From a virus: DNA of 64,000 nucleotides. Shown here piece by piece: positions 1 to 64,000 of the stretch. Positions within the stretch are counted from its first letter, which is position 1; the number at the start of each line of letters is the position of its first letter. The position numbers and the translations under genes were made by a program. The DNA is taken from positions 1 through 64,000 of IMG/VR virus record IMGVR_UViG_3300010883_000007; one strand, given 5' to 3'. The notes beneath the pieces are model-generated. The model did no database searches. It saw nothing but the letters and a program-made list of their open reading frames with translations, and was not told the origin of the DNA.

Positions 1-36
1 CTTGTCGTCCTGCTTGTCGTCCTGCTTGTCGTCCTG
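1..36. repeat. 12-bp tandem repeat CTTGTCGTCCTG x3 (encodes QDDK repeats on the minus strand)
   Basis: Exact copies at 1-12, 13-24 and 25-36; may continue beyond the window. Confidence 0.9.
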
Positions 37-108
37 CTCAAGGAGGATCTGGGCTAAGGCCCAGCGGACCTGCTTTCTAATGAATTCTTCTGACTGCTTG
101 CTGCTCAT
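1..108 (-). CDS. Partial hypothetical protein running off the window (MSSKQSEEFIRKQVRWALAQILLEQDDKQDDKQDDK...), possibly a protease-processed head protein
   Basis: Not in the ORF track; translated by hand. ATG at 108, open to position 1, ATATTTA motif at 117-123 upstream. The ILLEQ motif resembles T4 gp21-type (I/L)-X-E cleavage sites. Confidence 0.6.
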   Translation of the reverse strand, partial: MSSKQSEEFIRKQVRWALAQILLEQDDKQDDKQDDK

Positions 109-128
109 GACAGGTCTAAATATCCTCC

Positions 129-1352
129 TCACACCGCAGAAGACACAGATGTCATTCCAATCGGAAACTTACCCAAGGGAAGATCAACTCCCCGCCCAAC
201 CTCGTCCCGAAGACACTCCAGATCCTCAGGCGACACATCCAGCAGGAGTGCATCGTGGATCACGTAGAGGGGTATCGCGTTGATACCCAGTTCCTCCAGT
301 CGGTCTGTGAGCTGTGCAAATCCCAACAGGGCCACATCAGCAGCAGTCGACTGGATATAGTGACTCACCAGGATATGGGAGGTGGTGGTGTCAGGACGGA
401 TGGACCTTCCCATCGCGCTGGTTATTGACCCCAACGCGGACAGCTCGTTCTGCAGTTGACTCTCAAGACGTCCCACCGAGAAGTACCTCCGAATCTGACG
501 AATCGCAGTCTTGGCGCTTGACTCACTAGTGAGGAGATCAGTCAGACGACGGCTGGACATCCCGTACAAGGCAGAGATAGTGGCCAACTTGACCTTGTCC
601 CTTGTCATCTCCCCATCGAACAGCGCGCCGCACATGTGAGAGTAGATATCAGTTGGTGCCTCATCCCCCGCCACATAGCGAGCGACCCGAGGCTCCAGTG
701 AGACGAAATCCACTTGAACAACACTGCCGCCCCTGAATCTACTGGAGAGAATATCCCGATATCGGGCGGGGAGTGTGAGGATCGATGGGCCGGTACGAAC
801 AGTCAGCCTGCCTGTGACAGTGGCTGCCTGGTTGTAGGTAATCGGAGGTGCGGTGCTCCCCTCCTTTGGAAGGAACGATCGAAGCGCGGAGGCCACGGAG
901 GGACCCCCCTCTGTCTCGCGGATGTAGCGGTTAATCTTGGCCTGATCAACAGTAGCGGGATTTAATCCCAGAAGCATTCCTCGAGCGCGCAGGTATGTTT
1001 GCCCATATCTGTCCTGGCCTAAGCTACAGAGAACACTCTGAGCTGCTTGAAGTACACTCTGGAGCGCAACCTGAAAGTCGCCTGTGGTCATGACCATCCT
1101 CCATGGGATTCGGACGCTGTGGTCCGGACCGAGGAGAACTTCAAAAGCACGGGCCTGGGCCATGGGGGCAATGCCCGGGATTCGGGTTCCGAGCACAGCA
1201 GCATAGGCCTCCAGCGACTGCAGTGCACTCGGGTCACCCACAGTCCAGGAGTTATCGGGAACACGAGATGACCACTGGCACTCTCCTGTCTCTGGACTGA
1301 CGAGAAGGTGCTTGCCGGCGCCAGTCACAGAACTGAGAATGCAGATTACCAC
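129..1352 (-). CDS. Compact family A DNA polymerase-like protein (polymerase domain only)
   Basis: TVTGRL, motif A DFVSLEPR, motif B RDKVKLATISALYG, HYIQSTAAD and motif C VIHDALLLD. No recognisable exonuclease domain. Confidence 0.85.
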   Translation of the reverse strand: MVICILSSVTGAGKHLLVSPETGECQWSSRVPDNSWTVGDPSALQSLEAYAAVLGTRIPGIAPMAQARAFEVLLGPDHSVRIPWRMVMTTGDFQVALQSVLQAAQSVLCSLGQDRYGQTYLRARGMLLGLNPATVDQAKINRYIRETEGGPSVASALRSFLPKEGSTAPPITYNQAATVTGRLTVRTGPSILTLPARYRDILSSRFRGGSVVQVDFVSLEPRVARYVAGDEAPTDIYSHMCGALFDGEMTRDKVKLATISALYGMSSRRLTDLLTSESSAKTAIRQIRRYFSVGRLESQLQNELSALGSITSAMGRSIRPDTTTSHILVSHYIQSTAADVALLGFAQLTDRLEELGINAIPLYVIHDALLLDVSPEDLECLRDEVGRGVDLPLGKFPIGMTSVSSAV

Positions 1353-1358
1353 ATCAGT

Positions 1359-1386
1359 ATTTTACCACACTGGTGATGTGTGTACA
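1359..1386 (-). promoter_or_regulatory. Sigma70-like promoter TGTACA-N16-TAAAAT with extended -10 (TGnTAAAAT)
   Basis: Intergenic; the -10 hexamer ends 6 nt before the GTG start at 1352. Confidence 0.55.
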
Positions 1387-1419
1387 CACGTCATCAATCT
1401 TACTTCACCGTATTCGTCA

Positions 1420-4400
1420 CTAAGTCTTGTCTGGCTGTGAGGTCGCTGTGAGAACTGAGTCCACTGTGTCGATCATGGACTCGAACTTACCCCAGGTGTC
1501 CAATTGGATCAACTTGACGCTTGTCTTGAACTCCCCCGGTCCGATGGTGTGGTCGATTCCCACCACCGCGTAGATGTTATCAGCAGTGGTGCCTGTGCCG
1601 AAGTCGAAGAAGATCTGCTGTCCGAAGTTGAACAGTGGGCAGCCGAAGGTCTCGATGGAGAGTGATGTTGGGGACACCCTCATGGGCAGACCACTGTCGC
1701 GTGTACCCTGAGCGTCGGCGCCGTCGGCGCCGGGGCTGCGCATCATATTAATTGAGGCAAGCTGGGGATTCTGCTGGGAGGACACATTGGCAGATATTAC
1801 TCCGGAACACTGCGATCCGTATCGAACAGAAGGCACTGTCTTCATGATGTACGACTTCAGGGCATTGAACCCCCCGACTAGTCTGTAGTGTTGCTTGGGA
1901 GAGTCTGCAACAGTGTCGTCGCCCCCCTCAGCATGTTTCTGGCTGGAGTCGTCCGGAAACTTCTCCAGAAGACCGTCTCGGACAGCGCCCTCTAGAGCCG
2001 TGTTGAATGCTGCCTTGTGCTCATCACCGGCGTCGCCGACGGCTGACTTGGTCAGAAGTCCCATCGAGTTGGCATTGGAGGCCTCGAGGAGCTTCTGGAC
2101 ACAGCCGTATGTGGTATTCTGACTGTCGTATATGTGAATCCTTAGAATTGTCAGACTCTTTGCGGGAGGCATCGTGTCATCACCGTCACCCAAGTCCGAT
2201 GGCTTATCGGGCACAGCCTCTACGTGAAGCTGTATCACTGGTCGTTTAAAAACCAAGTCGGCACCGGGATCTGATGCGTAGGCATTCTTGAGAATCCTCT
2301 GTTTCTCCCCAAAGAGCGCTGTGGCCTTCTTGTACTTCTTCGCAACCTTGCGTTTCTTGAGGTTCTCCTTATCCCTTTTGCCATATATGGTCTTGAAACC
2401 ATAGGCGGTCTGTCCGGGGTCTGCTAGGAAGGATCGATTGATGAAACTCATAAATCCCTTACAGGTCATATTAAGCTTCGTCTTTGCGTGATCAGTGAAC
2501 ATCCGCTTGAAGTCGTCGATGAAAATTGGAAACTGGGCTATGTTGCGCCCCCGCATCCAGGAGGACTTGTCGTTAAAAGTGTAGAAGATGAGCTGTATGT
2601 CGTCGAAGTCCCCTGATGCTGCCAGGGATGGTCCGATGAATGTCGTTATAATCTTTCCAAGTGAGACCCAAGATCGCTTCTTGTCGTTGACCTTGAAGGT
2701 ACGTTTGTCGGTGCTGATCCCCCTTAACCAAGGATCCGGACCGGAAGACAACAGTTTAAGCTTGTTCGCAATTTCAGCGGCAATGCTCTTGTTAAGATCA
2801 GAGACTTTTCCGCCCTTTCCATTGGATTTTTTTCCAAAGAGTTTTGTGAGTCCCTCCCTAAGCGCTTTCACATCTGGGTTCTTAGTTCTCTTGGATTCTC
2901 TGAGAAACTTTCGAATGGCAGCCAGGGTCTCCTTGTCTGCACGCATGCCGGCGCTGGTGGAGGTTGCTGCAGAGAGGACATTTGATCCTCCCAGGTCGCC
3001 TGCACCTTTGGTATCCCTCATGATCTTTCTACGAATTACGCGCATTGTCTCATTGAGGGCCCGGATCTCGTTTGCAGCCTCATCAACACCTGGGCCGTTC
3101 GCTATCTTCTGGGTGGTGAATGACGTGCCTCCCATCATCGAGAGTGTCAGGTCAATCTTTACTTGCCCCACTTCATCGAAAGAGAAGGAGGAATTGACAA
3201 CCCGGTACTTCTCCTCACACTTGAGGCTCCCCAGAAAGACCCCGAAATGTGCTGTGCTGTTGGCAGGTAAACGGGACGGCGCGTGGGGGGCATTGTCGGG
3301 ATGGGACCATCCGTACTTTATCAGGATCTGCCCCTTCCCAAAGAGGTCAGGTTTAACCAGTGGGGCAACCTCGGCAAGGCGGGATCTATCGTGAAGAACG
3401 AGGCTCATCTTGGCAGACTTATAAGTCATCATGCCACCGGAGGGTACCACGCTCACACTGAAGCTTTCGAGGGACATGAAGGGCCGGAATCGATCAATCA
3501 CAGCGGCCGAGCGCGGGCCTCCGGGGTGTGCTGGAATATCTGCAGTGCCGTCGTCCTTTCCACCGGATCCGAGGTCACCCCATTCCTGATGCACCTCGTC
3601 TGCCATAACGAGGGTCTGCGGGGTTGTGAACATCTCAAGCCCAGAGGTTGATAGACCCGGCTTCCCATCTTCATCCGACTGCTGAGCGTCTCCGAAATCA
3701 GGTGGGGAGGCAGAGACCTCCGCATCGACGGAGGACAGGTAGGTGTGCTCGGCGCTTCCCACTTCAACCTCTTTTGCTCCCAGCAAGAAATTTCCCAGGC
3801 TCATTCCCTGAACCCTCTCGTGCTCGTCGTCTCCTCCTACAGCCATTGCTGGCTGTGGAAACATGAATATCACGTCGAGAAAGGGCACACACCTACTCAT
3901 CTCAATGGTGGGCATGCAGTTTAAGAAGAGCGTTATGGCGCCAGTATCCCGAGTGGCCGGCCCGACAGCTGGGTGGAGCATCTGAATGACGCTGAGACAG
4001 GGGTTTGATATCCTCTCGGGCGCATCGGTATCCTTGTTGATCTGCGAGCCCTCCTCTGTTCCCGCAGCAGCACCCAGAACGTCCCTAATAGAAAACTTCT
4101 CCGCTGACACATCCTTGTGTGTCTTACCAACACCCTGGGGTGGGTCCATTGCTGTTTTCATGAATTCATTAATCGACTTGTGGGAGTTATATCCAGGAAC
4201 CTCACCTCCCGCTGCTCCGGTGGCATTCGGTTCGTAGGTGATGCAGATCAGTGAGCCCACCTGCTTCTTAGTAGCGGGGTCGGCATCCTTGAGGAACTCA
4301 CTCATGCTACTGAGTATCTTGGGTGTTGTCATCCCACCCTCAGACACGCTGAGGACGAGGGCTGCAATCTTTGCATCAATGCTGGGCTCTGGAATCTCAA

Positions 4401-4527
4401 AGTATCCCGCCTCGCCTAATGACATCTGCTCGTCGGCAGAGAGAAGCAGCTGCATGAACTTATCCTTGGACCACACCCCAAAGAGGCCGCCTAGCATGGA
4501 AATCGCATCGTCTAGCTTTGAACTCAT
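1420..4527 (-). CDS. Putative baseplate hub protein (gp27/gpD-like)
   Basis: Follows the LysM and tube-initiator genes. ILIKYGWS and the C-terminal SIETFGCPLFNFGQQIFFDF...IYAVVGIDHTIGPGEFKTSVKL resemble gpD/gp44-type hub termini. Confidence 0.55.
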   Translation of the reverse strand: MSSKLDDAISMLGGLFGVWSKDKFMQLLLSADEQMSLGEAGYFEIPEPSIDAKIAALVLSVSEGGMTTPKILSSMSEFLKDADPATKKQVGSLICITYEPNATGAAGGEVPGYNSHKSINEFMKTAMDPPQGVGKTHKDVSAEKFSIRDVLGAAAGTEEGSQINKDTDAPERISNPCLSVIQMLHPAVGPATRDTGAITLFLNCMPTIEMSRCVPFLDVIFMFPQPAMAVGGDDEHERVQGMSLGNFLLGAKEVEVGSAEHTYLSSVDAEVSASPPDFGDAQQSDEDGKPGLSTSGLEMFTTPQTLVMADEVHQEWGDLGSGGKDDGTADIPAHPGGPRSAAVIDRFRPFMSLESFSVSVVPSGGMMTYKSAKMSLVLHDRSRLAEVAPLVKPDLFGKGQILIKYGWSHPDNAPHAPSRLPANSTAHFGVFLGSLKCEEKYRVVNSSFSFDEVGQVKIDLTLSMMGGTSFTTQKIANGPGVDEAANEIRALNETMRVIRRKIMRDTKGAGDLGGSNVLSAATSTSAGMRADKETLAAIRKFLRESKRTKNPDVKALREGLTKLFGKKSNGKGGKVSDLNKSIAAEIANKLKLLSSGPDPWLRGISTDKRTFKVNDKKRSWVSLGKIITTFIGPSLAASGDFDDIQLIFYTFNDKSSWMRGRNIAQFPIFIDDFKRMFTDHAKTKLNMTCKGFMSFINRSFLADPGQTAYGFKTIYGKRDKENLKKRKVAKKYKKATALFGEKQRILKNAYASDPGADLVFKRPVIQLHVEAVPDKPSDLGDGDDTMPPAKSLTILRIHIYDSQNTTYGCVQKLLEASNANSMGLLTKSAVGDAGDEHKAAFNTALEGAVRDGLLEKFPDDSSQKHAEGGDDTVADSPKQHYRLVGGFNALKSYIMKTVPSVRYGSQCSGVISANVSSQQNPQLASINMMRSPGADGADAQGTRDSGLPMRVSPTSLSIETFGCPLFNFGQQIFFDFGTGTTADNIYAVVGIDHTIGPGEFKTSVKLIQLDTWGKFESMIDTVDSVLTATSQPDKT

Positions 4528-4820
4528 CCGACGATAGCCCGAATGGCACCGAGGTCCTCGGGAACGAGAAGCCGAGTTCCTGGTGGGACCTGGGGGCCCC
4601 AGCCCACAGCACTAGCTGCGGCAATCACCCACCACAGAGTCCCGTCACCGTAGATCCTGCCTGCTATAGTATCCAGACGCTCGCCCTCCTTGACAACCCA
4701 CGGCATGCAGGTTATCGAACCCCGAAGGGCGGCGCGTCTGATTATCCAGTGGGCATTGGATGTCCGCTGCTTCTTTCCTCCAGCAGTGAGACCGGTTCGG
4801 CCGTATCTAGATAGTGGCAT
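4524..4820 (-). CDS. LysM-domain baseplate wedge protein (gpX/gp53-like)
   Basis: VVKEGERLDTIAGRIYGDGTLWWVIAAAS...GTRLLVP is a LysM/gpX pattern, in the canonical position before the hub. Confidence 0.85.
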   Translation of the reverse strand: MPLSRYGRTGLTAGGKKQRTSNAHWIIRRAALRGSITCMPWVVKEGERLDTIAGRIYGDGTLWWVIAAASAVGWGPQVPPGTRLLVPEDLGAIRAIVG

Positions 4821-4834
4821 TAGTTAGAGTCCTA

Positions 4835-7800
4835 TCACGGAAAGGGTGGAAATTTGGGCTTCGCGGTGTCAGAGGGATTCCCTGTTGGCGTCGCCTTGGT
4901 TATTTCGGCGCGCTTCTTAGCAGCAGCTGCCTCCTGAGCTGCCACGTTGGTCTCGAAGTCATGGTCGCCTACGAACCCATCGTAGTGTGGGTCACGTGCG
5001 ATGCCGCCGGCGATCGAACCAACGGGATACACGGGAGCCAACATCATGCCGTCGTGGTCTAGACCTGGCGCGAGGTCGTGGATCGGAGCGAAGCTGAGGG
5101 ACACTTTGAGGAAGATCGGAGCTCGATAGCCCCTATCGATCTCCCACGGGGCGTCGGCCTGATCGAAGTCCATCTGTGTTATAAATCCAGCTAGGCCACG
5201 TCCTGCGGTAGACTCGAAGGCCTTAGCTAGCGGGTTCTCCTTCAGGAATGCGCGCATTGTCTCAGGATCCTCGGCGTGCCATGTTCCAACCTCTTCACGG
5301 AACTCGAGTTTCTTTGCATTCTCGACCTTTTTGGGAATACTACAAGCAGAGTGGGGGACCATCAGGTACTGATACTCCGGTTTCCACCCGACTGGCCAGC
5401 TGGCCTCGTCAACCTTAATGACGTAAGCTGCGGCCGACTTGTGTCTTGCTTTCACTCCGATCGCCCGATCAGCGGCCGGAACATCCACCGGGATCTTGAT
5501 GCGGTGTTTCACGAGCGTCGCGTCGTTGAGCTCAGATTGCACTGTTCCCTTAACCCTTACACCTGCGGTGATTGCTATCGCCCACTCTGCGAGAGCGGGA
5601 TCCTCACCGTCGACCGGAGTTCCTTCCTCATCCACTGCCTTGACTGTGGGAGCGAGTTTACATATGACCACATGGTCCTTCGGAAATCCACATTGGAAGT
5701 CGGCGTTATCGAGAGGATCTACCAGATACTGACCGGCCCAGTTGGCCCACTTGATTCTGCAGGCATACTCATTCTTGGCATTCTCTGCCTTCTGGTCCTC
5801 TGAGAGCTCAGTACTTAGCATTCCCGGGGCACCCAGGCCGAAGAGTCGCGCCAGGCCGAACTTGGAGTAGTTGGACTTCAACCAGTCACCCAGTCTCAGC
5901 CTAATCATTGGTGAGGCGGTGGGAATCTGAGAGAAGGGCTGTATAAACTTGAACTCCTCACCATCTGACCTCGTCCCTATCTGGGCTCTTCCACGGGACC
6001 ACTGCGGATAGCACATCGTGACCAGCTTATTGATATTGAAATACATGACATCCAGGTCCTCCTGACTGGTCGCGACAAGGGAGAAGGTCATCGAAATAGC
6101 CCGAGAGGTCTTATTATAGATCTTCACGTCATCAACACGGCCATAGCCTGATGTCGACGAGTAATCAACACTGAAGCCATCAGACATCGAATCAATAAAA
6201 GCGTGGAATGATATTATCTCGTTGGTTCGCAGGTCGTGGAAGTAGAACGGCATGTACTCGCTCTCGAGTCGATTCTCAATAAACTCCACGTACTCGCCGG
6301 CTAGACGACCTGGGATTTGTGATGCCTCCCCATCGTACTCTCCGGTGCCGGCACCCAGGCCCGAATTACCACCCTCACGACCCTTCTCGTCTGCGGGGGC
6401 TGACTTCTTCTCTGGGTCTGCCTGATTATATGTGATGTTGTTAAGCTTTAAGGAGGTGGGATCTGCATCATCAAAGAATCCTGTTCCTTTCACATAAGAG
6501 GCAGGCAAGATATATCTCGCCGGTGAGGATGAGTGTCTCCAGGCCATGGCGGCGGCGCCACCAGGAATGGTTTTCTTCGACGGGTTCACTCGACTCTTTT
6601 TAATTCGGCTTGTTGCTGTCTCAGTCAGATCATCAATACCAGCCCCGGGATACATTCCCCCGAGTCTGGGATGACCTACAGAGGCAGCAAGAGAGACATC
6701 CCCCAGCTTCACCATGGTCATCAGGAACTTCCAGGTGGTTGAGGTAACAATTGACTCGATGACCTTTAAGACCTGTGTGGCAGCTCCGGAGAAACCCAAG
6801 GGATTCGCGAATCCCTTGAAGGCGTCGACGATCTGCTCCACGTCCCGGACAACTGACCTCGTGACAACAGCATAGTAACCGGGGGCCATAGCGAGATTAA
6901 CCACAACATCGAGAGCTGCCGGGCCCGGCTTCAGGTCCTTCGGGTGAATGGGCAGACCGTAGAACGCACATATGCCCTCAAACATACATTTCATGAAGTG
7001 ATTGTCTGTCCTGGGAATTCCCAGCAGATCCAGCAAGTTTCCGCCAAAGTTCGTGGGCATGTGTGCGCCCTTCTCCATGGAGTCAGGTTTGTCCGGAAAG
7101 ATTTTGAGGGGCCCCACGTCTCGATGGAAACCTCCAGTGACCAGCGACATCAGAGCTGAGAAAGCAACAAGGCCCACAATACCTGTGATACATACAACCA
7201 CCATTCCCATGGGGAGTGGTCCATCGAAAGGCTCGAGGTAAGAGTTTAGCTGACCGTAGGACTTCTGATTGTCTAGACTCAGATAGTCAGATGGGGCAGG
7301 GCCTGCGACCTTGTCAGCGCCGGCGGCATTCTGGGCACGAAGCTTATCAGTGTCCACCTTCATGGCTCCCAACTGTGTAAAGCTCGGAAGCAGCACTGTG
7401 TCTGATGTTGCGTCTGCAGGGTTACCAGCATGACCGGTGGCATTAATCATTAGTGACAGACCGATTCGCTTAAGCTCATCTTCTGCAGAGAAATCTGCAT
7501 CTGCCGTGTACTCACCCAGCGTGTTCTGAATGGTGTAGCCTAGATTCTTCTGTTCGTGATTCTCAATGAATGGGGTGTCCTTCTCTGGATGAAACCTATT
7601 GTTCTTAAGAACCATAGAAATCTTCTTCTGGATCTCCGGGGCATCATCAGGTGGGGAAATACCATCCACGTTGGGGGCACCCGGGTCTCCTCCGTCGAGA
7701 ATAGTCTTGACGGAAGGTAGGAGGGTATGTCCCTGCTTCTGTGAGTTCTTATCCAGAATCTCAGTGAAGGGATTCGTTCCGCCACCATAGTCAGATGTGC

Positions 7801-8197
7801 TCAGGAGTTCGAAGTTAGCATCTGCACCCTGGTCCTGAATATCTCGGATCAGATCCAAGTAAGTTCCTATCGTGCGGCCGGAGACAAACTCCTGACCCGT
7901 AGTACCAGGCGATGCTTCTCCCGAGGCAGGCGGAGAGATCGAGAACTTATTACCAGATGCTGTGTGGTTGCCTGCTGTCTCATTAGTGAGATAGGCCCCC
8001 AGAGTCTTAAGAGATTCCGCACTGAGATCTCTCTGTCCACTAGTATTCTCTGGAATGAATAGTTCAGCCACTTCCGCCCCGCCGGCCACATCTGCAGCGG
8101 CTGCAGGATCTTCGACTAGAGTATTACCTAAAGCGGTAGCGCTGGGAACGTTGGCGCTTGCAAAGTCTATAGCTTTATCAAGAAACCCCATCGTCAT
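4835..8197 (-). CDS. Putative tail tube initiator/baseplate tube-fold protein with long N-terminal extension
   Basis: C-terminal part ISFHAFIDSMSDGF...GYGRVDDVKIYNKTSRAISMTF...SPMIRLRLGD...GFITQMDFD...WEID...KVSLSFAPIH resembles gp48/gp54 or CIS tube initiators; lies between tape measure and LysM genes. Confidence 0.55.
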   Translation of the reverse strand: MTMGFLDKAIDFASANVPSATALGNTLVEDPAAAADVAGGAEVAELFIPENTSGQRDLSAESLKTLGAYLTNETAGNHTASGNKFSISPPASGEASPGTTGQEFVSGRTIGTYLDLIRDIQDQGADANFELLSTSDYGGGTNPFTEILDKNSQKQGHTLLPSVKTILDGGDPGAPNVDGISPPDDAPEIQKKISMVLKNNRFHPEKDTPFIENHEQKNLGYTIQNTLGEYTADADFSAEDELKRIGLSLMINATGHAGNPADATSDTVLLPSFTQLGAMKVDTDKLRAQNAAGADKVAGPAPSDYLSLDNQKSYGQLNSYLEPFDGPLPMGMVVVCITGIVGLVAFSALMSLVTGGFHRDVGPLKIFPDKPDSMEKGAHMPTNFGGNLLDLLGIPRTDNHFMKCMFEGICAFYGLPIHPKDLKPGPAALDVVVNLAMAPGYYAVVTRSVVRDVEQIVDAFKGFANPLGFSGAATQVLKVIESIVTSTTWKFLMTMVKLGDVSLAASVGHPRLGGMYPGAGIDDLTETATSRIKKSRVNPSKKTIPGGAAAMAWRHSSSPARYILPASYVKGTGFFDDADPTSLKLNNITYNQADPEKKSAPADEKGREGGNSGLGAGTGEYDGEASQIPGRLAGEYVEFIENRLESEYMPFYFHDLRTNEIISFHAFIDSMSDGFSVDYSSTSGYGRVDDVKIYNKTSRAISMTFSLVATSQEDLDVMYFNINKLVTMCYPQWSRGRAQIGTRSDGEEFKFIQPFSQIPTASPMIRLRLGDWLKSNYSKFGLARLFGLGAPGMLSTELSEDQKAENAKNEYACRIKWANWAGQYLVDPLDNADFQCGFPKDHVVICKLAPTVKAVDEEGTPVDGEDPALAEWAIAITAGVRVKGTVQSELNDATLVKHRIKIPVDVPAADRAIGVKARHKSAAAYVIKVDEASWPVGWKPEYQYLMVPHSACSIPKKVENAKKLEFREEVGTWHAEDPETMRAFLKENPLAKAFESTAGRGLAGFITQMDFDQADAPWEIDRGYRAPIFLKVSLSFAPIHDLAPGLDHDGMMLAPVYPVGSIAGGIARDPHYDGFVGDHDFETNVAAQEAAAAKKRAEITKATPTGNPSDTAKPKFPPFP

Positions 8198-8513
8198 CTC
8201 CCCTCAGCGACTCGGCGCTGGGTGTTCCTGTGAGCGCATTGTAGAGCATTGAGTGCAGTTTCTCGAGGCCGCCATCTTCCTCGGATATTACCTGGAGCGA
8301 GTGCTCCAGGGCGTCAGCAATTGCACATGTGTCCTGCAGGAGTGCCTCCATAGGTGCACGATCAGCAGCCTTTATGTCATCTCCCAGGAGCACTCCCAGG
8401 ATTGTGCCGGGTGAGGTACTGCCCGACGTGTCCGACATGAGGCGCTCGAGGGTCTTTCCGGCGTTGGGGACGTCCGGGTCTGGAACTTTTCTCAGCTTGG
8501 AAGGATCACTCAT
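8178..8513 (-). CDS. Hypothetical protein
   Basis: Co-oriented ORF with SD-like GAGAGGA and ATAGTTA motif (8533-8539) upstream. Confidence 0.65.
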   Translation of the reverse strand: MSDPSKLRKVPDPDVPNAGKTLERLMSDTSGSTSPGTILGVLLGDDIKAADRAPMEALLQDTCAIADALEHSLQVISEEDGGLEKLHSMLYNALTGTPSAESLRGDDDGVS

Positions 8514-8544
8514 GATTTCCTCTCTACCTTGCTAACTATAAACA

Positions 8545-11500
8545 TCATGGAGCTGACTTGTTACCAGTTGTTGCAATTCCAACATCGGCGAGGATGATGG
8601 CCTCGGCTAATTTCTCGGCAGACATCTCCACTTTAACAGAGAGATTCACATTGACATTCTCGTGGACCACGGTGAGCTTCTTTCCGTTGGCGAGACTCTT
8701 ACCGATGTCTATTACTGCCATGATCTCTTCACGACTGCCATCCCCAAAGCTCAGCATCTCTGCTTCCAGCTCTGCGAAGGAGTTTTTTATGGCCGCGACC
8801 TTCTCGCCCAGGTTGGGAGGCATCTTGTCGATGGATCCCACTGTAGTGTCGATGAACTTTCCAAAGTTAGTCATTGACTTGATATGAAAATTACCCGAGG
8901 ACTTATAGACCGATGCACCAATTTCGGCCATCGAGGTGATGGCCGACTGGATGCTAGGGACAGACTTCACGAACACCTGGGATAGTCTCGCAATCTCTGC
9001 GGCTTCACCGCCGTCACTACCACCGATGTTCTTGACTTCACCCAAAGCTGAGGTGAAGGCACCCATGGCCTTAAAAGCATCAGGTAGAGCTTTGAGGGAG
9101 TGTCGGTACTTGTAGACGTCGGAGACTCCCTTCCCCTTAACCATCGCGATAATCTTGTTTAGAACATTACCCATCTGGTCGCCTATCACATCAGAGAGTT
9201 CATTGATAAGCAATACGGCGCTAGCGACCCTCTTCTTAAATGTCCCCGGTGTGGATGCAGAACCGGCTGGGGGCATGAATCCGGCCATCTCGCCGATTGC
9301 GCCGGCGAAGTTGCCCACGACACCAAAGGCGTCCGCGATGATCTTAATCCTCGCGGTGATCCCTGCGTCCAGGCTTATGCCTTTGGCCATCTCCAGGATC
9401 GCGCCTAAAACCCGGCCCATTGCTCCGGGGGCTGTGCCTTTGCCGGCGAGAGAGTCTGTTATCTTCTCAATGAGACCACCCGAGCCGAACACAAGATCCA
9501 ACGCGGCAGTAGGCGTCTTAGCGCTCGGGATTATCTTTTTCATGTCCCCTATAACCTTGGCAAACTTTCCTAAGATACCCATTGCTTCGCCAATGATCTT
9601 GATTTTTTCTCCGATGTGTCGGTCCTTCATTCCAGCTGCCATCGTCTTTACAGCGCTAAACACCTTCTGGATATGTCCTCCGGTTCCATCCGTACCCAGC
9701 ATCGCATCCATGACTCCGCTTATAAATTTGAGCGTCGCTTCGAGGCGTTTCGAGGGGTCTCCCTTAGAAGGAACTATGGATCCGACTTCCTTCATAACCT
9801 TAGACATTTTGCCCAACAGTCCTATAGAGTCTGCAATCAGAGGAAGGACTGCCTTAAGCTGCTTGGTAGCCGCCGGGGTTAAGGTTGAGGCCACTTCCTT
9901 GACGCTGAGCATGATCTTAGCGATGCCGTCTGACATTGTCTCCATCATGCAGCTCATAAACTTCGATGTGGCATCCAGAGCCTCGGGATCGAACTTCGAG
10001 CTGAACATTCCCTCTTTCCTCAGAGATTTTAGCATCTCCGGGTCAGGCTTCATGGCCTTCAACAGATCACCAACGGGTTTCATGATCCCAGCAATTATCA
10101 TGGCGCTCTCAACCTGGGCGTCGGTGAGGGTCGTTGAGGTCATCTTGTCTATGAGTCCCTCCAGACCGCCGAGCATAGAGTCCATAAACCCTGCTGCTGA
10201 GTCCATGACTTTCACAGCGCCCTCCGCGTCGCCGCCCATATCACCCAGCCCGGTCACCATCGAGCCCAGGCCTGATATCATCTCCATCAGCGGGGTGATT
10301 GCCTCCATTTTCTCCTTGAACGCGCCAGCATCTCCCATCTCCAGGGCAGCAATATTCGCGACAGCAGGACCCAGGAACTTCTTGAGACCCTCCGCAAGCA
10401 TGAGAATAGCAGCGAATCCAACAGCTGCTACGACAGCTACCATGGGATTGAGGAATACAGCCCCCAGCATGAGTGACGCAGCACCCACACCCACCAGAAC
10501 GGCGAAGAGCAGGCCAAGGGCCTCGAGACCAGTCACCATCGAGCCGAGCTTACCGAGTGGGCCTGACATATTCTTATTGAAGGATGTGAGCGCCGGAGCC
10601 AAGAACTTGCCCACGGCCCAGATGAAGGCTGCTACTGGCAGTAGGCCTATAGCACCGATGGCTGCGATGACTCCAGCGGTGACTGCGATGACTGCCAGAA
10701 TTGCGACTGCTCCGAATATCACCACCAGCTGTAGGAATGTCTTGCCTAATTCCCCCCAGTCCAGCTTGGCTGCCTTAAGAGCACCGGTCATAACACCCAG
10801 GGACCAGATCAGGCCACCGGGGATAGCCATGGCCATTGCGAATAGGGCTATTCCTCCCATTGCTACTGCCGCAATACCTGCTGTAACCCCGGCAAAGATT
10901 GCGATGGGAGCGATAATGGCGATCGCACCAAAGATTCCCACCAGCTTCAAGAAAGTCTTGGCCAGGTCACCCCACTTGACCTTCTTCGAAGCCGTCGACA
11001 TGTGGGCGAAGGCTGGCACGGCGAGCTCTGCTAGTGCCACCGCAAAGGCAGCGACTCCAAGTGTTCCCAGGGAAGCGCCCCAGGCCAGGCCGCCCACGAT
11101 GATTGCGGCCTTTGACATCAATATCATGGAACCCATAACTACTGCAAGGGCGATGAAGATTTTGGCGAGGGCCGACCAGCTGGGGACAGTCTTGGTTGCC
11201 AGATAGAATAATGCTAGAACCAGAACTACGGCCCCTAGGGCAACAAGAAAAGCAGCCACACCTATTAGCGGAATAATCGCTATGATACCGGCAACGCCGG
11301 CAACGATTGCTGCCACTGCTGTGACTGCGATGGCGAGCATGACAATTGCCAGACCGCCGAAGCCCTTGACCAGATCCGGCATCGCTGTGACGATGAGCCC
11401 CCACGCGCTCGACTTCGCGAGCCCTTCCAGGGCGATTGCGAAGAGCACAAGGGTCCCGGCGAAGACGATGGCTCCGAGGAGACCGACGATGGCGGCGCCG

Positions 11501-14250
11501 ATGAGGGGTGCGACGAGGGTTGCTGCGGCCCATGCCATGAGAGCAACAGCAGCGACTGAAACTCCCAGTGCGATCATACCGAGGCCAACGTCCACCCATG
11601 GCACGCCCTTGAAGACCTTGGCTATCACACGGAGCGTCATTGCAAAGACGACACCCGCGGTTGCCATCAGTAAAGCCGCGCCAATCAGGCCGACCATGGC
11701 CATACCAATCGCACCCATTGGGATCTTGCTTCCCACATGTGCGACAACTGCCATGGCAACAACTGCCACTGCGAAGGCAGCCATGGCTCCCAGCACTGTT
11801 TTAATAGGCAGTTTGCTGATGATAGCTGTCACCATTAACACACCCACAGCCATTACTGCCATGGCTGGAAGGAATGAGAGGGCCAGCAGCCCCATCTTGA
11901 GTCCGGCCTGAACTATGGATTTGGCAGGAATCATGGCTATTGTTTGTACGAAGACATTCAATCCCATGGCCATTCCAGAGAAACCCGACTTGAGAGTGTC
12001 ACCCAGCGCCGATGCGCCGCCTCCGCCTCCTGGAATTGTGGGTGTTGCGGATCCCATCATCTTCCCGAGGCCCTTGCCAATGAGAGAGGCACCCTTGGCA
12101 ACGACAGCACCAATCATCGCGTTAGCAACTGCGGTGAGGATCATCTTGGCTATGATAACACCCAGGATGGCCTTGCCCGCCTTGATCAGAAACGGACTAA
12201 CCTTTATGAAAAGGATCTTGAACATTTTAACCAGGGAGGGCTGTATTATCTTCCACATTGTGACAAGAAGATTTCCGAGGGACTTCGCCAGGGACATGAG
12301 TGCTGTCTTGATAGATCCCATCACAGCGCCGCCGCCAGAGAATCCCTTCGACAGCCTCGCAGATATCGTGTCGAGGAGTTTGGCCAGACCTTGTGCTGCC
12401 CTAATCAGCAGGGCTTTGAAGATCACCGCGAAGGTCTTGATCATCGTCTTACCGCCCGCCATGATCTTCTTTCCAGCTGTGCCGCCACTCCCAAAGAATC
12501 CCATGAAGGCATTGGTCATATTCTTGATGAAGCTATCGACACCCGCTTTGGGATCACTCTTGAGGTCGAGAAAGAACTTCTTGAATATTCCCTTAACCTT
12601 CTCCATCAGCCTGGTATAGCGTGCTGGATCAAACAGGTCTGATATACCGGTCATTAGCTGCTTGACCCCGGGGAACATCTGCACAAACATCTTGCCGACC
12701 TGAATGCCCGCCCTGTGCACGATCCTCAGCGACTTTCGAATGTTGCGCATCATCTTTCGGAAGGGTGCGCTCCTCTTGATGCCTCGCTCGAAGCCCTTGG
12801 CAAACGCATCGAAGAAGCCCTTAAAGCCAGACTGGCCGGTTTGGGTCATCTTCTTGATGGAGTCAGCTAATTCCTTCGTGGCCTCCGCCTGGGTCAGTTG
12901 TTTGGACTCAGCATCCTCGGCGCCCTCCATCATCTCATCATAAGATAATCCCATGTTCTTCTGGGAAAGTGCAGTCTTTGCAGCTTCCTCAGAAAGTCCC
13001 ATCTGACTAGCTAGTAGCTTAAGCTCCTGTCGGGACATGTCCTCAACAGATTTACCCGCCTCATGGAAAGATTTTTTCAATATGTCGATGCGTTCAGCAG
13101 GACTCTGGGCATTCATCATCTTCATAGCATCGACATTCATGCCGAAGGCCTGGGAGAGTTGTGCTGCACCCGAAGCGGCGTCCTCGAAGTTATCGAACTT
13201 ATCGATAACCCCCATCATGTCCTTAATCTCCATGCCGAGCTTGGTGGCATAGATTGCAGTGGCACCCAGCTCCTTCCGGGTCATGGAACCAAAATTGGAC
13301 ACATCTCCCTTCATTGTTGCCATGGCCTTGCCAACCACCTTTGCATTAACATCAAAGGCCTTACCCATGTTGATTGCCATGGAGGCGAACTTGGTCTGTT
13401 CCTCCACAGCATCCTTGCCGGCATTTTTGGCCATCTTGAGCATGGTGGCCTGCTGTTCAGCAGTCATGCCTAGAGCCATGCGGTAGGTCATCAGGACACC
13501 CTCCTGCCCCTTTAGATCTCCCATCAACCCATTATAGGCAGCGCCCAGAGCAGTGACCATCTCCTGATTGTACTTCATGGCTGCAGCCACGCCCTCAGGC
13601 CCGAAGCCAAAGACCCTGGCTAGGGACAGACCACTGCCGCCTAGACTTGATGACTCTGATCGGAGTGTTCTTAGAGAATCAGCTGCGGCCTTGCCCTCGT
13701 TGGAAGCAAGAGAGCCCAACTCTCCCCTGATATCCTCCAGGGCCTTTCGAATGGGCGAGTCACCAGAGCCCGCCTGTGCCATCCCAATCAGACCGGAGAA
13801 GATCTTCCAGGGTGTCATAATAACAGTTGCTGCAAGGTTCGCCATGCTCTTGGTCATGGAGAAGAGACCCTTGCCCATCGCAGATATCAGACCCAGGCCT
13901 CCCTTGAAGCCCGAGAGTAAGCCCACTCCGAGGCCGACTGCAGCGCCCTTAGCGGCTGTTACCTTATCCATGAAGCCGCCGGCTGCTTCCTCGGCATCGT
14001 TCATAGCTGCTGTAGTGTCAGTACCGAACCGCTGTGCGTCTGTCGCTGCCTGCTGGAGGCCCGCCTGAACATTATTGAGGCGATCTTCCATCTGGTCCAG
14101 CTGCTCGCACTTGAGAGCCTTGCAGAGCTCCATCGCGATACGAGCCTGGCTATCCAGATGCTTCGACTGATTCTTCAGGATCGCCTCACGATCCTGGAGC
14201 GTCTTGTTTATCTCTTGCTGTATTTTAAGCTGATTGCCGAGATCTGCCAT
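8545..14250 (-). CDS. Tape measure protein
   Basis: 1901 aa, helical A/G/M/K-rich sequence with a long hydrophobic repeat region, downstream of tube and chaperone genes. Confidence 0.85.
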   Translation of the reverse strand: MADLGNQLKIQQEINKTLQDREAILKNQSKHLDSQARIAMELCKALKCEQLDQMEDRLNNVQAGLQQAATDAQRFGTDTTAAMNDAEEAAGGFMDKVTAAKGAAVGLGVGLLSGFKGGLGLISAMGKGLFSMTKSMANLAATVIMTPWKIFSGLIGMAQAGSGDSPIRKALEDIRGELGSLASNEGKAAADSLRTLRSESSSLGGSGLSLARVFGFGPEGVAAAMKYNQEMVTALGAAYNGLMGDLKGQEGVLMTYRMALGMTAEQQATMLKMAKNAGKDAVEEQTKFASMAINMGKAFDVNAKVVGKAMATMKGDVSNFGSMTRKELGATAIYATKLGMEIKDMMGVIDKFDNFEDAASGAAQLSQAFGMNVDAMKMMNAQSPAERIDILKKSFHEAGKSVEDMSRQELKLLASQMGLSEEAAKTALSQKNMGLSYDEMMEGAEDAESKQLTQAEATKELADSIKKMTQTGQSGFKGFFDAFAKGFERGIKRSAPFRKMMRNIRKSLRIVHRAGIQVGKMFVQMFPGVKQLMTGISDLFDPARYTRLMEKVKGIFKKFFLDLKSDPKAGVDSFIKNMTNAFMGFFGSGGTAGKKIMAGGKTMIKTFAVIFKALLIRAAQGLAKLLDTISARLSKGFSGGGAVMGSIKTALMSLAKSLGNLLVTMWKIIQPSLVKMFKILFIKVSPFLIKAGKAILGVIIAKMILTAVANAMIGAVVAKGASLIGKGLGKMMGSATPTIPGGGGGASALGDTLKSGFSGMAMGLNVFVQTIAMIPAKSIVQAGLKMGLLALSFLPAMAVMAVGVLMVTAIISKLPIKTVLGAMAAFAVAVVAMAVVAHVGSKIPMGAIGMAMVGLIGAALLMATAGVVFAMTLRVIAKVFKGVPWVDVGLGMIALGVSVAAVALMAWAAATLVAPLIGAAIVGLLGAIVFAGTLVLFAIALEGLAKSSAWGLIVTAMPDLVKGFGGLAIVMLAIAVTAVAAIVAGVAGIIAIIPLIGVAAFLVALGAVVLVLALFYLATKTVPSWSALAKIFIALAVVMGSMILMSKAAIIVGGLAWGASLGTLGVAAFAVALAELAVPAFAHMSTASKKVKWGDLAKTFLKLVGIFGAIAIIAPIAIFAGVTAGIAAVAMGGIALFAMAMAIPGGLIWSLGVMTGALKAAKLDWGELGKTFLQLVVIFGAVAILAVIAVTAGVIAAIGAIGLLPVAAFIWAVGKFLAPALTSFNKNMSGPLGKLGSMVTGLEALGLLFAVLVGVGAASLMLGAVFLNPMVAVVAAVGFAAILMLAEGLKKFLGPAVANIAALEMGDAGAFKEKMEAITPLMEMISGLGSMVTGLGDMGGDAEGAVKVMDSAAGFMDSMLGGLEGLIDKMTSTTLTDAQVESAMIIAGIMKPVGDLLKAMKPDPEMLKSLRKEGMFSSKFDPEALDATSKFMSCMMETMSDGIAKIMLSVKEVASTLTPAATKQLKAVLPLIADSIGLLGKMSKVMKEVGSIVPSKGDPSKRLEATLKFISGVMDAMLGTDGTGGHIQKVFSAVKTMAAGMKDRHIGEKIKIIGEAMGILGKFAKVIGDMKKIIPSAKTPTAALDLVFGSGGLIEKITDSLAGKGTAPGAMGRVLGAILEMAKGISLDAGITARIKIIADAFGVVGNFAGAIGEMAGFMPPAGSASTPGTFKKRVASAVLLINELSDVIGDQMGNVLNKIIAMVKGKGVSDVYKYRHSLKALPDAFKAMGAFTSALGEVKNIGGSDGGEAAEIARLSQVFVKSVPSIQSAITSMAEIGASVYKSSGNFHIKSMTNFGKFIDTTVGSIDKMPPNLGEKVAAIKNSFAELEAEMLSFGDGSREEIMAVIDIGKSLANGKKLTVVHENVNVNLSVKVEMSAEKLAEAIILADVGIATTGNKSAP

Positions 14251-14314
14251 GACTTATAACACTACCCACAGAACTGTTCTACTGTAAGTATTGCTGAAGT
14301 ACACTTAGCAGCCC

Positions 14315-14605
14315 CTACAGACGCCAGCGAAAACCGGTAACCTGATTAAACTCTTTGGCTGCCTCTTTCTTGACCCTCATGAGGCTAAGAATACGGGAGA
14401 GATCAGCATCTTCCTTGATGAGTTCAATATAGAGATTGCGGCTCGCATTAAGAACTGACCGGGTTGCCTTGATTCGGGCCCTTGACCCTTGAATCTTGAT
14501 TCCCGTGGTCTCGCCCAGGATGTATCTTGCTGAGGCCCTGGTTAGATTGTCCAAGAACTTTTCATTACTCTTCATAGAAACATGCCTCCTGGGCATAAAT
14601 ATCAT
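14315..14605 (-). CDS. Hypothetical basic protein upstream of tape measure
   Basis: Co-oriented ORF filling the gap between chaperone and tape measure; start codon uncertain. Confidence 0.6.
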   Translation of the reverse strand: MIFMPRRHVSMKSNEKFLDNLTRASARYILGETTGIKIQGSRARIKATRSVLNASRNLYIELIKEDADLSRILSLMRVKKEAAKEFNQVTGFRWRL

Positions 14606-14614
14606 TCTGTATGA

Positions 14615-14818
14615 CTATGTGAACCTACGAAGTTTTGCCGGCACCTGGGACCTAGCTCTTCCCATCATTTCCCGAGCCTCAGGGTGGTTCGTGTGTGCTG
14701 CACGGTTCCCACCCTCTCCTGACTTCTTAAGCTCTTTATTGATACGTTCAATGAACCACGTTCGCTGCCAGATGGGTATATTATAGACTTCTACATAGGA
14801 GAACCCCATGTAGTACAT
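14615..14818 (-). CDS. Tail assembly chaperone T-segment, probably expressed by frameshift from 14853..15713
   Basis: The frame is open upstream through the T7 run at 14870-14876 (FFGLTPTDKSYYLEHIFLLMYYMGFSY...). No SD before ATG 14818. Confidence 0.65.
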   Translation of the reverse strand: MYYMGFSYVEVYNIPIWQRTWFIERINKELKKSGEGGNRAAHTNHPEAREMMGRARSQVPAKLRRFT

Positions 14819-14852
14819 TAGCAGAAAGATGTGCTCGAGGTAGTAGCTCTTA

Positions 14853-15713
14853 TCAGTTGGTGTCAGGCCAAAAAAACGAGGCCCCCAGGGGGAGCCGCAC
14901 CTCCGAGTGTTCCAGGCAGGAGGGACAGTCCATCCAGGACTTCATCTCAATGCCGGGCTCACTCTTATCGATGAACGTGCGAAGATCCAGGGAATCCCTG
15001 GCAGGCATGTTTCGAATGAAGTGGCTAATCTTGGACTTATCTGTGATATTCTCAATGGAAACAATAGCATGCTGCAGCCTGGTTGTTACCAGTGTATCAG
15101 CCGTGACTCCCTGCTTCTTTCTTCGTTCCATCATAACTGTAATATTGGTCTCATCAATTCCAGTGAGGAAGCGAAATCGAATCTTCTTCTTAGTCACCGG
15201 AAGGGTAAACTCGAACAGGTTCGCGCCCTGGGCAACGGGCTCAATATCGAGGCGGCCGATCGGAAGGTCAGCTAGCTGGAACGACTGCTTGGAGCGCTCG
15301 CCACAGTCTGGGCAGTCGACCTCAACATCGTAGCTCGATCCGTAGCCTGTGATCCGGAGGGCAGTCATAATAGCATTTCTGTCACCGGAGAGCATCTCGT
15401 CCACGTTAATCTGCTTATTGACTAAACACGATTGAAGGAGGTGTGTGATAACTGTCCCCTTCTTAATCAGCGCCCGAGAGGTCAGGATGTCCTCCTCCCG
15501 TGCTGTCATAGCTCGAATCTCAACAGTCTCCTGGCCAGCGAGCGCTGAGTCAGATGGGTATACCACACCACGCGATGGTAGTGGGACAGTCTCGACCGGA
15601 ATCTCAAATCCAAAGTCGTCTCTCATTACATTGTGAGTTTTGAATCCCGCAGACTCAGCCTGTGTGGCTGTAAATACTTCGTTTCGAGATTCTCTAGTTG
15701 GTTCGTCAGACAC
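14853..15713 (-). CDS. Tail assembly chaperone / T4 gp26-like baseplate hub assembly protein
   Basis: VPLPSRG..Y, IRAMTAREEDIL, GDRNAIM..LRITGYG, CPDC and CPSC Zn pairs, C-terminal FFWP; lies between tube and tape measure. Confidence 0.75.
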   Translation of the reverse strand: MSDEPTRESRNEVFTATQAESAGFKTHNVMRDDFGFEIPVETVPLPSRGVVYPSDSALAGQETVEIRAMTAREEDILTSRALIKKGTVITHLLQSCLVNKQINVDEMLSGDRNAIMTALRITGYGSSYDVEVDCPDCGERSKQSFQLADLPIGRLDIEPVAQGANLFEFTLPVTKKKIRFRFLTGIDETNITVMMERRKKQGVTADTLVTTRLQHAIVSIENITDKSKISHFIRNMPARDSLDLRTFIDKSEPGIEMKSWMDCPSCLEHSEVRLPLGASFFWPDTN

Positions 15714-15785
15714 TTATAACTCCCTTAAACAGATGTGAACATCTTCTAGTAAGTATTACAGCTCTAGAGTGCCCTGTAAAATCAA

Positions 15786-16289
15786 TTAGCTGCTGTCATT
15801 ATCCTGGGCATACACAGCCTTAGAATGTCTATCAGCCACACTGGCAGCCCACGCATCAGGCTTGACACGACAGTCTAAGCCGACACCGGTCGTGTATCCT
15901 GAGAGCATGTCCGCATATCTCGAAGTCGCGTGAGGTGTGCCCTTTGGGCTTATGTCTAGGTGCACCTCCAGATCGCTCACCCCGCAGTCAAAGAGGGTCA
16001 TGGATAAATCAATGGATTTCTGTGCTTCCAGCAGCATTCTCTCACGTAAGTTAGGTATAGACTTTGGATCAACCGTGTGTCTCTGATAGAAATACTTTCC
16101 GCCCTTGCGGAGGGACTCGTTGTAGAGACAAATAACAGTGGCAAATACACACTCGGTACTGCCAGGGAAGGAGTCAGTGCTCACGTATATCCTTCCGCCT
16201 GTTTTCTGATGCTGCCTCGCGGAATCTATAATAGACTCAAAGGGCACCCGCAGACCGCTGCCGTGACGCCAGGTCCGGTCGGAGATCAT
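15786..16289 (-). CDS. RNase H-like YkuK family (DUF458) protein
   Basis: IYVSTDS, FATVIC, RERMLLEAQKSI, LEVHLDI and KPDAWAAS.ADRHSK match the YkuK pattern. Confidence 0.75.
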   Translation of the reverse strand: MISDRTWRHGSGLRVPFESIIDSARQHQKTGGRIYVSTDSFPGSTECVFATVICLYNESLRKGGKYFYQRHTVDPKSIPNLRERMLLEAQKSIDLSMTLFDCGVSDLEVHLDISPKGTPHATSRYADMLSGYTTGVGLDCRVKPDAWAASVADRHSKAVYAQDNDSS

Positions 16290-16420
16290 TCACTTCTCGA
16301 GTGTTGAAATCGTCGCATCATCTGCTAGTAGTTGGTCTGGTTGTACAAATTTGTAGTAACTCTGTGTCCCCTGGTCACACTATAACTATAGCAGGCGATG
16401 ATAAAGAATCCCCAGATACA

Positions 16421-16452
16421 AAAACACCTCCTAGTTTTCTAGGAGGTGTTTT
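16421..16452 (-). terminator. Intrinsic terminator after tail tube gene
   Basis: Perfect inverted repeat AAAACACCTCCTAG-TTTT-CTAGGAGGTGTTTT, about 30 nt past the tube stop codon. U-tracts on both strands, so possibly bidirectional. Confidence 0.85.
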
Positions 16453-16480
16453 CATAATTTGAGAGTCTAGAACTATTTTA

Positions 16481-16969
16481 CTAGTACTGGAGAACTGCGT
16501 TATCGAAGCGAAGAGTGATGGAAACCTCCGTGGGATCTTCTCCCGCATAGTCCAGCTCGCCGAAGGCTGCAGCAGTGAGGAAGCAACCCTTGAGGTCCCA
16601 GAGCTCAACCACTGTTCCAACTGGATCCAGTAGCTTAAGCTGGCAGTCACGCTTGTAGAAATCAGCATAGCCTGCACGGCCTGAGACTGACTCAAAGTGT
16701 GTTCGGACCCACTCCATTACCTGTTGTGCCCCGGAGGGTGCGATTGGATCGTGAAGTGTCACAGTGATCGCATCGAACTTCGTCTTTCCGGCAAGATACC
16801 GGGTGGAGTTCATGAAGGAAATCTCCTGCTCTGCGGTGTTAATGGTCGGCCGAGCGGCTGTCTTCATTAAGAATGAATCGAGTCCCTCAATAGCGAATAC
16901 CCATCTAAATTTGCGCTTTGGCTCAAACTTATTGGGTAGCATATCAGTGACTGAAAGTGTTTCTGCCAT
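16481..16969 (-). CDS. Tail tube protein (T4 gp19-like)
   Basis: FEPKRKFRW, RYLAGKTKFDAITVTLHDPI, QQVMEW, YKRDCQLKLLDPVGTVVELWDLKGCF; follows the sheath genes; strong SD AGGAG. Confidence 0.92.
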   Translation of the reverse strand: MAETLSVTDMLPNKFEPKRKFRWVFAIEGLDSFLMKTAARPTINTAEQEISFMNSTRYLAGKTKFDAITVTLHDPIAPSGAQQVMEWVRTHFESVSGRAGYADFYKRDCQLKLLDPVGTVVELWDLKGCFLTAAAFGELDYAGEDPTEVSITLRFDNAVLQY

Positions 16970-17024
16970 TTTCCTAGTCTCCTAAAGTCCTGTGACGTCT
17001 CTAAATATCAACGTCAGTAAGTTT

Positions 17025-20000
17025 TTATATCTCTGCACCCTGGTTAGTTACAACAAAGTCGAGGGAGATGAATTCAACAGCACGTGTGGGCTGGAGAAAG
17101 ATCTTTCCGCGAATTGTGTTGTTCTCAACATCAGACTGCGTTGTTGTTGTTGTGTCGATCTGTACCTTAAACCTATCAAGTCCCTGCTGGGCCTGGATTC
17201 GCTGGAGCACGGGATTGACTGCGTTGGCGAATCTGGCCAGTGTCTCCTCACGGTTCGGCTCGAAGAGCAGGGTATTGGCGATGCGTCGAACCCGGCGGCG
17301 AATCTCAATCAGCAGACGTCTCACATTGACCCGGTCCAGCGCGGACTGGGCGGCTTGGAGTGTCTTTTGACCGAAGATTACAACACCTGGTGTGTGGGGG
17401 AAGGATGTGATGGGATTCACATCGCCCTCATACAGTGCATCCATATTAGATCGATTGAGCTTCACCTGTGATTCTACAACAGAAACCAGCGCACCGCGGG
17501 TGAAACCTGCGGGAGCGAACCACGGGTGGGCCACTGCGTCATTCAGAGCGAATGCCCCAAGTACAGCAACTGAGGGTGGACACCGAACATTGGTTTTCGT
17601 TGCCGGATCTGTGATCACGACATCAGGGAAGTATGCAGCCGCGAAAGACGTATCGAGATTACGGGCCTCGAACCTCTCAACAGTGTTACTCACGTCGATA
17701 ATCTGAGCAGCTGAGGAGGTTACGAACTCATTGACTGTATCCTTCTCCTCAATGTCCATCAGCAGGAGCGCATCAAATCTGCCTTCCACAGCATCGATGG
17801 CGTAGTCACTAACTGACTCGTGTCGAATTCCAGGAATGGAGAGCAGCTGAATGTCAACGTCGGCTTTCTCCTCCATCACATCAATTGCCTTTCTATATGC
17901 AGCAATTGTTGGTCCCTTAACACCACCCTGATTAGCAGAATCTCCGAATTCTCGGCGACAGGCTACATCTAGCATCTTGGATTTCGCTACGTCGAAGTGA
18001 TTGACGCCGTTGTACCCTCCCTGGACAGGGAGTGTGAACTTCAGGTACTTCCGAGAGGGAAGGTGGTTGAAGTCCTTGGACGCGTCGAGGAATCGAGTGA
18101 CATCGCGCTGATAGACAGTACCATCAGAATCAGTCAAGGTTGTTGACTTTACTCCGGTTCTCCGGTATACCGCAGCACCCCATCTTGAGTTAATGGGCCT
18201 ATCGTTGGATCCTGTTGATACCTGGATCTGCTCGAGGGAGAAGAAGTTATTGTTGAATCGGTCAGCATCGAGAATAGTACCGCCAGAGTCCACAGTACCC
18301 TCATTATCACCCACTATGACCTTTCGCCAGGTGTCAGAAAAGTTGGGATAGTACTTGAAGTGATTCACCAATGATGGGTCGATCTTCGATCTAGCATTGG
18401 GTCTCGCCTGGTCGTCCTTGACCTCCCACTGGAGACCCCAAGTGAAGTGGGCCTTTACCCTCTTCTTGGGAGAGTCACCAATCGTGAGATGCTCACGCAT
18501 GGGAAGGGGCGGCTGAACTACACTATAAGCAATGTCAACATCCAGACCGTGGGCATCAGATCCCTGACCGGTACTGCCGGTGATAAATCCTTCGAGGTGA
18601 CCTCCGGTTAGCGTTCCGGTTGAACCACTAGTCACCAGGTGATGGGGGCCACGGAAGCCACATGGGAGCGCGGAGGGGTCTACTACAAGATTCTCAACAT
18701 CAGAGTGAACCTCAACACGTACGTAAGAAGAAGCATTCGGGTGTGAACCCTCAATTCTCAACTTCTGGGCACCTGACTTCTGATCAAAGTCGTAGTACAT
18801 ATTCATATCACCCACGACACGGGCTACATAACGCTCTGATGTGGGATCCATCTGCAGCCCACGAAAGCTCTCCAGAACCACAGGATTTCCGTCGGTATCT
18901 GAGAAATCTCGGATCAAGAGGTCGAACTTGCCGTATGTGGCGTTCTCATTATTGCTTGACTGAATGTTCTCAATCGTTATCTTGATCAGACTATTTGGGC
19001 GATCACCGTCATCCAGGGCGTGAAGCCGAAGGAGATTCTTGTTGTTAGCACCAAACTTCTGAGAGATGATCCAGGGAGACTTCGCTGTCTTGAATCTGTC
19101 CTCCCAGTTATCATAATTGGGACTGGTTGCTGTCCCCACATCTCTTCCTTGGCTGCCGGTCACCAGGAGCGCTAGCTCGTTCGCGCGCCCCACAGCGGAG
19201 TCTGCTGTAGCGGCAATTACGTTCGTTCCCGTGAGGGTGAGGTGTGTGGGGTAGACATCAAAGCTCGAGTAGAGGAGATGACCAGCCTGCTCAATCTTGG
19301 TGGGATCCCTGTTTAGAATCTTTGAGATATACTGCGGCGCGGCCGGATCTAGTGAGCACGTAAGAATGTTGGGATACGTGTCCTGCGCCTTGTGGCCATT
19401 GAGCAGCATCACAAAGTTCTGCTGACCGTTTGTGAGGTCCACCGTGCCGTGGCTCGCTCCGGAATCACCCTGGTCAACACCACCAGTAAAGGTAGACGGA
19501 ACATTAACACTAGAATTAGTATTCCAGTTTGCTGCATTACTAAGTGTAATTGTTGAATTTCCTGATGATCCTACTGTATCTTGCGTAATTGTAACTTGTC
19601 CGGATGCCGGATTTGTTGCTGTCACATCAAGAGAGCTAGCATTGATTGCGGTGAAAAGTGCTGTAGCGAAACCGGCACCTCCCGATCCATCAACGGCCGT
19701 CGCACCAGCTGTTACAACCCCGTCATTAGTATCATCAACTTCAAATACTACTGACGTTGCGCCGGCATCTACTATTGCTATTGTAGTTTCTTCATTCGGC
19801 TTGTCGCTAAAAGTAAATGTTGCAGAACCAGCTACTGCTGTAGCGTCCCCAAACACACCCTTGGCAGACTGGTTGGCCAGTGGATCATTGTTGACTGCAA
19901 ACGTTGAGGACAGTGCCAGAAGGACACCGGAGGGTGCCATCAGCACACCCCTCAAAATTGGGTGGGCTGTGTCAGTCTGAATTCCCGCATCAGCGAGCAT

Positions 20001-20465
20001 TGTGCCATTGTTCTGTTCGCAGAGTGCAGCCAAGAAGTATGTTCTTCCCTCAACACCGGTTGTGGCAGCATTTGCGCCGGCGTATACGTTGTCACCCACA
20101 AGACCATTGGCCTGCACTTGACGAGCGCCTACTACGAATCCCGCATTTACCACACGCCCTGAGTTGTTGCCACCGGATTGTCGCTGAGTGCCGTTTCCTA
20201 CACCCAGAACCTTCACATAGGTTCCAGCTCGGGCATTTCTCATCCACTCATTCATAGCGAGCGGGCCGAACTTTTCTCCATCAGTTGCGCCGAATTCGGC
20301 TACGAAGTCTTGGTATGTCGCAACAGTGATTGGGACAAATGCCCGTCCCTTCTGCGAAGTTCCGATGACACCTGCAGGTACACCCTGAGGACTTATCGCC
20401 GTGGGGCCACTAAGGTCAATTTCCCTTGTGCTTACGCCGGCGCTCTTAAAGGTCAGTTCAGCCAT
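17025..20465 (-). CDS. Tail sheath protein 2 (gp18-like), carrying an inserted ~115-aa module
   Basis: SAGVSTREIDLS, GVIGTSQKGRAFVP, PWFAPAGFTRG, FGQKTLQ..SALDRVNVRRLL, LFEPN, PTRAVEFI. Confidence 0.95.
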   Translation of the reverse strand: MAELTFKSAGVSTREIDLSGPTAISPQGVPAGVIGTSQKGRAFVPITVATYQDFVAEFGATDGEKFGPLAMNEWMRNARAGTYVKVLGVGNGTQRQSGGNNSGRVVNAGFVVGARQVQANGLVGDNVYAGANAATTGVEGRTYFLAALCEQNNGTMLADAGIQTDTAHPILRGVLMAPSGVLLALSSTFAVNNDPLANQSAKGVFGDATAVAGSATFTFSDKPNEETTIAIVDAGATSVVFEVDDTNDGVVTAGATAVDGSGGAGFATALFTAINASSLDVTATNPASGQVTITQDTVGSSGNSTITLSNAANWNTNSSVNVPSTFTGGVDQGDSGASHGTVDLTNGQQNFVMLLNGHKAQDTYPNILTCSLDPAAPQYISKILNRDPTKIEQAGHLLYSSFDVYPTHLTLTGTNVIAATADSAVGRANELALLVTGSQGRDVGTATSPNYDNWEDRFKTAKSPWIISQKFGANNKNLLRLHALDDGDRPNSLIKITIENIQSSNNENATYGKFDLLIRDFSDTDGNPVVLESFRGLQMDPTSERYVARVVGDMNMYYDFDQKSGAQKLRIEGSHPNASSYVRVEVHSDVENLVVDPSALPCGFRGPHHLVTSGSTGTLTGGHLEGFITGSTGQGSDAHGLDVDIAYSVVQPPLPMREHLTIGDSPKKRVKAHFTWGLQWEVKDDQARPNARSKIDPSLVNHFKYYPNFSDTWRKVIVGDNEGTVDSGGTILDADRFNNNFFSLEQIQVSTGSNDRPINSRWGAAVYRRTGVKSTTLTDSDGTVYQRDVTRFLDASKDFNHLPSRKYLKFTLPVQGGYNGVNHFDVAKSKMLDVACRREFGDSANQGGVKGPTIAAYRKAIDVMEEKADVDIQLLSIPGIRHESVSDYAIDAVEGRFDALLLMDIEEKDTVNEFVTSSAAQIIDVSNTVERFEARNLDTSFAAAYFPDVVITDPATKTNVRCPPSVAVLGAFALNDAVAHPWFAPAGFTRGALVSVVESQVKLNRSNMDALYEGDVNPITSFPHTPGVVIFGQKTLQAAQSALDRVNVRRLLIEIRRRVRRIANTLLFEPNREETLARFANAVNPVLQRIQAQQGLDRFKVQIDTTTTTQSDVENNTIRGKIFLQPTRAVEFISLDFVVTNQGAEI
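19479..19823 (-). repeat. Inserted module, copy in sheath 2 (ATFTFSDKP...SVNVPSTFTGG)
   Basis: Similar in protein and DNA to the copies at 48104-48835; absent at the equivalent site of sheath 1. Confidence 0.9.
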
Positions 20466-20513
20466 TCTTTATGCTCCTAACTGTACGTCTGTCAGTCTTA
20501 CTATACGTATTCA

Positions 20514-23500
20514 TTACTCAAACGAAACCCCGCTGTTGGTTACGATGAAGTCCACCGCAATAAACTCCACAGCTCGTGTGGGAACAACGACAATTCGTCC
20601 ATTCATCTTATTTGCCTCGACATCCACCGATGAATTATTGGTGGCATCACAGACAACATTGAAACTCTCGATACCTGCCTGAGCCTGAACCAGTGCTAGC
20701 AGGGGTGTTACCTGATTCACAAATCGTGCACGTGTTGATGAGTTATTCTGCTCGAACAGAAGACGATTGGCAACCTGGACCACTAGTCGTTTCACTTCTA
20801 GAAGCATCCGGCGGACATTAACCCTGTCCAGTGCCGACTTGGCCATCTGGAGAGTCTTTTGGCCAAAGATTACAAATCCTCCGGCGGGAAACACGGCGAT
20901 AGGATTAATCCTAGCGTCATAGAGTGTGTCCCTATCCGCAGAGTTTAGCCTCACGTCGACGTTAGCAACATTTTCCAGAGAGCCCCGGTTGAAACCAGCA
21001 GGAGCGAACCATGGGAATGAGACCTTGTCGTTAAAAGCCAGAGCTCCGAAAGCTGCCACAGAGGCTGGAACCTTAATCGTTGTACCGTTGACAGGATCCT
21101 TCACAAACACATCTGGGAAGTACGTCGCTGCGTAGTTGTTATCCAGAGCTCTAGAGTCTAGCTGCTCAGCGACCTCTCGAACGTCGACCTTATTCTTGTC
21201 ATCGTCGAAGAGGCGATTCTCAGCAGCATCGTACTTGAGGACATCCATCAGGTAGAATGCCATGGAGTAGTCCTTGACCCGCTCCAGGGCATGGTCTGTG
21301 ATAAACGTGTCCCGCATACCTGGAATTGCCAGGATGTTGATGTTGGATGCCATCGGATCTGTTATAATTCTTGTGGCCACGCGGAAGGAGTTCACCACGT
21401 TGTTCTTCTTGCCCTCGCCCATCTGGTTGAGTGTTGCCACAGCCGGAAGGCCGATGTCGACGCTACCCGCAGCCTGTGCCTTTCCTCCAGCATCCGAGGA
21501 GGATGCCCGATCGTTCATCAGGTGTGAGTCCTTATCTAGAATATTAAGACCGTCGAATCCGCCGTAGAACATTGTTGTGAACTTCGCGTACTCAGTGAAG
21601 CGATTGAACACTGTTGAGGACGAGTGAATCAACGTAGCGAGAGAAATACGATTCTTTCTCACACTATCATCAACAACGTACGTCGAGGCGTTGGGATTTC
21701 CGTTCCTGACGTAAGATGATTCAAGCATATGCTCTTTGGCTGTTCCCGACACATCTGTGATATGACCGCTGCTAAGCTGGTTATAAAGAGCCACGCGCGC
21801 GAGAGTGAACTTATTGTTATTAAAGTAGTCTGCACCAGAGCCAGTAACTAGGGTGTCTAGCTTCTGGATTCCGTTGAACTTAGCGTACGCAGAAACTAGA
21901 GGATTTGCCAAGCCACCCTGATTTGCCTTAAGGTTCGCGTTTGTAACAGAACCACCGGGTGCTGAAGAAGTTACTGGAAGACGCTCAAACTTTATCCCCC
22001 AGTAAAGGCGGCTGTCAGCGCGTTCATTAGTTCCCACCTCACCAAGGTAATTAGTGGGTGTTGAGTCCACTGCTCCACGTGTGCACTTAAAACGCATGGG
22101 AAGAGGTGGAACAATTGAACCACTCAATGCCTGAATCTCGTGTGCTAGGGCAGCAAAGTGTCCGGAAATTCTGTTTCGGGACTCACCAAGATTTGTACCC
22201 TTGTTGTCTGTCAAGATATTCTCTTGCAGATCCATCATTGAATCTGAAGTCTTGAGGACAGGGACACCTCGGAAACCGAAGGGCAGAGCATCAGCAGGTA
22301 TTTTCTCTTCCTCGACTGCAGAATTCATGACGATTCGAATTCTTGACGATCGATTAGGGTACTTGCCCCTAATCACCAAGCGTTGCTCGTCCTCATCTGT
22401 AGCATCGAAGTTCCAGTAGACCTTCTTATCACCAATCTTTCGAGCAACATAGCTCTCGTGATTGGGATTTAGACTACACTCTGGGAAGGCTTCTATAATC
22501 TCCTTGTTGTGATCAGTGTCACTAAACCTGCGAACCTGGACCTCGAAAATACCAAAGTCGTTATTGGGATCCACTGACGCACGGAGGTTAGCAATTGAGA
22601 CCTTAAACTTATCATTACCCCACGCGCCGTCACTAATAGTCTCGAAGTGAAAGAGATCAAACTCAGTTGATCCATAAGGCTGGGAGATTATTGACGGGGT
22701 TCTTGGTGTTGAGTACCTCGTATCAAATCTTCCGAAGAGGTCGAGGAACGATGTTGAGGTGTCCCCTCCACCAGAAGTTGTATGATCAGATCCGGATAGA
22801 ATCGCAACAGAGCTTGCCACTGTTCCGACTGAAGCAATCTCGTCCTCGACCGCAAAGTCGAGATAGAGGAGGTGATGCTCCTCCTGGAACTTGTGGGGAT
22901 CAGTGTTGAGAATCTTGCCAATGTATTGGCCGTCGTTGGGGTCGAGAGAAGCTGTATAGATTCTCACGCCAGCATACCCCTCATCATTGGCAAAAGATGT
23001 GCCCACTGAAGAGGAGATTGCTAGCTTAAAGTGTCCGCCCGCACCTGATCCTATATCAACCGGAGAAGCAACATCATCAAGCGCAGCGCTGTAATTAGCA
23101 TACTGCTGATCACCGTCGAACACCTCAAGACGAGATCCTGTTGGAGTGAAAAGTACAGCCCGAACGAGGTTAACCTTGTCGTCACCTCCGCGCTCGGCGA
23201 AACTATCATTATCGCTGAACACTGGATAGCCCGCGGGCTCACCGCCGTCTATCGTACGAAGTGCATGTGTTGCGCACAGAAACTGTACAACACCCTTGTG
23301 ACCGCCGAGGATCTTATCATCTACACCCAAAGCTGTCGACACCAGACGAAAACCTGCGTGCTTAACAGTTCCCTCGTTGTCTGTGGTTGTTATATCTGAA
23401 GTTGTCTCATTAGAACCTGCACCCAAGACTCTTATGTAAGTCAGGGATGTTTTGTTCTTAAGAAACTCACGTACAGCGTACGGCCCGAATCGATTTCTGT

Positions 23501-23681
23501 GCAGTGAGCCAAATCTGGCTTCGAAGTCTGCCAGAGATCCCAGCGTTACTGGGACGAAAGCGGGCCCCCTTTCAGCGGTGCCAATTACACCAGCTGGTGT
23601 TCCGAGAGGAGTGGCACGCCTTGCGGAAAGATCTATCTCCTGTTCGAAAAACCCAGGTGATCTGAATGTCTGCTCGGCCAT
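20514..23681 (-). CDS. Tail sheath protein 1 (gp18-like)
   Basis: SPGFFEQEIDLS, GVIGTAERGPAFVP, PWFAPAGFNRG, FGQKTLQ..SALDRVNVRRML, PTRAVEFI. Confidence 0.95.
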   Translation of the reverse strand: MAEQTFRSPGFFEQEIDLSARRATPLGTPAGVIGTAERGPAFVPVTLGSLADFEARFGSLHRNRFGPYAVREFLKNKTSLTYIRVLGAGSNETTSDITTTDNEGTVKHAGFRLVSTALGVDDKILGGHKGVVQFLCATHALRTIDGGEPAGYPVFSDNDSFAERGGDDKVNLVRAVLFTPTGSRLEVFDGDQQYANYSAALDDVASPVDIGSGAGGHFKLAISSSVGTSFANDEGYAGVRIYTASLDPNDGQYIGKILNTDPHKFQEEHHLLYLDFAVEDEIASVGTVASSVAILSGSDHTTSGGGDTSTSFLDLFGRFDTRYSTPRTPSIISQPYGSTEFDLFHFETISDGAWGNDKFKVSIANLRASVDPNNDFGIFEVQVRRFSDTDHNKEIIEAFPECSLNPNHESYVARKIGDKKVYWNFDATDEDEQRLVIRGKYPNRSSRIRIVMNSAVEEEKIPADALPFGFRGVPVLKTSDSMMDLQENILTDNKGTNLGESRNRISGHFAALAHEIQALSGSIVPPLPMRFKCTRGAVDSTPTNYLGEVGTNERADSRLYWGIKFERLPVTSSAPGGSVTNANLKANQGGLANPLVSAYAKFNGIQKLDTLVTGSGADYFNNNKFTLARVALYNQLSSGHITDVSGTAKEHMLESSYVRNGNPNASTYVVDDSVRKNRISLATLIHSSSTVFNRFTEYAKFTTMFYGGFDGLNILDKDSHLMNDRASSSDAGGKAQAAGSVDIGLPAVATLNQMGEGKKNNVVNSFRVATRIITDPMASNINILAIPGMRDTFITDHALERVKDYSMAFYLMDVLKYDAAENRLFDDDKNKVDVREVAEQLDSRALDNNYAATYFPDVFVKDPVNGTTIKVPASVAAFGALAFNDKVSFPWFAPAGFNRGSLENVANVDVRLNSADRDTLYDARINPIAVFPAGGFVIFGQKTLQMAKSALDRVNVRRMLLEVKRLVVQVANRLLFEQNNSSTRARFVNQVTPLLALVQAQAGIESFNVVCDATNNSSVDVEANKMNGRIVVVPTRAVEFIAVDFIVTNSGVSFE

Positions 23682-23760
23682 TGAATGTATCTCCTTAGAC
23701 TCATGTCATCGTAGGATAAGTATTGAGGGCGCGCCCAAAGTTCCCCTTCGTATGGGGTAG

Positions 23761-25125
23761 TTAGAGCTTTCCTAGATCGATATTTATTCCCTCGCGATAA
23801 ACCGTCTCTCCCTTTCTTTGATTTTGTGACTTAATCCGGATGATTGTCTTTCTCTGTTTGCCGGTAAATGGGTCCTTTTCTGACCTCACGAGATTAACCC
23901 CGGCCGGCCCAGTTTTGAAGCCTCCGAGATTTGCACCAGAAGCTTTCTCGGAAGAAGTTAAACCCCGCTGTACAGATACCTTACCACCAACTGTAGATCC
24001 CTCCTGGGCTGATGGCGCTGATCCTGCTAATCTTCCGCCGGCCAGGGAGACAGCTGCCTGACTTGAATTCGTTCCCATTCCCTGACCAGGATTGGGATCG
24101 TCTGTAGTTGCAAGATCATCCAGAATATAAGCACTCGGATCTCCGGAGGGAGGGGTGCTAATGGGAGTTCCCACAGTTGGGCCCGCTGTCTGAGTTGTCT
24201 CAAATGATACAGATGGTGCTGATATAAATCTTCGTATGGGTGCTGGCGCGCCGGAATAGTCCGGGGCTATTAAATAAGCTGCTACACGAACCTCAAAGTT
24301 GTAGCGCACGAGTCGCTCGGCATCAGTGAAGTCATCATAGTTGTTCCCGGGAGAGAGATCAGCACCAACATAAGCCACAAACCAATACCCCTTGTCTGTC
24401 ACTAGCTTGAATGTTCTACGCCTGTTGTCCTGATACACACTCATCATCGTCATGAGCATGTCATTCATCTCCTGAGTATACTGGGCCCAGAATGTCACAT
24501 CGTATGTAACACTGTAGAACTTCACCGGGGGCATTGTCAGGATCTCATATATATCGGAACCGAGGGATGGCTTCAGAAGATGGCCACGGCGGCTGCTCGG
24601 TGACTGCTGGGTGTTACCCCCTCGTCTGGCCACTGTACCAGGTAGGGATCCTGTCACCGGTTTCTCGGCGACCCTGTGGCCAACTGCAGCAACATCGTCC
24701 TGATTAACAAAACCGTGTGTATTCATTAGGCGCTGATAAACGTCGGATTCCTTCGAGATTCTCTTCTTAATTATCTGCGGGCCGCCCTGGCCCGGGCCCA
24801 TGCCCTGCTCTGGTTCCTGGGAGACTCCCGATCTTAATATTGACACAAGGGGGAGGATGAGGGCATTATTCTTATCGCGTAGAGGGCGCTTTCTCCGGAG
24901 AACAGCAAATCGCTCTCCTGTCGCGAAAATCACAGGCACACTCTTCGTCTCCTCCCGGCGCTTGTACTGGAAGGGAATCCGCTCATCAAAGAGGTGAAAA
25001 ACAGCACGATCCACATCCTCAATTGTGCAGGGGGGTACTGTGAAGTCGTCGGGTGTGTCAAAGCCCTCAAAACCACCACGAACGAAGTCCCCGGTCATGT
25101 TGGCCTTGTCATGTCTAGTCGTCAT
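23761..25125 (-). CDS. Putative tail completion/sheath terminator protein (T4 gp15-like)
   Basis: IEDVDRAV, VPVIFATGERF, LPLVSILR and VTYDVTFWAQYTQEMN; lies between neck and sheath genes. Confidence 0.6.
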   Translation of the reverse strand: MTTRHDKANMTGDFVRGGFEGFDTPDDFTVPPCTIEDVDRAVFHLFDERIPFQYKRREETKSVPVIFATGERFAVLRRKRPLRDKNNALILPLVSILRSGVSQEPEQGMGPGQGGPQIIKKRISKESDVYQRLMNTHGFVNQDDVAAVGHRVAEKPVTGSLPGTVARRGGNTQQSPSSRRGHLLKPSLGSDIYEILTMPPVKFYSVTYDVTFWAQYTQEMNDMLMTMMSVYQDNRRRTFKLVTDKGYWFVAYVGADLSPGNNYDDFTDAERLVRYNFEVRVAAYLIAPDYSGAPAPIRRFISAPSVSFETTQTAGPTVGTPISTPPSGDPSAYILDDLATTDDPNPGQGMGTNSSQAAVSLAGGRLAGSAPSAQEGSTVGGKVSVQRGLTSSEKASGANLGGFKTGPAGVNLVRSEKDPFTGKQRKTIIRIKSQNQRKGETVYREGINIDLGKL

Positions 25126-25143
25126 AATAGTCTTCCGCGTTCA

Positions 25144-25806
25144 CTAATCACCGTAGAATGACGAGTCTGTGGTCGATATACCACCCTTACTCGCAACCTC
25201 TTTTGGTCCAGTGATTGGCTTGTCTAGCTTCCCATCCGCTTGGAGTTGCCTCACGTCACCCGTCTCGCCCAGAATGTTCTCCGAAGCACCCCTCTGCTGC
25301 ACGAACGCTGTCTGTACAGCATCATCATCAGTGAAAGACTCAGACAGAGGGCCTATCGGTCTTACATTTATCTGTCCTTCCCGGGCTTGGATACCCGCTA
25401 TCTTAAATCCCGTGAGATGCTCCACCTGTCCGAATATTTGCTTGTCAGCAATCACTGATGTTACCTCAAAAAATATTGTTCCATAGCTAAAATAATCGCC
25501 CTCTTTTGCCTGCAGATCTTTATCGAGTAGATCTCTCGCGTGTAGGTATACACTTATCTTTGTTGACTCCTCGCTACCGTATCGTGTGGTCGAGAACTCC
25601 TCGGGCTGCCACTCCACCATGCCCTCCATCTCGATCGGGGGATCAAAGACCTTATCAGTAGCCTCCTCATAGATCTCGTGCACCTCCGTAAGATCCTCCC
25701 TCACGTGGTAGTAGTAGATCTTCTGCCCAATAACATCCTTGGTTATCTCCTTTGTTAGGTCGGAGATAAAATCGATCTCTCGGGGTGTTATAAAAAGTCT
25801 TGCCAC
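25144..25806 (-). CDS. Putative neck/head-closure protein (T4 gp14-like)
   Basis: IGQKIYYY...IYEEA..KVF..PIE...KEGDYF; synteny after the gp13-like gene. Confidence 0.6.
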   Translation of the reverse strand: MARLFITPREIDFISDLTKEITKDVIGQKIYYYHVREDLTEVHEIYEEATDKVFDPPIEMEGMVEWQPEEFSTTRYGSEESTKISVYLHARDLLDKDLQAKEGDYFSYGTIFFEVTSVIADKQIFGQVEHLTGFKIAGIQAREGQINVRPIGPLSESFTDDDAVQTAFVQQRGASENILGETGDVRQLQADGKLDKPITGPKEVASKGGISTTDSSFYGD

Positions 25807-25817
25807 CTAAATACTCC

Positions 25818-26990
25818 TCATCCCATTATGATGGCTTTGCCATTGGGTATGGGGATCTGTCTAAGAATCCTCTGCAGGTTTTCAGAGGCTGCGGCCTCTG
25901 ACTCCAGCATTTTATCATATGTTAGCTCTGTGAGCATCTCAGCTAGCTTTGTTTTGAGATTCTCCTGCTCCTCCCGGCCCTGTGACACTAGATCTGTGCC
26001 GTTAAGAGTGAGATCAGATCCAGGGATAGGAATGCTGGAGAACTTCGACCTCACTAACCCAAGCAACTCCTTGGAGAGAGCAAGAGTGTACTGCCTGACC
26101 CACTGCCTCCCAATACTGTTAACTCTCGCATACAGTAGGTCGCCGAAGGGTACGTTGGAGAGATTGCTAACACCGTATATCGTATCATCTGTGTAGCCTG
26201 GGTGGAGAGGATCTGGCGCGAAGGCTACACGAAGCCACAATTTCTTTGGATCAGATGACACAGGCACTGGAAAGAGACGTATCTTGGTTCCCATAATCTT
26301 GTAGGAGTAGTTTGATCGGCGCACCTTGGATGATAGGCTTAACATACCTCCCCTCAGTATATCCTCGAAGACCGGAAGGACGTAGAAGATTGTCTCCGGA
26401 GTGAACGACTCAAATGAGAACTCATTGTTGAGATAGTTGATCGCCGAGGAGGTGTCGAAGAACCTATATGCCGCGTGGGGGGAGAAGTGGAACACCTCCA
26501 TTAACTTCATCTTGGTCTTTGGATTATTGGCTGAACTATCTACAATTAGATTTCCGTCCTCGTCCTTGAGTTCTGTGTAGATATCATAGTCCTGTCGATC
26601 CTTCTCCAAGGAGATGCTGCCTGATATCGTGTTGTAGGAACCTCCGAGTCCGGCCTCCATAGCATAGGGCTCGCCGCGTCGGAGCATGAACTCCAGATTT
26701 TCCCTAGGAAATTTCTGTTCTGTGCCTGATAGGAACGACCCTGTTGGCGCGCCGAGGAGATTTGCTAGTTGGGAGCGTGCCTGATACTGATTGATTATTG
26801 AGCCGTACTCACAGAACGATTCCTCGAAGCATGCCCAGACCTGCTTCTTTGTCAACTCAACGCTGAGAATATCATCACCCAGCTTCCTCTTTACAAAGGT
26901 TACCATGGCGTCAGCCTCAAGCTGAAAATTGCCGTCAGTATCAAAGAGCCCAAAGGGCGTTGGATTCAGTGTATCTGCAAATGTTGCCAT
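25818..26990 (-). CDS. Putative neck/adaptor protein (T4 gp13-like)
   Basis: RKLG...LSVELT, WVRQYTLALSKELLG.VRSKF..IP.PG..LTLNG..L...G.EE...L. Confidence 0.75.
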   Translation of the reverse strand: MATFADTLNPTPFGLFDTDGNFQLEADAMVTFVKRKLGDDILSVELTKKQVWACFEESFCEYGSIINQYQARSQLANLLGAPTGSFLSGTEQKFPRENLEFMLRRGEPYAMEAGLGGSYNTISGSISLEKDRQDYDIYTELKDEDGNLIVDSSANNPKTKMKLMEVFHFSPHAAYRFFDTSSAINYLNNEFSFESFTPETIFYVLPVFEDILRGGMLSLSSKVRRSNYSYKIMGTKIRLFPVPVSSDPKKLWLRVAFAPDPLHPGYTDDTIYGVSNLSNVPFGDLLYARVNSIGRQWVRQYTLALSKELLGLVRSKFSSIPIPGSDLTLNGTDLVSQGREEQENLKTKLAEMLTELTYDKMLESEAAASENLQRILRQIPIPNGKAIIMG

Positions 26991-27063
26991 GTAAGTCTCC
27001 GACGTAATCCTTTATCTAACATCACTAAATATGTGTGTCAGAGAGCGACGTCAGAGGCCTGGG

Positions 27064-27092
27064 AAAAAAGTGTCACGTAATTACGTGACACT
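27064..27092 (-). terminator. Intrinsic terminator (24-bp perfect palindrome plus U-tract)
   Basis: AGTGTCACGTAATTACGTGACACT at 27069-27092, followed on the minus strand by TTTTT, downstream of the 72-aa gene. Confidence 0.75.
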
Positions 27093-27127
27093 CCACCTGG
27101 CGATGGTTGGGATAACCCTAGAGTTAA

Positions 27128-27346
27128 TTACTCTTCGGAAGAATTATCTTGAGCTTCGTCGTCAGCGGACGACTCGTTCTCGGGCTCGGCAGAGGCCCCA
27201 GCCTCCGGAGCAGGAACAAAGACCCGGATTGCAGCGAGGGTAGCAGCTGCTTCATCAAGCGAAAGCACGCCGCGAGCCTGGGCTCGTTGTGCGACAGCAA
27301 TAAGCGTATTAAGAGCAGCTACCTGATCGTTATCTAATGTTAACAT
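27128..27346 (-). CDS. Small hypothetical protein (helical N-terminus, acidic tail)
   Basis: 72-aa ORF flanked by its own promoter-like element and terminator. Confidence 0.75.
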   Translation of the reverse strand: MLTLDNDQVAALNTLIAVAQRAQARGVLSLDEAAATLAAIRVFVPAPEAGASAEPENESSADDEAQDNSSEE

Positions 27347-27368
27347 TTTCTCAAAATCCTATCAAACA

Positions 27369-27419
27369 GAAGAGGCATGCCTCTTCAATTGATTTTAGCC
27401 TCAAAACGTCTAGTGTTAA
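27369..27419 (-). promoter_or_regulatory. Sigma70-like promoter TTAACA-N16-TAAAAT followed by 18-bp palindrome GAAGAGGCATGCCTCTTC
   Basis: -35 at 27419-27414, -10 at 27397-27392, perfect palindrome at 27369-27386. Confidence 0.55.
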
Positions 27420-27429
27420 GGTGATTGCG

Positions 27430-27681
27430 CTAGTCGTTGTCGACTAGACCCTCTTGGGCCAGACGCTTAGCAACATGACGAGTTCCATGGCGCATCTGGG
27501 TTCTAAACTCTGTGTGCAACACATGTGTCAACGAATCCAGACGTGCTCTGAGATCATTTACTTCAGTGCGTAGCGCCGAGACCTCCGACGCCGGTGTGGA
27601 CTTTACAGCCTTTTTGGTCGTAGCTGACTTTGTCTTGGCTGTCTTGGTTGTTTTCTTTGGTATCATGCTTTTTGCAGGCAT
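27430..27681 (-). CDS. Hypothetical protein with K/T/A-rich N-terminus and coiled coil
   Basis: MPAKSMIPKKTTKTAKTKSATTKKAVK; SD GAAGGAG upstream. Confidence 0.7.
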   Translation of the reverse strand: MPAKSMIPKKTTKTAKTKSATTKKAVKSTPASEVSALRTEVNDLRARLDSLTHVLHTEFRTQMRHGTRHVAKRLAQEGLVDND

Positions 27682-27695
27682 TCTTTCTCCTTCGC

Positions 27696-28025
27696 TTAAG
27701 CGACTATTTTAAGCAACCAGATTGTTGCTGCCATACCAAATTGTATAACTGCGAACACTGTAATTGCCTTCGTCTTAAATATCTTGAGTGACTGGACCTC
27801 GTCCATTAGCTCCTTGAGCTGTGACGGTGATGCAACCTCGTCGATCTTCTCTTTCCACGATTTGAGCTCTTCAACTCGGTCTTCCTTAGCTCTCATCTGA
27901 GCAATCTCTTGCTTGAGCTCCTGTATTTCCTTGTTTAGCGCAGATATATTCTCTGCCAGGGATTCTAGTTCTTTGAGGACTAATCTAGAGTACTCGTTCC
28001 AGCCATTCTGTGCATCATCACTCAT
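27696..28025 (-). CDS. Coiled-coil protein with C-terminal transmembrane helix (holin/XhlA-like architecture)
   Basis: Likely start ATG 28025 (MSDDAQNGWNEY, SD GAGGG), heptad repeats, C-terminal AITVFAVIQFGMAATIWLL. Confidence 0.55.
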   Translation of the reverse strand: MSDDAQNGWNEYSRLVLKELESLAENISALNKEIQELKQEIAQMRAKEDRVEELKSWKEKIDEVASPSQLKELMDEVQSLKIFKTKAITVFAVIQFGMAATIWLLKIVA

Positions 28026-28269
28026 TATAAACCCTCTTACATCCGTATGTTTCAACTAACTCTAGAACTGTCTCTATACGTTCAACAACACACGGAATAT
28101 CAGGATCCCCTTCGGAGAGTATACTTCGAACTTCCCTGAGTGACTCTATAACAACCCAAAGGGTTTTTGCGTTCTTCTTTAGCTGGGCGTCCCTATCGTT
28201 GAGAGAGATAGTTAGCTCTCTCAGCTTCTTGAGTGATGCGCGGCCTTTCTTGGAGTCACACTTATCCAT
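28018..28269 (-). CDS. Hypothetical protein
   Basis: 83-aa ORF just downstream of an ATAGTTA motif; overlaps the next start. Confidence 0.55.
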   Translation of the reverse strand: MDKCDSKKGRASLKKLRELTISLNDRDAQLKKNAKTLWVVIESLREVRSILSEGDPDIPCVVERIETVLELVETYGCKRVYNE

Positions 28270-28295
28270 ACCATATAACTATCATGTTCATAGGG

Positions 28296-28331
28296 AAAAA
28301 GAAAAGGGGTGCTTCCAAAGGAAGCACCCCT
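28296..28331 (-). terminator. Intrinsic terminator after major capsid gene
   Basis: Stem-loop AGGGGTGCTTCC-AAA-GGAAGCACCCCT (28305-28331), followed by TTTCTTTTT on the minus strand. Confidence 0.88.
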
Positions 28332-28361
28332 GATCTGATCCGAGGATCAACTGAACTTGGT

Positions 28362-30251
28362 TTAGATGATGTTCATATCCATGAGCGTCACTGTTCCGTA
28401 GAAATCGGAACGAACCATCTTCTTGCCGTAGCGAGTCATCACGCCCTTACGAGGAGTGAAATCCTCAGGTGCGAAGATCGTCGGAGTGACGATAAGCGGC
28501 ACGTACGGAGCGTAGACGTATCCTGTCTCAAGGTAGCTACCACCCTTGTACCCAACAAGAATCTTGTTGCGTGGGAAGTAGGGGTCCTTGTAGACCGTGA
28601 AACGATTGCTCAGCGTACCAACCTTCTCGGCTCCCAGGGAGATCGGACCACTGACCTGTCCTTCACCGTCTAGGGTGTAGGATGGGCGGTAGAAGACCGA
28701 TGCCTCAAGGATAGTTGCCACATCAGGACCCACCACAATGAAGTTAGCAGAACCACGCAGCGTCTTACGGTGAATGGTGTTTGCCACGTCAATGACGGTC
28801 TCAATGAGAGTCTCGTACCACTCGCGGACAGTTCCCGTGAAGGAGGGTCCGGGAGCGAGACTGGAGCTCTGATTAATCTCAGCGCCAGACTCCTTGTTAA
28901 CGAACTTACCAGGTGCACGACTCCAGTAGAGGTTTGCACCATTCGCCTGGGTGAGTAGGTCGTTGAGAATCTCTCGGTCCAACTCTAGGGCGATCTGCTC
29001 GGAGAGGATCTGGGTTAGCTCCACCTCAGCGTCGAGGCTGTGATAGGCGTTCAGGTCCTGAGCAAGCTCTGGTGACCACTTGGCACGTAGCTTTCTGGTA
29101 ACCGCTGTCACAGCGATCGACTCAATCTTGATATCGATCTCTGGGATTGCCGGAGACGGTGTTGCAAGGAAGTTCGACTCAAAGGCGGGAATCACGAGAG
29201 ACTCACCGTTCGATGAGTTCAACGCGGAGTCCAGAACAACAGAGACCTCGAGCTTCGCACGATCTACATCATCGAGCATCGAGCCGGAGATAACAGCCAT
29301 CAGGGCTGCACCGGTGGAGTCCCGATTGATGAGAGGATCAGAGGTGAACACGTTGTTCGACCATTGTCCAATCTGGTTGAGGCGTCGCACGTTGACGATA
29401 CCAACACCACCCTGTACAGTCTTTGGAAGACCAGAGGCTGAGGAAGGCGTCGTGTCGCCGAAGTGGAGAGCAATGTCCTTCACCAGCGTGAGATCTGCAT
29501 TGGCGAAGCAGGCGTTACCCAGATTGAGGACAACTGCCTGGAACTGGCCAGTGTTTGCACGATTGGGATCTTCCTCAATCAGAGCACCGACCTGTGGGTC
29601 GAACTGAAGCAGCTTTCCATCAGTTCCTGTCGCGTGAAGCTTAGAACCATCAGACCAGTTTCCACCAGCTGAAGCAGCACCCGCATACGAACCAGAAGCG
29701 AGGAAAATATCCGCATCTAGATCTGTATTGGTATGTACGCGCGAGAATCCACTACCTGCGAGATCGTACTGACCACCGGTTCCTAGTGAACCAGAGCGTA
29801 CACCCTTGCCGGATGGGCCGTTGTAAATGGAGTCGCCCTGACTGTAGACTGCTTCTGTTGAGGAAGCATCAGCGCCACCGTCAGAACCATACTGGTAGTC
29901 AAGGTAGAATAGCAGACCGGAAGGGAGGCTCATGGGCTGGATAGAAACCAGCTCATTGGCCACCAGGCCGCCGAAGACGCGTCGGACGATTGGGAATGCC
30001 ACGTTAGTGAATCCCGCAATATCGTTAGCATTGGTTAGGGCCCCAGCGCCCGTGGACAGGGTGGAACGCTCACGGAGTAGCTGACCAGCCTGGTTTTCAA
30101 GCATTCTGGACATATTCTCTCGGTGAACACCCTCGAGGCCACGGAGGAGGCCGGTTCGGGCCCACTTCTCAACGAGACGACGGTTCTGGGAACCGAGGTG
30201 CCGTGCGCGGATACCCTCTGTTAGTTGATCAAGTGTAAAGGTCTTGGACAT
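28362..30251 (-). CDS. Major capsid protein (T4 gp23-like) with a large internal insertion
   Basis: FPIVRRVF..LVANELVSIQPM..PSGL.FYL, TRKLRAKWSPELAQDLNAYHSLDAEVEL, GYVYAPYVPL, PRKGVMTRYG. Confidence 0.97.
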   Translation of the reverse strand: MSKTFTLDQLTEGIRARHLGSQNRRLVEKWARTGLLRGLEGVHRENMSRMLENQAGQLLRERSTLSTGAGALTNANDIAGFTNVAFPIVRRVFGGLVANELVSIQPMSLPSGLLFYLDYQYGSDGGADASSTEAVYSQGDSIYNGPSGKGVRSGSLGTGGQYDLAGSGFSRVHTNTDLDADIFLASGSYAGAASAGGNWSDGSKLHATGTDGKLLQFDPQVGALIEEDPNRANTGQFQAVVLNLGNACFANADLTLVKDIALHFGDTTPSSASGLPKTVQGGVGIVNVRRLNQIGQWSNNVFTSDPLINRDSTGAALMAVISGSMLDDVDRAKLEVSVVLDSALNSSNGESLVIPAFESNFLATPSPAIPEIDIKIESIAVTAVTRKLRAKWSPELAQDLNAYHSLDAEVELTQILSEQIALELDREILNDLLTQANGANLYWSRAPGKFVNKESGAEINQSSSLAPGPSFTGTVREWYETLIETVIDVANTIHRKTLRGSANFIVVGPDVATILEASVFYRPSYTLDGEGQVSGPISLGAEKVGTLSNRFTVYKDPYFPRNKILVGYKGGSYLETGYVYAPYVPLIVTPTIFAPEDFTPRKGVMTRYGKKMVRSDFYGTVTLMDMNII

Positions 30252-30288
30252 TTGTTTCTCCTTAAAGGTCCTGTTTCAGTAGTTCGAC

Positions 30289-32046
30289 TTAGTCCCCACC
30301 GTTATTAATACCGGCGAGTACTGCCCATCGATCCACCTCATGCCCACTGTTGGTCGGTGATGCCGACCGGGTTGATCTGGAGGATGATCCGAGCGATCTT
30401 GAGCTACGTCCCTCTTGAAGGGTCTTCCTGGAGACCTTCTTGAGCGAAGAAGTCAAGCTCTTGTAAAGAAGCTTTGCCTCTCGGAGCGTCTTGGCATTGT
30501 CCAGGGCCTCGACTATTGCTCTTTGCTGCTTGGCTGTTAGGTTGCGATTTTGAATTAGCTTATTTGCATAAAGCAACTTCGCATTGAAAAGATTCATCTC
30601 GGTGAGCTGTCCCTTAAGGGCATGCACCACCTTGCGATACTCAGCGATTTGTTGGCCTCCACCGGAAGGTCGTCTTCCACCAGAGGTACGACGAGGAGCT
30701 GCTCGGCGGCCACGCTTGGCGTTGGCTCGACGACGTGCTGCCTCACGCATCTTTCTCACGCGTGCGCGTCGTCTTAAAGACTCTGGCATCGCGTCGTGCC
30801 CGGGAGGCTGTCCGCCTCCGGCGTCGGGAACTGGAGCATCTCCAAGTTCATCGGCTAGAGCATTGAGAAGATCATCCTCGTCTACCTCTACGAAGGGCTC
30901 GTCCTCGGCGTCACCGCCACCAAACGAGGAGTCTCCGGATCCGTCGACTGGATCGTTCTCATTAAGCTTACGAATCCTACGAAGCTCCCGACGAAGCATT
31001 GCCTCGTCGATCTCATAGGTCTCCTCGAGCTCAAGCTCATCTTCAGGAGCCTCGCCCTCTAGATCCTCTTCACCCTCTGCGGGAAGTACTTCGACTTCGA
31101 GACCGAGTGCGTCACCTAGATCGAGTAGAGCTTCCTCAGCTGCGTCGATATCTGGTTCCCCTAGCGGTACTTCTTCGCCTTCAACTTCTTCGCCCTCTTC
31201 GGGTGCGAGTTCGAGGTCCTCTTCTTGTTCGAAGAGAAAATCGAAGATATTCCTGTTTTTACGCCTTGACATTTGCTTCATCTCCTTAATCACAGAATTG
31301 ATGCGAGCTTTTTCTAGGAGTGTACCTCCTGTATCCTGCTCTGTAAGTATTACCTGCCGTCGCAAAATGACTGCCTCACGTGCCAGGGATTCAAAAATCC
31401 GAGCGGTACGTTGACGCTGTCCCTTTGTCGAACCTGCCCTCTTGGCAATTGGCAGGGCTTTTCTTAAAATTTTGATTCGTGACTCGAGAAGCTTAATTCT
31501 CTTCTGGAGTCTTGCTCGACCTGTTGTGCTCTGTGACACCATGTGGGCCAGAGCCTCTGCAACTTCCTGACCGAGGAGCAGATCGTCTTCGTCATCAAAT
31601 CCACCCTCCTCAGCTGAAGTGTCGACCTCGATGCTGATATCACCTACTGATACTTCCACTTCACCAGTGGGTGTCACAGAAACCGATGCTGCATCAGCAT
31701 TGCCATCGGAAGCCGGAAGTTCTAGCCCCATGGGCGCGCCCATTTCAGGAGCGAATTCAGGAATACCGAGATCGTCGGCTCCGGATTCCATCGAACCATC
31801 AACTGCCATACCATCTGCTGCAGCGTCTAGATCCAGAACCTCGGGACCGAGCTCATCGTCGAACTCCTCTTCCTCAACATCGTCTAAGGGATCAAGATTA
31901 TCGTCCTCACCTAGCAACTGGCGCTCAATGAGGTTCCTAATTCTGGGTGTCACTGCATCGATGATCTTGTTCCGCGCGTTCTCCTCAGCCATATCGGCAA
32001 GTCGGAGTGCTTCGGCGATTGCATCATCATAAAGATTTTGACTCAT
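30289..32046 (-). CDS. Prohead scaffold/core protein
   Basis: Acidic low-complexity protein immediately upstream of MCP; LTEMNLFNAKLLYANK and many L-X-E sites. Start moved to ATG 32046 (SD GAGGGAGG). Confidence 0.75.
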   Translation of the reverse strand: MSQNLYDDAIAEALRLADMAEENARNKIIDAVTPRIRNLIERQLLGEDDNLDPLDDVEEEEFDDELGPEVLDLDAAADGMAVDGSMESGADDLGIPEFAPEMGAPMGLELPASDGNADAASVSVTPTGEVEVSVGDISIEVDTSAEEGGFDDEDDLLLGQEVAEALAHMVSQSTTGRARLQKRIKLLESRIKILRKALPIAKRAGSTKGQRQRTARIFESLAREAVILRRQVILTEQDTGGTLLEKARINSVIKEMKQMSRRKNRNIFDFLFEQEEDLELAPEEGEEVEGEEVPLGEPDIDAAEEALLDLGDALGLEVEVLPAEGEEDLEGEAPEDELELEETYEIDEAMLRRELRRIRKLNENDPVDGSGDSSFGGGDAEDEPFVEVDEDDLLNALADELGDAPVPDAGGGQPPGHDAMPESLRRRARVRKMREAARRRANAKRGRRAAPRRTSGGRRPSGGGQQIAEYRKVVHALKGQLTEMNLFNAKLLYANKLIQNRNLTAKQQRAIVEALDNAKTLREAKLLYKSLTSSLKKVSRKTLQEGRSSRSLGSSSRSTRSASPTNSGHEVDRWAVLAGINNGGD

Positions 32047-32085
32047 AATCCTCCCTCTCACACGTATGTTGTGTCTAAATATGAT

Positions 32086-32328
32086 TCAGCGCCTCAATTT
32101 ATCTTTCGTAGGAGCACTCTTATTACTGTCTTCTTCTCTCTTACGTCGGGCTTTACTCTGCGCCCGCTTTCTTCGACGCTTCTGTCCCTTTGTCTCATGA
32201 ACCAAGGTTTCCCTGTATTCCTGAACTATTCTTTCTTTCTTGCACTTTCGTACGAATAGCCTTATCAGCTGTTCAGAGGTTCGTATCTTTCCCCCAAGAT
32301 GTACTGAAACATTTACTGGCTTGGCCAT
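32086..32328 (-). CDS. rpsU: Phage-encoded ribosomal protein bS21-like (divergent)
   Basis: EQLIRLFVRKCKKERIVQEYRETLVHETKGQKRRRKR aligns by eye with the bS21 pattern ALRRFKR.C.K.G...E.R....YEKP...R.R; size and basic composition fit. Confidence 0.75.
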   Translation of the reverse strand: MAKPVNVSVHLGGKIRTSEQLIRLFVRKCKKERIVQEYRETLVHETKGQKRRRKRAQSKARRKREEDSNKSAPTKDKLRR

Positions 32329-32332
32329 TTTC

Positions 32333-32869
32333 TTACTTCGCGGTCCAAATCCCTGACTGGTAGGGATTATCCCAGACCCAGTCTAAAGGATCATGATCAT
32401 TGTTGACCTCAAGCTCTTCAAGCTCATCGTCAATTTTAACAGGTGGAGGAGGTGATGCCCAGCCTCGAGTCGTTCCAGTTCGACGAGATGGACCTACAGT
32501 TAAAGCTGTGTTCTCCACCTCACGAAGGACGTCGTCCGGTCTATCGAAACAATCAGAAAGTTTAGTGTTTCCGGCCGCGTAATAAAATGGAGTTGTGCCC
32601 TTGAATGCCAGGGGGTCGCTGGCCGCGTAGGGACGATACTTCCTGCTGATTACTTTCCCTGAATCACCCAAGTCTAAATCGTCGAGATCTTCAAATTCAT
32701 CAGGTGATTTATAGGGGAAGTGACTTCCTGTCTGCCTCGGCTTGAATAAACGATCGCTGGACCTGCCGTATCCCGAATCTGTATTCGCATCATGCTGATT
32801 AAGGGCTCTGATCGATTCTCTCATAGACCAGCTATTGGTATTTAGCTGTCGTTGGTCTTGGTACGCCAA
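32333..32869 (-). CDS. Hypothetical protein (head module)
   Basis: Co-oriented ORF in the head operon. Confidence 0.6.
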   Translation of the reverse strand: MAYQDQRQLNTNSWSMRESIRALNQHDANTDSGYGRSSDRLFKPRQTGSHFPYKSPDEFEDLDDLDLGDSGKVISRKYRPYAASDPLAFKGTTPFYYAAGNTKLSDCFDRPDDVLREVENTALTVGPSRRTGTTRGWASPPPPVKIDDELEELEVNNDHDPLDWVWDNPYQSGIWTAK

Positions 32870-33423
32870 GGTCTCGTCTGTATCTCTGTTGAGGTGTCAC
32901 TCGGGTTCGTGAGGTCTGGGCCTGCGAATGGAGGCCTGGACGTCTTTGATGCTGTGAAGCTCTTAGTCGCTTCCCCATCCGGATTATCATCAGCATCACC
33001 GAAAGCAGGCGGTTGGAGATTGGGAATGTACGGACTTGCCAAGGGAGTAGCATCCTCTCCGGTAGTAGTCACAGCACTAACATTTGGCGCAGGAAACACC
33101 ATATCAGCACTGGAGGGGGTAAACTCATCAGACTTAGGCGCTGAGAATCCCCAGTAGCCTGCAGCGTCTGACCTGTCATTCCGCCCTGATACACTATTTG
33201 AAATTAGCTTAAGCTGCATCGAGCTTACATCATCTGGAGTATAACTTGGCTCACCCTCTGCACTTCCCAAAAGAGGAGAGTTGGGAAATCCCTTGCTTAG
33301 ACGAGACTTACTCGACTTAGCAAGACCAGCGCCCTCAACGTTTGTGGACTTAGCTGTTGGCGCTGGTCCCTGGAAGACCACTGTGCCATGGTTCATCTGT
33401 CCTCCGGCTGGTTGCTGAGCCAT
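32842..33423 (-). CDS. Pro/Ser/Gly-rich hypothetical protein, paralog of 33429..33905
   Basis: Shares FPNSP/YPASP, APNV..V.T/APDL.DVET and PYIPN/AHVPN blocks with its neighbour. Confidence 0.65.
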   Translation of the reverse strand: MAQQPAGGQMNHGTVVFQGPAPTAKSTNVEGAGLAKSSKSRLSKGFPNSPLLGSAEGEPSYTPDDVSSMQLKLISNSVSGRNDRSDAAGYWGFSAPKSDEFTPSSADMVFPAPNVSAVTTTGEDATPLASPYIPNLQPPAFGDADDNPDGEATKSFTASKTSRPPFAGPDLTNPSDTSTEIQTRPWRTKTNDS

Positions 33424-33428
33424 TAGTA

Positions 33429-33905
33429 TTACTCAGCCGAGGACTTACCCAGAATATACGCCCCCAGGGTCTGACCGGAAATCTTCTCAGAAGACGCCTT
33501 GGGCTGCAATTGTGAACCAACGCCTGAACCCCAAGTATCTGAGGGCTTTTGGCCCCAACCGTCCGGAGGGTCAGCTACATCAGCGGGGTTGTGGCTGCCA
33601 GGTCCAGGTGATACTGGGTTGGGAACGTGTGCGCTCCCTGGTAGTCCACCACCGCCAGTCTCAACATCGGCTAGATCAGGAGCATTAGTATAGGATGTAT
33701 CATACTCTCCAAACGTGTGGCCGCCGTCGTTGATTACAGCATCCAAGACATTCTCTTGGTACCACTGACGTCTCTCGTCATCGGTCATATCACCTAGCGC
33801 CATGGGAGAGGCAGGATAGGCTGTGCCCAGGTCATTGCTGGCCGAGCGTCCCATAAACCTCTCAGTGGGTGTGGACTCAACTGTTATTTGCTTGTGAGTA
33901 GGCAT
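33429..33905 (-). CDS. Pro/Gly-rich hypothetical virion protein
   Basis: Strong SD AAGGAG; lies in the head operon. Confidence 0.7.
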   Translation of the reverse strand: MPTHKQITVESTPTERFMGRSASNDLGTAYPASPMALGDMTDDERRQWYQENVLDAVINDGGHTFGEYDTSYTNAPDLADVETGGGGLPGSAHVPNPVSPGPGSHNPADVADPPDGWGQKPSDTWGSGVGSQLQPKASSEKISGQTLGAYILGKSSAE

Positions 33906-33925
33906 CTCTTGATCTCCTTGTTATC

Positions 33926-34246
33926 CTACGAGAGGCGTCGAACAACTCGTGCCCGAAGCTGTCTCTTTGTCTCTTGAATTCTACGCAACTTTGAAGTGAG
34001 CTTTCTCTCCTGAATCTTGAGAGCTCGCATCCAATCAATATCCTTGGCAATAGTCTCGGCCTCGTCGCCGGCCTCTACCTCGTCGGGGTTAACCTTCTCA
34101 GGATCTTCAATACCTGCTTCTACAGGATCAGATGTCTCACGAATTCGACTTCGTCTTCGTCGTCGAGATCTTTCGAATTTAGACTTTTCCTCGAGGACCA
34201 TTCTCCTGAGGAGCGTGGGTGTCAGTCTTCTAACTCTTCGTGCCAT
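33926..34246 (-). CDS. Hypothetical head-internal protein
   Basis: LRRMVLEE and RIRE motifs, basic tracts, C-terminal coiled coil; SD AGGAG. Confidence 0.65.
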   Translation of the reverse strand: MARRVRRLTPTLLRRMVLEEKSKFERSRRRRRSRIRETSDPVEAGIEDPEKVNPDEVEAGDEAETIAKDIDWMRALKIQERKLTSKLRRIQETKRQLRARVVRRLS

Positions 34247-34330
34247 TTGTTGTATCTCCTACAATGATAAGCGTGTTCGCATATCATACATATCAAGTTC
34301 GCAAAAAATCTTCTGGTTCTAGATTAACCC

Positions 34331-34801
34331 TTAGGGCTTTTTTGAAGCGCCACCGAATGCCAGTGTCTCCCAATTCGATGCAGCACCCGAGAACGCTTCC
34401 ACATTGGAAACATCTCCCCCAGGTGCATCAAAAGCTTCTGTCATATCAGCGGTGGAGCCGGCGCTTCGAGGCGACCCAGCAGCGTTCTGCTCCTGAAGTG
34501 TTGTTCTCGCAGTATCCGCAAAAATATCTGCCATCATTGGATTAGTTGTTAGCTCACGGACAGCAGTGTTTACAGCATTGTCAAATTTCACACCGTCGAG
34601 ATCAGGATTCTCTGGGGTGTGGAGTGATCGATTCTCTTGGAGCCTACCACTTCTGCCGGAGACAGGGCTGACTGCCGGGGGTTCATGTCTCACTAGTGAC
34701 TCTCGAAGGACACTAGAGTTATCTGAAAGACCTTCAGCGAGAAGTTCTACCAGACACTCTTTTACCAACATTTTCAGATTAGCGCGCGTAAGCTTTGCCA
34801 T
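34331..34801 (-). CDS. Hypothetical head-internal protein
   Basis: LKMLVKECLVELLAEG, VLRES and RLQE are gp21-type cleavage-like motifs. Confidence 0.65.
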   Translation of the reverse strand: MAKLTRANLKMLVKECLVELLAEGLSDNSSVLRESLVRHEPPAVSPVSGRSGRLQENRSLHTPENPDLDGVKFDNAVNTAVRELTTNPMMADIFADTARTTLQEQNAAGSPRSAGSTADMTEAFDAPGGDVSNVEAFSGAASNWETLAFGGASKKP

Positions 34802-34806
34802 TGATC

Positions 34807-35241
34807 TTAACCAACTCCATCAAAACCCTCTGAACCTGTGAGGTTCAGAAATGATCCCTTAGCAATATTTGTGATTCCTGCAATCAGTGAGAAATTAGTT
34901 GCTGCTCCGCTAGCCTTGATCCAGAGCTTGTCGCACTTGATCTCCAAGCGACCTGTCTCAGTTTTACCGGTGAGCGTGAAGAAGTTCTCTGTCTCTGCAC
35001 CGTTAAGACCATTCTGTGTAAAGCCAAAGCTTAGGGTCTGCGTTGCGTGATTATTTCTAAGCACAATAAACCGAGTAACTCTAGGGAACTCAATTAGCTG
35101 GACCGCTGTACTACACAGCGATGATGTGACAAACGGAAGGCAGGAACCCTGATACTCCGAAACAGAACCGTGGTGAGTAGGCGCCCATCCGGAGCCGCCG
35201 GCGCCAACATCGGATCGATCACCTGAATAATAATTTGCCAT
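34807..35241 (-). CDS. Hypothetical beta-rich virion protein
   Basis: Directly after the protease; SD GAGGA; beta-strand-like pattern. Confidence 0.65.
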   Translation of the reverse strand: MANYYSGDRSDVGAGGSGWAPTHHGSVSEYQGSCLPFVTSSLCSTAVQLIEFPRVTRFIVLRNNHATQTLSFGFTQNGLNGAETENFFTLTGKTETGRLEIKCDKLWIKASGAATNFSLIAGITNIAKGSFLNLTGSEGFDGVG

Positions 35242-35247
35242 TTCCTC

Positions 35248-35862
35248 CTACTCCTCCCACTGCAGTATGTCGTTGAATATTCTATCAATTCTATCAGACT
35301 TGGTAAAGTGGAACTTCAGATCGTGCTCGTTAACGATACGACCCTCCTTCATCATGAATGCCCCGGGAGTGGAAGGCTCGGACACAAAATCCCAGCATAT
35401 CAGCTGAAAGTCGTCCTGAACTACATCGTGGTCGCCCTCAGGCTTCGTCGAGCCAACGCCGCGACTTGAGATACCCAGTGTTATGCCTGACTCAACCAGG
35501 CTCTGCAGAATCTTTCCGCTTGGGGTGTCTAGAAGCTCGACGGATCCGAACACCACATCGCCTTCCATGTGGGCCTCGCGCACAATATGTGACGCGTTCT
35601 TAAGCTCCACAACGCTCGACTCTGGATGGTCACACTCTCCCAAAGCACGATTTTCTTGAATGAACTTCTGATAGTTCCTGACCTCACGTTCCAATATAGG
35701 AAGGGGATATAGCCTACCATTCTGGTTGAGAGTTCCTGCCTTCTGCAGAACACCCTTGAGAATGATCTTGCCGGCATTGGCACCCCTCGACTCTGTTATC
35801 ATCTCCTGGGTGTACTTGAACGGTACCCACTCAGTGAGTAGTTTTAGTTTTGTATTACTCAT
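35248..35862 (-). CDS. Prohead core protease (T4 gp21-like)
   Basis: NQNGRLYP, GECDHP, LDTPSG, GISSRGVGS, WDFVSEPSTPGA. Confidence 0.95.
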   Translation of the reverse strand: MSNTKLKLLTEWVPFKYTQEMITESRGANAGKIILKGVLQKAGTLNQNGRLYPLPILEREVRNYQKFIQENRALGECDHPESSVVELKNASHIVREAHMEGDVVFGSVELLDTPSGKILQSLVESGITLGISSRGVGSTKPEGDHDVVQDDFQLICWDFVSEPSTPGAFMMKEGRIVNEHDLKFHFTKSDRIDRIFNDILQWEE

Positions 35863-36703
35863 CTTCGCCCTCCATTATCTCATGCCCCAGTTGAGCCAGG
35901 ACCAGGAATCGAGAGATGCCTGTGTCAGACATCTCGTTTAGATCTAGGGTAGTTATTTTTTCCCTAACCTCAGGAATTTTCGCTAGAAGTATCTTATTAC
36001 TACACTCGCGCGCGTAGCTACTGAGTCCTCTTAGAAGCTCATCCTTTTGACGCGTTAGCATGCCTCTCACGATATCGTCCCGGCCGGGTGACTTCGAAAA
36101 TGCATACTCCTGGATAATCTCCTTCTGGGCACTGGTTAACGACCTTCCGTACTTTTGATTGAACTTGTCTGTCATTATCTTCACAGTAAGGGGATTAACA
36201 CCTGGTGTCTTGAGCTCGTCAATTGATCTTGTGGGGTTATCTGTTAACAGCCACTCATGAATCTTTCTCTCATAGTCAATCACTCGGCCCAGACGGAGGT
36301 CGGCTCGCCAGTCATTAAGTAGTGTCTGGATTGTTGCGTACGTTCGGTATCCCTCAACTCGTGTCTTGTAAAAGTTCTTATCGTTCAGTGTGTGATTGAT
36401 ATCCCTTACAAGCGCTGCCTTTTCCTGCCGAAGTTTAAGCGCGTCGTGGTCCTTCGCAGCTTCCTTTGCTTCAGTGAGGATTCGTGTTGCTAGGGACTCA
36501 GAGGGAACAGTGGTTTTCACTAGTGCATTAAACAGCCTAAATTCTCGATAGAGTTGACTGTCTCGATCGAAATGGCGGCGAAGAATGCCCATTATCTTAT
36601 CAGCTTTCTGAGTGTCTCCTGCAACTAGTGCTTCAGAGACACGTCGCACCAACTGCTCGTATATGATACCAACATTTCTCTTTTTGTTGTGCGTCTTACT
36701 CAT
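35855..36703 (-). CDS. Hypothetical helical protein between portal and protease
   Basis: Overlaps both the portal stop and the protease start; N-terminal HNKKRNVGIIYEQL. Confidence 0.75.
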   Translation of the reverse strand: MSKTHNKKRNVGIIYEQLVRRVSEALVAGDTQKADKIMGILRRHFDRDSQLYREFRLFNALVKTTVPSESLATRILTEAKEAAKDHDALKLRQEKAALVRDINHTLNDKNFYKTRVEGYRTYATIQTLLNDWRADLRLGRVIDYERKIHEWLLTDNPTRSIDELKTPGVNPLTVKIMTDKFNQKYGRSLTSAQKEIIQEYAFSKSPGRDDIVRGMLTRQKDELLRGLSSYARECSNKILLAKIPEVREKITTLDLNEMSDTGISRFLVLAQLGHEIMEGEDE

Positions 36704-38744
36704 CGTCTCCTTGACTCCTTAGCTCTTCTATATCAACTTCGACGGTCTCTTCAGGATCCTCGTGTGGTATTACACCCTCTGCTTCTGTAAGTATTCCCGC
36801 GCGGTCAATACCTATTGCGCTTTGAAACTTACCTAGTATCGCCGACATCTCCCGGGTCATTTTAGTACGCTGCTCAATTTTTTTATCTAGGAAATCGTCG
36901 ATAAACTCATTCTTTGGAAGCAACCCCTCGCCGAACGGGTTTTTGAGAAAGTCATCATCGAAAGGCTTATTGGACGTGTCCTGTCTGCGTCCTGAGCGTC
37001 CAGAAGATGTCATCTTCCCAAAGTCAGGCATGTGGGTACTTTCCGGGCCTGAGGTTACCTTTCGACTCTTGGTGATGGGCTCATTGAAAATATTGCGTAT
37101 CTGATTCTGGGCCTTTGCGGGTGCCTCGAGATCCTTAATGGAGAAACTCAGATTTATCTCATCATCCTCATCCTGTTCATCATCCTCATCCTCATCCTCA
37201 TCCTGTTCTCCAGTGCCAGGAAGCGCTGTCAGTAGCTGGCCCTCGGGCTGGTCTGCTGCGAAGAGGCCTCCGGCATCCTCGCCTCCGGCATCCTCGCCTC
37301 CGGTGTCCTCGCCTCCGGGTGGAGCTCCCGCTGATGCTGCCTCTGCTCCGCCGGCTTCGACCTCCGCGTCTTCTTTAGCGTCAGCAATCTTCTCCTCGAC
37401 GAGGTTCTCAATCTCTGTTGGAGTTAGCTCTAGAATATTCTTGCGAATCCATGATCGGCTAACCAAGCCCTCCGGCGCTGTGCCGGCGATCTCAAACCTT
37501 GATCGAATAAGCTCTAACTTCTGCTGCTGTGCGATTGACGATGGATTAGAGAGCTTTATCTGGAAGTCGACAAGGTCTTCCCCCTCGTATCCGTGAGCAT
37601 ACAGGTGGATCACAGCTAGCTTATTGAGCTCCGAGATGATTGTCTTCTGTATCCGGTGAATCGTACGAGAGAATCTTATATCTTCTTGAGCAAGCGTCGC
37701 CTTAGCACCTACATCCTCATCATATCCAAGATATGCTCTAGGGATCTTGAGGGCAGCGAAAAGCTTCTTCTGAATGTACTCTACATCCTCAATTGCGGCG
37801 GTGTTTGAACCTCCAGCCAGAGTGTCGATTTTTGTTCCTGACTCTCCCCCTCGTACGGGAAGAAAATAGTCCTCATCCACACTAAGGGGATTGTACCTCA
37901 GGTCGACTTTGCCCGTATCCTTGTCAATTATCTGATTCCTCTTGAGGGCAGTCTTTGCCTGCTCGAGGTAGTTCGCAACATCCTCAGGTGGAACATTTCC
38001 CACGTCGATATAGAAGACACGCCGTTCCGGGGCGCGAATCACCCTGTACACCAGCATCGCGTCCTCTATGAGGATTAGCTGGCGCCAAATCCGCCGCGCG
38101 GCTTCAAGGACCGACGAACCGTATGGTAGGAAGGTGTCATTACCCAGAAGACGGAAGTGAGTAAGCTGCCAGTTCTCTAGGATCTGATTTCCCTGTGTTA
38201 TCCATCGAAAGCGCACAGCAGCGGGGTCGTTGGGATCAAAGCCTTCCTCTCGTTCAATCTCATTAATTGATATGGGAAAGGCATTGATGACTCCGAATTC
38301 AGGTGAGATATCGTTAAAGAGAAAGAAGTCCCCATATTTGCAGAGGTTTCTAACCCACATCGACAGGTTAAACTCGATGTTCAGAGTCTCATAGAAAAGG
38401 GCATCGAGAATTTCCTGTATCTTTCTGTTCTCAGAGTAAACGTGTAGAACTTGTCCCTTTGCGTCTGGGGAACACGACTCCTCAGAGTAGATATCGAGGG
38501 CTGCAGCAATCTCGGGAGTCGACTCCATCTCACTGAAATCGGCGTACCTCGACATTCGATCGAATGCACCGTACGATGATATCGTGCTGTTATAGACATC
38601 ACTGTGAGCACGCTTGAAGACCTCCAGCGCGGTGGAGGTGTGGGGCGTTGTCTGCTTGAATCCCTTGACCCTTCGCTTAATGATCGGTCCGGATCGAAAA
38701 AGCTTTGTGAGCCTAACGAAGAGATTTGTATTCTTTCCAGCCAT
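36696..38744 (-). CDS. Portal protein (T4 gp20-like) with long acidic C-terminal extension
   Basis: PEIAAALDI, QLILIEDAMLVYRVIRAPERRVFYIDVGN, EDYFLPVRG, IDTLAGG, IEDVEY..KKLFAALKIP. Confidence 0.96.
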   Translation of the reverse strand: MAGKNTNLFVRLTKLFRSGPIIKRRVKGFKQTTPHTSTALEVFKRAHSDVYNSTISSYGAFDRMSRYADFSEMESTPEIAAALDIYSEESCSPDAKGQVLHVYSENRKIQEILDALFYETLNIEFNLSMWVRNLCKYGDFFLFNDISPEFGVINAFPISINEIEREEGFDPNDPAAVRFRWITQGNQILENWQLTHFRLLGNDTFLPYGSSVLEAARRIWRQLILIEDAMLVYRVIRAPERRVFYIDVGNVPPEDVANYLEQAKTALKRNQIIDKDTGKVDLRYNPLSVDEDYFLPVRGGESGTKIDTLAGGSNTAAIEDVEYIQKKLFAALKIPRAYLGYDEDVGAKATLAQEDIRFSRTIHRIQKTIISELNKLAVIHLYAHGYEGEDLVDFQIKLSNPSSIAQQQKLELIRSRFEIAGTAPEGLVSRSWIRKNILELTPTEIENLVEEKIADAKEDAEVEAGGAEAASAGAPPGGEDTGGEDAGGEDAGGLFAADQPEGQLLTALPGTGEQDEDEDEDDEQDEDDEINLSFSIKDLEAPAKAQNQIRNIFNEPITKSRKVTSGPESTHMPDFGKMTSSGRSGRRQDTSNKPFDDDFLKNPFGEGLLPKNEFIDDFLDKKIEQRTKMTREMSAILGKFQSAIGIDRAGILTEAEGVIPHEDPEETVEVDIEELRSQGDDE
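37266..37318. repeat. 15-bp tandem repeat GCCTCCGGCATCCTC, ~3.5 copies (GGED[A/T] in portal tail)
   Basis: Copies start at 37266, 37281, 37296 (2 mismatches) and a partial copy at 37311. Confidence 0.85.
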
Positions 38745-38800
38745 CTTCTATTACCTTTATTCCCTAAGTAGGATTATATTCATAGAGAAAAATCCTTAAA

Positions 38801-40396
38801 CTAGAGAAGCCAGCCCAGGTCGCCCATGGGATGGTTACTTCCTGAGACAGGCATCTCGCCAATATGAAATGGTTTGAACGGATTAAATGAATTATTTTCC
38901 CAGGGTGTGGGACTGTCCCGCTCCATCTCGCGCGCGTTCACGTCGAACCCATCCAGCATAGCTTTATTCAGATCATACGCGTGTTTACTGTGAACAGGGG
39001 ACGTGTCATATAGCCAGACCCCGATGGCCAGCGACATTATGAGGTCGTCATTTCTTCCCTTCTGGGCTTGGGCCTTGTTCCCCCTCCAGATAAATGTCTT
39101 AGCCTCTTCATAGAGTCTGGATGAGTATGATCGAATCTCTCTATTCCTCACCACCTGCTCGAGCTTAGTCAGGATCTGATTTCTAGTGTGTCCGGAAGTT
39201 GTGAACCCTATCTTGTAAAGATCAGGCTCCCCCAACCCGTACATCGCAGAGAACTTGTCCTTCTCGTTCTTGTAATATAGATTACTGTACTCTAGCTCTC
39301 GAAGCTTCATGACAACAGCATAACCGTATGTGTTATTCTCCGGACAAAGAAGCGCATTATTATACCGCTTGCCGGCCTCCGCGAGGAGAGTCGCGAACTG
39401 ATCAGGTGGAATCTTTCCCTTAAACTCTGCAACAATCTCCGACTCGCCTGTATCAATTACATGAAACGCGCTATAATCACCGGAGTCGCCGCGAGAGACA
39501 TCTGCAGAGATAATGTACTGGTGGTCACTGAGACTATATTTCCAAACCCAGACACCCATGCTGGGACCCCAACGCTCTATAGGTGTTCGAATCGATGACC
39601 CCAACCACTCAATATCCTCATTGTTGAGGACAGTATCACCGGATGCTGCAAAATCGCACAGAAGTTCCTGAGCTATCTGTTTCTTGCTTAGATTTCGACA
39701 CTCATTCGAGAACCACTCATGATCTCGTTCTGGGTGCACATCCCATGGCAGTCTGGTGGGATAAAACTTATTCTCACCTGCTGTAGCATTTATCCAGAGG
39801 TCATGGTACTGTCCACCCACCCCATTAGGTGTTGATAGAATTATGGCCCGGCCGCCAGTAGACAACGTGGGATACAAACCCGTAAATAGCTCATCAAAAT
39901 TACGAATGAATGCTGCCTCATCCACAATTAGCAGAGAGAGCGCCTCGGAGCGGCCGGCATCGTCGGAGGTTGGAACTGCCTTGATTATGGATCCGTTGCT
40001 AAACTCCACTGCCTGTTTATTATTACCAATAATTTCTGGGAGGAGCAACCACTTCGGCATGCTTCGAAGGGCCACTTTGACCTTACGAATGAAGTTCTGG
40101 GCCACTGAGAGTTTTGTGGCAATAATCAGAACGTTCTTGTCCTTGTAGTAGACAGCCAACCAGACAGCATACGCGGCGGTCAGGGTCGAGATACCCAACT
40201 GCCTGGACTTTAGAATCACATTAAATCTGTGATTCACAAAGTCATGAAGGCACTCATCCTGAAAAGGGTAGGTGTCGAAATTTATGAGACCGCGGGTCGG
40301 GTGCTGGATCTTGAGATAGCGATTGCTAAAATAAACGGGATCCTTACCACACTTGATAATTTCCTTGATCTGACGCTGCTTTGATATCGGTGCCAT
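38801..40396 (-). CDS. terL: Terminase large subunit (T4 gp17-like)
   Basis: YPFQ, Walker A KSRQLGIST, Walker B LLIVDEAAF, STPNG, nuclease ADVSRG...ENN...NDDLIMS. Confidence 0.96.
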   Translation of the reverse strand: MAPISKQRQIKEIIKCGKDPVYFSNRYLKIQHPTRGLINFDTYPFQDECLHDFVNHRFNVILKSRQLGISTLTAAYAVWLAVYYKDKNVLIIATKLSVAQNFIRKVKVALRSMPKWLLLPEIIGNNKQAVEFSNGSIIKAVPTSDDAGRSEALSLLIVDEAAFIRNFDELFTGLYPTLSTGGRAIILSTPNGVGGQYHDLWINATAGENKFYPTRLPWDVHPERDHEWFSNECRNLSKKQIAQELLCDFAASGDTVLNNEDIEWLGSSIRTPIERWGPSMGVWVWKYSLSDHQYIISADVSRGDSGDYSAFHVIDTGESEIVAEFKGKIPPDQFATLLAEAGKRYNNALLCPENNTYGYAVVMKLRELEYSNLYYKNEKDKFSAMYGLGEPDLYKIGFTTSGHTRNQILTKLEQVVRNREIRSYSSRLYEEAKTFIWRGNKAQAQKGRNDDLIMSLAIGVWLYDTSPVHSKHAYDLNKAMLDGFDVNAREMERDSPTPWENNSFNPFKPFHIGEMPVSGSNHPMGDLGWLL

Positions 40397-40405
40397 TGTC
40401 CTGAT

Positions 40406-40786
40406 CTAGTTAAGAATCTGTAACCAGTGATCACGTCTGTAGTAAGCCACTCGACGAGGAGAGTGTACAGTTCCCGATACCATCTCGACGTTGTCTCTAC
40501 TATTGATCTCTTTTACCTTAAGGGCCTCGCCGGTGATATCCTTAAAAGCCGCTTTAACCTCTTTTAACTTGTCACCTAAAAGTTGCACAGACTCCTGTGT
40601 AACCCTATCTACCTGTAGTCTCAAACTTTGCTCCTCTGCGAAGTGGACAACAGCTACAAACTTAAGGACGAGCATATCGCCGTTCATGCTGTGGGTTATC
40701 GAAGTTGCACCTGATGGGCTTCCTTCGCGACCGAATGTGTTTGTCAGAACACTTCCAATTGCTTCAACGTGTTTCGCGCTTAACAT
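40406..40786 (-). CDS. Hypothetical protein upstream of terminase
   Basis: SD GGAGG; ATATTTA motif at 40814-40820. Confidence 0.75.
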   Translation of the reverse strand: MLSAKHVEAIGSVLTNTFGREGSPSGATSITHSMNGDMLVLKFVAVVHFAEEQSLRLQVDRVTQESVQLLGDKLKEVKAAFKDITGEALKVKEINSRDNVEMVSGTVHSPRRVAYYRRDHWLQILN

Positions 40787-40804
40787 AGTTGCCTCCGTTG
40801 CTAG

Positions 40805-41125
40805 TCACTTTACTAAATATGACGGATGATCACTGAGATCTCGTCGTCGGTTGATAATTTCTTTCTCAGAGGGTCGCCAGCCAGTATTCCATCGACCCAT
40901 ATTGGGCTGGACGAAGTGCAACTCACAGTCCCGGCAGCACTCAACCCTATAATATGCCCTTACGTCATCTGTATCTCTCAATGCTAACTCACACACAGGA
41001 CAATCAAGGGGTACCCAATCGGTGTCTGCGTCGGCCTCGGCGATAAGAAACCCCTGATCGTGAACTCTGGTCCTTGACTCACTCACAGATAACCACAGCA
41101 TTCTTCTCCCGCTGGGAGATCTCAA
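40805..41125 (-). CDS. Small Zn-finger-like protein (start uncertain)
   Basis: CPVC...CCRDC and WNTGWRP. Confidence 0.6.
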   Translation of the reverse strand: MRSPSGRRMLWLSVSESRTRVHDQGFLIAEADADTDWVPLDCPVCELALRDTDDVRAYYRVECCRDCELHFVQPNMGRWNTGWRPSEKEIINRRRDLSDHPSYLVK

Positions 41126-44100
41126 TTATATTGTCTACAGCATCCTTCACAGCATCAACATGTGATATTACCAGAATGTGCTTAAACCAGCGTCGGAGAG
41201 AATCGAGCAGTCGAGTACACGCCTCAATATTCATCTCATCTAGAGCACCAAATCCCTCGTCGATGATGAGGAGATCTGTCTTGGGGAGGGAGCTAACATT
41301 AATAAGGGCTACACGGATTGCGAGGGATGCCATCATCTTCTCCATACCACTGGCACACTCAATAACTCTGCGTGAGTCGCCGTAATCAATGTAGATATCC
41401 ATGTCGTTCGTTCCGGCTTCAGCCTCAAGTTCCACAGTGAAGCCCACAACGCCTTGGAGAATCTTTGAGATCTCCTTATTAATCGAGGGGAGCTGAGATG
41501 CCATTATCTGAAGGGGAATGCCCTTCTTGGAAACAGCCCCCAGGAGGAGCTCGTACATCTTCCACTGTTCAACCAACTCACTGTATTTCTCCTTGTCCTT
41601 CTTATGGAGGGCCATCTCCGCGTCGAGATGGCCGATGGATTCAGTGAGCTTAATGCGTTGCGCGTCGAAGCCGTTAATCTTGTCGTTGATCGTATCCATT
41701 TCCTGCCGGGCTGCGCTGACCTTTTGGGCCTCAGTGGATGTAGAAACCCGGAGTCGCATGCCTTGGAGTTCTCTATCTGCAGCATCGATCAGATCCTGGA
41801 GAACTTTCTTTCGATTGTTCACCCTCGTCAAGTCAAGTCGCTGGTTGGAGAGTTTCAACACAAGATTGTTCTCACGGGTCAGAATCTTATCGTACCTCTC
41901 GATCTTCTCTGTAAGATTCTCCCTCGTTAAGACCTTCAGCGACTTTCTCGATGCTTTGACCTTGTCCAGCGACTCTGTAACTAAACGATCCTGATTATCT
42001 AGCCGCTTCTTGTTCTCGTGGGATGACTTGATGAACTTACAGGTGGGAAATGTGTCACCACACGGAACTTCTTTAAGCAACTTAATAGATTTCTTCTGGG
42101 TCTTGAGAAGCGTCTTTTCTCTCTCGTGAGTGTGACTCAGTTCTACCAAAACACGCTCGAGATCCTGCTGTGCGTCGCGTCGCTGTCGAAGATCGTCAAT
42201 TGGAAACTGATCCTTCACTGTACCAATCGATTTCAGAGTTGACTCAATTTCCCTAATCTTTCCTAGTGAGGTCTGGGATTTGTCTTCCATCCCGTCCAAC
42301 TGTGTTCTAGAGACTACAAGTCCTGATTCCTTCTGACTCACGTCGTCCTCAGTCACTAAATCTTTGTTAGAATGTGTGGCAAGAGCAACTGTGATCTCCT
42401 GAAGCTGCTTTCGATGACGACTGATATTTTCCTCAATCTCACGACGTTCCTTCGCATTCTTTCGCTTGAGTGTGTGCTTCTCAGCTATAAGTGTATCCCA
42501 GTCTCTATCTGGGACGTTTCCCAGGATACTCTTTAGCTCAGAGGAGTCCTCCTTGGCAAGATTTAGAACATCATCAAATATATTGAGATCGAGAAATTTG
42601 GTGAGAATGGCCTTTCGCTGGGTTGCCTTGTGCCTGATGAAGTTATTCATCTCTCCCTGACTTGCTAGCGATGTCATTAGAAAGTCGTCGGCAGTTCCCA
42701 CAATTTGTCTAAGGGTCTTTTCTGTCTCCCGCCTCTGAGCACCGTTCATGTCGACTATCTGGTTGTCTGCCTCATCGATCTCACTCAAGTTGAGGTGAGT
42801 CACTGCATTCTCGTCTCCTCGGCGGGAGGTCTTTCGAACAGACTGCCTCTCAACGAGGTATCGCTTTCCGTTCGCGGTGAGAAAGACTCTTCCAAGACAG
42901 TATCCCTTTCGCATATTAATAATGTGAAGGTTCTTGACGGGCCCGCGGTCTGTAGTATTGAAGAGGGAATACATCATAGTGCCAGGTATAGATGACTTCC
43001 CAGCACGATTCTTGCCAAAGAGACCGAGAATCCCGCCCAGGGCATCAAAGTTAATGATATTTCCCTTGCCGTACGAGAAAGTATTATCAAACTCCATCCT
43101 CTGTACTGACCACTTGATGTTTCGAACAACATCTGTCTTGGATGCGGGCATCACGTATTTAGCTATCAGCCCTTCCAGTCTTTCCCACTGCTCGTCTGAG
43201 ATATCTATTTCTGAGTAATATTCCCTCATCAGGCGAACATGGGTGTTAACATCTCGGAGATCCTCTGTGAAAAAGTCGCCGGCAGCGGTCTTGATTGTGG
43301 ACACGTCAATAGTATGATCATGCTTAAAGACTATCTCTGTGGCATGCTTCTGATTCTTGAGTGCACTGTGGAGGTGCTTTATCTCTGCCTGGGAGATCTG
43401 ACTGTCTGTGCGAACCCTAAACCTTGATAGATTGGGATGTGCCATGGCGCGCGAGACTGTGTCTTTTACATTTCCCGCCCAATCGATCGTGACAAATGGG
43501 CACGAGTGAGGAATCTCGTAGAAGGTGCTGGTGAATGTATCCTTATCCTCAATCTCCCAGAAGAGAAATCCCTTGCCTGGGTCCTCACCATAATTCTGCT
43601 GAATTGTCGATCCGGGATAGGCCACTCGCTTCTCATCGTCCAGATACTGCAGCTTGTGAATGTCGCCCAGGAAGGCAAAATCAAAGTCATCAAAGAATTC
43701 CAGGTCGACGTCACCCTCAATATCCCAATTAATATCGGTTGTTGATCCCTGAACACCTCCGTGGAAGGTGGCTATATTAATCTCACCTGGGACTGGCTTC
43801 ACGTCTGGCCATGTTTCCTCATCAAAACACGAGAAAACACACCAGTTATAGCCTGGAACACCAGTGGGATAAGCCCCGGAGGTCTTATAGAGGTGGAGAT
43901 TGGGATTATCCAGAGCATTAATAATGGGTGATATCGCATCCTGTCGGTGCTTATTCATTATCAGACCATCGTGGTTTCCCAAGATTATGTGGGTCGGAGC
44001 AATGTCCGCCATCTCTGAGAACCACCACGAGAGACAGTCTATTACCTCCGGCGAGATACCCTGTGTCTTGGAGTGAACAATGTCCCCTCCCACAAAGATG

Positions 44101-44222
44101 GCGTCCAGCTTCAGTTCCCTGAAGGTCTCGAACATCTGGCTGAAAGCCTCACGATACTCATCATGTCTCGTGAGGCCTCTCCAGTGTATATCACTTAAAT
44201 GGGCACACCTAAATGTCACCAT
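41079..44222 (-). CDS. Fused SbcD-SbcC (Mre11-Rad50; T4 gp47-gp46-like) nuclease-ATPase
   Basis: N-terminal phosphoesterase motifs SDIH, GGDIVH, GNHD, GDIH, YPGS. C-terminal ABC ATPase GKNRAGKSS, SQGE, coiled coil, ASGME, IIDEGFGALD, ISH. Confidence 0.93.
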   Translation of the reverse strand: MVTFRCAHLSDIHWRGLTRHDEYREAFSQMFETFRELKLDAIFVGGDIVHSKTQGISPEVIDCLSWWFSEMADIAPTHIILGNHDGLIMNKHRQDAISPIINALDNPNLHLYKTSGAYPTGVPGYNWCVFSCFDEETWPDVKPVPGEINIATFHGGVQGSTTDINWDIEGDVDLEFFDDFDFAFLGDIHKLQYLDDEKRVAYPGSTIQQNYGEDPGKGFLFWEIEDKDTFTSTFYEIPHSCPFVTIDWAGNVKDTVSRAMAHPNLSRFRVRTDSQISQAEIKHLHSALKNQKHATEIVFKHDHTIDVSTIKTAAGDFFTEDLRDVNTHVRLMREYYSEIDISDEQWERLEGLIAKYVMPASKTDVVRNIKWSVQRMEFDNTFSYGKGNIINFDALGGILGLFGKNRAGKSSIPGTMMYSLFNTTDRGPVKNLHIINMRKGYCLGRVFLTANGKRYLVERQSVRKTSRRGDENAVTHLNLSEIDEADNQIVDMNGAQRRETEKTLRQIVGTADDFLMTSLASQGEMNNFIRHKATQRKAILTKFLDLNIFDDVLNLAKEDSSELKSILGNVPDRDWDTLIAEKHTLKRKNAKERREIEENISRHRKQLQEITVALATHSNKDLVTEDDVSQKESGLVVSRTQLDGMEDKSQTSLGKIREIESTLKSIGTVKDQFPIDDLRQRRDAQQDLERVLVELSHTHEREKTLLKTQKKSIKLLKEVPCGDTFPTCKFIKSSHENKKRLDNQDRLVTESLDKVKASRKSLKVLTRENLTEKIERYDKILTRENNLVLKLSNQRLDLTRVNNRKKVLQDLIDAADRELQGMRLRVSTSTEAQKVSAARQEMDTINDKINGFDAQRIKLTESIGHLDAEMALHKKDKEKYSELVEQWKMYELLLGAVSKKGIPLQIMASQLPSINKEISKILQGVVGFTVELEAEAGTNDMDIYIDYGDSRRVIECASGMEKMMASLAIRVALINVSSLPKTDLLIIDEGFGALDEMNIEACTRLLDSLRRWFKHILVISHVDAVKDAVDNIIEISQREKNAVVICE

Positions 44223-44227
44223 AACTC

Positions 44228-45196
44228 CTAAATAATTGAACCAGTTTTGATCCCATCAATAATCTCACACAGTCGGTGTGACGACTGCCACAACACTGCT
44301 TCCTGTCTTATCTTACTAAACTGAGCGCGGGAGAGATCCCCCACATCCAGCGCAGGGGGAAGGGCAGCTAGACGAACCCTAATCCCATATGACGATAGGA
44401 CCCGGGCTAAATTGTGGGCCTTAAGTCTCGCATCAGTGTCGAGGGCTAACACAATAGGTGTCTGATTTCTAATAATCTTTCGAAAGAGATTAGAGTCCTC
44501 CGCGAGATACGATCCCAGGAGACACGTCGCGTTGTCGTCACACTTCACCAGGTCGAGTGGTCCCTCGACAACTGTGAGCTCTTTATCCCACCTAATATTG
44601 AGCTCATTGAAGATCACCTGCTTCTTTGGGACCTTCGCATTGAGATACTTCATGTGGGTGGTATCGTCAATTGATCGCGCTGCGTAGTAATTTAGATTCC
44701 CTTCAGCATCGAAAGATGGTATAATAGCTCTGCGCCTGAATCTTCCTTTCGTTGTTGTGCCCACCTTGTAGTACCACAAATCCCGAATGCTCATGCCGCG
44801 GCCGCGGATGTATCGGACTGTTTCCTTCACATCCGGATCTCGGCTGCTCAAGGAGTTGGCTAGAAGCACAAACCCCTGTGGGATCTCAATATCAGGCTCC
44901 TCATCCTCGATGGGGCCCACGGTTGATCGACCTCTGTCGCTCCAACCAAAATCCTTGAGCTCCTCAACATGACTGGGTGCATACTTTCGAAAGAGGCTCG
45001 CAACCTTTCGTCCTTTAAGACCACAGACCCAACAGTGGTAACGACCATCGTCCAGCCTCACCACGAGTTTTCGCTTACTGGAACGTGCATCAGCACAATT
45101 GGGACACTTGACGGCCACATTGACCTGATCCCTGCTGATCTCCACACTACCAAAGGCACGCCGTAAGAGCGCAGCCTTACTCGAAAACAAATTCAT
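44228..45196 (-). CDS. DnaG-like DNA primase (Zn finger + TOPRIM)
   Basis: CPNC...HCWVC, YIRGRG, IIPSFD..G.LNYY.AR, KYLN, VVEGPLD, LALDTDA, DVGD. Confidence 0.85.
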   Translation of the reverse strand: MNLFSSKAALLRRAFGSVEISRDQVNVAVKCPNCADARSSKRKLVVRLDDGRYHCWVCGLKGRKVASLFRKYAPSHVEELKDFGWSDRGRSTVGPIEDEEPDIEIPQGFVLLANSLSSRDPDVKETVRYIRGRGMSIRDLWYYKVGTTTKGRFRRRAIIPSFDAEGNLNYYAARSIDDTTHMKYLNAKVPKKQVIFNELNIRWDKELTVVEGPLDLVKCDDNATCLLGSYLAEDSNLFRKIIRNQTPIVLALDTDARLKAHNLARVLSSYGIRVRLAALPPALDVGDLSRAQFSKIRQEAVLWQSSHRLCEIIDGIKTGSII

Positions 45197-45203
45197 CAGT
45201 AGA

Positions 45204-45233
45204 AGTATACTATGTCTATGTATTGTTGTTCAA
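45204..45233 (-). promoter_or_regulatory. Sigma70-like promoter TTGAAC-N18-TATACT
   Basis: -10 ends 7 nt before the primase ATG at 45196; no SD. Confidence 0.5.
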
Positions 45234-45791
45234 CACGCCTGCAAAAGCCACAACATACGCGTCTGCCATATCATAACACCCGGGCTCCAGAATCTCCTGG
45301 CCTCGTCTAGGGCCGCTCTTAAGCACTTTGAGCGGCCACTGATAATCATCATCGAGACGATTGGAGACCCAGTCCAGGACCTGCTGCTTGGTTGTTTTCC
45401 CACAGACTGCTTCCTTCTGCAGACGGAGACCCACACTCTTTCTTGCAGAGTTCACATTAAGAAACTCAGGTCTTATCTTAAACGTCGATTCGCTCAAGTA
45501 TGAGACCACACCGTTAAATCTGGCCAAGGAAGCTAAGGTCTTGGCAGATGAAAAACCCCTTCGAAAACGCTGTAGATTCTCCTCAACGAACACCCGTTCT
45601 ACAGGATGTTGGCATTGCAACTCCTGGAGTACGTCTAGAACCCGCTGGGCCTTGCTGAAGGTATCTTTCCAACCACTTAGGTGTATACACCCCATTTCAA
45701 CCTTAGATACGCTCTGGTGTTCATCTGTGTATAGAACACACCAGCCAGTCTTAGAGGTAGAAATATCCAGTCCCAAACAGCATAACATCAA
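45216..45791 (-). CDS. RuvC-like Holliday junction resolvase
   Basis: LGLDISTSKTGW, VFVEE, LARFNGVV, KQQV and DMADA give the RuvC acidic tetrad pattern. Confidence 0.8.
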   Translation of the reverse strand: MMLCCLGLDISTSKTGWCVLYTDEHQSVSKVEMGCIHLSGWKDTFSKAQRVLDVLQELQCQHPVERVFVEENLQRFRRGFSSAKTLASLARFNGVVSYLSESTFKIRPEFLNVNSARKSVGLRLQKEAVCGKTTKQQVLDWVSNRLDDDYQWPLKVLKSGPRRGQEILEPGCYDMADAYVVAFAGVLNNNT

Positions 45792-48700
45792 TAATCGATC
45801 CTCAACCTAAAGAGATAACCATCTGAGTCCCTCTTCACAATGGGTTGGGCCAAGTTGGCCCTCCCTATTATATTAAAACTCTCATCGTGAAGATTTACAC
45901 TTGTAATGTAATTAAATTGGGACGCTGTCTCATTGGCATAGTCTGTGGGCTTAAGCGCTTTAAACGTCGGATTGGAGGAGGAATTGACAGATCCCTTGGG
46001 ACAGGGCACGTTTATCTCCAGAACGTGCACGTTGTGCTCGCCTTCGAAACTGGTCGTCCACTCATCAGCTCCGAAGATGGGGATGTTCGGTGTCTTCACA
46101 ACAACAATACCCTCCTCGTAGATGATATTGCCCACAGCGTTCCACGTGGCGTGCTTCGATAGGGAATCTGCCCGATAGAGGCCTCCGTGTCCGTCATCCC
46201 TGAGGGTCACTGCTAAAACACCCCCAGATCCGGTTACACTAGTGTCAGTTACCTGAAACGATCCGCGCCTAATCTGATTCCCATAAAAGAGGTTCGACAC
46301 ATCAAAGAATGCCACCTGATTTGAGGAGGGATCCTTCGTCCTATTCAGGATCGTCAGGATACCAGAGTTGGCTACCCCCGGATCCTCGGGTGGAGCACCC
46401 TCCAGCGAATTGGAAATGGAAACGTCGGTGTTATCCTTTCCTCCCGTGAATGCGGTCACTGTCCTATACAGGTTTGTGAGGTTGTGAGCTATAGCAGTAT
46501 TCCCTATAGTCCCCACTGCCCGCTGATTGAGGGTTACCACTCCGGCGTAATCATCGGTGTCGGTGGCATCTCTGCTGGCCAGGATTAGTCCTGCGTGTCC
46601 GGTGGATCCGTTGACAGCAGATACAAAATTGTCGTAAACAGTATCAGCATCAGAGCTGTTGGCATTGACTAACACCTTACCCCCCTGGACATCACCGGTG
46701 ACAGACTCGACCTCGTACACGAACCGATAGACCTTCGTCACTCTGTCATATGTGTTTGTCACCGCGTTCTTTCGTAATCCCGTTAGACGTATAGTTGCCT
46801 GATCAGCTGTCTTGGTTGGTGTGTAGATAATCTCTGCAGAGGCAGCCTGAGTTCCTATTCCCTGCCTTCCGCGGTTCTCGCTGGTGATATCGATTAACCC
46901 CTCCGGCAGGGATGCAGTGCTTACCATGTTCGAGAGGTTGATGAGACCGTAGTCAACATTTCCAGCGTCATTGACAAATCGATCGATCAGTGAACCGGAT
47001 ACCGGAACTTCGGCCCGGGTGCCGGACTTGAGAAGACCGAATGATGGACTGAACCTTCCGTTGTCACACGGAAGGACTGTGAGATTTCTCTTTCTCAGGG
47101 AAGCATTTCGGTAGAGCCACAGGTTACACAGCTCAGCCGTGTTGGTGGTCACATCAATTGTCGATCCTGTTAGATTGAAGAGACGGGGATAAAGACCGTT
47201 AACAAACTCTCGGGTGAAGTTTGGAAGGTTCAACATGTGACCGCCGACGCCGAATGACAGGGCAACGTTGAAGGGGTCATCTGTGGTTGATCGAACTGTC
47301 TGGAACGGCGTCTGCATCACCTCCCGCTCCTTGGTCTCCTTCACAAAGAAAGGGGGCACGTAGAAGATCAGGTCAGTCGGAAGGGGATCAGGGCCCGACT
47401 GGGCAGACAGGGCAATCTGTTGCAGAGAGTGGTAGGTATTGAATATCTTGAGATCGTGGATCTCAGCCCTCAACGGGTGCGAGAACCTCACCTTGTGTTC
47501 TGCTATATCATTGTGTGTGGCATCCACATTGGACATGTCGTACGAGTCATTCGTGAACATGCTGGTAACGCCCTCACGGTGGGCAGCATTAGCGTTGAAG
47601 AACTGTGCCACAACTCCCGAGCCATCCAGGGTACCATTGTTGGGACCGTCGTAGAAATTACCCACAAAGACAGCGTCCGGATCACCAATCGGAGGTTCGA
47701 AAGCCTGGGGCATCACTGAAGCTGATGGTATTAAAAATGTCGCATCCTCCTTGCCGTCAATCACGAACGATCCCGTGCCGCTATTGACTGAGGCTCCCCA
47801 CCGAATGGCGACATGATGCCAGTGATTCCTCATGAGCGCGTTGTCCTTCGAGAAGAACACAAGGTCGCTGGGAACTTCCTGGGTGCTACTGCCGAGAGTT
47901 GGAAAGGGCTGGCTCACATTATTAGACGTGACCGCAGTGTTCCTGGGGGATGTCTCAGCGCTGTTGCTTAGCTGCAACATTATCCTGAATCCATCAGTCT
48001 TGCCGTTAATATCCTTCGACGAGCCCGAAATCAGGCTCACTGCGTACGAGGAAGACATGTGAATGATCGTGCCCGGATGATACACTGTTCTTCCAGGCTC
48101 AGTGCCACCGGTAAATGTAGACGGAACGTTAACACTAGTACTTGCGTTCCATGCCGCGGCGTTGTCTAGGGTAATTGCAGTATTACCCGCACTTGTTTTG
48201 ACAGCACCTTGTGTGAGTAAGACTACTCCCGCAGAGGGATTTGTAGCTACTATATCCAGGGATGATTGTGCATTAATCTTTGCAGCAAGATCTGCAGCAG
48301 TTCCCGTACCGCCGCCGCCGGCGGCAGCAATTCCACTTACAGCAATATCTCCGAGTCCCCCAGTGAAAGTTGAGGGGACATTTACACTGCACACGCTGTT
48401 CCAGTGAGCAGCGTCATTTACAGTGATTGTAGTATTACCACTTCTACCAGTAGTTGAACCTTGGGTAATGGTTATTGCAGCAGTAGATGCTGATGCTGTC
48501 ATATCTAGCGCAGACTGAGCATTAATCTTTGCAGCAAGATCTGCAGCGGTTCCTGTGGCGCCGCCACCTGCAGCATAGATTCCGTTGAGTGCAATATTGC
48601 CTGCAGAGACACCGTTGTTCTCGTTATCAACTTCAAACGTAACTGAGGTTCCATCACCATCAATCAAATTGATTGTACTGCCTTCGTTAGGTTTGTCAGT

Positions 48701-49471
48701 TAGCGTAAAGGTGGCTGCTGGTGGTTTAAGACCATTATTCTCGTTGTCTATTTCAAAAGCAACCGAAGTTCCATCGCTGTCTAGCAAGGTGACAGTGGAC
48801 TCTTCAGTAGGCTTATCTGAGAACGTGAATGTTGCGGTAGAAGAGAATTTCGAGTCGTTCGGTTCAGACGAATACTTCGGATTGATATAGAAATCGAACG
48901 TGAACTCCTTGTGGGGTGAGTACATGAAGTTGTCGACCTCATTGGTCTCCCCGGAAGAAGTGGCTGCCGGGTATATCATCACAGATCCCGTGGGAGTTGT
49001 GTCGGACGTGAAGAAGTGCAGGGTGTGGTAGTTGGGATACGCCCACTGCAAGCTTGGGTACGTGCTCCGGTACGTGGGAAAGAGGACCTTCCTCACAACA
49101 TTCTTACGAAGAGTGTTGCTGGTCAACTTGAAGGAGGGCTCGAATCGAATGACTTCCACCTTCTTCTGGCGTGCGGGTGAGGCGGAGGAGGAGTTGACTG
49201 TCTCTAGATACTGACTTAGATTACCAGAAATATCAGATGAGCCTCGGGAATCCCTTACTGTCTGGACCCTCAGTTCCTCAATATCAGCTGTTCCCCAGCT
49301 ATCACCACCGTAGTCCTCGAGGGGTTGTGCCTCCTTCTCAATAGTCGAGGCACGAGAGAAGACTTTAACTGACCCTGTCAGTCCTGAGGAAGATGATGTG
49401 AATGTCCGGCGGGGGTTGGTTGTGAGAGTAAATCGTTCAAGATTCTCTATTGGTATTGGTATAATTGCCAT
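45788..49471 (-). CDS. Large baseplate/fibre-associated virion protein with LamG-like segment and nested inserted modules
   Basis: FTFDFYINP...NHWHHVAIRW...FVIDG...IHDLKIFN is LamG-like. C-terminal YITSVNLHD..NIIGRANLAQPIVK is paralogous to 49510..50790. Confidence 0.65.
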   Translation of the reverse strand: MAIIPIPIENLERFTLTTNPRRTFTSSSSGLTGSVKVFSRASTIEKEAQPLEDYGGDSWGTADIEELRVQTVRDSRGSSDISGNLSQYLETVNSSSASPARQKKVEVIRFEPSFKLTSNTLRKNVVRKVLFPTYRSTYPSLQWAYPNYHTLHFFTSDTTPTGSVMIYPAATSSGETNEVDNFMYSPHKEFTFDFYINPKYSSEPNDSKFSSTATFTFSDKPTEESTVTLLDSDGTSVAFEIDNENNGLKPPAATFTLTDKPNEGSTINLIDGDGTSVTFEVDNENNGVSAGNIALNGIYAAGGGATGTAADLAAKINAQSALDMTASASTAAITITQGSTTGRSGNTTITVNDAAHWNSVCSVNVPSTFTGGLGDIAVSGIAAAGGGGTGTAADLAAKINAQSSLDIVATNPSAGVVLLTQGAVKTSAGNTAITLDNAAAWNASTSVNVPSTFTGGTEPGRTVYHPGTIIHMSSSYAVSLISGSSKDINGKTDGFRIMLQLSNSAETSPRNTAVTSNNVSQPFPTLGSSTQEVPSDLVFFSKDNALMRNHWHHVAIRWGASVNSGTGSFVIDGKEDATFLIPSASVMPQAFEPPIGDPDAVFVGNFYDGPNNGTLDGSGVVAQFFNANAAHREGVTSMFTNDSYDMSNVDATHNDIAEHKVRFSHPLRAEIHDLKIFNTYHSLQQIALSAQSGPDPLPTDLIFYVPPFFVKETKEREVMQTPFQTVRSTTDDPFNVALSFGVGGHMLNLPNFTREFVNGLYPRLFNLTGSTIDVTTNTAELCNLWLYRNASLRKRNLTVLPCDNGRFSPSFGLLKSGTRAEVPVSGSLIDRFVNDAGNVDYGLINLSNMVSTASLPEGLIDITSENRGRQGIGTQAASAEIIYTPTKTADQATIRLTGLRKNAVTNTYDRVTKVYRFVYEVESVTGDVQGGKVLVNANSSDADTVYDNFVSAVNGSTGHAGLILASRDATDTDDYAGVVTLNQRAVGTIGNTAIAHNLTNLYRTVTAFTGGKDNTDVSISNSLEGAPPEDPGVANSGILTILNRTKDPSSNQVAFFDVSNLFYGNQIRRGSFQVTDTSVTGSGGVLAVTLRDDGHGGLYRADSLSKHATWNAVGNIIYEEGIVVVKTPNIPIFGADEWTTSFEGEHNVHVLEINVPCPKGSVNSSSNPTFKALKPTDYANETASQFNYITSVNLHDESFNIIGRANLAQPIVKRDSDGYLFRLRIDY
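48104..48835 (-). repeat. Nested duplicated module: outer copy 48104-48835 interrupted by complete inner copy 48356-48715
   Basis: Order N-half A, complete B, C-half A in the translation. Exact 29-bp repeat GCATTAATCTTTGCAGCAAGATCTGCAGC at 48270-48298 and 48519-48547. Confidence 0.92.
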
Positions 49472-49509
49472 TTAACGCCGTCATCTTGAAACTTCGGTTA
49501 ACCGATTCA

Positions 49510-50790
49510 CTAAAAGTCCAAACGAACCCGGAAGGTGAGATCCCGCTCATCGTTCTTCTCAATAGGTCTAGAGAGTTTTGCAACTGCCAGTAAATTGCCG
49601 AACTCATCATGGAGGCCAATCGTTGTTGGGAAGGAGAACGATCTCTGTGTGTCCTGTCCCTGGTCGATCACTCGAACGCGACCGGATGAATTTGTGTACG
49701 TTGGGTTCGTAGAGAAGTTGAACTCATCTGCGGTCGCCCTGCAGAAGACCAGCGTTGAATTAATCATTGTGATATTCTGGAAGGTCATCGCTGTCAGGGT
49801 TCCCGAGGAGAATCGGGTGGTTGAGAGGTGGTTGATAATATCATCGATTGACGCTGACACAACAAAATCTGGGATGTACTTCGCATTAGGATTACCCGAG
49901 AAGATTGACTTTGTAGCGTCAGCAACATTCTCAAAGCCGTGGCCTATTACCATCGTTCCGGTGGCTAGAAGTCCGTCAGGTGAATACTGATTCATTGCCT
50001 TAATGACTCCGGAGACGTGCTGGGTACCCGATATCACCTTTGCGAGGTCGAGAAGCACTGTTCCATGATCGTAAAAGATCAGGCCGACTCGTCGGGCTGT
50101 GTTGGATGCGGCGACAATGTTCGCGACGTCGCCGCCGAATACTCGTCGAGTGTTGGTTGCAGCTCCAATGTCTGTAAAGATCACTGACCCCGACTCGCTG
50201 GTGATGTTCAGTGTAGGCCGAGGTGGGTGGTTGCCCGTCTCAGTGGCAGTCATCGTTCCTGTCTGATAGAAACGCATCGCAAAGGTCTCTTTCTTGATCT
50301 TGTCCCTTGCAAATAGGCGTTTGAAGGAGACAAACATGGCCTCGTCGATCCGATCACCCACGTCTGTGGACCCAACTGGCGAATAGAAGGCTGAATCTCC
50401 ATTACCCAAGAGTGCCTGAGCGTACTGCTTGTATATATCCACCTTCTCTCTCATCATTACTGAGCTCGATGCGAACAGAAGTTTTCCTGCGGAGTCTTGC
50501 CCTGTGGAAGCATTAGTTACTGTTGTTCCGGATGCATGGAGCCCCACAGTCAGGTCGAAGATTGGGTTGGCAGTTTGTAGCGAGAAGTCCTGATCATTTA
50601 CTGTCTGGAACAGCGAAGAGGTTACTCCTGGGCCCACGCCTCCTGTAACAAAGACTTGGTACGCGCGGCGCGTCTGTGATCCAGATATGTCCTCTTGAAT
50701 AATATCGACAAGCTGATTCAGCGTTGAGCGTCGGACCTTGATGTCCTCAGGTTGTATTCTCTTAAAGCTTCCACCTGTTAATTGTGGCAT
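49510..50790 (-). CDS. Putative baseplate/tail-fibre attachment protein
   Basis: C-terminal FNFSTNPT...TTIGLHDEFGNLLAVAKLSRPIEK...RVRLDF resembles the C-half of tail-collar fibre (DUF3751-like) domains. Confidence 0.6.
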   Translation of the reverse strand: MPQLTGGSFKRIQPEDIKVRRSTLNQLVDIIQEDISGSQTRRAYQVFVTGGVGPGVTSSLFQTVNDQDFSLQTANPIFDLTVGLHASGTTVTNASTGQDSAGKLLFASSSVMMREKVDIYKQYAQALLGNGDSAFYSPVGSTDVGDRIDEAMFVSFKRLFARDKIKKETFAMRFYQTGTMTATETGNHPPRPTLNITSESGSVIFTDIGAATNTRRVFGGDVANIVAASNTARRVGLIFYDHGTVLLDLAKVISGTQHVSGVIKAMNQYSPDGLLATGTMVIGHGFENVADATKSIFSGNPNAKYIPDFVVSASIDDIINHLSTTRFSSGTLTAMTFQNITMINSTLVFCRATADEFNFSTNPTYTNSSGRVRVIDQGQDTQRSFSFPTTIGLHDEFGNLLAVAKLSRPIEKNDERDLTFRVRLDF

Positions 50791-50808
50791 TGTTTATCTT
50801 ACCTCTAC

Positions 50809-51525
50809 TTACGCTGTGGGTCTTGTAATGGTCACAGTGAAGTCCTTTCGGTACCCCGACTGATTACCCACCACTGCAACAACGCTTGTGATTGTATTCT
50901 TGTCCCCGAGATTTCCGTAAATTGTAAAAATTGTGTCATCGAGGCCTGGTTGAAGAACTAGGTTAAATCTCACCTGGGCTCCGTTCTTATTGTTGACCCC
51001 GGTCTGCTCAACAAGATAGGATGATATCCTCGTTGTGGACTCAATATTAAAGGGTGACCGCCCCTCCACAGCCAGAAATCTATCAGGTGTCATAACAATA
51101 AAGGAGGTGTCTGAAACACCCTCAGGAATTCTGGTCTCGCCTTCAATTGTCTGCTCAAACACCACTTCACGGGAGGAATTATTGCTTGTATTAAATGCTA
51201 CTGTGTTTCCGGTGAGGCCCGCTGTCCCCTGCAGTGACACAGTTGGAAGGTTACGAACCGTTGGGTCAGGAAGGCTCAACATGCGAAACTTCTGCGCAAT
51301 ACCCGACTGTGTCTGGGCTTCGAAGATCGGCGTGTTCTTAATGATCTTCTCCTTACCCACAGTCCTTCCAAACTTTTCGATAATGGTGTAGTCGATCTCA
51401 TCGTCTGACAGAGAGAAGAAAGATATCATAAAGTCGCCCTTGTTAGCCGCCAAAAATTCTCTTCCGATATCTGTCAGGACAGCATCAACAATAATGTTAT
51501 TGGTTGAATGATCAAGGAATCCCAT
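50809..51525 (-). CDS. Putative baseplate/tail-fibre attachment protein
   Basis: Start moved to ATG 51525 (SD GGGGAG). IIVDAVLTDIGREFLA...FSLSDDEIDY resembles the N-half of DUF3751-like domains. Confidence 0.6.
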   Translation of the reverse strand: MGFLDHSTNNIIVDAVLTDIGREFLAANKGDFMISFFSLSDDEIDYTIIEKFGRTVGKEKIIKNTPIFEAQTQSGIAQKFRMLSLPDPTVRNLPTVSLQGTAGLTGNTVAFNTSNNSSREVVFEQTIEGETRIPEGVSDTSFIVMTPDRFLAVEGRSPFNIESTTRISSYLVEQTGVNNKNGAQVRFNLVLQPGLDDTIFTIYGNLGDKNTITSVVAVVGNQSGYRKDFTVTITRPTA

Positions 51526-51526
51526 C

Positions 51527-51601
51527 TTATTTCTCCCCTTGAGACTTTCCTGCACTCCACAGGAGTGAATGTTTAAGTACTCTATAACCTCTTGATATCA
51601 C
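51527..51601 (-). CDS. Possible 24-aa leader peptide (MISRGYRVLKHSLLWSAGKSQGEK)
   Basis: GTG at 51601 with SD AGGAGA 5 nt upstream; TAA ends 1 nt before ATG 51525. Confidence 0.35.
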   Translation of the reverse strand: MISRGYRVLKHSLLWSAGKSQGEK

Positions 51602-51625
51602 GCTATTCTCCTAAACGCTTGCAGA

Positions 51626-51656
51626 TAAGTATAATGAATATTAGCTAGACCGTAAA
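51626..51656 (-). promoter_or_regulatory. Composite promoter: TTTACG-N17-TATACT overlapping an ATACTTA motif
   Basis: Intergenic AT-rich stretch; -35 at 51656-51651, -10 at 51633-51628. Confidence 0.5.
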
Positions 51657-51683
51657 CAGTATCTGCTGATATGAATCTTATCC

Positions 51684-53498
51684 TCATCGTCGCACACGAC
51701 GCTGTGTCTGTCGATCTCTGAGGTTTATTGTCACTGTTCGAGCCTTCTGCCGGTCCACATTGATTATCTGGAATTTGTAAAGACCCTTGTCTCTGTCCGT
51801 TGCCAGAAGCTTTAAGTCCTCACCATGTTCGCCTCGAACTGTTAAGTATTCAGGATCTAGATAAATTCGCATGCTTTGATGACCGCTGTCCTTCATAACG
51901 TCCTCGGTTATCCTATTTGTCGTGATATTTTTCGAAAGAGTTGGACTCACAAACATGTTGGGATACTGCTTAGGAGCGCCCGGTCTGGATATATTTTCTA
52001 ACTTGAGAGAGTTGGTCATCCTGTCAAAGTACACTCTTGTTTGTGCACCGTAATTGGATGTAAGGCTGTGAGCATCAATTGAGCACACTGTGTAGATAAA
52101 GTCGCTGTCCCTATCAAAATCAGCGTCAATAAAGTAGGTTCTGCTTCCAGGGAGCATATGATTTATACTCTCATCGACTGATTCGTTGGTATGTGACTTA
52201 ATCTCAGAGTCATCAAAGTCAAGCTGCGCAATTATTGTAAAAGGCTCTTCTATGTTTTTTCTACGAAAAACCTGGAACTTCTTAACATCTCGCTGGGATG
52301 ATACTGGGAACTGCCAATTGATGTTTAAACCTGAGGACTCGGGCATGTAGTAGTAGAAAATGCCATCAGGCTCTGGGGGCGGCACATGTTCAACACACTG
52401 GACCACCACTTGTGGGCTTGGGCGGGACTTGACTAAAGCCCGTGCGAGATAAGTTCCTGCAGCCCTTCGACGAGTGGCATTCTGCCAATATGTTGCTTCA
52501 ACAATAAACACAGCGCTGACAGTGTATGCGTACGACATACCGTATTTTAACTTGGAATCAATTGCGCTGGACACATGGGAGCCATTCATGTACATCCTCG
52601 TCTGTCTTCCTCGTGTGCCGTCAGAAAGTATCTCGTACTTGTCAATTACATAGCCTACAGCGCCTACTTCTGGTAGGCGAGAGTGTGTCACAAGAAGCTC
52701 TTGAAAGGTCCTTAAGTTTGGATCATAATCTACATCAATGTTTATCTCAGAATTTGTATTCTGTCTGGCACTGCCCTGTCTTCTTACTAAGTAATCTGAT
52801 CTCAATCCCTGTGATATCCCTGAGGCAGCTAAGGGATTGGCATACATCTGTCGGCTTATGTCGCCCAAAAATCTCTCGTCTGATTTCACTGTGAAACGAA
52901 AGTTAGACTGACTGGCTAGTGTGTCAGTCACTATCTTCTCTCCCACCTCGTTAACAAACGCAATTCCCTGCTCCTCCCGATCCAAAAGCAGCTCAAGAAT
53001 TTGCTCCCCGGGGACCTCGTCAGGTGTTAGCGCGTTGATTGCCTCAGCGATCTCTGTCTGAGATGCACTTCCCTCTAGAGACGCATCTTTAACCCGATCC
53101 CTCATAAACTCATCCAATAGATCCTGCAGGCGGCGCTTAATGCCTGTGTCCTGAATTGTCATTCGCTTTTGAAAGGGAATCGAGATCTGATCCTCTGCTT
53201 GAATTCTGTATCTGTACTTCTGAACAAGGCCACTTCGTGCCTCAGCGTCATACCGCCCATGATTAACTCGAATGGTTGGCCAATCAAGTCGAATGTATCT
53301 GGGCACTGTCTTTTCCGTTGTTTTATTGTCTATCAGCGCTTGTCGGCTCTCTGTTACCTCTCCGTAGGCAGCAGTAGCGCCAGAATCACTTACCTTCTCG
53401 TCTTTTACGAAAAAGTTATAGACAAAATTTGCTGTTATGCGAACTGGATCCGGAAAATTTGCGACACAGATCTCTTTAGATGGATAGCTCTCAGACAT
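51684..53498 (-). CDS. Hypothetical virion protein with fibronectin type III-like repeats
   Basis: GYVIDKY...IDSKLKYGMSYAYTVSAV and INWQFP...FQVFRR...YFIDADF...FIYTVCSID. Confidence 0.6.
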   Translation of the reverse strand: MSESYPSKEICVANFPDPVRITANFVYNFFVKDEKVSDSGATAAYGEVTESRQALIDNKTTEKTVPRYIRLDWPTIRVNHGRYDAEARSGLVQKYRYRIQAEDQISIPFQKRMTIQDTGIKRRLQDLLDEFMRDRVKDASLEGSASQTEIAEAINALTPDEVPGEQILELLLDREEQGIAFVNEVGEKIVTDTLASQSNFRFTVKSDERFLGDISRQMYANPLAASGISQGLRSDYLVRRQGSARQNTNSEINIDVDYDPNLRTFQELLVTHSRLPEVGAVGYVIDKYEILSDGTRGRQTRMYMNGSHVSSAIDSKLKYGMSYAYTVSAVFIVEATYWQNATRRRAAGTYLARALVKSRPSPQVVVQCVEHVPPPEPDGIFYYYMPESSGLNINWQFPVSSQRDVKKFQVFRRKNIEEPFTIIAQLDFDDSEIKSHTNESVDESINHMLPGSRTYFIDADFDRDSDFIYTVCSIDAHSLTSNYGAQTRVYFDRMTNSLKLENISRPGAPKQYPNMFVSPTLSKNITTNRITEDVMKDSGHQSMRIYLDPEYLTVRGEHGEDLKLLATDRDKGLYKFQIINVDRQKARTVTINLRDRQTQRRVRR

Positions 53499-53509
53499 AT
53501 GTCACTTTC

Positions 53510-56500
53510 CTAACCCACCAGGTCAACTTCACAGTAGTATCCATTGATGTCTCCTTTCATCCAGTTTTTATAATAGTGTTGACGAACTTGCCACTGGGTG
53601 TGGCGCTGTGCGAATCCAGCGTAATCCCGAGACTCGATCATGATATTAAAGATTCTATCAAACTGAGAGGGGCTTAGGACACGTTCACGGCGGAGACGAG
53701 GTGTTAAGAGGCTTGATTTAGAAAGCATTAACCCTGCTCGAAGAGAATCTTTCTTTATCTCTGGAGGCTTTCGGGTTGTTATCGTCGTTCCAAACTCATT
53801 GCGGGTGCGCTCCCATCGTGATCTCAACATATGAGACAAAGTCGAACCGGTCTGGCACTTCAAATAGTCTACACCATTAACACGCTCTTGCACAAATATT
53901 CTATTGAATGTTGTTCCTGTAATATCCAACAATTCAGCTATCTCATCCTTGCCAAGTAACTTACTCAATCTATCTCGTGTCTCTTTGTCTAACATGGGAT
54001 TCAAGAGATTGCCCTGGAAGAGGAAATTCTTCTCATTTAACGGAAGACCTGAGACTTCGTAGATCATCAGCTCATACAGATGACTCTTCATGTGATTGTT
54101 GAGAATAGGCGCCACTGAGGGATCTTCTTTTCTTAGATCAGCCCCCAGATTAGCTGAGATTATTCTTCCTGATCGAATCCTATACCAGACAGATGTGTCG
54201 ACAATGATCTGAAGAGATAGGGCTCCCTGATTTACCCCTTGTATCTCCTCAGACACACGAATAGAATCTGGAAGAAGAAAGAGCTCAGTGTCAAACTGGA
54301 ACTCTAGAGGAGTCCACGAAGAAAGGCCGGTGTGAAGCTCACTCACCCGGTGGACACGTATGCTAACACCTGATGCATCCGGATCAGCAAAGTCAACCGA
54401 GGCACCCCCGTCGCCGTCTAATACAGGACGTCGGAGTGCTCTCATCATTCCCACAGGAAGGCCTACTGAAAGGACTATACCATCACCCGGGTATGTAATA
54501 TCAGCAACGTGTGGCCCAGCAGCAAAGTTGTTCACAGCCAATCTCTGGGCTGGTGTTAATATCAAGTCGGACTCTAGTTGAGCTGCAGTTAAACTATTGG
54601 GGTCAGACCTCATCTTATCAACTAACTTGAGGCTCGTCTGATCTGGCGTTAAATATTTGAGTGACTGACGTCCGGAAGGGCTCTTGGCTAGGCGGACCAG
54701 TGCTTCATGGACATCTGAGGTTAACTCAGAGTCCTCCTTCTGGGTAACTTCTGGATCAGATAGAGCACTGTAAACCTGACTTGATAAATCAGAGGCTCGG
54801 AGAATCTCATTGCCAGTAGCTTTCAAGAGAGACACAATCATCTTTATGAACTTTCGGTGATTTATTGCTGATGTCATCATGCTCGTCAGCTCATCGGCTA
54901 CAACCTTTTGTGCACCCTTACCCAAGAATGATGTTGTTCTAGTTACAGACGGGACTGATGCTGATTCTCCACTATCTAGCCACATTGTATCTAGAGCTAC
55001 ACCTGACTGAGTTGTTAGAATCAGGGACTCCAGAAAGTCTCTTAATTTTCGAAAACTGGGTGGGTGCCATGCAATTGTACATCGGGGTGAGTGAGCCGCG
55101 GTCAGGGTCCGTCTGTACCCATATGGGTGATTAGTCTGATAATATATCTTGAAAAAGTGGCTTGAGAGAGACATTAGAATCTCTTGAACCACAGCTACGA
55201 TCATATTATCATCCCACTTATTAAATCTCGTATAACCGCTCGCATCTAGATAAGAGGCAGAGGACTTCTCCCGCTGAGCCAGATTCATTGCCTCCCGCTG
55301 GAGCTCTCTAGCTATCTGGACCGGTGATTCCATAAGGCTCATATCATCCGGGTTGTCAGCAGATCTCATGTTTCCGACAGGAGCAAACTTTCCTGTTTTT
55401 GTCCAGCCCTTAGCTGCAGTAACGTTTGTGGTGATGGTTTGTGCAGAAACAGAGCTACCTATATTTGCTAACTGCCACTCTAAGGCATTGCCCCTGGCCA
55501 TGTCAAATATAGCTTCAATATCATTTTGTGAAGCACCTAAATCTCCTGCCTGTGTTCTATTAGGCACATAACTCTTATCAGTTAACTGTTGATCAAACTC
55601 TTCCCTAAATCTCAGTGTTACACCCAACAGGCTCTCTCGGGCGGACACCTGGCCAACAGCTGTCCTTGCTCGATATGTGGCTGAGGTGTTGGAGGAACAA
55701 TTAGCATAGAGGGCTGCTGAAGTATACGTTACGCGAGGAATATTGCCTGACTCAAATGTCTCAGACATGAATGAAGCCACTTTATGGAGCTCTGATAAAC
55801 ACCTTACTAGCACTCCCTGGGGAGTTAGCGGCATTTCTTTCTCACCCAATGCAAGAAGCTCTTCCAAGTAGTTGCTAACATCCTGTGTGGTATCAGATAA
55901 TTTCGATGCGTAACTCATGTACGAATCAACGTGATTCCCACCGGGAAATCTTAGGGGGCCCTCGACAAAGAAGTCTGCACCCGATGTTAGGGTTTTCCCT
56001 GAGGCTCTCACGGGAGCTGCTTCAAAAGGTAGTACAGTCCTCTGGGCATTATTCTGTGTCTCGTTCAGAACAATAAAGTCTGCCAAGCTTCCGGGTTTTG
56101 TTGTCATTGATGTGATGTCAATATTACTCACAGACGTCGAGATCCCAAGTGCACCCAGCACTGGGTTTTCCTGAGTTACACCAAACCTATTTCCAATGGG
56201 CATTCCAGACAGACGACCTATGCCAGCTGAGACTGTTAGCTCATTAGAGAGCAGCGTTGCTAACACAAGGGCTCTATCTAAACCAGTAAGTGGGCCAGAA
56301 GAAATATTCCCCCCTGCGGTATTACCTGTTCCAGCACCCATGGGGGACTTTATACCAGATCGATTCCCGATGTGTGCGCAATCTAACTGATGCCTTTGAC
56401 CTGGAGGAGCAATGTGCCTGCTGGATAATCTTGTAGCACCGGGATCTGTACGGTGTTGCCCATGATCTATCATTGTTGGATAGACACCGGTTATTGCAGA

Positions 56501-57172
56501 CGAAAGCTCCCGAAGAAGTGTTGCGTAGGTCTTCGAATTAGAAAAAGCCCTGACAGTCTGCCCCTGGAATCCACACCAAGACTCTAGAAGCTCGTCTACA
56601 GTGCTTGGGAAGGTCGTTGATGCTGCCTCATCCGGGTCCAATCCCTCACTGAGAATATCTTTTGCTGACGCCATCAGTGTCTCTGAGTTTCCGCGGAGGT
56701 TCAAAACCTTGACTACTTCATCAATTGCGTATCTCACTGTTCTCAGCGACTCAATCTCACTAGTGAGTTTATCAGCCTCCTGGATCTGCTCTTCTGTTAG
56801 CTCAGTGTAGATTCCGTCGGGATCTTGATCCTGAATTGCCTTGAACCCAGATTCAATCTGAGCGTATCTCAAACCGGCCTCGAATCTTCTACTGTCTAGG
56901 AGACTCAGCACAAGAGGCGCATCTGAAAATTCCGACATCTCTACAGAGGCTATTATCTCAGGTCTTACAGCAGACATTGACATGTCTAGCAGATCTTTCA
57001 CTGATGCGTTGGTCTCCAGATTTATTCTCTTGGGTGCAGTTACTGCCTGAATCTGGGCTTCCGCGGGGAACGGCTCTATTTCAGAGTTGAGTCCTTCCAC
57101 TTCGACATGTGGTTCTGGGGCATTATCCCTCTCATTCGAAACTGCACTTGAGTTTGGAAAACCTCGAGGCAT
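53510..57172 (-). CDS. Large hypothetical protein
   Basis: 1220-aa ORF whose start overlaps the upstream stop; no motif recognised. Confidence 0.75.
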   Translation of the reverse strand: MPRGFPNSSAVSNERDNAPEPHVEVEGLNSEIEPFPAEAQIQAVTAPKRINLETNASVKDLLDMSMSAVRPEIIASVEMSEFSDAPLVLSLLDSRRFEAGLRYAQIESGFKAIQDQDPDGIYTELTEEQIQEADKLTSEIESLRTVRYAIDEVVKVLNLRGNSETLMASAKDILSEGLDPDEAASTTFPSTVDELLESWCGFQGQTVRAFSNSKTYATLLRELSSAITGVYPTMIDHGQHRTDPGATRLSSRHIAPPGQRHQLDCAHIGNRSGIKSPMGAGTGNTAGGNISSGPLTGLDRALVLATLLSNELTVSAGIGRLSGMPIGNRFGVTQENPVLGALGISTSVSNIDITSMTTKPGSLADFIVLNETQNNAQRTVLPFEAAPVRASGKTLTSGADFFVEGPLRFPGGNHVDSYMSYASKLSDTTQDVSNYLEELLALGEKEMPLTPQGVLVRCLSELHKVASFMSETFESGNIPRVTYTSAALYANCSSNTSATYRARTAVGQVSARESLLGVTLRFREEFDQQLTDKSYVPNRTQAGDLGASQNDIEAIFDMARGNALEWQLANIGSSVSAQTITTNVTAAKGWTKTGKFAPVGNMRSADNPDDMSLMESPVQIARELQREAMNLAQREKSSASYLDASGYTRFNKWDDNMIVAVVQEILMSLSSHFFKIYYQTNHPYGYRRTLTAAHSPRCTIAWHPPSFRKLRDFLESLILTTQSGVALDTMWLDSGESASVPSVTRTTSFLGKGAQKVVADELTSMMTSAINHRKFIKMIVSLLKATGNEILRASDLSSQVYSALSDPEVTQKEDSELTSDVHEALVRLAKSPSGRQSLKYLTPDQTSLKLVDKMRSDPNSLTAAQLESDLILTPAQRLAVNNFAAGPHVADITYPGDGIVLSVGLPVGMMRALRRPVLDGDGGASVDFADPDASGVSIRVHRVSELHTGLSSWTPLEFQFDTELFLLPDSIRVSEEIQGVNQGALSLQIIVDTSVWYRIRSGRIISANLGADLRKEDPSVAPILNNHMKSHLYELMIYEVSGLPLNEKNFLFQGNLLNPMLDKETRDRLSKLLGKDEIAELLDITGTTFNRIFVQERVNGVDYLKCQTGSTLSHMLRSRWERTRNEFGTTITTRKPPEIKKDSLRAGLMLSKSSLLTPRLRRERVLSPSQFDRIFNIMIESRDYAGFAQRHTQWQVRQHYYKNWMKGDINGYYCEVDLVG

Positions 57173-60162
57173 TATTCAGAATCCTTCACTAGCTTGGGAA
57201 TTTTCTCAAATCTTCTAGGCTTCTTGATCTTTGGCATCGAGCGGGGACGACGTTTAAGATTCTCTAGAAGTTCTGGGGGCATTGATCTCGTGCGTGTGAT
57301 AGTCACAGGTTTAGACTGCTTTATTCTAGAGCAGTCTTCAAGCATTGCACCCACCACGTACTCTACCTTGCCTACACGCCCAGAGAGCCGTCTATCAGTA
57401 TACTTGAACTTATGACTACCCCCGTCATCACTATTCATAATCCTGGCTAACACACCAAACGATCCTTTATATCTAGCAAAAATAAAGAAGCACTCGATTC
57501 GTTCGACAGCACCCTGGACCTCCCATGTAATAAGATTCTGGCCCCGGGAGGTTCTGGATCCCTTGATGTTCCCAATAGTTGGAGGTGGATTGGGCACTGT
57601 AACGTCTGTGTAAATCTCAATTCCTGTCATTCCCTGCTGCATGAGGGCTGAAATACTCTGAGATGATCCTTTCTTCAGTTCTGTATCACTGGGTAACACA
57701 CCGGGTGTTGTACCAAAAGCGTATAGGAATTTTTGCGCTAACACCTTTGTTTTGTCTGGCTGCGATCCTCCTGTTCCCTGGGCATGTTGTACCGGTATTG
57801 TAGTCATAGCTTCTCTAAAGAGTGCCTCAGGAGGTCGTAGACAGAGTTTTGCAATGTATCTATACGAGTGACCTGGCCTCAGAGGAGAGTTTTTATTATC
57901 GATCTGTGTCGATGTATTGTCAACAAACTTACCTGATGAGCTTAATCCTAACATCTCTCGGCGGCCGGTCTTAAGATCAAGTCGCTCTATAACATAGGCA
58001 GCAATTTCACTAACTCTATCACGATCTTTCTTCACCTCATCAATAAATGCCTGTGATACTCCCGAAGACTCGAGAATCTTGGCAAGTGCTTCTAACCCTT
58101 CGTGTGTGGGTTTTGTAGTAATAACAAAGGAAACCTCGTGGCCACCTAACTTAGAATTTTGATTTTTGTGATCGAGTAGGCTAGTCTCTCGTATGCCAGT
58201 TTTAACCGGCACGACTATCTGTGGTCTCCTGTGAACTATTACTTCGTCTCCGGTAGCCTCGACTGAAGGTCCAAATCTCATTCGAAGCTCAGCGCAGTAT
58301 CGATACTTCTTGAGTGGTATCACATCAAGATCATCAAATCTCACACTCTTTTCGCCCTTGGGTATCATGATAACTGTTTTGTCTGTTCCATACTCCTTGA
58401 TAGGGCGGAGTGGCCTGCTACTATTGGACACGAAAGAATCAGCAGACAGGTCTTCTCTCAATAGCGTTACAGCTATAGCCGCTGATGGGAGACGAGTGAT
58501 ATCTACTACAATTCTATCATAGTCATTTCTCGCGTGGATTGATACATGGGTCTCCTCGCTAACTGACGCAGAACCGGTGCCGGCTATGGGCTGAAGGCTC
58601 TTGACTACGACTGAATTGTACTCCTCTGATATTCGTCCTGTAGGGCCTATACTACATGCTCTATAAACATTTACTGTCGTTCCCACATTGTCTACACCGG
58701 TGTCTGTTATAAGCTCTGGGCCCATGCCTACTGTGAGGTCTGCTAAAACAACTGTCTTATATTTGCCTTCATTATCAGAACCTAAATTACTCGTTTGAGG
58801 ATTGGATACTTTTCTCTGGACCAGTACTTTTGTCCCAACGGGATCCTGCTGTGTTACTGTTAGGATATTTCTGCCGCGCATGCGCGCGCTAGACACTATA
58901 TCTGGGGGTGTCACAGGTGTCAGAAGCTCCTCTGTCTGTGCCCTGTGGCGTACGCGATACACTCTGCTCATAAACGGCTCGAGTCTCTTCCGGCCGGCTA
59001 TCTGTTTAATCCTCATAAGAGTGATCTCCCAGTAGAGAACGGGAGTTATGCCAGTTGTCTTAATAGGGACTGAAACAGTTCGTTCAACCTCAATCAGCCT
59101 CGACTCAAATTTGACAATGGCGGGCGGTGGAGGAGGGGTCCATGCTGTTGACTTCGCAGTCTCGACATCCGGATTTTTTCCCCTGATTGGCTCAGGCGCA
59201 GATTCTAGCTTAGTTGCCTGCTGAACGATGGCTGCAATTGCTGGCGACCATATGGAGTTTCTTCCAGTAGAGAACTTTGGAGGTGATAAGACTGGAGATT
59301 GACGCATTAGTGAGATTCTTGGGCCAGGGCGGCCGTGCCCCTGCCTCTTTTTCCTCCTTTGCTTCGTATTCTTTCGATTCTTTCTCTCGTTTCGACGCGT
59401 GGGAGTGCTGACAGTTATGCCTCCCAGCTTACTGCCTGAAATTCCTGCGGCAGGGTGTTGTGTCAGAGCAAAACTAGAAGGATCCTTCTTCTCCTGATGA
59501 AGGGCACTAAGAGCGAGTCGGTGAAATGATCCACCATCAGTTGTGCCGGCTTTGGAGCCTCGAATCATATTCTCATCAACTTTAAGATTAGAAGCAGCTC
59601 GTCCAACTCCTGAGACTTCTTTCTCTTTTAAGTCCTCCTCAGGCTCGTCTGTAACATATGTGTACACCTCAGGCTCAGGCTCTTTTCCCTCCTCCTGAAA
59701 CCTTTTGAACTTCTCGAGGTCTTCCAGGCTTAGCTCGGCTCGAAGATTCACAACTGTCCCACCCAGGGACCGCTTTTTCCGGCGCTTCTGGGAAACTACA
59801 TGTGCCACAGGATTTTCAGCCTGATTTGTAGGGCCTGGTTCCTGCTCCTTCATCGAGCCTATCATCTTGTGAACAGCTGCTCTTGATGTGTCAGTACTCC
59901 CAGACGATGTCTCACGGTTGGGATCCTCACTGTATACTTGAATTGATATATACTTGACATTATTAGAGAGCGCCAAAAGGGAGTTTATGTAGAATTCTGT
60001 CTCATATATGAATTCCCCCTTTGCAGAGAGGATTCCCTCCCCGGGCTCTCGAGTATTGGGCTCTTCCTCGAGATCTTCAAGCATTGCCAAGCCACGTTCA
60101 TGATCAACAACAAAAATATCATCAAAACTAGCAGACTGTGCTTCATCATGTGTAAGCCTCAT
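57172..60162 (-). CDS. Large hypothetical virion protein with FN3/Ig-like repeats and a basic tract
   Basis: Repeated F.D......YRY patterns; RRNERKNRKNTKQRRKKRQ. Confidence 0.65.
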   Translation of the reverse strand: MRLTHDEAQSASFDDIFVVDHERGLAMLEDLEEEPNTREPGEGILSAKGEFIYETEFYINSLLALSNNVKYISIQVYSEDPNRETSSGSTDTSRAAVHKMIGSMKEQEPGPTNQAENPVAHVVSQKRRKKRSLGGTVVNLRAELSLEDLEKFKRFQEEGKEPEPEVYTYVTDEPEEDLKEKEVSGVGRAASNLKVDENMIRGSKAGTTDGGSFHRLALSALHQEKKDPSSFALTQHPAAGISGSKLGGITVSTPTRRNERKNRKNTKQRRKKRQGHGRPGPRISLMRQSPVLSPPKFSTGRNSIWSPAIAAIVQQATKLESAPEPIRGKNPDVETAKSTAWTPPPPPAIVKFESRLIEVERTVSVPIKTTGITPVLYWEITLMRIKQIAGRKRLEPFMSRVYRVRHRAQTEELLTPVTPPDIVSSARMRGRNILTVTQQDPVGTKVLVQRKVSNPQTSNLGSDNEGKYKTVVLADLTVGMGPELITDTGVDNVGTTVNVYRACSIGPTGRISEEYNSVVVKSLQPIAGTGSASVSEETHVSIHARNDYDRIVVDITRLPSAAIAVTLLREDLSADSFVSNSSRPLRPIKEYGTDKTVIMIPKGEKSVRFDDLDVIPLKKYRYCAELRMRFGPSVEATGDEVIVHRRPQIVVPVKTGIRETSLLDHKNQNSKLGGHEVSFVITTKPTHEGLEALAKILESSGVSQAFIDEVKKDRDRVSEIAAYVIERLDLKTGRREMLGLSSSGKFVDNTSTQIDNKNSPLRPGHSYRYIAKLCLRPPEALFREAMTTIPVQHAQGTGGSQPDKTKVLAQKFLYAFGTTPGVLPSDTELKKGSSQSISALMQQGMTGIEIYTDVTVPNPPPTIGNIKGSRTSRGQNLITWEVQGAVERIECFFIFARYKGSFGVLARIMNSDDGGSHKFKYTDRRLSGRVGKVEYVVGAMLEDCSRIKQSKPVTITRTRSMPPELLENLKRRPRSMPKIKKPRRFEKIPKLVKDSE

Positions 60163-60170
60163 ATAAACTC

Positions 60171-61112
60171 CTAGTCCAGAATAACTGTGAACATGTTAAC
60201 AAATGTTGACGAGCCAAAGTGATCTTCCATAACCTTGCCCAGAAAGAAAACTCTTTTTCCCGGGGAAGCAGGATCCTCATCAGGAAACTCTCCAAAATCA
60301 ATAATTGAAAGCTTCTGAATCCCCTCGTGACGAAACTCGAAAGGTTGTATTACGATATTATTGTCCCGAGATGTATCAGTGAAATTAATGTCCACCCAGG
60401 GCTTCCCCTTGAGATCTTCCTGTAAAGCCTGCAGCGTCATGTGATTGGCCTGACTTAGGTTGACATACCTTCCCAACAATCTTCCGGTGCCTTCGCCCAA
60501 CATGGGAGGATTTCTGGGCGGTAGGTATTTATAGTTCGGAAGGTGGGAGAGACGTTTGTCCTGAAAGAGGCTCTCGATGGACGAGATTGATGCCTCCTTT
60601 ATCTTTCCCTGCTCAATGGGTGATGAATCAGTTATCTCGAATGTAACGTTCTCCTGATTAATCAGGAAATCAGTTGAGTCCGCAAAGGGATCTGTCTGCC
60701 CAATAATCATCTGATCAGTGAAATTCTTGGTCACATTGTCCACTATCTTTTCAGACAGGGACGAGTATTGGCTTCCCGTTAGGAGGGTCGATGATGCAGA
60801 GTCAGCGTAACTGAACGAGCCTGTCACTACATTTGTTCCGTCCAAATCAAAATCTGCTGTCCGAAAGGGCTTCATAGTACCCTGGGGCGTTGTCTCTACA
60901 ACTATTAGATCCTGGGCCCGGCCGGAGGCCTCGAAGAAAATACGACCATCAGCAGCTGCTGCAACACCGTCGAGATCCTTACTGTAAAAAGTGTCTCTGT
61001 CTGAGAAGGTCGCGTACTTTATCTGCAGTTCACCGTTAGCCGCTTGCTCACGGCCCTGCTCAGTGATTATGAAATCGATCACACGGGTCTTGCTGTTAAG
61101 AATTCCGGCCAT
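60171..61112 (-). CDS. Putative baseplate/tail-fibre attachment protein (N-terminus similar to 50809..51525)
   Basis: RVIDFIITEQGREQAANG.LQI.YATFSD.D..Y...FFEA. Confidence 0.6.
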   Translation of the reverse strand: MAGILNSKTRVIDFIITEQGREQAANGELQIKYATFSDRDTFYSKDLDGVAAAADGRIFFEASGRAQDLIVVETTPQGTMKPFRTADFDLDGTNVVTGSFSYADSASSTLLTGSQYSSLSEKIVDNVTKNFTDQMIIGQTDPFADSTDFLINQENVTFEITDSSPIEQGKIKEASISSIESLFQDKRLSHLPNYKYLPPRNPPMLGEGTGRLLGRYVNLSQANHMTLQALQEDLKGKPWVDINFTDTSRDNNIVIQPFEFRHEGIQKLSIIDFGEFPDEDPASPGKRVFFLGKVMEDHFGSSTFVNMFTVILD

Positions 61113-61176
61113 GTCTAGTAACTATCCCAACTATAAAATGTCAGACCCATCGATTGTGAGATTCCAAAAGTCATCC

Positions 61177-61989
61177 CTAGAAGCCCGCGTAGAATAATAT
61201 ACCGTTCAAGCTAATATAGTCCTCGTTATCAGGCCAGCTAGCTCCTGTTCCAATAGCTTGGGCCAAAACTCGACCGTCTGCCATTACCCAGAGTTTTGCA
61301 ATGACATATGTTGTTCCAGTAGTGAAGGTGTCGCTGCCGGAATCGGTTATTGTACTCCCCGAGGAATCTTTCGCAAGGCCCGCAAAAAGAGCATTGTCTC
61401 CATCAACAGGCCTATAGCCGGTGGGTAGTGTAAAGATTGTAGTGCCTGCGGAATTATGAGACGTCTTCGCTTGGCCACGGACATGGACAAATCCCTGGCT
61501 GTCCTTCATGAAAGAAACCTGTGTCTCATCAGCACTGTAATTGGTCCAGTACTGAGCGAAGTCGTAGGTATTGCCTCCGCTGTACGCTGAGACAGCTGTC
61601 CACGAGGGTTGGGTCAGCTGCAGAACACCCGCAGTCGATACTTTGATTGCTGTGTTGTTGCTTATTGATGTTGTCCCCAGTTTGAGAGTGTCACTATCAC
61701 TGTTATCGATGCCTAAACAGAAGGTCTTAGTCTCACCCAGGGCCCAGACGATTTGTGGGTCACCAGTAGACGTATTATCGACCATTATTATGGTTGTGTC
61801 TGTTGCTGACGAGACAACCTCAAAATCATTCTCGGGACTAATCCTTCCTCCCACAGCCACCTTACCCCCTACAGTGAGGACTATCTTAACTTCAGGATCT
61901 GTTCCCACGCCTGAAGTATTTCCGCCGGTTAGAATCTTGAGAGTTGTGTCCGGGAGCGGAAGGACATTATTTACCTTTATCTTACTCAT
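61177..61989 (-). CDS. Putative short tail fibre / receptor-binding protein
   Basis: C-terminal KDSQGFVHVRG...GTTIFTLPTGYRP...V.ADG.V...YISLNGILF is typical of phage RBP head domains. Confidence 0.65.
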   Translation of the reverse strand: MSKIKVNNVLPLPDTTLKILTGGNTSGVGTDPEVKIVLTVGGKVAVGGRISPENDFEVVSSATDTTIIMVDNTSTGDPQIVWALGETKTFCLGIDNSDSDTLKLGTTSISNNTAIKVSTAGVLQLTQPSWTAVSAYSGGNTYDFAQYWTNYSADETQVSFMKDSQGFVHVRGQAKTSHNSAGTTIFTLPTGYRPVDGDNALFAGLAKDSSGSTITDSGSDTFTTGTTYVIAKLWVMADGRVLAQAIGTGASWPDNEDYISLNGILFYAGF

Positions 61990-62007
61990 TCTTATGTCTC
62001 CTAGACA

Positions 62008-62490
62008 TTAAAACTCCCCAAAGGGAGGTATACAGAGGACTGATCCAGAGGAAATGGTCACAACTTTGCCCTCCTGTATTACAATTGGACTATAGTGGAG
62101 ACCCTGGAAACCCTTTTCTATTGTGAACTCTTCACTCCCCAGAGACTTAAAAGTTCCGACCCCCACCATTCCGCTAGCTGCTGCCGGGGAGCCCTCATAC
62201 ATCAGTGTGGTACCGCTCACATACAGCAGGCTTCCAGTTGTTGGCCAGTTTGTGGGTTTATACTTTGCAGTCTCGCCGTCAACGACTCCGGGTGGGTACT
62301 CTTTGTCAGGAAAGGGTTGAAATTTCACACCCCATATAGCTCCAATTGGACTCGAAAACTCTGGTGACGGTAGGCCGACCTGCAGACCATTCGGAAAAAT
62401 CACATTTGTTACCCTTCCCGCAATATCTTTAACCACATATTTCACCCTGCGTCGAACGAAATCTGGATGATCCTTAATAATCTTAGGCAT
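62008..62490 (-). CDS. Hypothetical protein
   Basis: Co-oriented ORF with SD-like AGGA. Confidence 0.65.
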   Translation of the reverse strand: MPKIIKDHPDFVRRRVKYVVKDIAGRVTNVIFPNGLQVGLPSPEFSSPIGAIWGVKFQPFPDKEYPPGVVDGETAKYKPTNWPTTGSLLYVSGTTLMYEGSPAAASGMVGVGTFKSLGSEEFTIEKGFQGLHYSPIVIQEGKVVTISSGSVLCIPPFGEF

Positions 62491-62500
62491 AAATCACATC

Positions 62501-64000
62501 CTACTCAAATGTCAGCATAACACTGGTTCCTGAGGCGTCGTCAGGGTTAGTCGATCGATCCCGGGTTAGTCCATCAAAATACGGAAGTGAGGAGGTGCAG
62601 AAAACATCTAAGTTCTGACTGTGTGTGGATTCCGGATCTACGTTAACAGCTCGAGCGCCCTCATCGTCGGGTCGAGAAGTGAATGTTACACTAACAGGAC
62701 CTGACTCTACACCGTCTTCAGTAAAGAAGCGAGTAAATCTACGGGCCTCGAGGAGATCTCTCACTTGACCGAACTTATTGTGGCGATACACAGCAGAAGA
62801 GTACATGGGTCGAATATTGGCCACTCCATACTTGAAACCTCTCAATATAACTTCAGATCCAACACCTATGTGCATACCCCCAGTCACATGGGTCGAAATA
62901 TCGCGGTTAACCGCTGTCTGGACTGTTGTATAGCCCACGGGTTCTTTAGTTTTCTCCCTCTCGCTATACCAATAACGATAGTTGTTGTTAGCGGTGTTCC
63001 ACGTGTAAGAACCCACTGGAGGAGCAATATAAGACTTACCATTGTGGGTGCCACCGTCGCGCTGCGCTAGGTACTGGTCGATGTAGTAGACAAATTTGGA
63101 GTCCGACGAGTGCGGATACCCCCACGTGATCTGGACAGTAGTTACTGTTGATACACCGGATCTCACAAAGGATCCTGAGACAGGAATGGTCGCATTGCGA
63201 TCCACAAGAATCCTCTGCCACTCAGTTCCGTCTCCCAGTAACCCTCCGCCAGTGAAGGATGTTGCTGTAATATTAGTCACAGTCGATGTGATTGTCGTGT
63301 TACTCTGACTACCCCCAACCTTCTGAGTTAGGGACATAGAGCCTTCTCCGTTGGCTGAGGGAGCTGTCCCCACAGCAATTACAGAGTCTGCGGTGTTGGC
63401 ATTGTGCCCGTTGGTGTGATTGATTGCAGTCTTTAGCAGGGTTAAATAATCTCCCTGGTCCATGGCGCCAAGATCTGTTCTTATTGCAATACCTCCCACA
63501 GCAGCATCACCCTCAGATAGGGTGAATCCGTCGCCGAAGTCACCCACTGCAAGAACATCTCCTGTTACTATTGAGTTACCCTTTCCACTTGGTCCGATGC
63601 CAATAAGCACATACTTCTTTGTTACTCCAGCAGACGAGGTGATAGTGACTGTCTGTAGCTCGTTTGCAGACGTAAATGAGTTGAGATCGCCGTCTGCACA
63701 ACCCAGGGATCCGGCTGCCCTGGAGCTATTGGGATGATCAGATGAGATCGTCATTTGAGTGTCTGAGGAGATTGCAGTGACTATTGCAAATGTGCTTGAT
63801 CCCAGCTCGCCGTACTGACTATGCGTAAAGTTAGATGCAGTAATATTCTGTGCATTAGCATCGACGGTAATAGCTGTGTTCATGGATCCTGAGGCGCCGG
63901 CGACCTGCTGATACAGCGCAAGTGTGTCTGTACCGGCGATGGCGTAAATATTAGAGACTCCATGCCCGTTGGCAGAATCTATACACGTCTTGAGCGAGGC
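62501..64000 (-). CDS. C-terminal part of a large virion protein, truncated by the window edge, with divergent FTGG-type modules
   Basis: The frame is open from 64000 (ASLKTCIDSANGHGVSNIY...) through the tracked ATG at 63883, so the true start lies outside the window. Confidence 0.75.
   Translation of the reverse strand, partial: ASLKTCIDSANGHGVSNIYAIAGTDTLALYQQVAGASGSMNTAITVDANAQNITASNFTHSQYGELGSSTFAIVTAISSDTQMTISSDHPNSSRAAGSLGCADGDLNSFTSANELQTVTITSSAGVTKKYVLIGIGPSGKGNSIVTGDVLAVGDFGDGFTLSEGDAAVGGIAIRTDLGAMDQGDYLTLLKTAINHTNGHNANTADSVIAVGTAPSANGEGSMSLTQKVGGSQSNTTITSTVTNITATSFTGGGLLGDGTEWQRILVDRNATIPVSGSFVRSGVSTVTTVQITWGYPHSSDSKFVYYIDQYLAQRDGGTHNGKSYIAPPVGSYTWNTANNNYRYWYSEREKTKEPVGYTTVQTAVNRDISTHVTGGMHIGVGSEVILRGFKYGVANIRPMYSSAVYRHNKFGQVRDLLEARRFTRFFTEDGVESGPVSVTFTSRPDDEGARAVNVDPESTHSQNLDVFCTSSLPYFDGLTRDRSTNPDDASGTSVMLTFE

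What the first reader, a model, noticed from the sequence alone, without database searches (positions are those of the whole stretch)
48104..48835. A protein module inserted inside a copy of itself (Russian-doll nesting) in a virion gene
Seen in the 1227-aa protein: ATFTFSDKPTEESTVTLLDSDGTSVAFEIDNENNG-LKPPA-[ATFTLTDKPNEGSTINLIDGDGTSVTFEVDNENNGVSAGNIA...TAADLAAKINAQS...WNSVCSVNVPSTFTGG]-L-GDIA...TAADLAAKINAQS...WNASTSVNVPSTFTGG. A complete 120-codon copy (48356-48715) replaces the VSA loop of an outer copy, so this is nesting and not a tandem duplication. The copies share an exact 29-bp block including synonymous sites, and the pair itself interrupts a LamG-like segment. Short dipeptides recur on both sides of the inserts (GL..GL inner, EP..EP outer), weakly resembling target duplications. 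Known: T4 gp18 is built from nested insertion domains, and Ig-like domains are shuffled among phage virion proteins. Inference: a frame-preserving domain with adjacent termini is spreading among structural genes and can use itself as a target. This would build extendable stalks on the virion surface and is the best candidate here for an undescribed system. No mobilising enzyme is visible, so phage recombination is the default mechanism.
Basis: partly seen in the sequence, partly recalled or inferred. Interest (0 to 1): 0.85.

Follow-up and report, generated by a model that had tools for sequence, protein, structure and literature searches.

The report
Phage surface domain nested inside itself
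A 120-residue surface domain of a marine jumbo-phage protein really does sit inside a loop of a second copy of itself, and related phages repeat this up to three layers deep, a way of building multi-domain projections so far reported only once, in a bacterial flagellin.

Summary
In the 1227-aa protein (45788-49471, minus strand) a complete module (residues 253-372) replaces four loop residues of an outer copy (213-247 plus 375-456). A profile built only from other phages reproduces this split. In the AlphaFold model the contiguous inner domain and the split outer domain both superpose on the external domain of the phiTE tail sheath (Z 8.8 and 7.9), and on FliD and flagellin outer domains.

Nesting recurs across the family. 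It uses three different loops, reaches depth three (L013, L006), and is commoner than adjacent tandem copies.

About 80 orthologues lack the insert. The block has foreign codon composition (four-fold GC3 0.30 against 0.56). This supports import and spread among virion proteins (sheath, T7-like fibre, LamG protein).

An active mobile system is not supported. There are no target duplications, no terminal repeats and no enzyme. Synonymous sites between inner and outer copies are near saturation. The exact 29-bp block is most likely a short gene-conversion tract.

The closest precedent is Geovibrio flagellin, where D5 is a duplicate of D4 inserted in a D4 loop. I class it as a new variant of a known kind.

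Earlier notes of this scan cover only this same genome, not other DNA.

The parts
45788..49471 (-). Host gene, 1227 aa (P0001). It belongs to a family of roughly 800-aa LamG (PF13385) proteins of uncultured marine phages. A virion role is inferred and not shown.
48731..48835 (-). Outer copy, N-terminal part (A1, residues 213-247, three beta strands).
   Evidence: profile 1-35, E 1e-11; pLDDT 83-89 in the full model
48716..48730 (-). Linker LKPPA (residues 248-252) leading into the inner copy.
48356..48715 (-). Inner complete copy (residues 253-372).
   Evidence: profile 1-120, E 1e-46; superposes on phiTE sheath domain D3 with Z 8.8, rmsd 2.4, 87 aligned
48104..48355 (-). Outer copy, C-terminal part (B2, residues 373-456).
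   Evidence: profile 40-120, E 2e-24; together with A1 it superposes on the same phiTE D3 domain, model range 4..242, Z 7.9, rmsd 2.1, 81 aligned
48270..48298 (-). Exact 29-bp block in the outer copy (AADLAAKIN). Probable short gene-conversion tract.
48519..48547 (-). The same exact 29-bp block in the inner copy.
48872..48907 (-). Host LamG strand before the insert (residues 189-200, EFTFDFYINPKY). Conserved in orthologues that lack the insert.
48032..48073 (-). Host LamG strand after the insert (residues 467-480, GTIIHMSSSYAVSL). In about 80 orthologues it follows the previous strand after a short loop.
46439..46816 (-). Third, divergent copy of the same superfamily (residues 886-1011), inserted at a second loop. 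Absent from the orthologues aligned. Its codon composition matches the host gene.
   Evidence: (E 2e-15)
19479..19823 (-). Single un-nested close copy in tail sheath paralogue 2 (gene 17025-20465, residues 216-330). Four-fold GC3 is 0.23 against 0.48 in the rest of the gene.

Best explanation
The stretch encodes two copies of a roughly 120-residue alpha+beta decoration domain. The domain has the fold class of the external domain of type-2 tail sheaths and of FliD and flagellin outer domains. One copy is inserted whole into the loop after the third strand of the other copy. Each copy starts and ends at the same point, so it can sit in any tolerant surface loop, including three loops of its own fold. 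Nesting stacks domains outwards from the host protein, as flagellin stacks D2 and D3, instead of laying them side by side.

Shown: the split layout, the empty orthologous site, the foreign codon composition, the recurrence of nesting elsewhere, and gene conversion between the copies.

Inferred: the nested pair was formed long ago in a lower-GC phage by illegitimate or short-homology recombination. It was then imported as a ready-made unit into the LamG loop of the ancestor of this phage and its 92-94% relatives. Since then it has been kept by selection and shuffled by ordinary homologous recombination and gene conversion. No dedicated mobilising machinery is involved. The function is most likely surface adhesion or stabilisation, but this is untested.
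For: 1. Layout. An independent profile gives 1-35, then 1-120, then 40-120. A and B pairs have equal nucleotide identity, 67.6% and 67.3%.
2. Fold. The AF2 model has pLDDT 84.2 and pTM 0.72. The same phiTE sheath D3 domain aligns to model 41..163 (Z 8.8) and to 4..242 (Z 7.9, rmsd 2.1). Vibrio flagellins and FliD also align over 1..248. Both the inner and the split outer copy therefore take the same fold.
3. Recurrence. The layouts are a a bcd bcd in at least 8 host contexts, aaa bcd bcd bcd in L013, and a b [a b c [abcd] d] c [abcd] d in L006 with 4 of each segment. The layout c[abcd]d occurs in L021, L022 and L025. There are at least 11 nested proteins against 2 with adjacent tandem copies.
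4. Empty site. It is empty in about 80 orthologues.
5. Import. Four-fold GC3 is 0.30 against 0.56 (p 6e-8) for the nest and 0.23 against 0.48 (p 4e-5) for the sheath copy. In 54 other loci module GC3 equals host GC3, with a median difference of -0.007.
6. Age. The same-codon fraction at identical residues is 0.45-0.48.
7. Recombination. dS between the window and L005 is 0.1-0.3 over residues 161-500 but above 1 on both sides. Of the 32 differences between L005 and L014, 28 lie in the nest. At 10 of 12 consecutive variant sites L014 matches the paralogous outer copy.
8. Purifying selection. dN/dS is 0.15-0.18.
9. No RT, HNH or GIY-YIG was found. There are no target duplications and no inverted repeats.
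Against: I could not read model coordinates, so the A1-B2 contact is inferred from superposition ranges and not measured. The AF2 truncation test (B2 removed) lowered confidence overall (84.2 to 72.7) and lost the first A1 strand. A1 still kept pLDDT of about 76, so that test is only weakly in favour. A similarity-profile test of shared ancestry of A1 with B2 was flat for this gene (r 0.03). No donor sequence was found; the nearest relatives are 0.36 substitutions per site or more away. The held record is only about 28% of the genome, so an enzyme elsewhere is not excluded. Fold matches are middling (Z about 8-9).
Confidence: 0.72

Rival explanations
1. The nesting arose in place. The resident outer module of this gene was copied into its own loop within this lineage, rather than arriving as a pre-formed pair.
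For: Both copies have similarly low GC3 (A1 0.43, inner 0.34, B2 0.32). The copies still exchange sequence by gene conversion. No donor with the same pair was found.
Against: The synonymous sites of inner and outer copies are near saturation, yet the whole block is still compositionally foreign and is confined to a shallow clade at 92-94% identity. Outer copies with the 'NEE' signature and inner copies with 'NEGST' recur in unrelated host proteins. This suggests that nested pairs travel as units.
Confidence: 0.17
2. The module is an active in-frame mobile element with its own targeting or mobilising machinery. Candidates are a homing-type, MITE-like or recombinase-guided element that recognises loops of its own sequence.
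For: Nested copies outnumber adjacent tandem copies. The a|b site is used most often, with 4-6 residue linkers. There are at least 16 copies in four proteins of this genome. The composition is foreign.
Against: There are no target-site duplications or terminal inverted repeats. No RT, HNH or GIY-YIG was found in 104 kb. The copies are only 67% identical in nucleotides, with saturated synonymous sites. The family is rare, with 188 clusters. Three different loops are used, which fits structural tolerance better than sequence targeting.
Confidence: 0.07
3. The AABB order comes from two separate tandem duplications of sub-segments (A to AA, then B to BB), with no true nesting.
For: It gives the same linear order. 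The equal A and B divergence could result from simultaneous events.
Against: It needs two events here, four in L013 and more in L006, always ending with balanced counts and a well-formed bracket order at three different break points. The model shows A1 plus B2 forming one domain with the same fold as the inner copy. Unpaired intermediates would be unfolded.
Confidence: 0.03
4. The layout is an assembly chimera of a repeated region.
For: The source is a metagenome assembly and the region holds repeats.
Against: The same layout appears in independent assemblies from other samples at 92-94% identity (P0003, L005, L014). The copies are only 67% identical, too far apart to confuse an assembler. The reading frame is open throughout.
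Confidence: 0.01

Closest known systems
Geovibrio thiophilus flagellin outer domains D4/D5 (PDB 9au6; PMC11532411)
   Same: [quoted passage not shown] That is a self-nested duplicate of the same broad fold class. 9au6 appears among the structural matches (Z 4.4).
   Different: It is a single case, in a bacterial flagellin, one level deep. Here nesting recurs in phage virion proteins, at three loops, up to depth three. It comes with signs of horizontal import and gene conversion. There is no detectable sequence similarity to flagellins.
External (additional) domain of type-2 tail sheath proteins, e.g. phiTE sheath D3 (PDB 9cb9/9cba/9cuy; PMC11972413, PMC9230969)
   Same: These are the best structural matches to both the inner and the outer copy (Z 7.9-8.9, rmsd 2.1-2.5, 81-90 aligned). 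Both are insertion domains on the outer face of a lattice protein. One close copy here sits in a sheath gene.
   Different: The known sheath external domains are single copies fixed in their families. There is no sequence-level relation. Here the domain also occurs in LamG proteins and T7-like fibres.
FliD D2-D3 and flagellin D2/D3 nested outer domains (PDB 5h5t, 5fhy, 4nx9)
   Same: Similar fold (Z 7.3-8.1). They are built as successive insertions that project outwards.
   Different: There the nested domains are not close sequence copies of each other. No Pfam flagellin family is hit.
T4 gp18 sheath nested insertion domains, and Ig-like domains shuffled among phage virion proteins (Fraser et al., cited in PMC9230969)
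   Same: Non-essential surface domains are added to virion proteins by insertion and exchanged horizontally.
   Different: The gp18 domains are unrelated to one another. The Ig-like domains are usually appended or tandem and are all-beta. This module is alpha+beta and nests within itself. The point about gp18 rests on my own knowledge and was not tested here.

Membership tests
Sheath-external / FliD / flagellin outer-domain fold class | Three-dimensional similarity of a whole domain | tested here: met
   phiTE sheath D3 gives Z 8.8-8.9 (inner copy) and 7.9 (outer copy). A-1(L) sheath gives 8.4, P. aeruginosa FliC 8.1 and FliD 7.3-7.9. Z values are middling, but the hit list consists almost wholly of phage-tail and flagellar outer domains.
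Sheath-external / FliD / flagellin outer-domain fold class | Sits as an insertion in a loop of a host domain, with both ends at one point | tested here: met
   About 80 orthologues join the two flanking LamG strands directly. Sheath paralogue 1 lacks the module.
Pfam flagellin-type families (e.g. Flagellin_IN PF07196) or any Pfam/PHROG family | Sequence match to the family model | tested here: not met
   No Pfam hit for P0001 at E<=1. None of 8 modules hits a flagellin family at E<=10. No PHROG hit. No PDB sequence hit.
Self-nested duplicated domain (as Geovibrio flagellin D4/D5) | The inner domain is a homologue of the domain it interrupts | tested here: met
   71% (A) and about 60% (B) amino-acid identity. 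One profile matches both copies.
Self-nested duplicated domain (as Geovibrio flagellin D4/D5) | The two outer halves fold together around the insert | tested here: met
   This holds for the AF2 model only. Single-domain targets align over model 4..242 or 1..249 with 81-96 residues at 2.1-2.9 A. No coordinates or experiment were available.
Autonomous or enzyme-mobilised genetic element (transposon, MITE-like in-frame element, homing element) | Target-site duplication or terminal repeats | tested here: not met
   There is one weak 18-nt inverted pair unrelated to the junctions. The junction DNA shares 4 of 6 bases. Other instances show no consistent repeat.
Autonomous or enzyme-mobilised genetic element | Associated mobilising enzyme | tested here: inconclusive
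   No RVT_1, HNH or GIY-YIG in the 104-kb record. However, the record is estimated to be 28% complete.
Autonomous or enzyme-mobilised genetic element | Near-identical recent copies | tested here: not met
   67% nucleotide identity, and a same-codon fraction of 0.45-0.48.
Simple tandem domain repeat | Copies head to tail (ABAB) | tested here: not met
   The order here is A A B B. True ABAB exists elsewhere (P0091, P0095).

The most novel reading that the evidence does not exclude
The module family is a domain-sized selfish or semi-autonomous unit. On this reading, conserved end sequences guide phage recombination to insert it in frame into exposed loops, preferentially its own. Nesting depth would then be a tunable, heritable way to lengthen surface stalks. 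These stalks might serve as carriers for the glycans that an earlier, unchecked note suggests this phage can make.
Probability: 0.08. Interest if true: 0.9.

Novelty: new variant of a known kind. Interest (0 to 1): 0.6.

Why it matters
This is a natural and repeated case of a protein domain inserted into itself at three loops and up to three levels deep. It shows that bracket-like domain architectures can evolve and stay foldable. It links phage tail decoration to the way flagellins build outer domains. The sequence family has no database model and could be added to annotation resources. It also offers a tolerant scaffold, with known permissive loops, for display or stalk-length engineering on phage particles. 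Finally, standard domain annotation would misread such proteins as fragments or partial hits.

Tried and rejected
- tblastn of the protein against 50,697 phage records gave no match.
- Pfam and PHROG scans of the protein and of the modules gave nothing.
- A profile search against PDB sequences gave only a chance hit at E 1.1. The orthologue profile against PDB gave nothing.
- I tested shared ancestry of A1 with B2 by comparing similarity profiles to 37 single modules. Results were mixed across loci (-0.42 to 0.73) and flat for this gene (0.03), so the test has low power with a 35-residue segment.
- The tree of 68 spliced modules was too poorly resolved to count nesting events.
- The AF2 truncation test without B2 went in the expected direction but was ambiguous.
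- I searched for a Maf-type glycosyltransferase (PF01973), on the idea that the modules are glycosylated like flagellin. None was found.
- Literature searches for Russian-doll, matryoshka or nested homologous domains in phages found nothing specific.
- The antisense ORFs 48102-48407 and 48585-48890 (+) cover different parts of the module and were not pursued. I regard them as by-products of composition.
Full report
**What is there**

The window is the first 64 kb of a 104-kb IMG/VR virus record, estimated to be 28% complete. All large genes lie on the minus strand. The window holds a major head protein, an adaptor, two tail-sheath paralogues, SbcCD, a primase and a RuvC-like resolvase.

The finding lies in the 1227-aa protein P0001 (45788-49471, minus strand).
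- A1 is residues 213-247.
- The linker LKPPA is residues 248-252.
- The complete inner copy is residues 253-372 (48356-48715).
- B2 is residues 373-456.

A profile built only from six single modules of other phages hits the protein three times. It matches profile positions 1-35 (E 1e-11), 1-120 (1e-46) and 40-120 (2e-24) at a nominal database size of one million. The outer copy therefore lacks only four loop positions, and these are replaced by the linker, the inner copy and one or two further residues. A1/A2 and B1/B2 have the same nucleotide identity, 67.6% and 67.3%.

**Is it nesting?**

Three lines of evidence say yes.

First, the wider family. I cut the module into four segments: a (three strands), b (loop, helix, strand), c (two strands) and d (short helix and last strand). 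I then scanned 80 related loci and 250 proteins.
- The order a a bcd bcd recurs in at least eight different host proteins.
- L013 has aaa bcd bcd bcd, all three copies full length.
- L006 reads a b [a b c [abcd] d] c [abcd] d. It has four of each segment in a well-formed bracket order, using the b|c and c|d junctions as well.
- L021, L022 and L025 show c[abcd]d.

Sub-segment tandem duplications would not keep producing balanced, properly bracketed orders at three different break points. Among cluster representatives, at least 11 proteins are nested and only 2 have adjacent tandem copies.

Second, the structure. I ran AlphaFold2 on residues 209-460 with 12 other natural AABB sequences. It gave pLDDT 84.2 and pTM 0.72, with A1 at 83-89.
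- The external domain D3 of the phiTE tail sheath aligns to model residues 41..163 (Z 8.8, rmsd 2.4, 87 residues).
- In another entry the same domain aligns to 4..242 (Z 7.9, rmsd 2.1, 81 residues).
- Vibrio flagellin outer domains and FliD also align over 1..248/249.

A 90-residue single domain can only align over 4..242 if A1 and B2 form one compact domain. In the model, then, both copies have the same fold. I could not read the coordinates, so this evidence is indirect.

Removing B2 lowered overall confidence to 72.7 and abolished the first A1 strand. A1 stayed at a pLDDT of about 76, however, so this test supports nesting only weakly.

Third, independent data. P0003, L005 and L014 come from other samples, are 92-94% identical and have the same layout. 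This rules out an assembly chimera.

**What the module is**

No Pfam, PHROG or PDB sequence match exists. A profile search of 1.84 billion representatives finds only 188 clusters at E<=0.001. The related loci come mostly from marine metagenomes such as TARA.

By fold it belongs with several known outer domains (PMC11972413, PMC9230969):
- the external domains of type-2 tail sheaths (phiTE, A-1(L), Mu, Milano);
- FliD D2-D3;
- flagellin outer domains;
- the outer domain of T7-type nozzle proteins.

In BFVD it matches predicted models of baseplate J-like, sheath, tail tubular B and other phage proteins.

Host proteins of the sequence family include tail sheaths, T7-like tail fibres with RCC1 repeats, and the LamG protein family.

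With an iterated profile, this genome holds at least 16 copies in four proteins:
- the divergent third copy in P0001 (residues 886-1011, E 2e-15);
- a 3138-aa protein, with some hits split as in nesting;
- a 1051-aa protein;
- sheath paralogue 2.

This partly confirms an earlier unchecked note of this scan (e1-5976065).

**Filled and empty sites**

About 80 orthologues of 780-880 aa have no module. In the alignment the LamG strand ending INPKY and the strand GT..H.SSSYAVSL are separated by a short loop in all of them, but by 244 extra residues here. Orthologues carry PF13385 just downstream.

The third copy is also unique to this lineage. P0007 and P0008 carry divergent relatives of the module at other loops.

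**History**

At identical residues the inner and outer copies share the codon only 45-48% of the time, so their split is old.

The nest has four-fold GC3 of 0.30 against 0.56 in the rest of the gene (p 6e-8). The sheath copy has 0.23 against 0.48 (p 4e-5). The divergent third copy matches its host at 0.51 against 0.56.

In 54 other loci module GC3 equals host GC3, with a median difference of -0.007, and most of those phages are low in GC. The close copies here therefore look imported from a lower-GC phage, and the nest most likely arrived already nested.

Outer copies with 'NEE' and inner copies with 'NEGST' recur in unrelated hosts. P0093's host protein has no similarity to P0001. This fits nested pairs moving as units. 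L049, L006 and the c|d cases point to further independent nesting events.

**Ongoing recombination**

Between the window and L005 or L014, dS is 0.1-0.3 across residues 161-500. It is above 1 on either side and about 0.5 in the rest of the gene. The allele carrying the nest therefore sits in a recombination mosaic.

L005 and L014 are almost identical across the gene, yet 28 of their 32 differences fall within the nest. At 10 of 12 consecutive variant sites (codons 298-324) L014 carries the base of the paralogous outer copy. This is intragenic gene conversion.

The exact 29-bp block lies next to that tract and differs by 1-2 bases in the orthologues. It is best read as a conversion tract, not as a sign of recency or of a DNA signal.

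dN/dS of 0.15-0.18 shows purifying selection on the nest.

**Mechanism**

There are no target duplications, no terminal inverted repeats, and no reverse transcriptase, HNH or GIY-YIG gene in the 104 kb.

The simplest account is rare illegitimate or short-homology recombination that places a domain-sized segment in frame. Only insertions in tolerant surface loops then survive. The module offers three such loops itself, and once formed it spreads by homologous recombination.

Nesting stacks domains outwards, as in flagellin. Tandem copies inside a loop would lie side by side. The idea that outward stacking is selected for is inference only.

**Comparison with what is known**

The closest precedent is Geovibrio thiophilus flagellin. 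[quoted passage not shown] What is new here:
- the recurrence of nesting;
- the three insertion sites;
- depth three;
- the phage virion setting;
- a sequence family with no database model;
- the evidence for import and gene conversion.

I rate it a new variant of a known kind, of moderate to good interest. Earlier notes of this scan concern this same genome only.

Noticed in passing
L006:2440-3920 (frame 1, residues 814-1307): Four modules are nested in a branching pattern using two further loops: a b [a b c [abcd] d] c [abcd] d. This is the clearest natural proof that the module tolerates itself at three sites.
   Followed up: partly
L013:2743-3876: Three full-length copies nested one inside another at the same loop (aaa bcd bcd bcd).
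   Followed up: partly
window 17025-20465 and 20514-23681 (-): Two tail-sheath paralogues, 37% identical. Only the second carries the module, and that copy has strongly AT-shifted synonymous sites.
   Followed up: partly
window 45788-49471; L005:2245-5925; L014:2245-5334: The gene is a recombination mosaic. dS against the orthologues is above 1 at residues 41-140 and 481-580, 0.1-0.3 at 161-500, and about 0.5 elsewhere.
   Followed up: partly
L005 vs L014, codons 298-324 of the orthologous gene: There is a gene-conversion tract. In L014 the inner copy carries the outer copy's bases at 10 of 12 consecutive variant sites, while the rest of the gene is nearly identical between the two.
   Followed up: yes
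P0004-P0009 (orthologues), alignment A3 columns 77-465: Some orthologues carry a different insert of roughly 250 residues near the N-terminus. P0007 and P0008 have divergent relatives of the module at other loops of the same protein.
   Followed up: no
genome 62504-71917 and 71921-75073 (-), partly beyond the window: A 3138-aa and a 1051-aa protein carry about 8-10 and 3 divergent copies of the module superfamily. Some hits are split as in nesting.
   Followed up: partly
window 48102-48407 and 48585-48890 (+): Two 101-codon antisense open frames lie over the nested region. They cover different parts of the module and are probably by-products of composition.
   Followed up: no
window 41079-45791 (-): An SbcCD-like fusion (1047 aa), a primase (322 aa) and a RuvC-like resolvase (191 aa) lie directly downstream of the module-bearing gene. 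These are recombination and repair functions, but nothing links them to the inserts.
   Followed up: no
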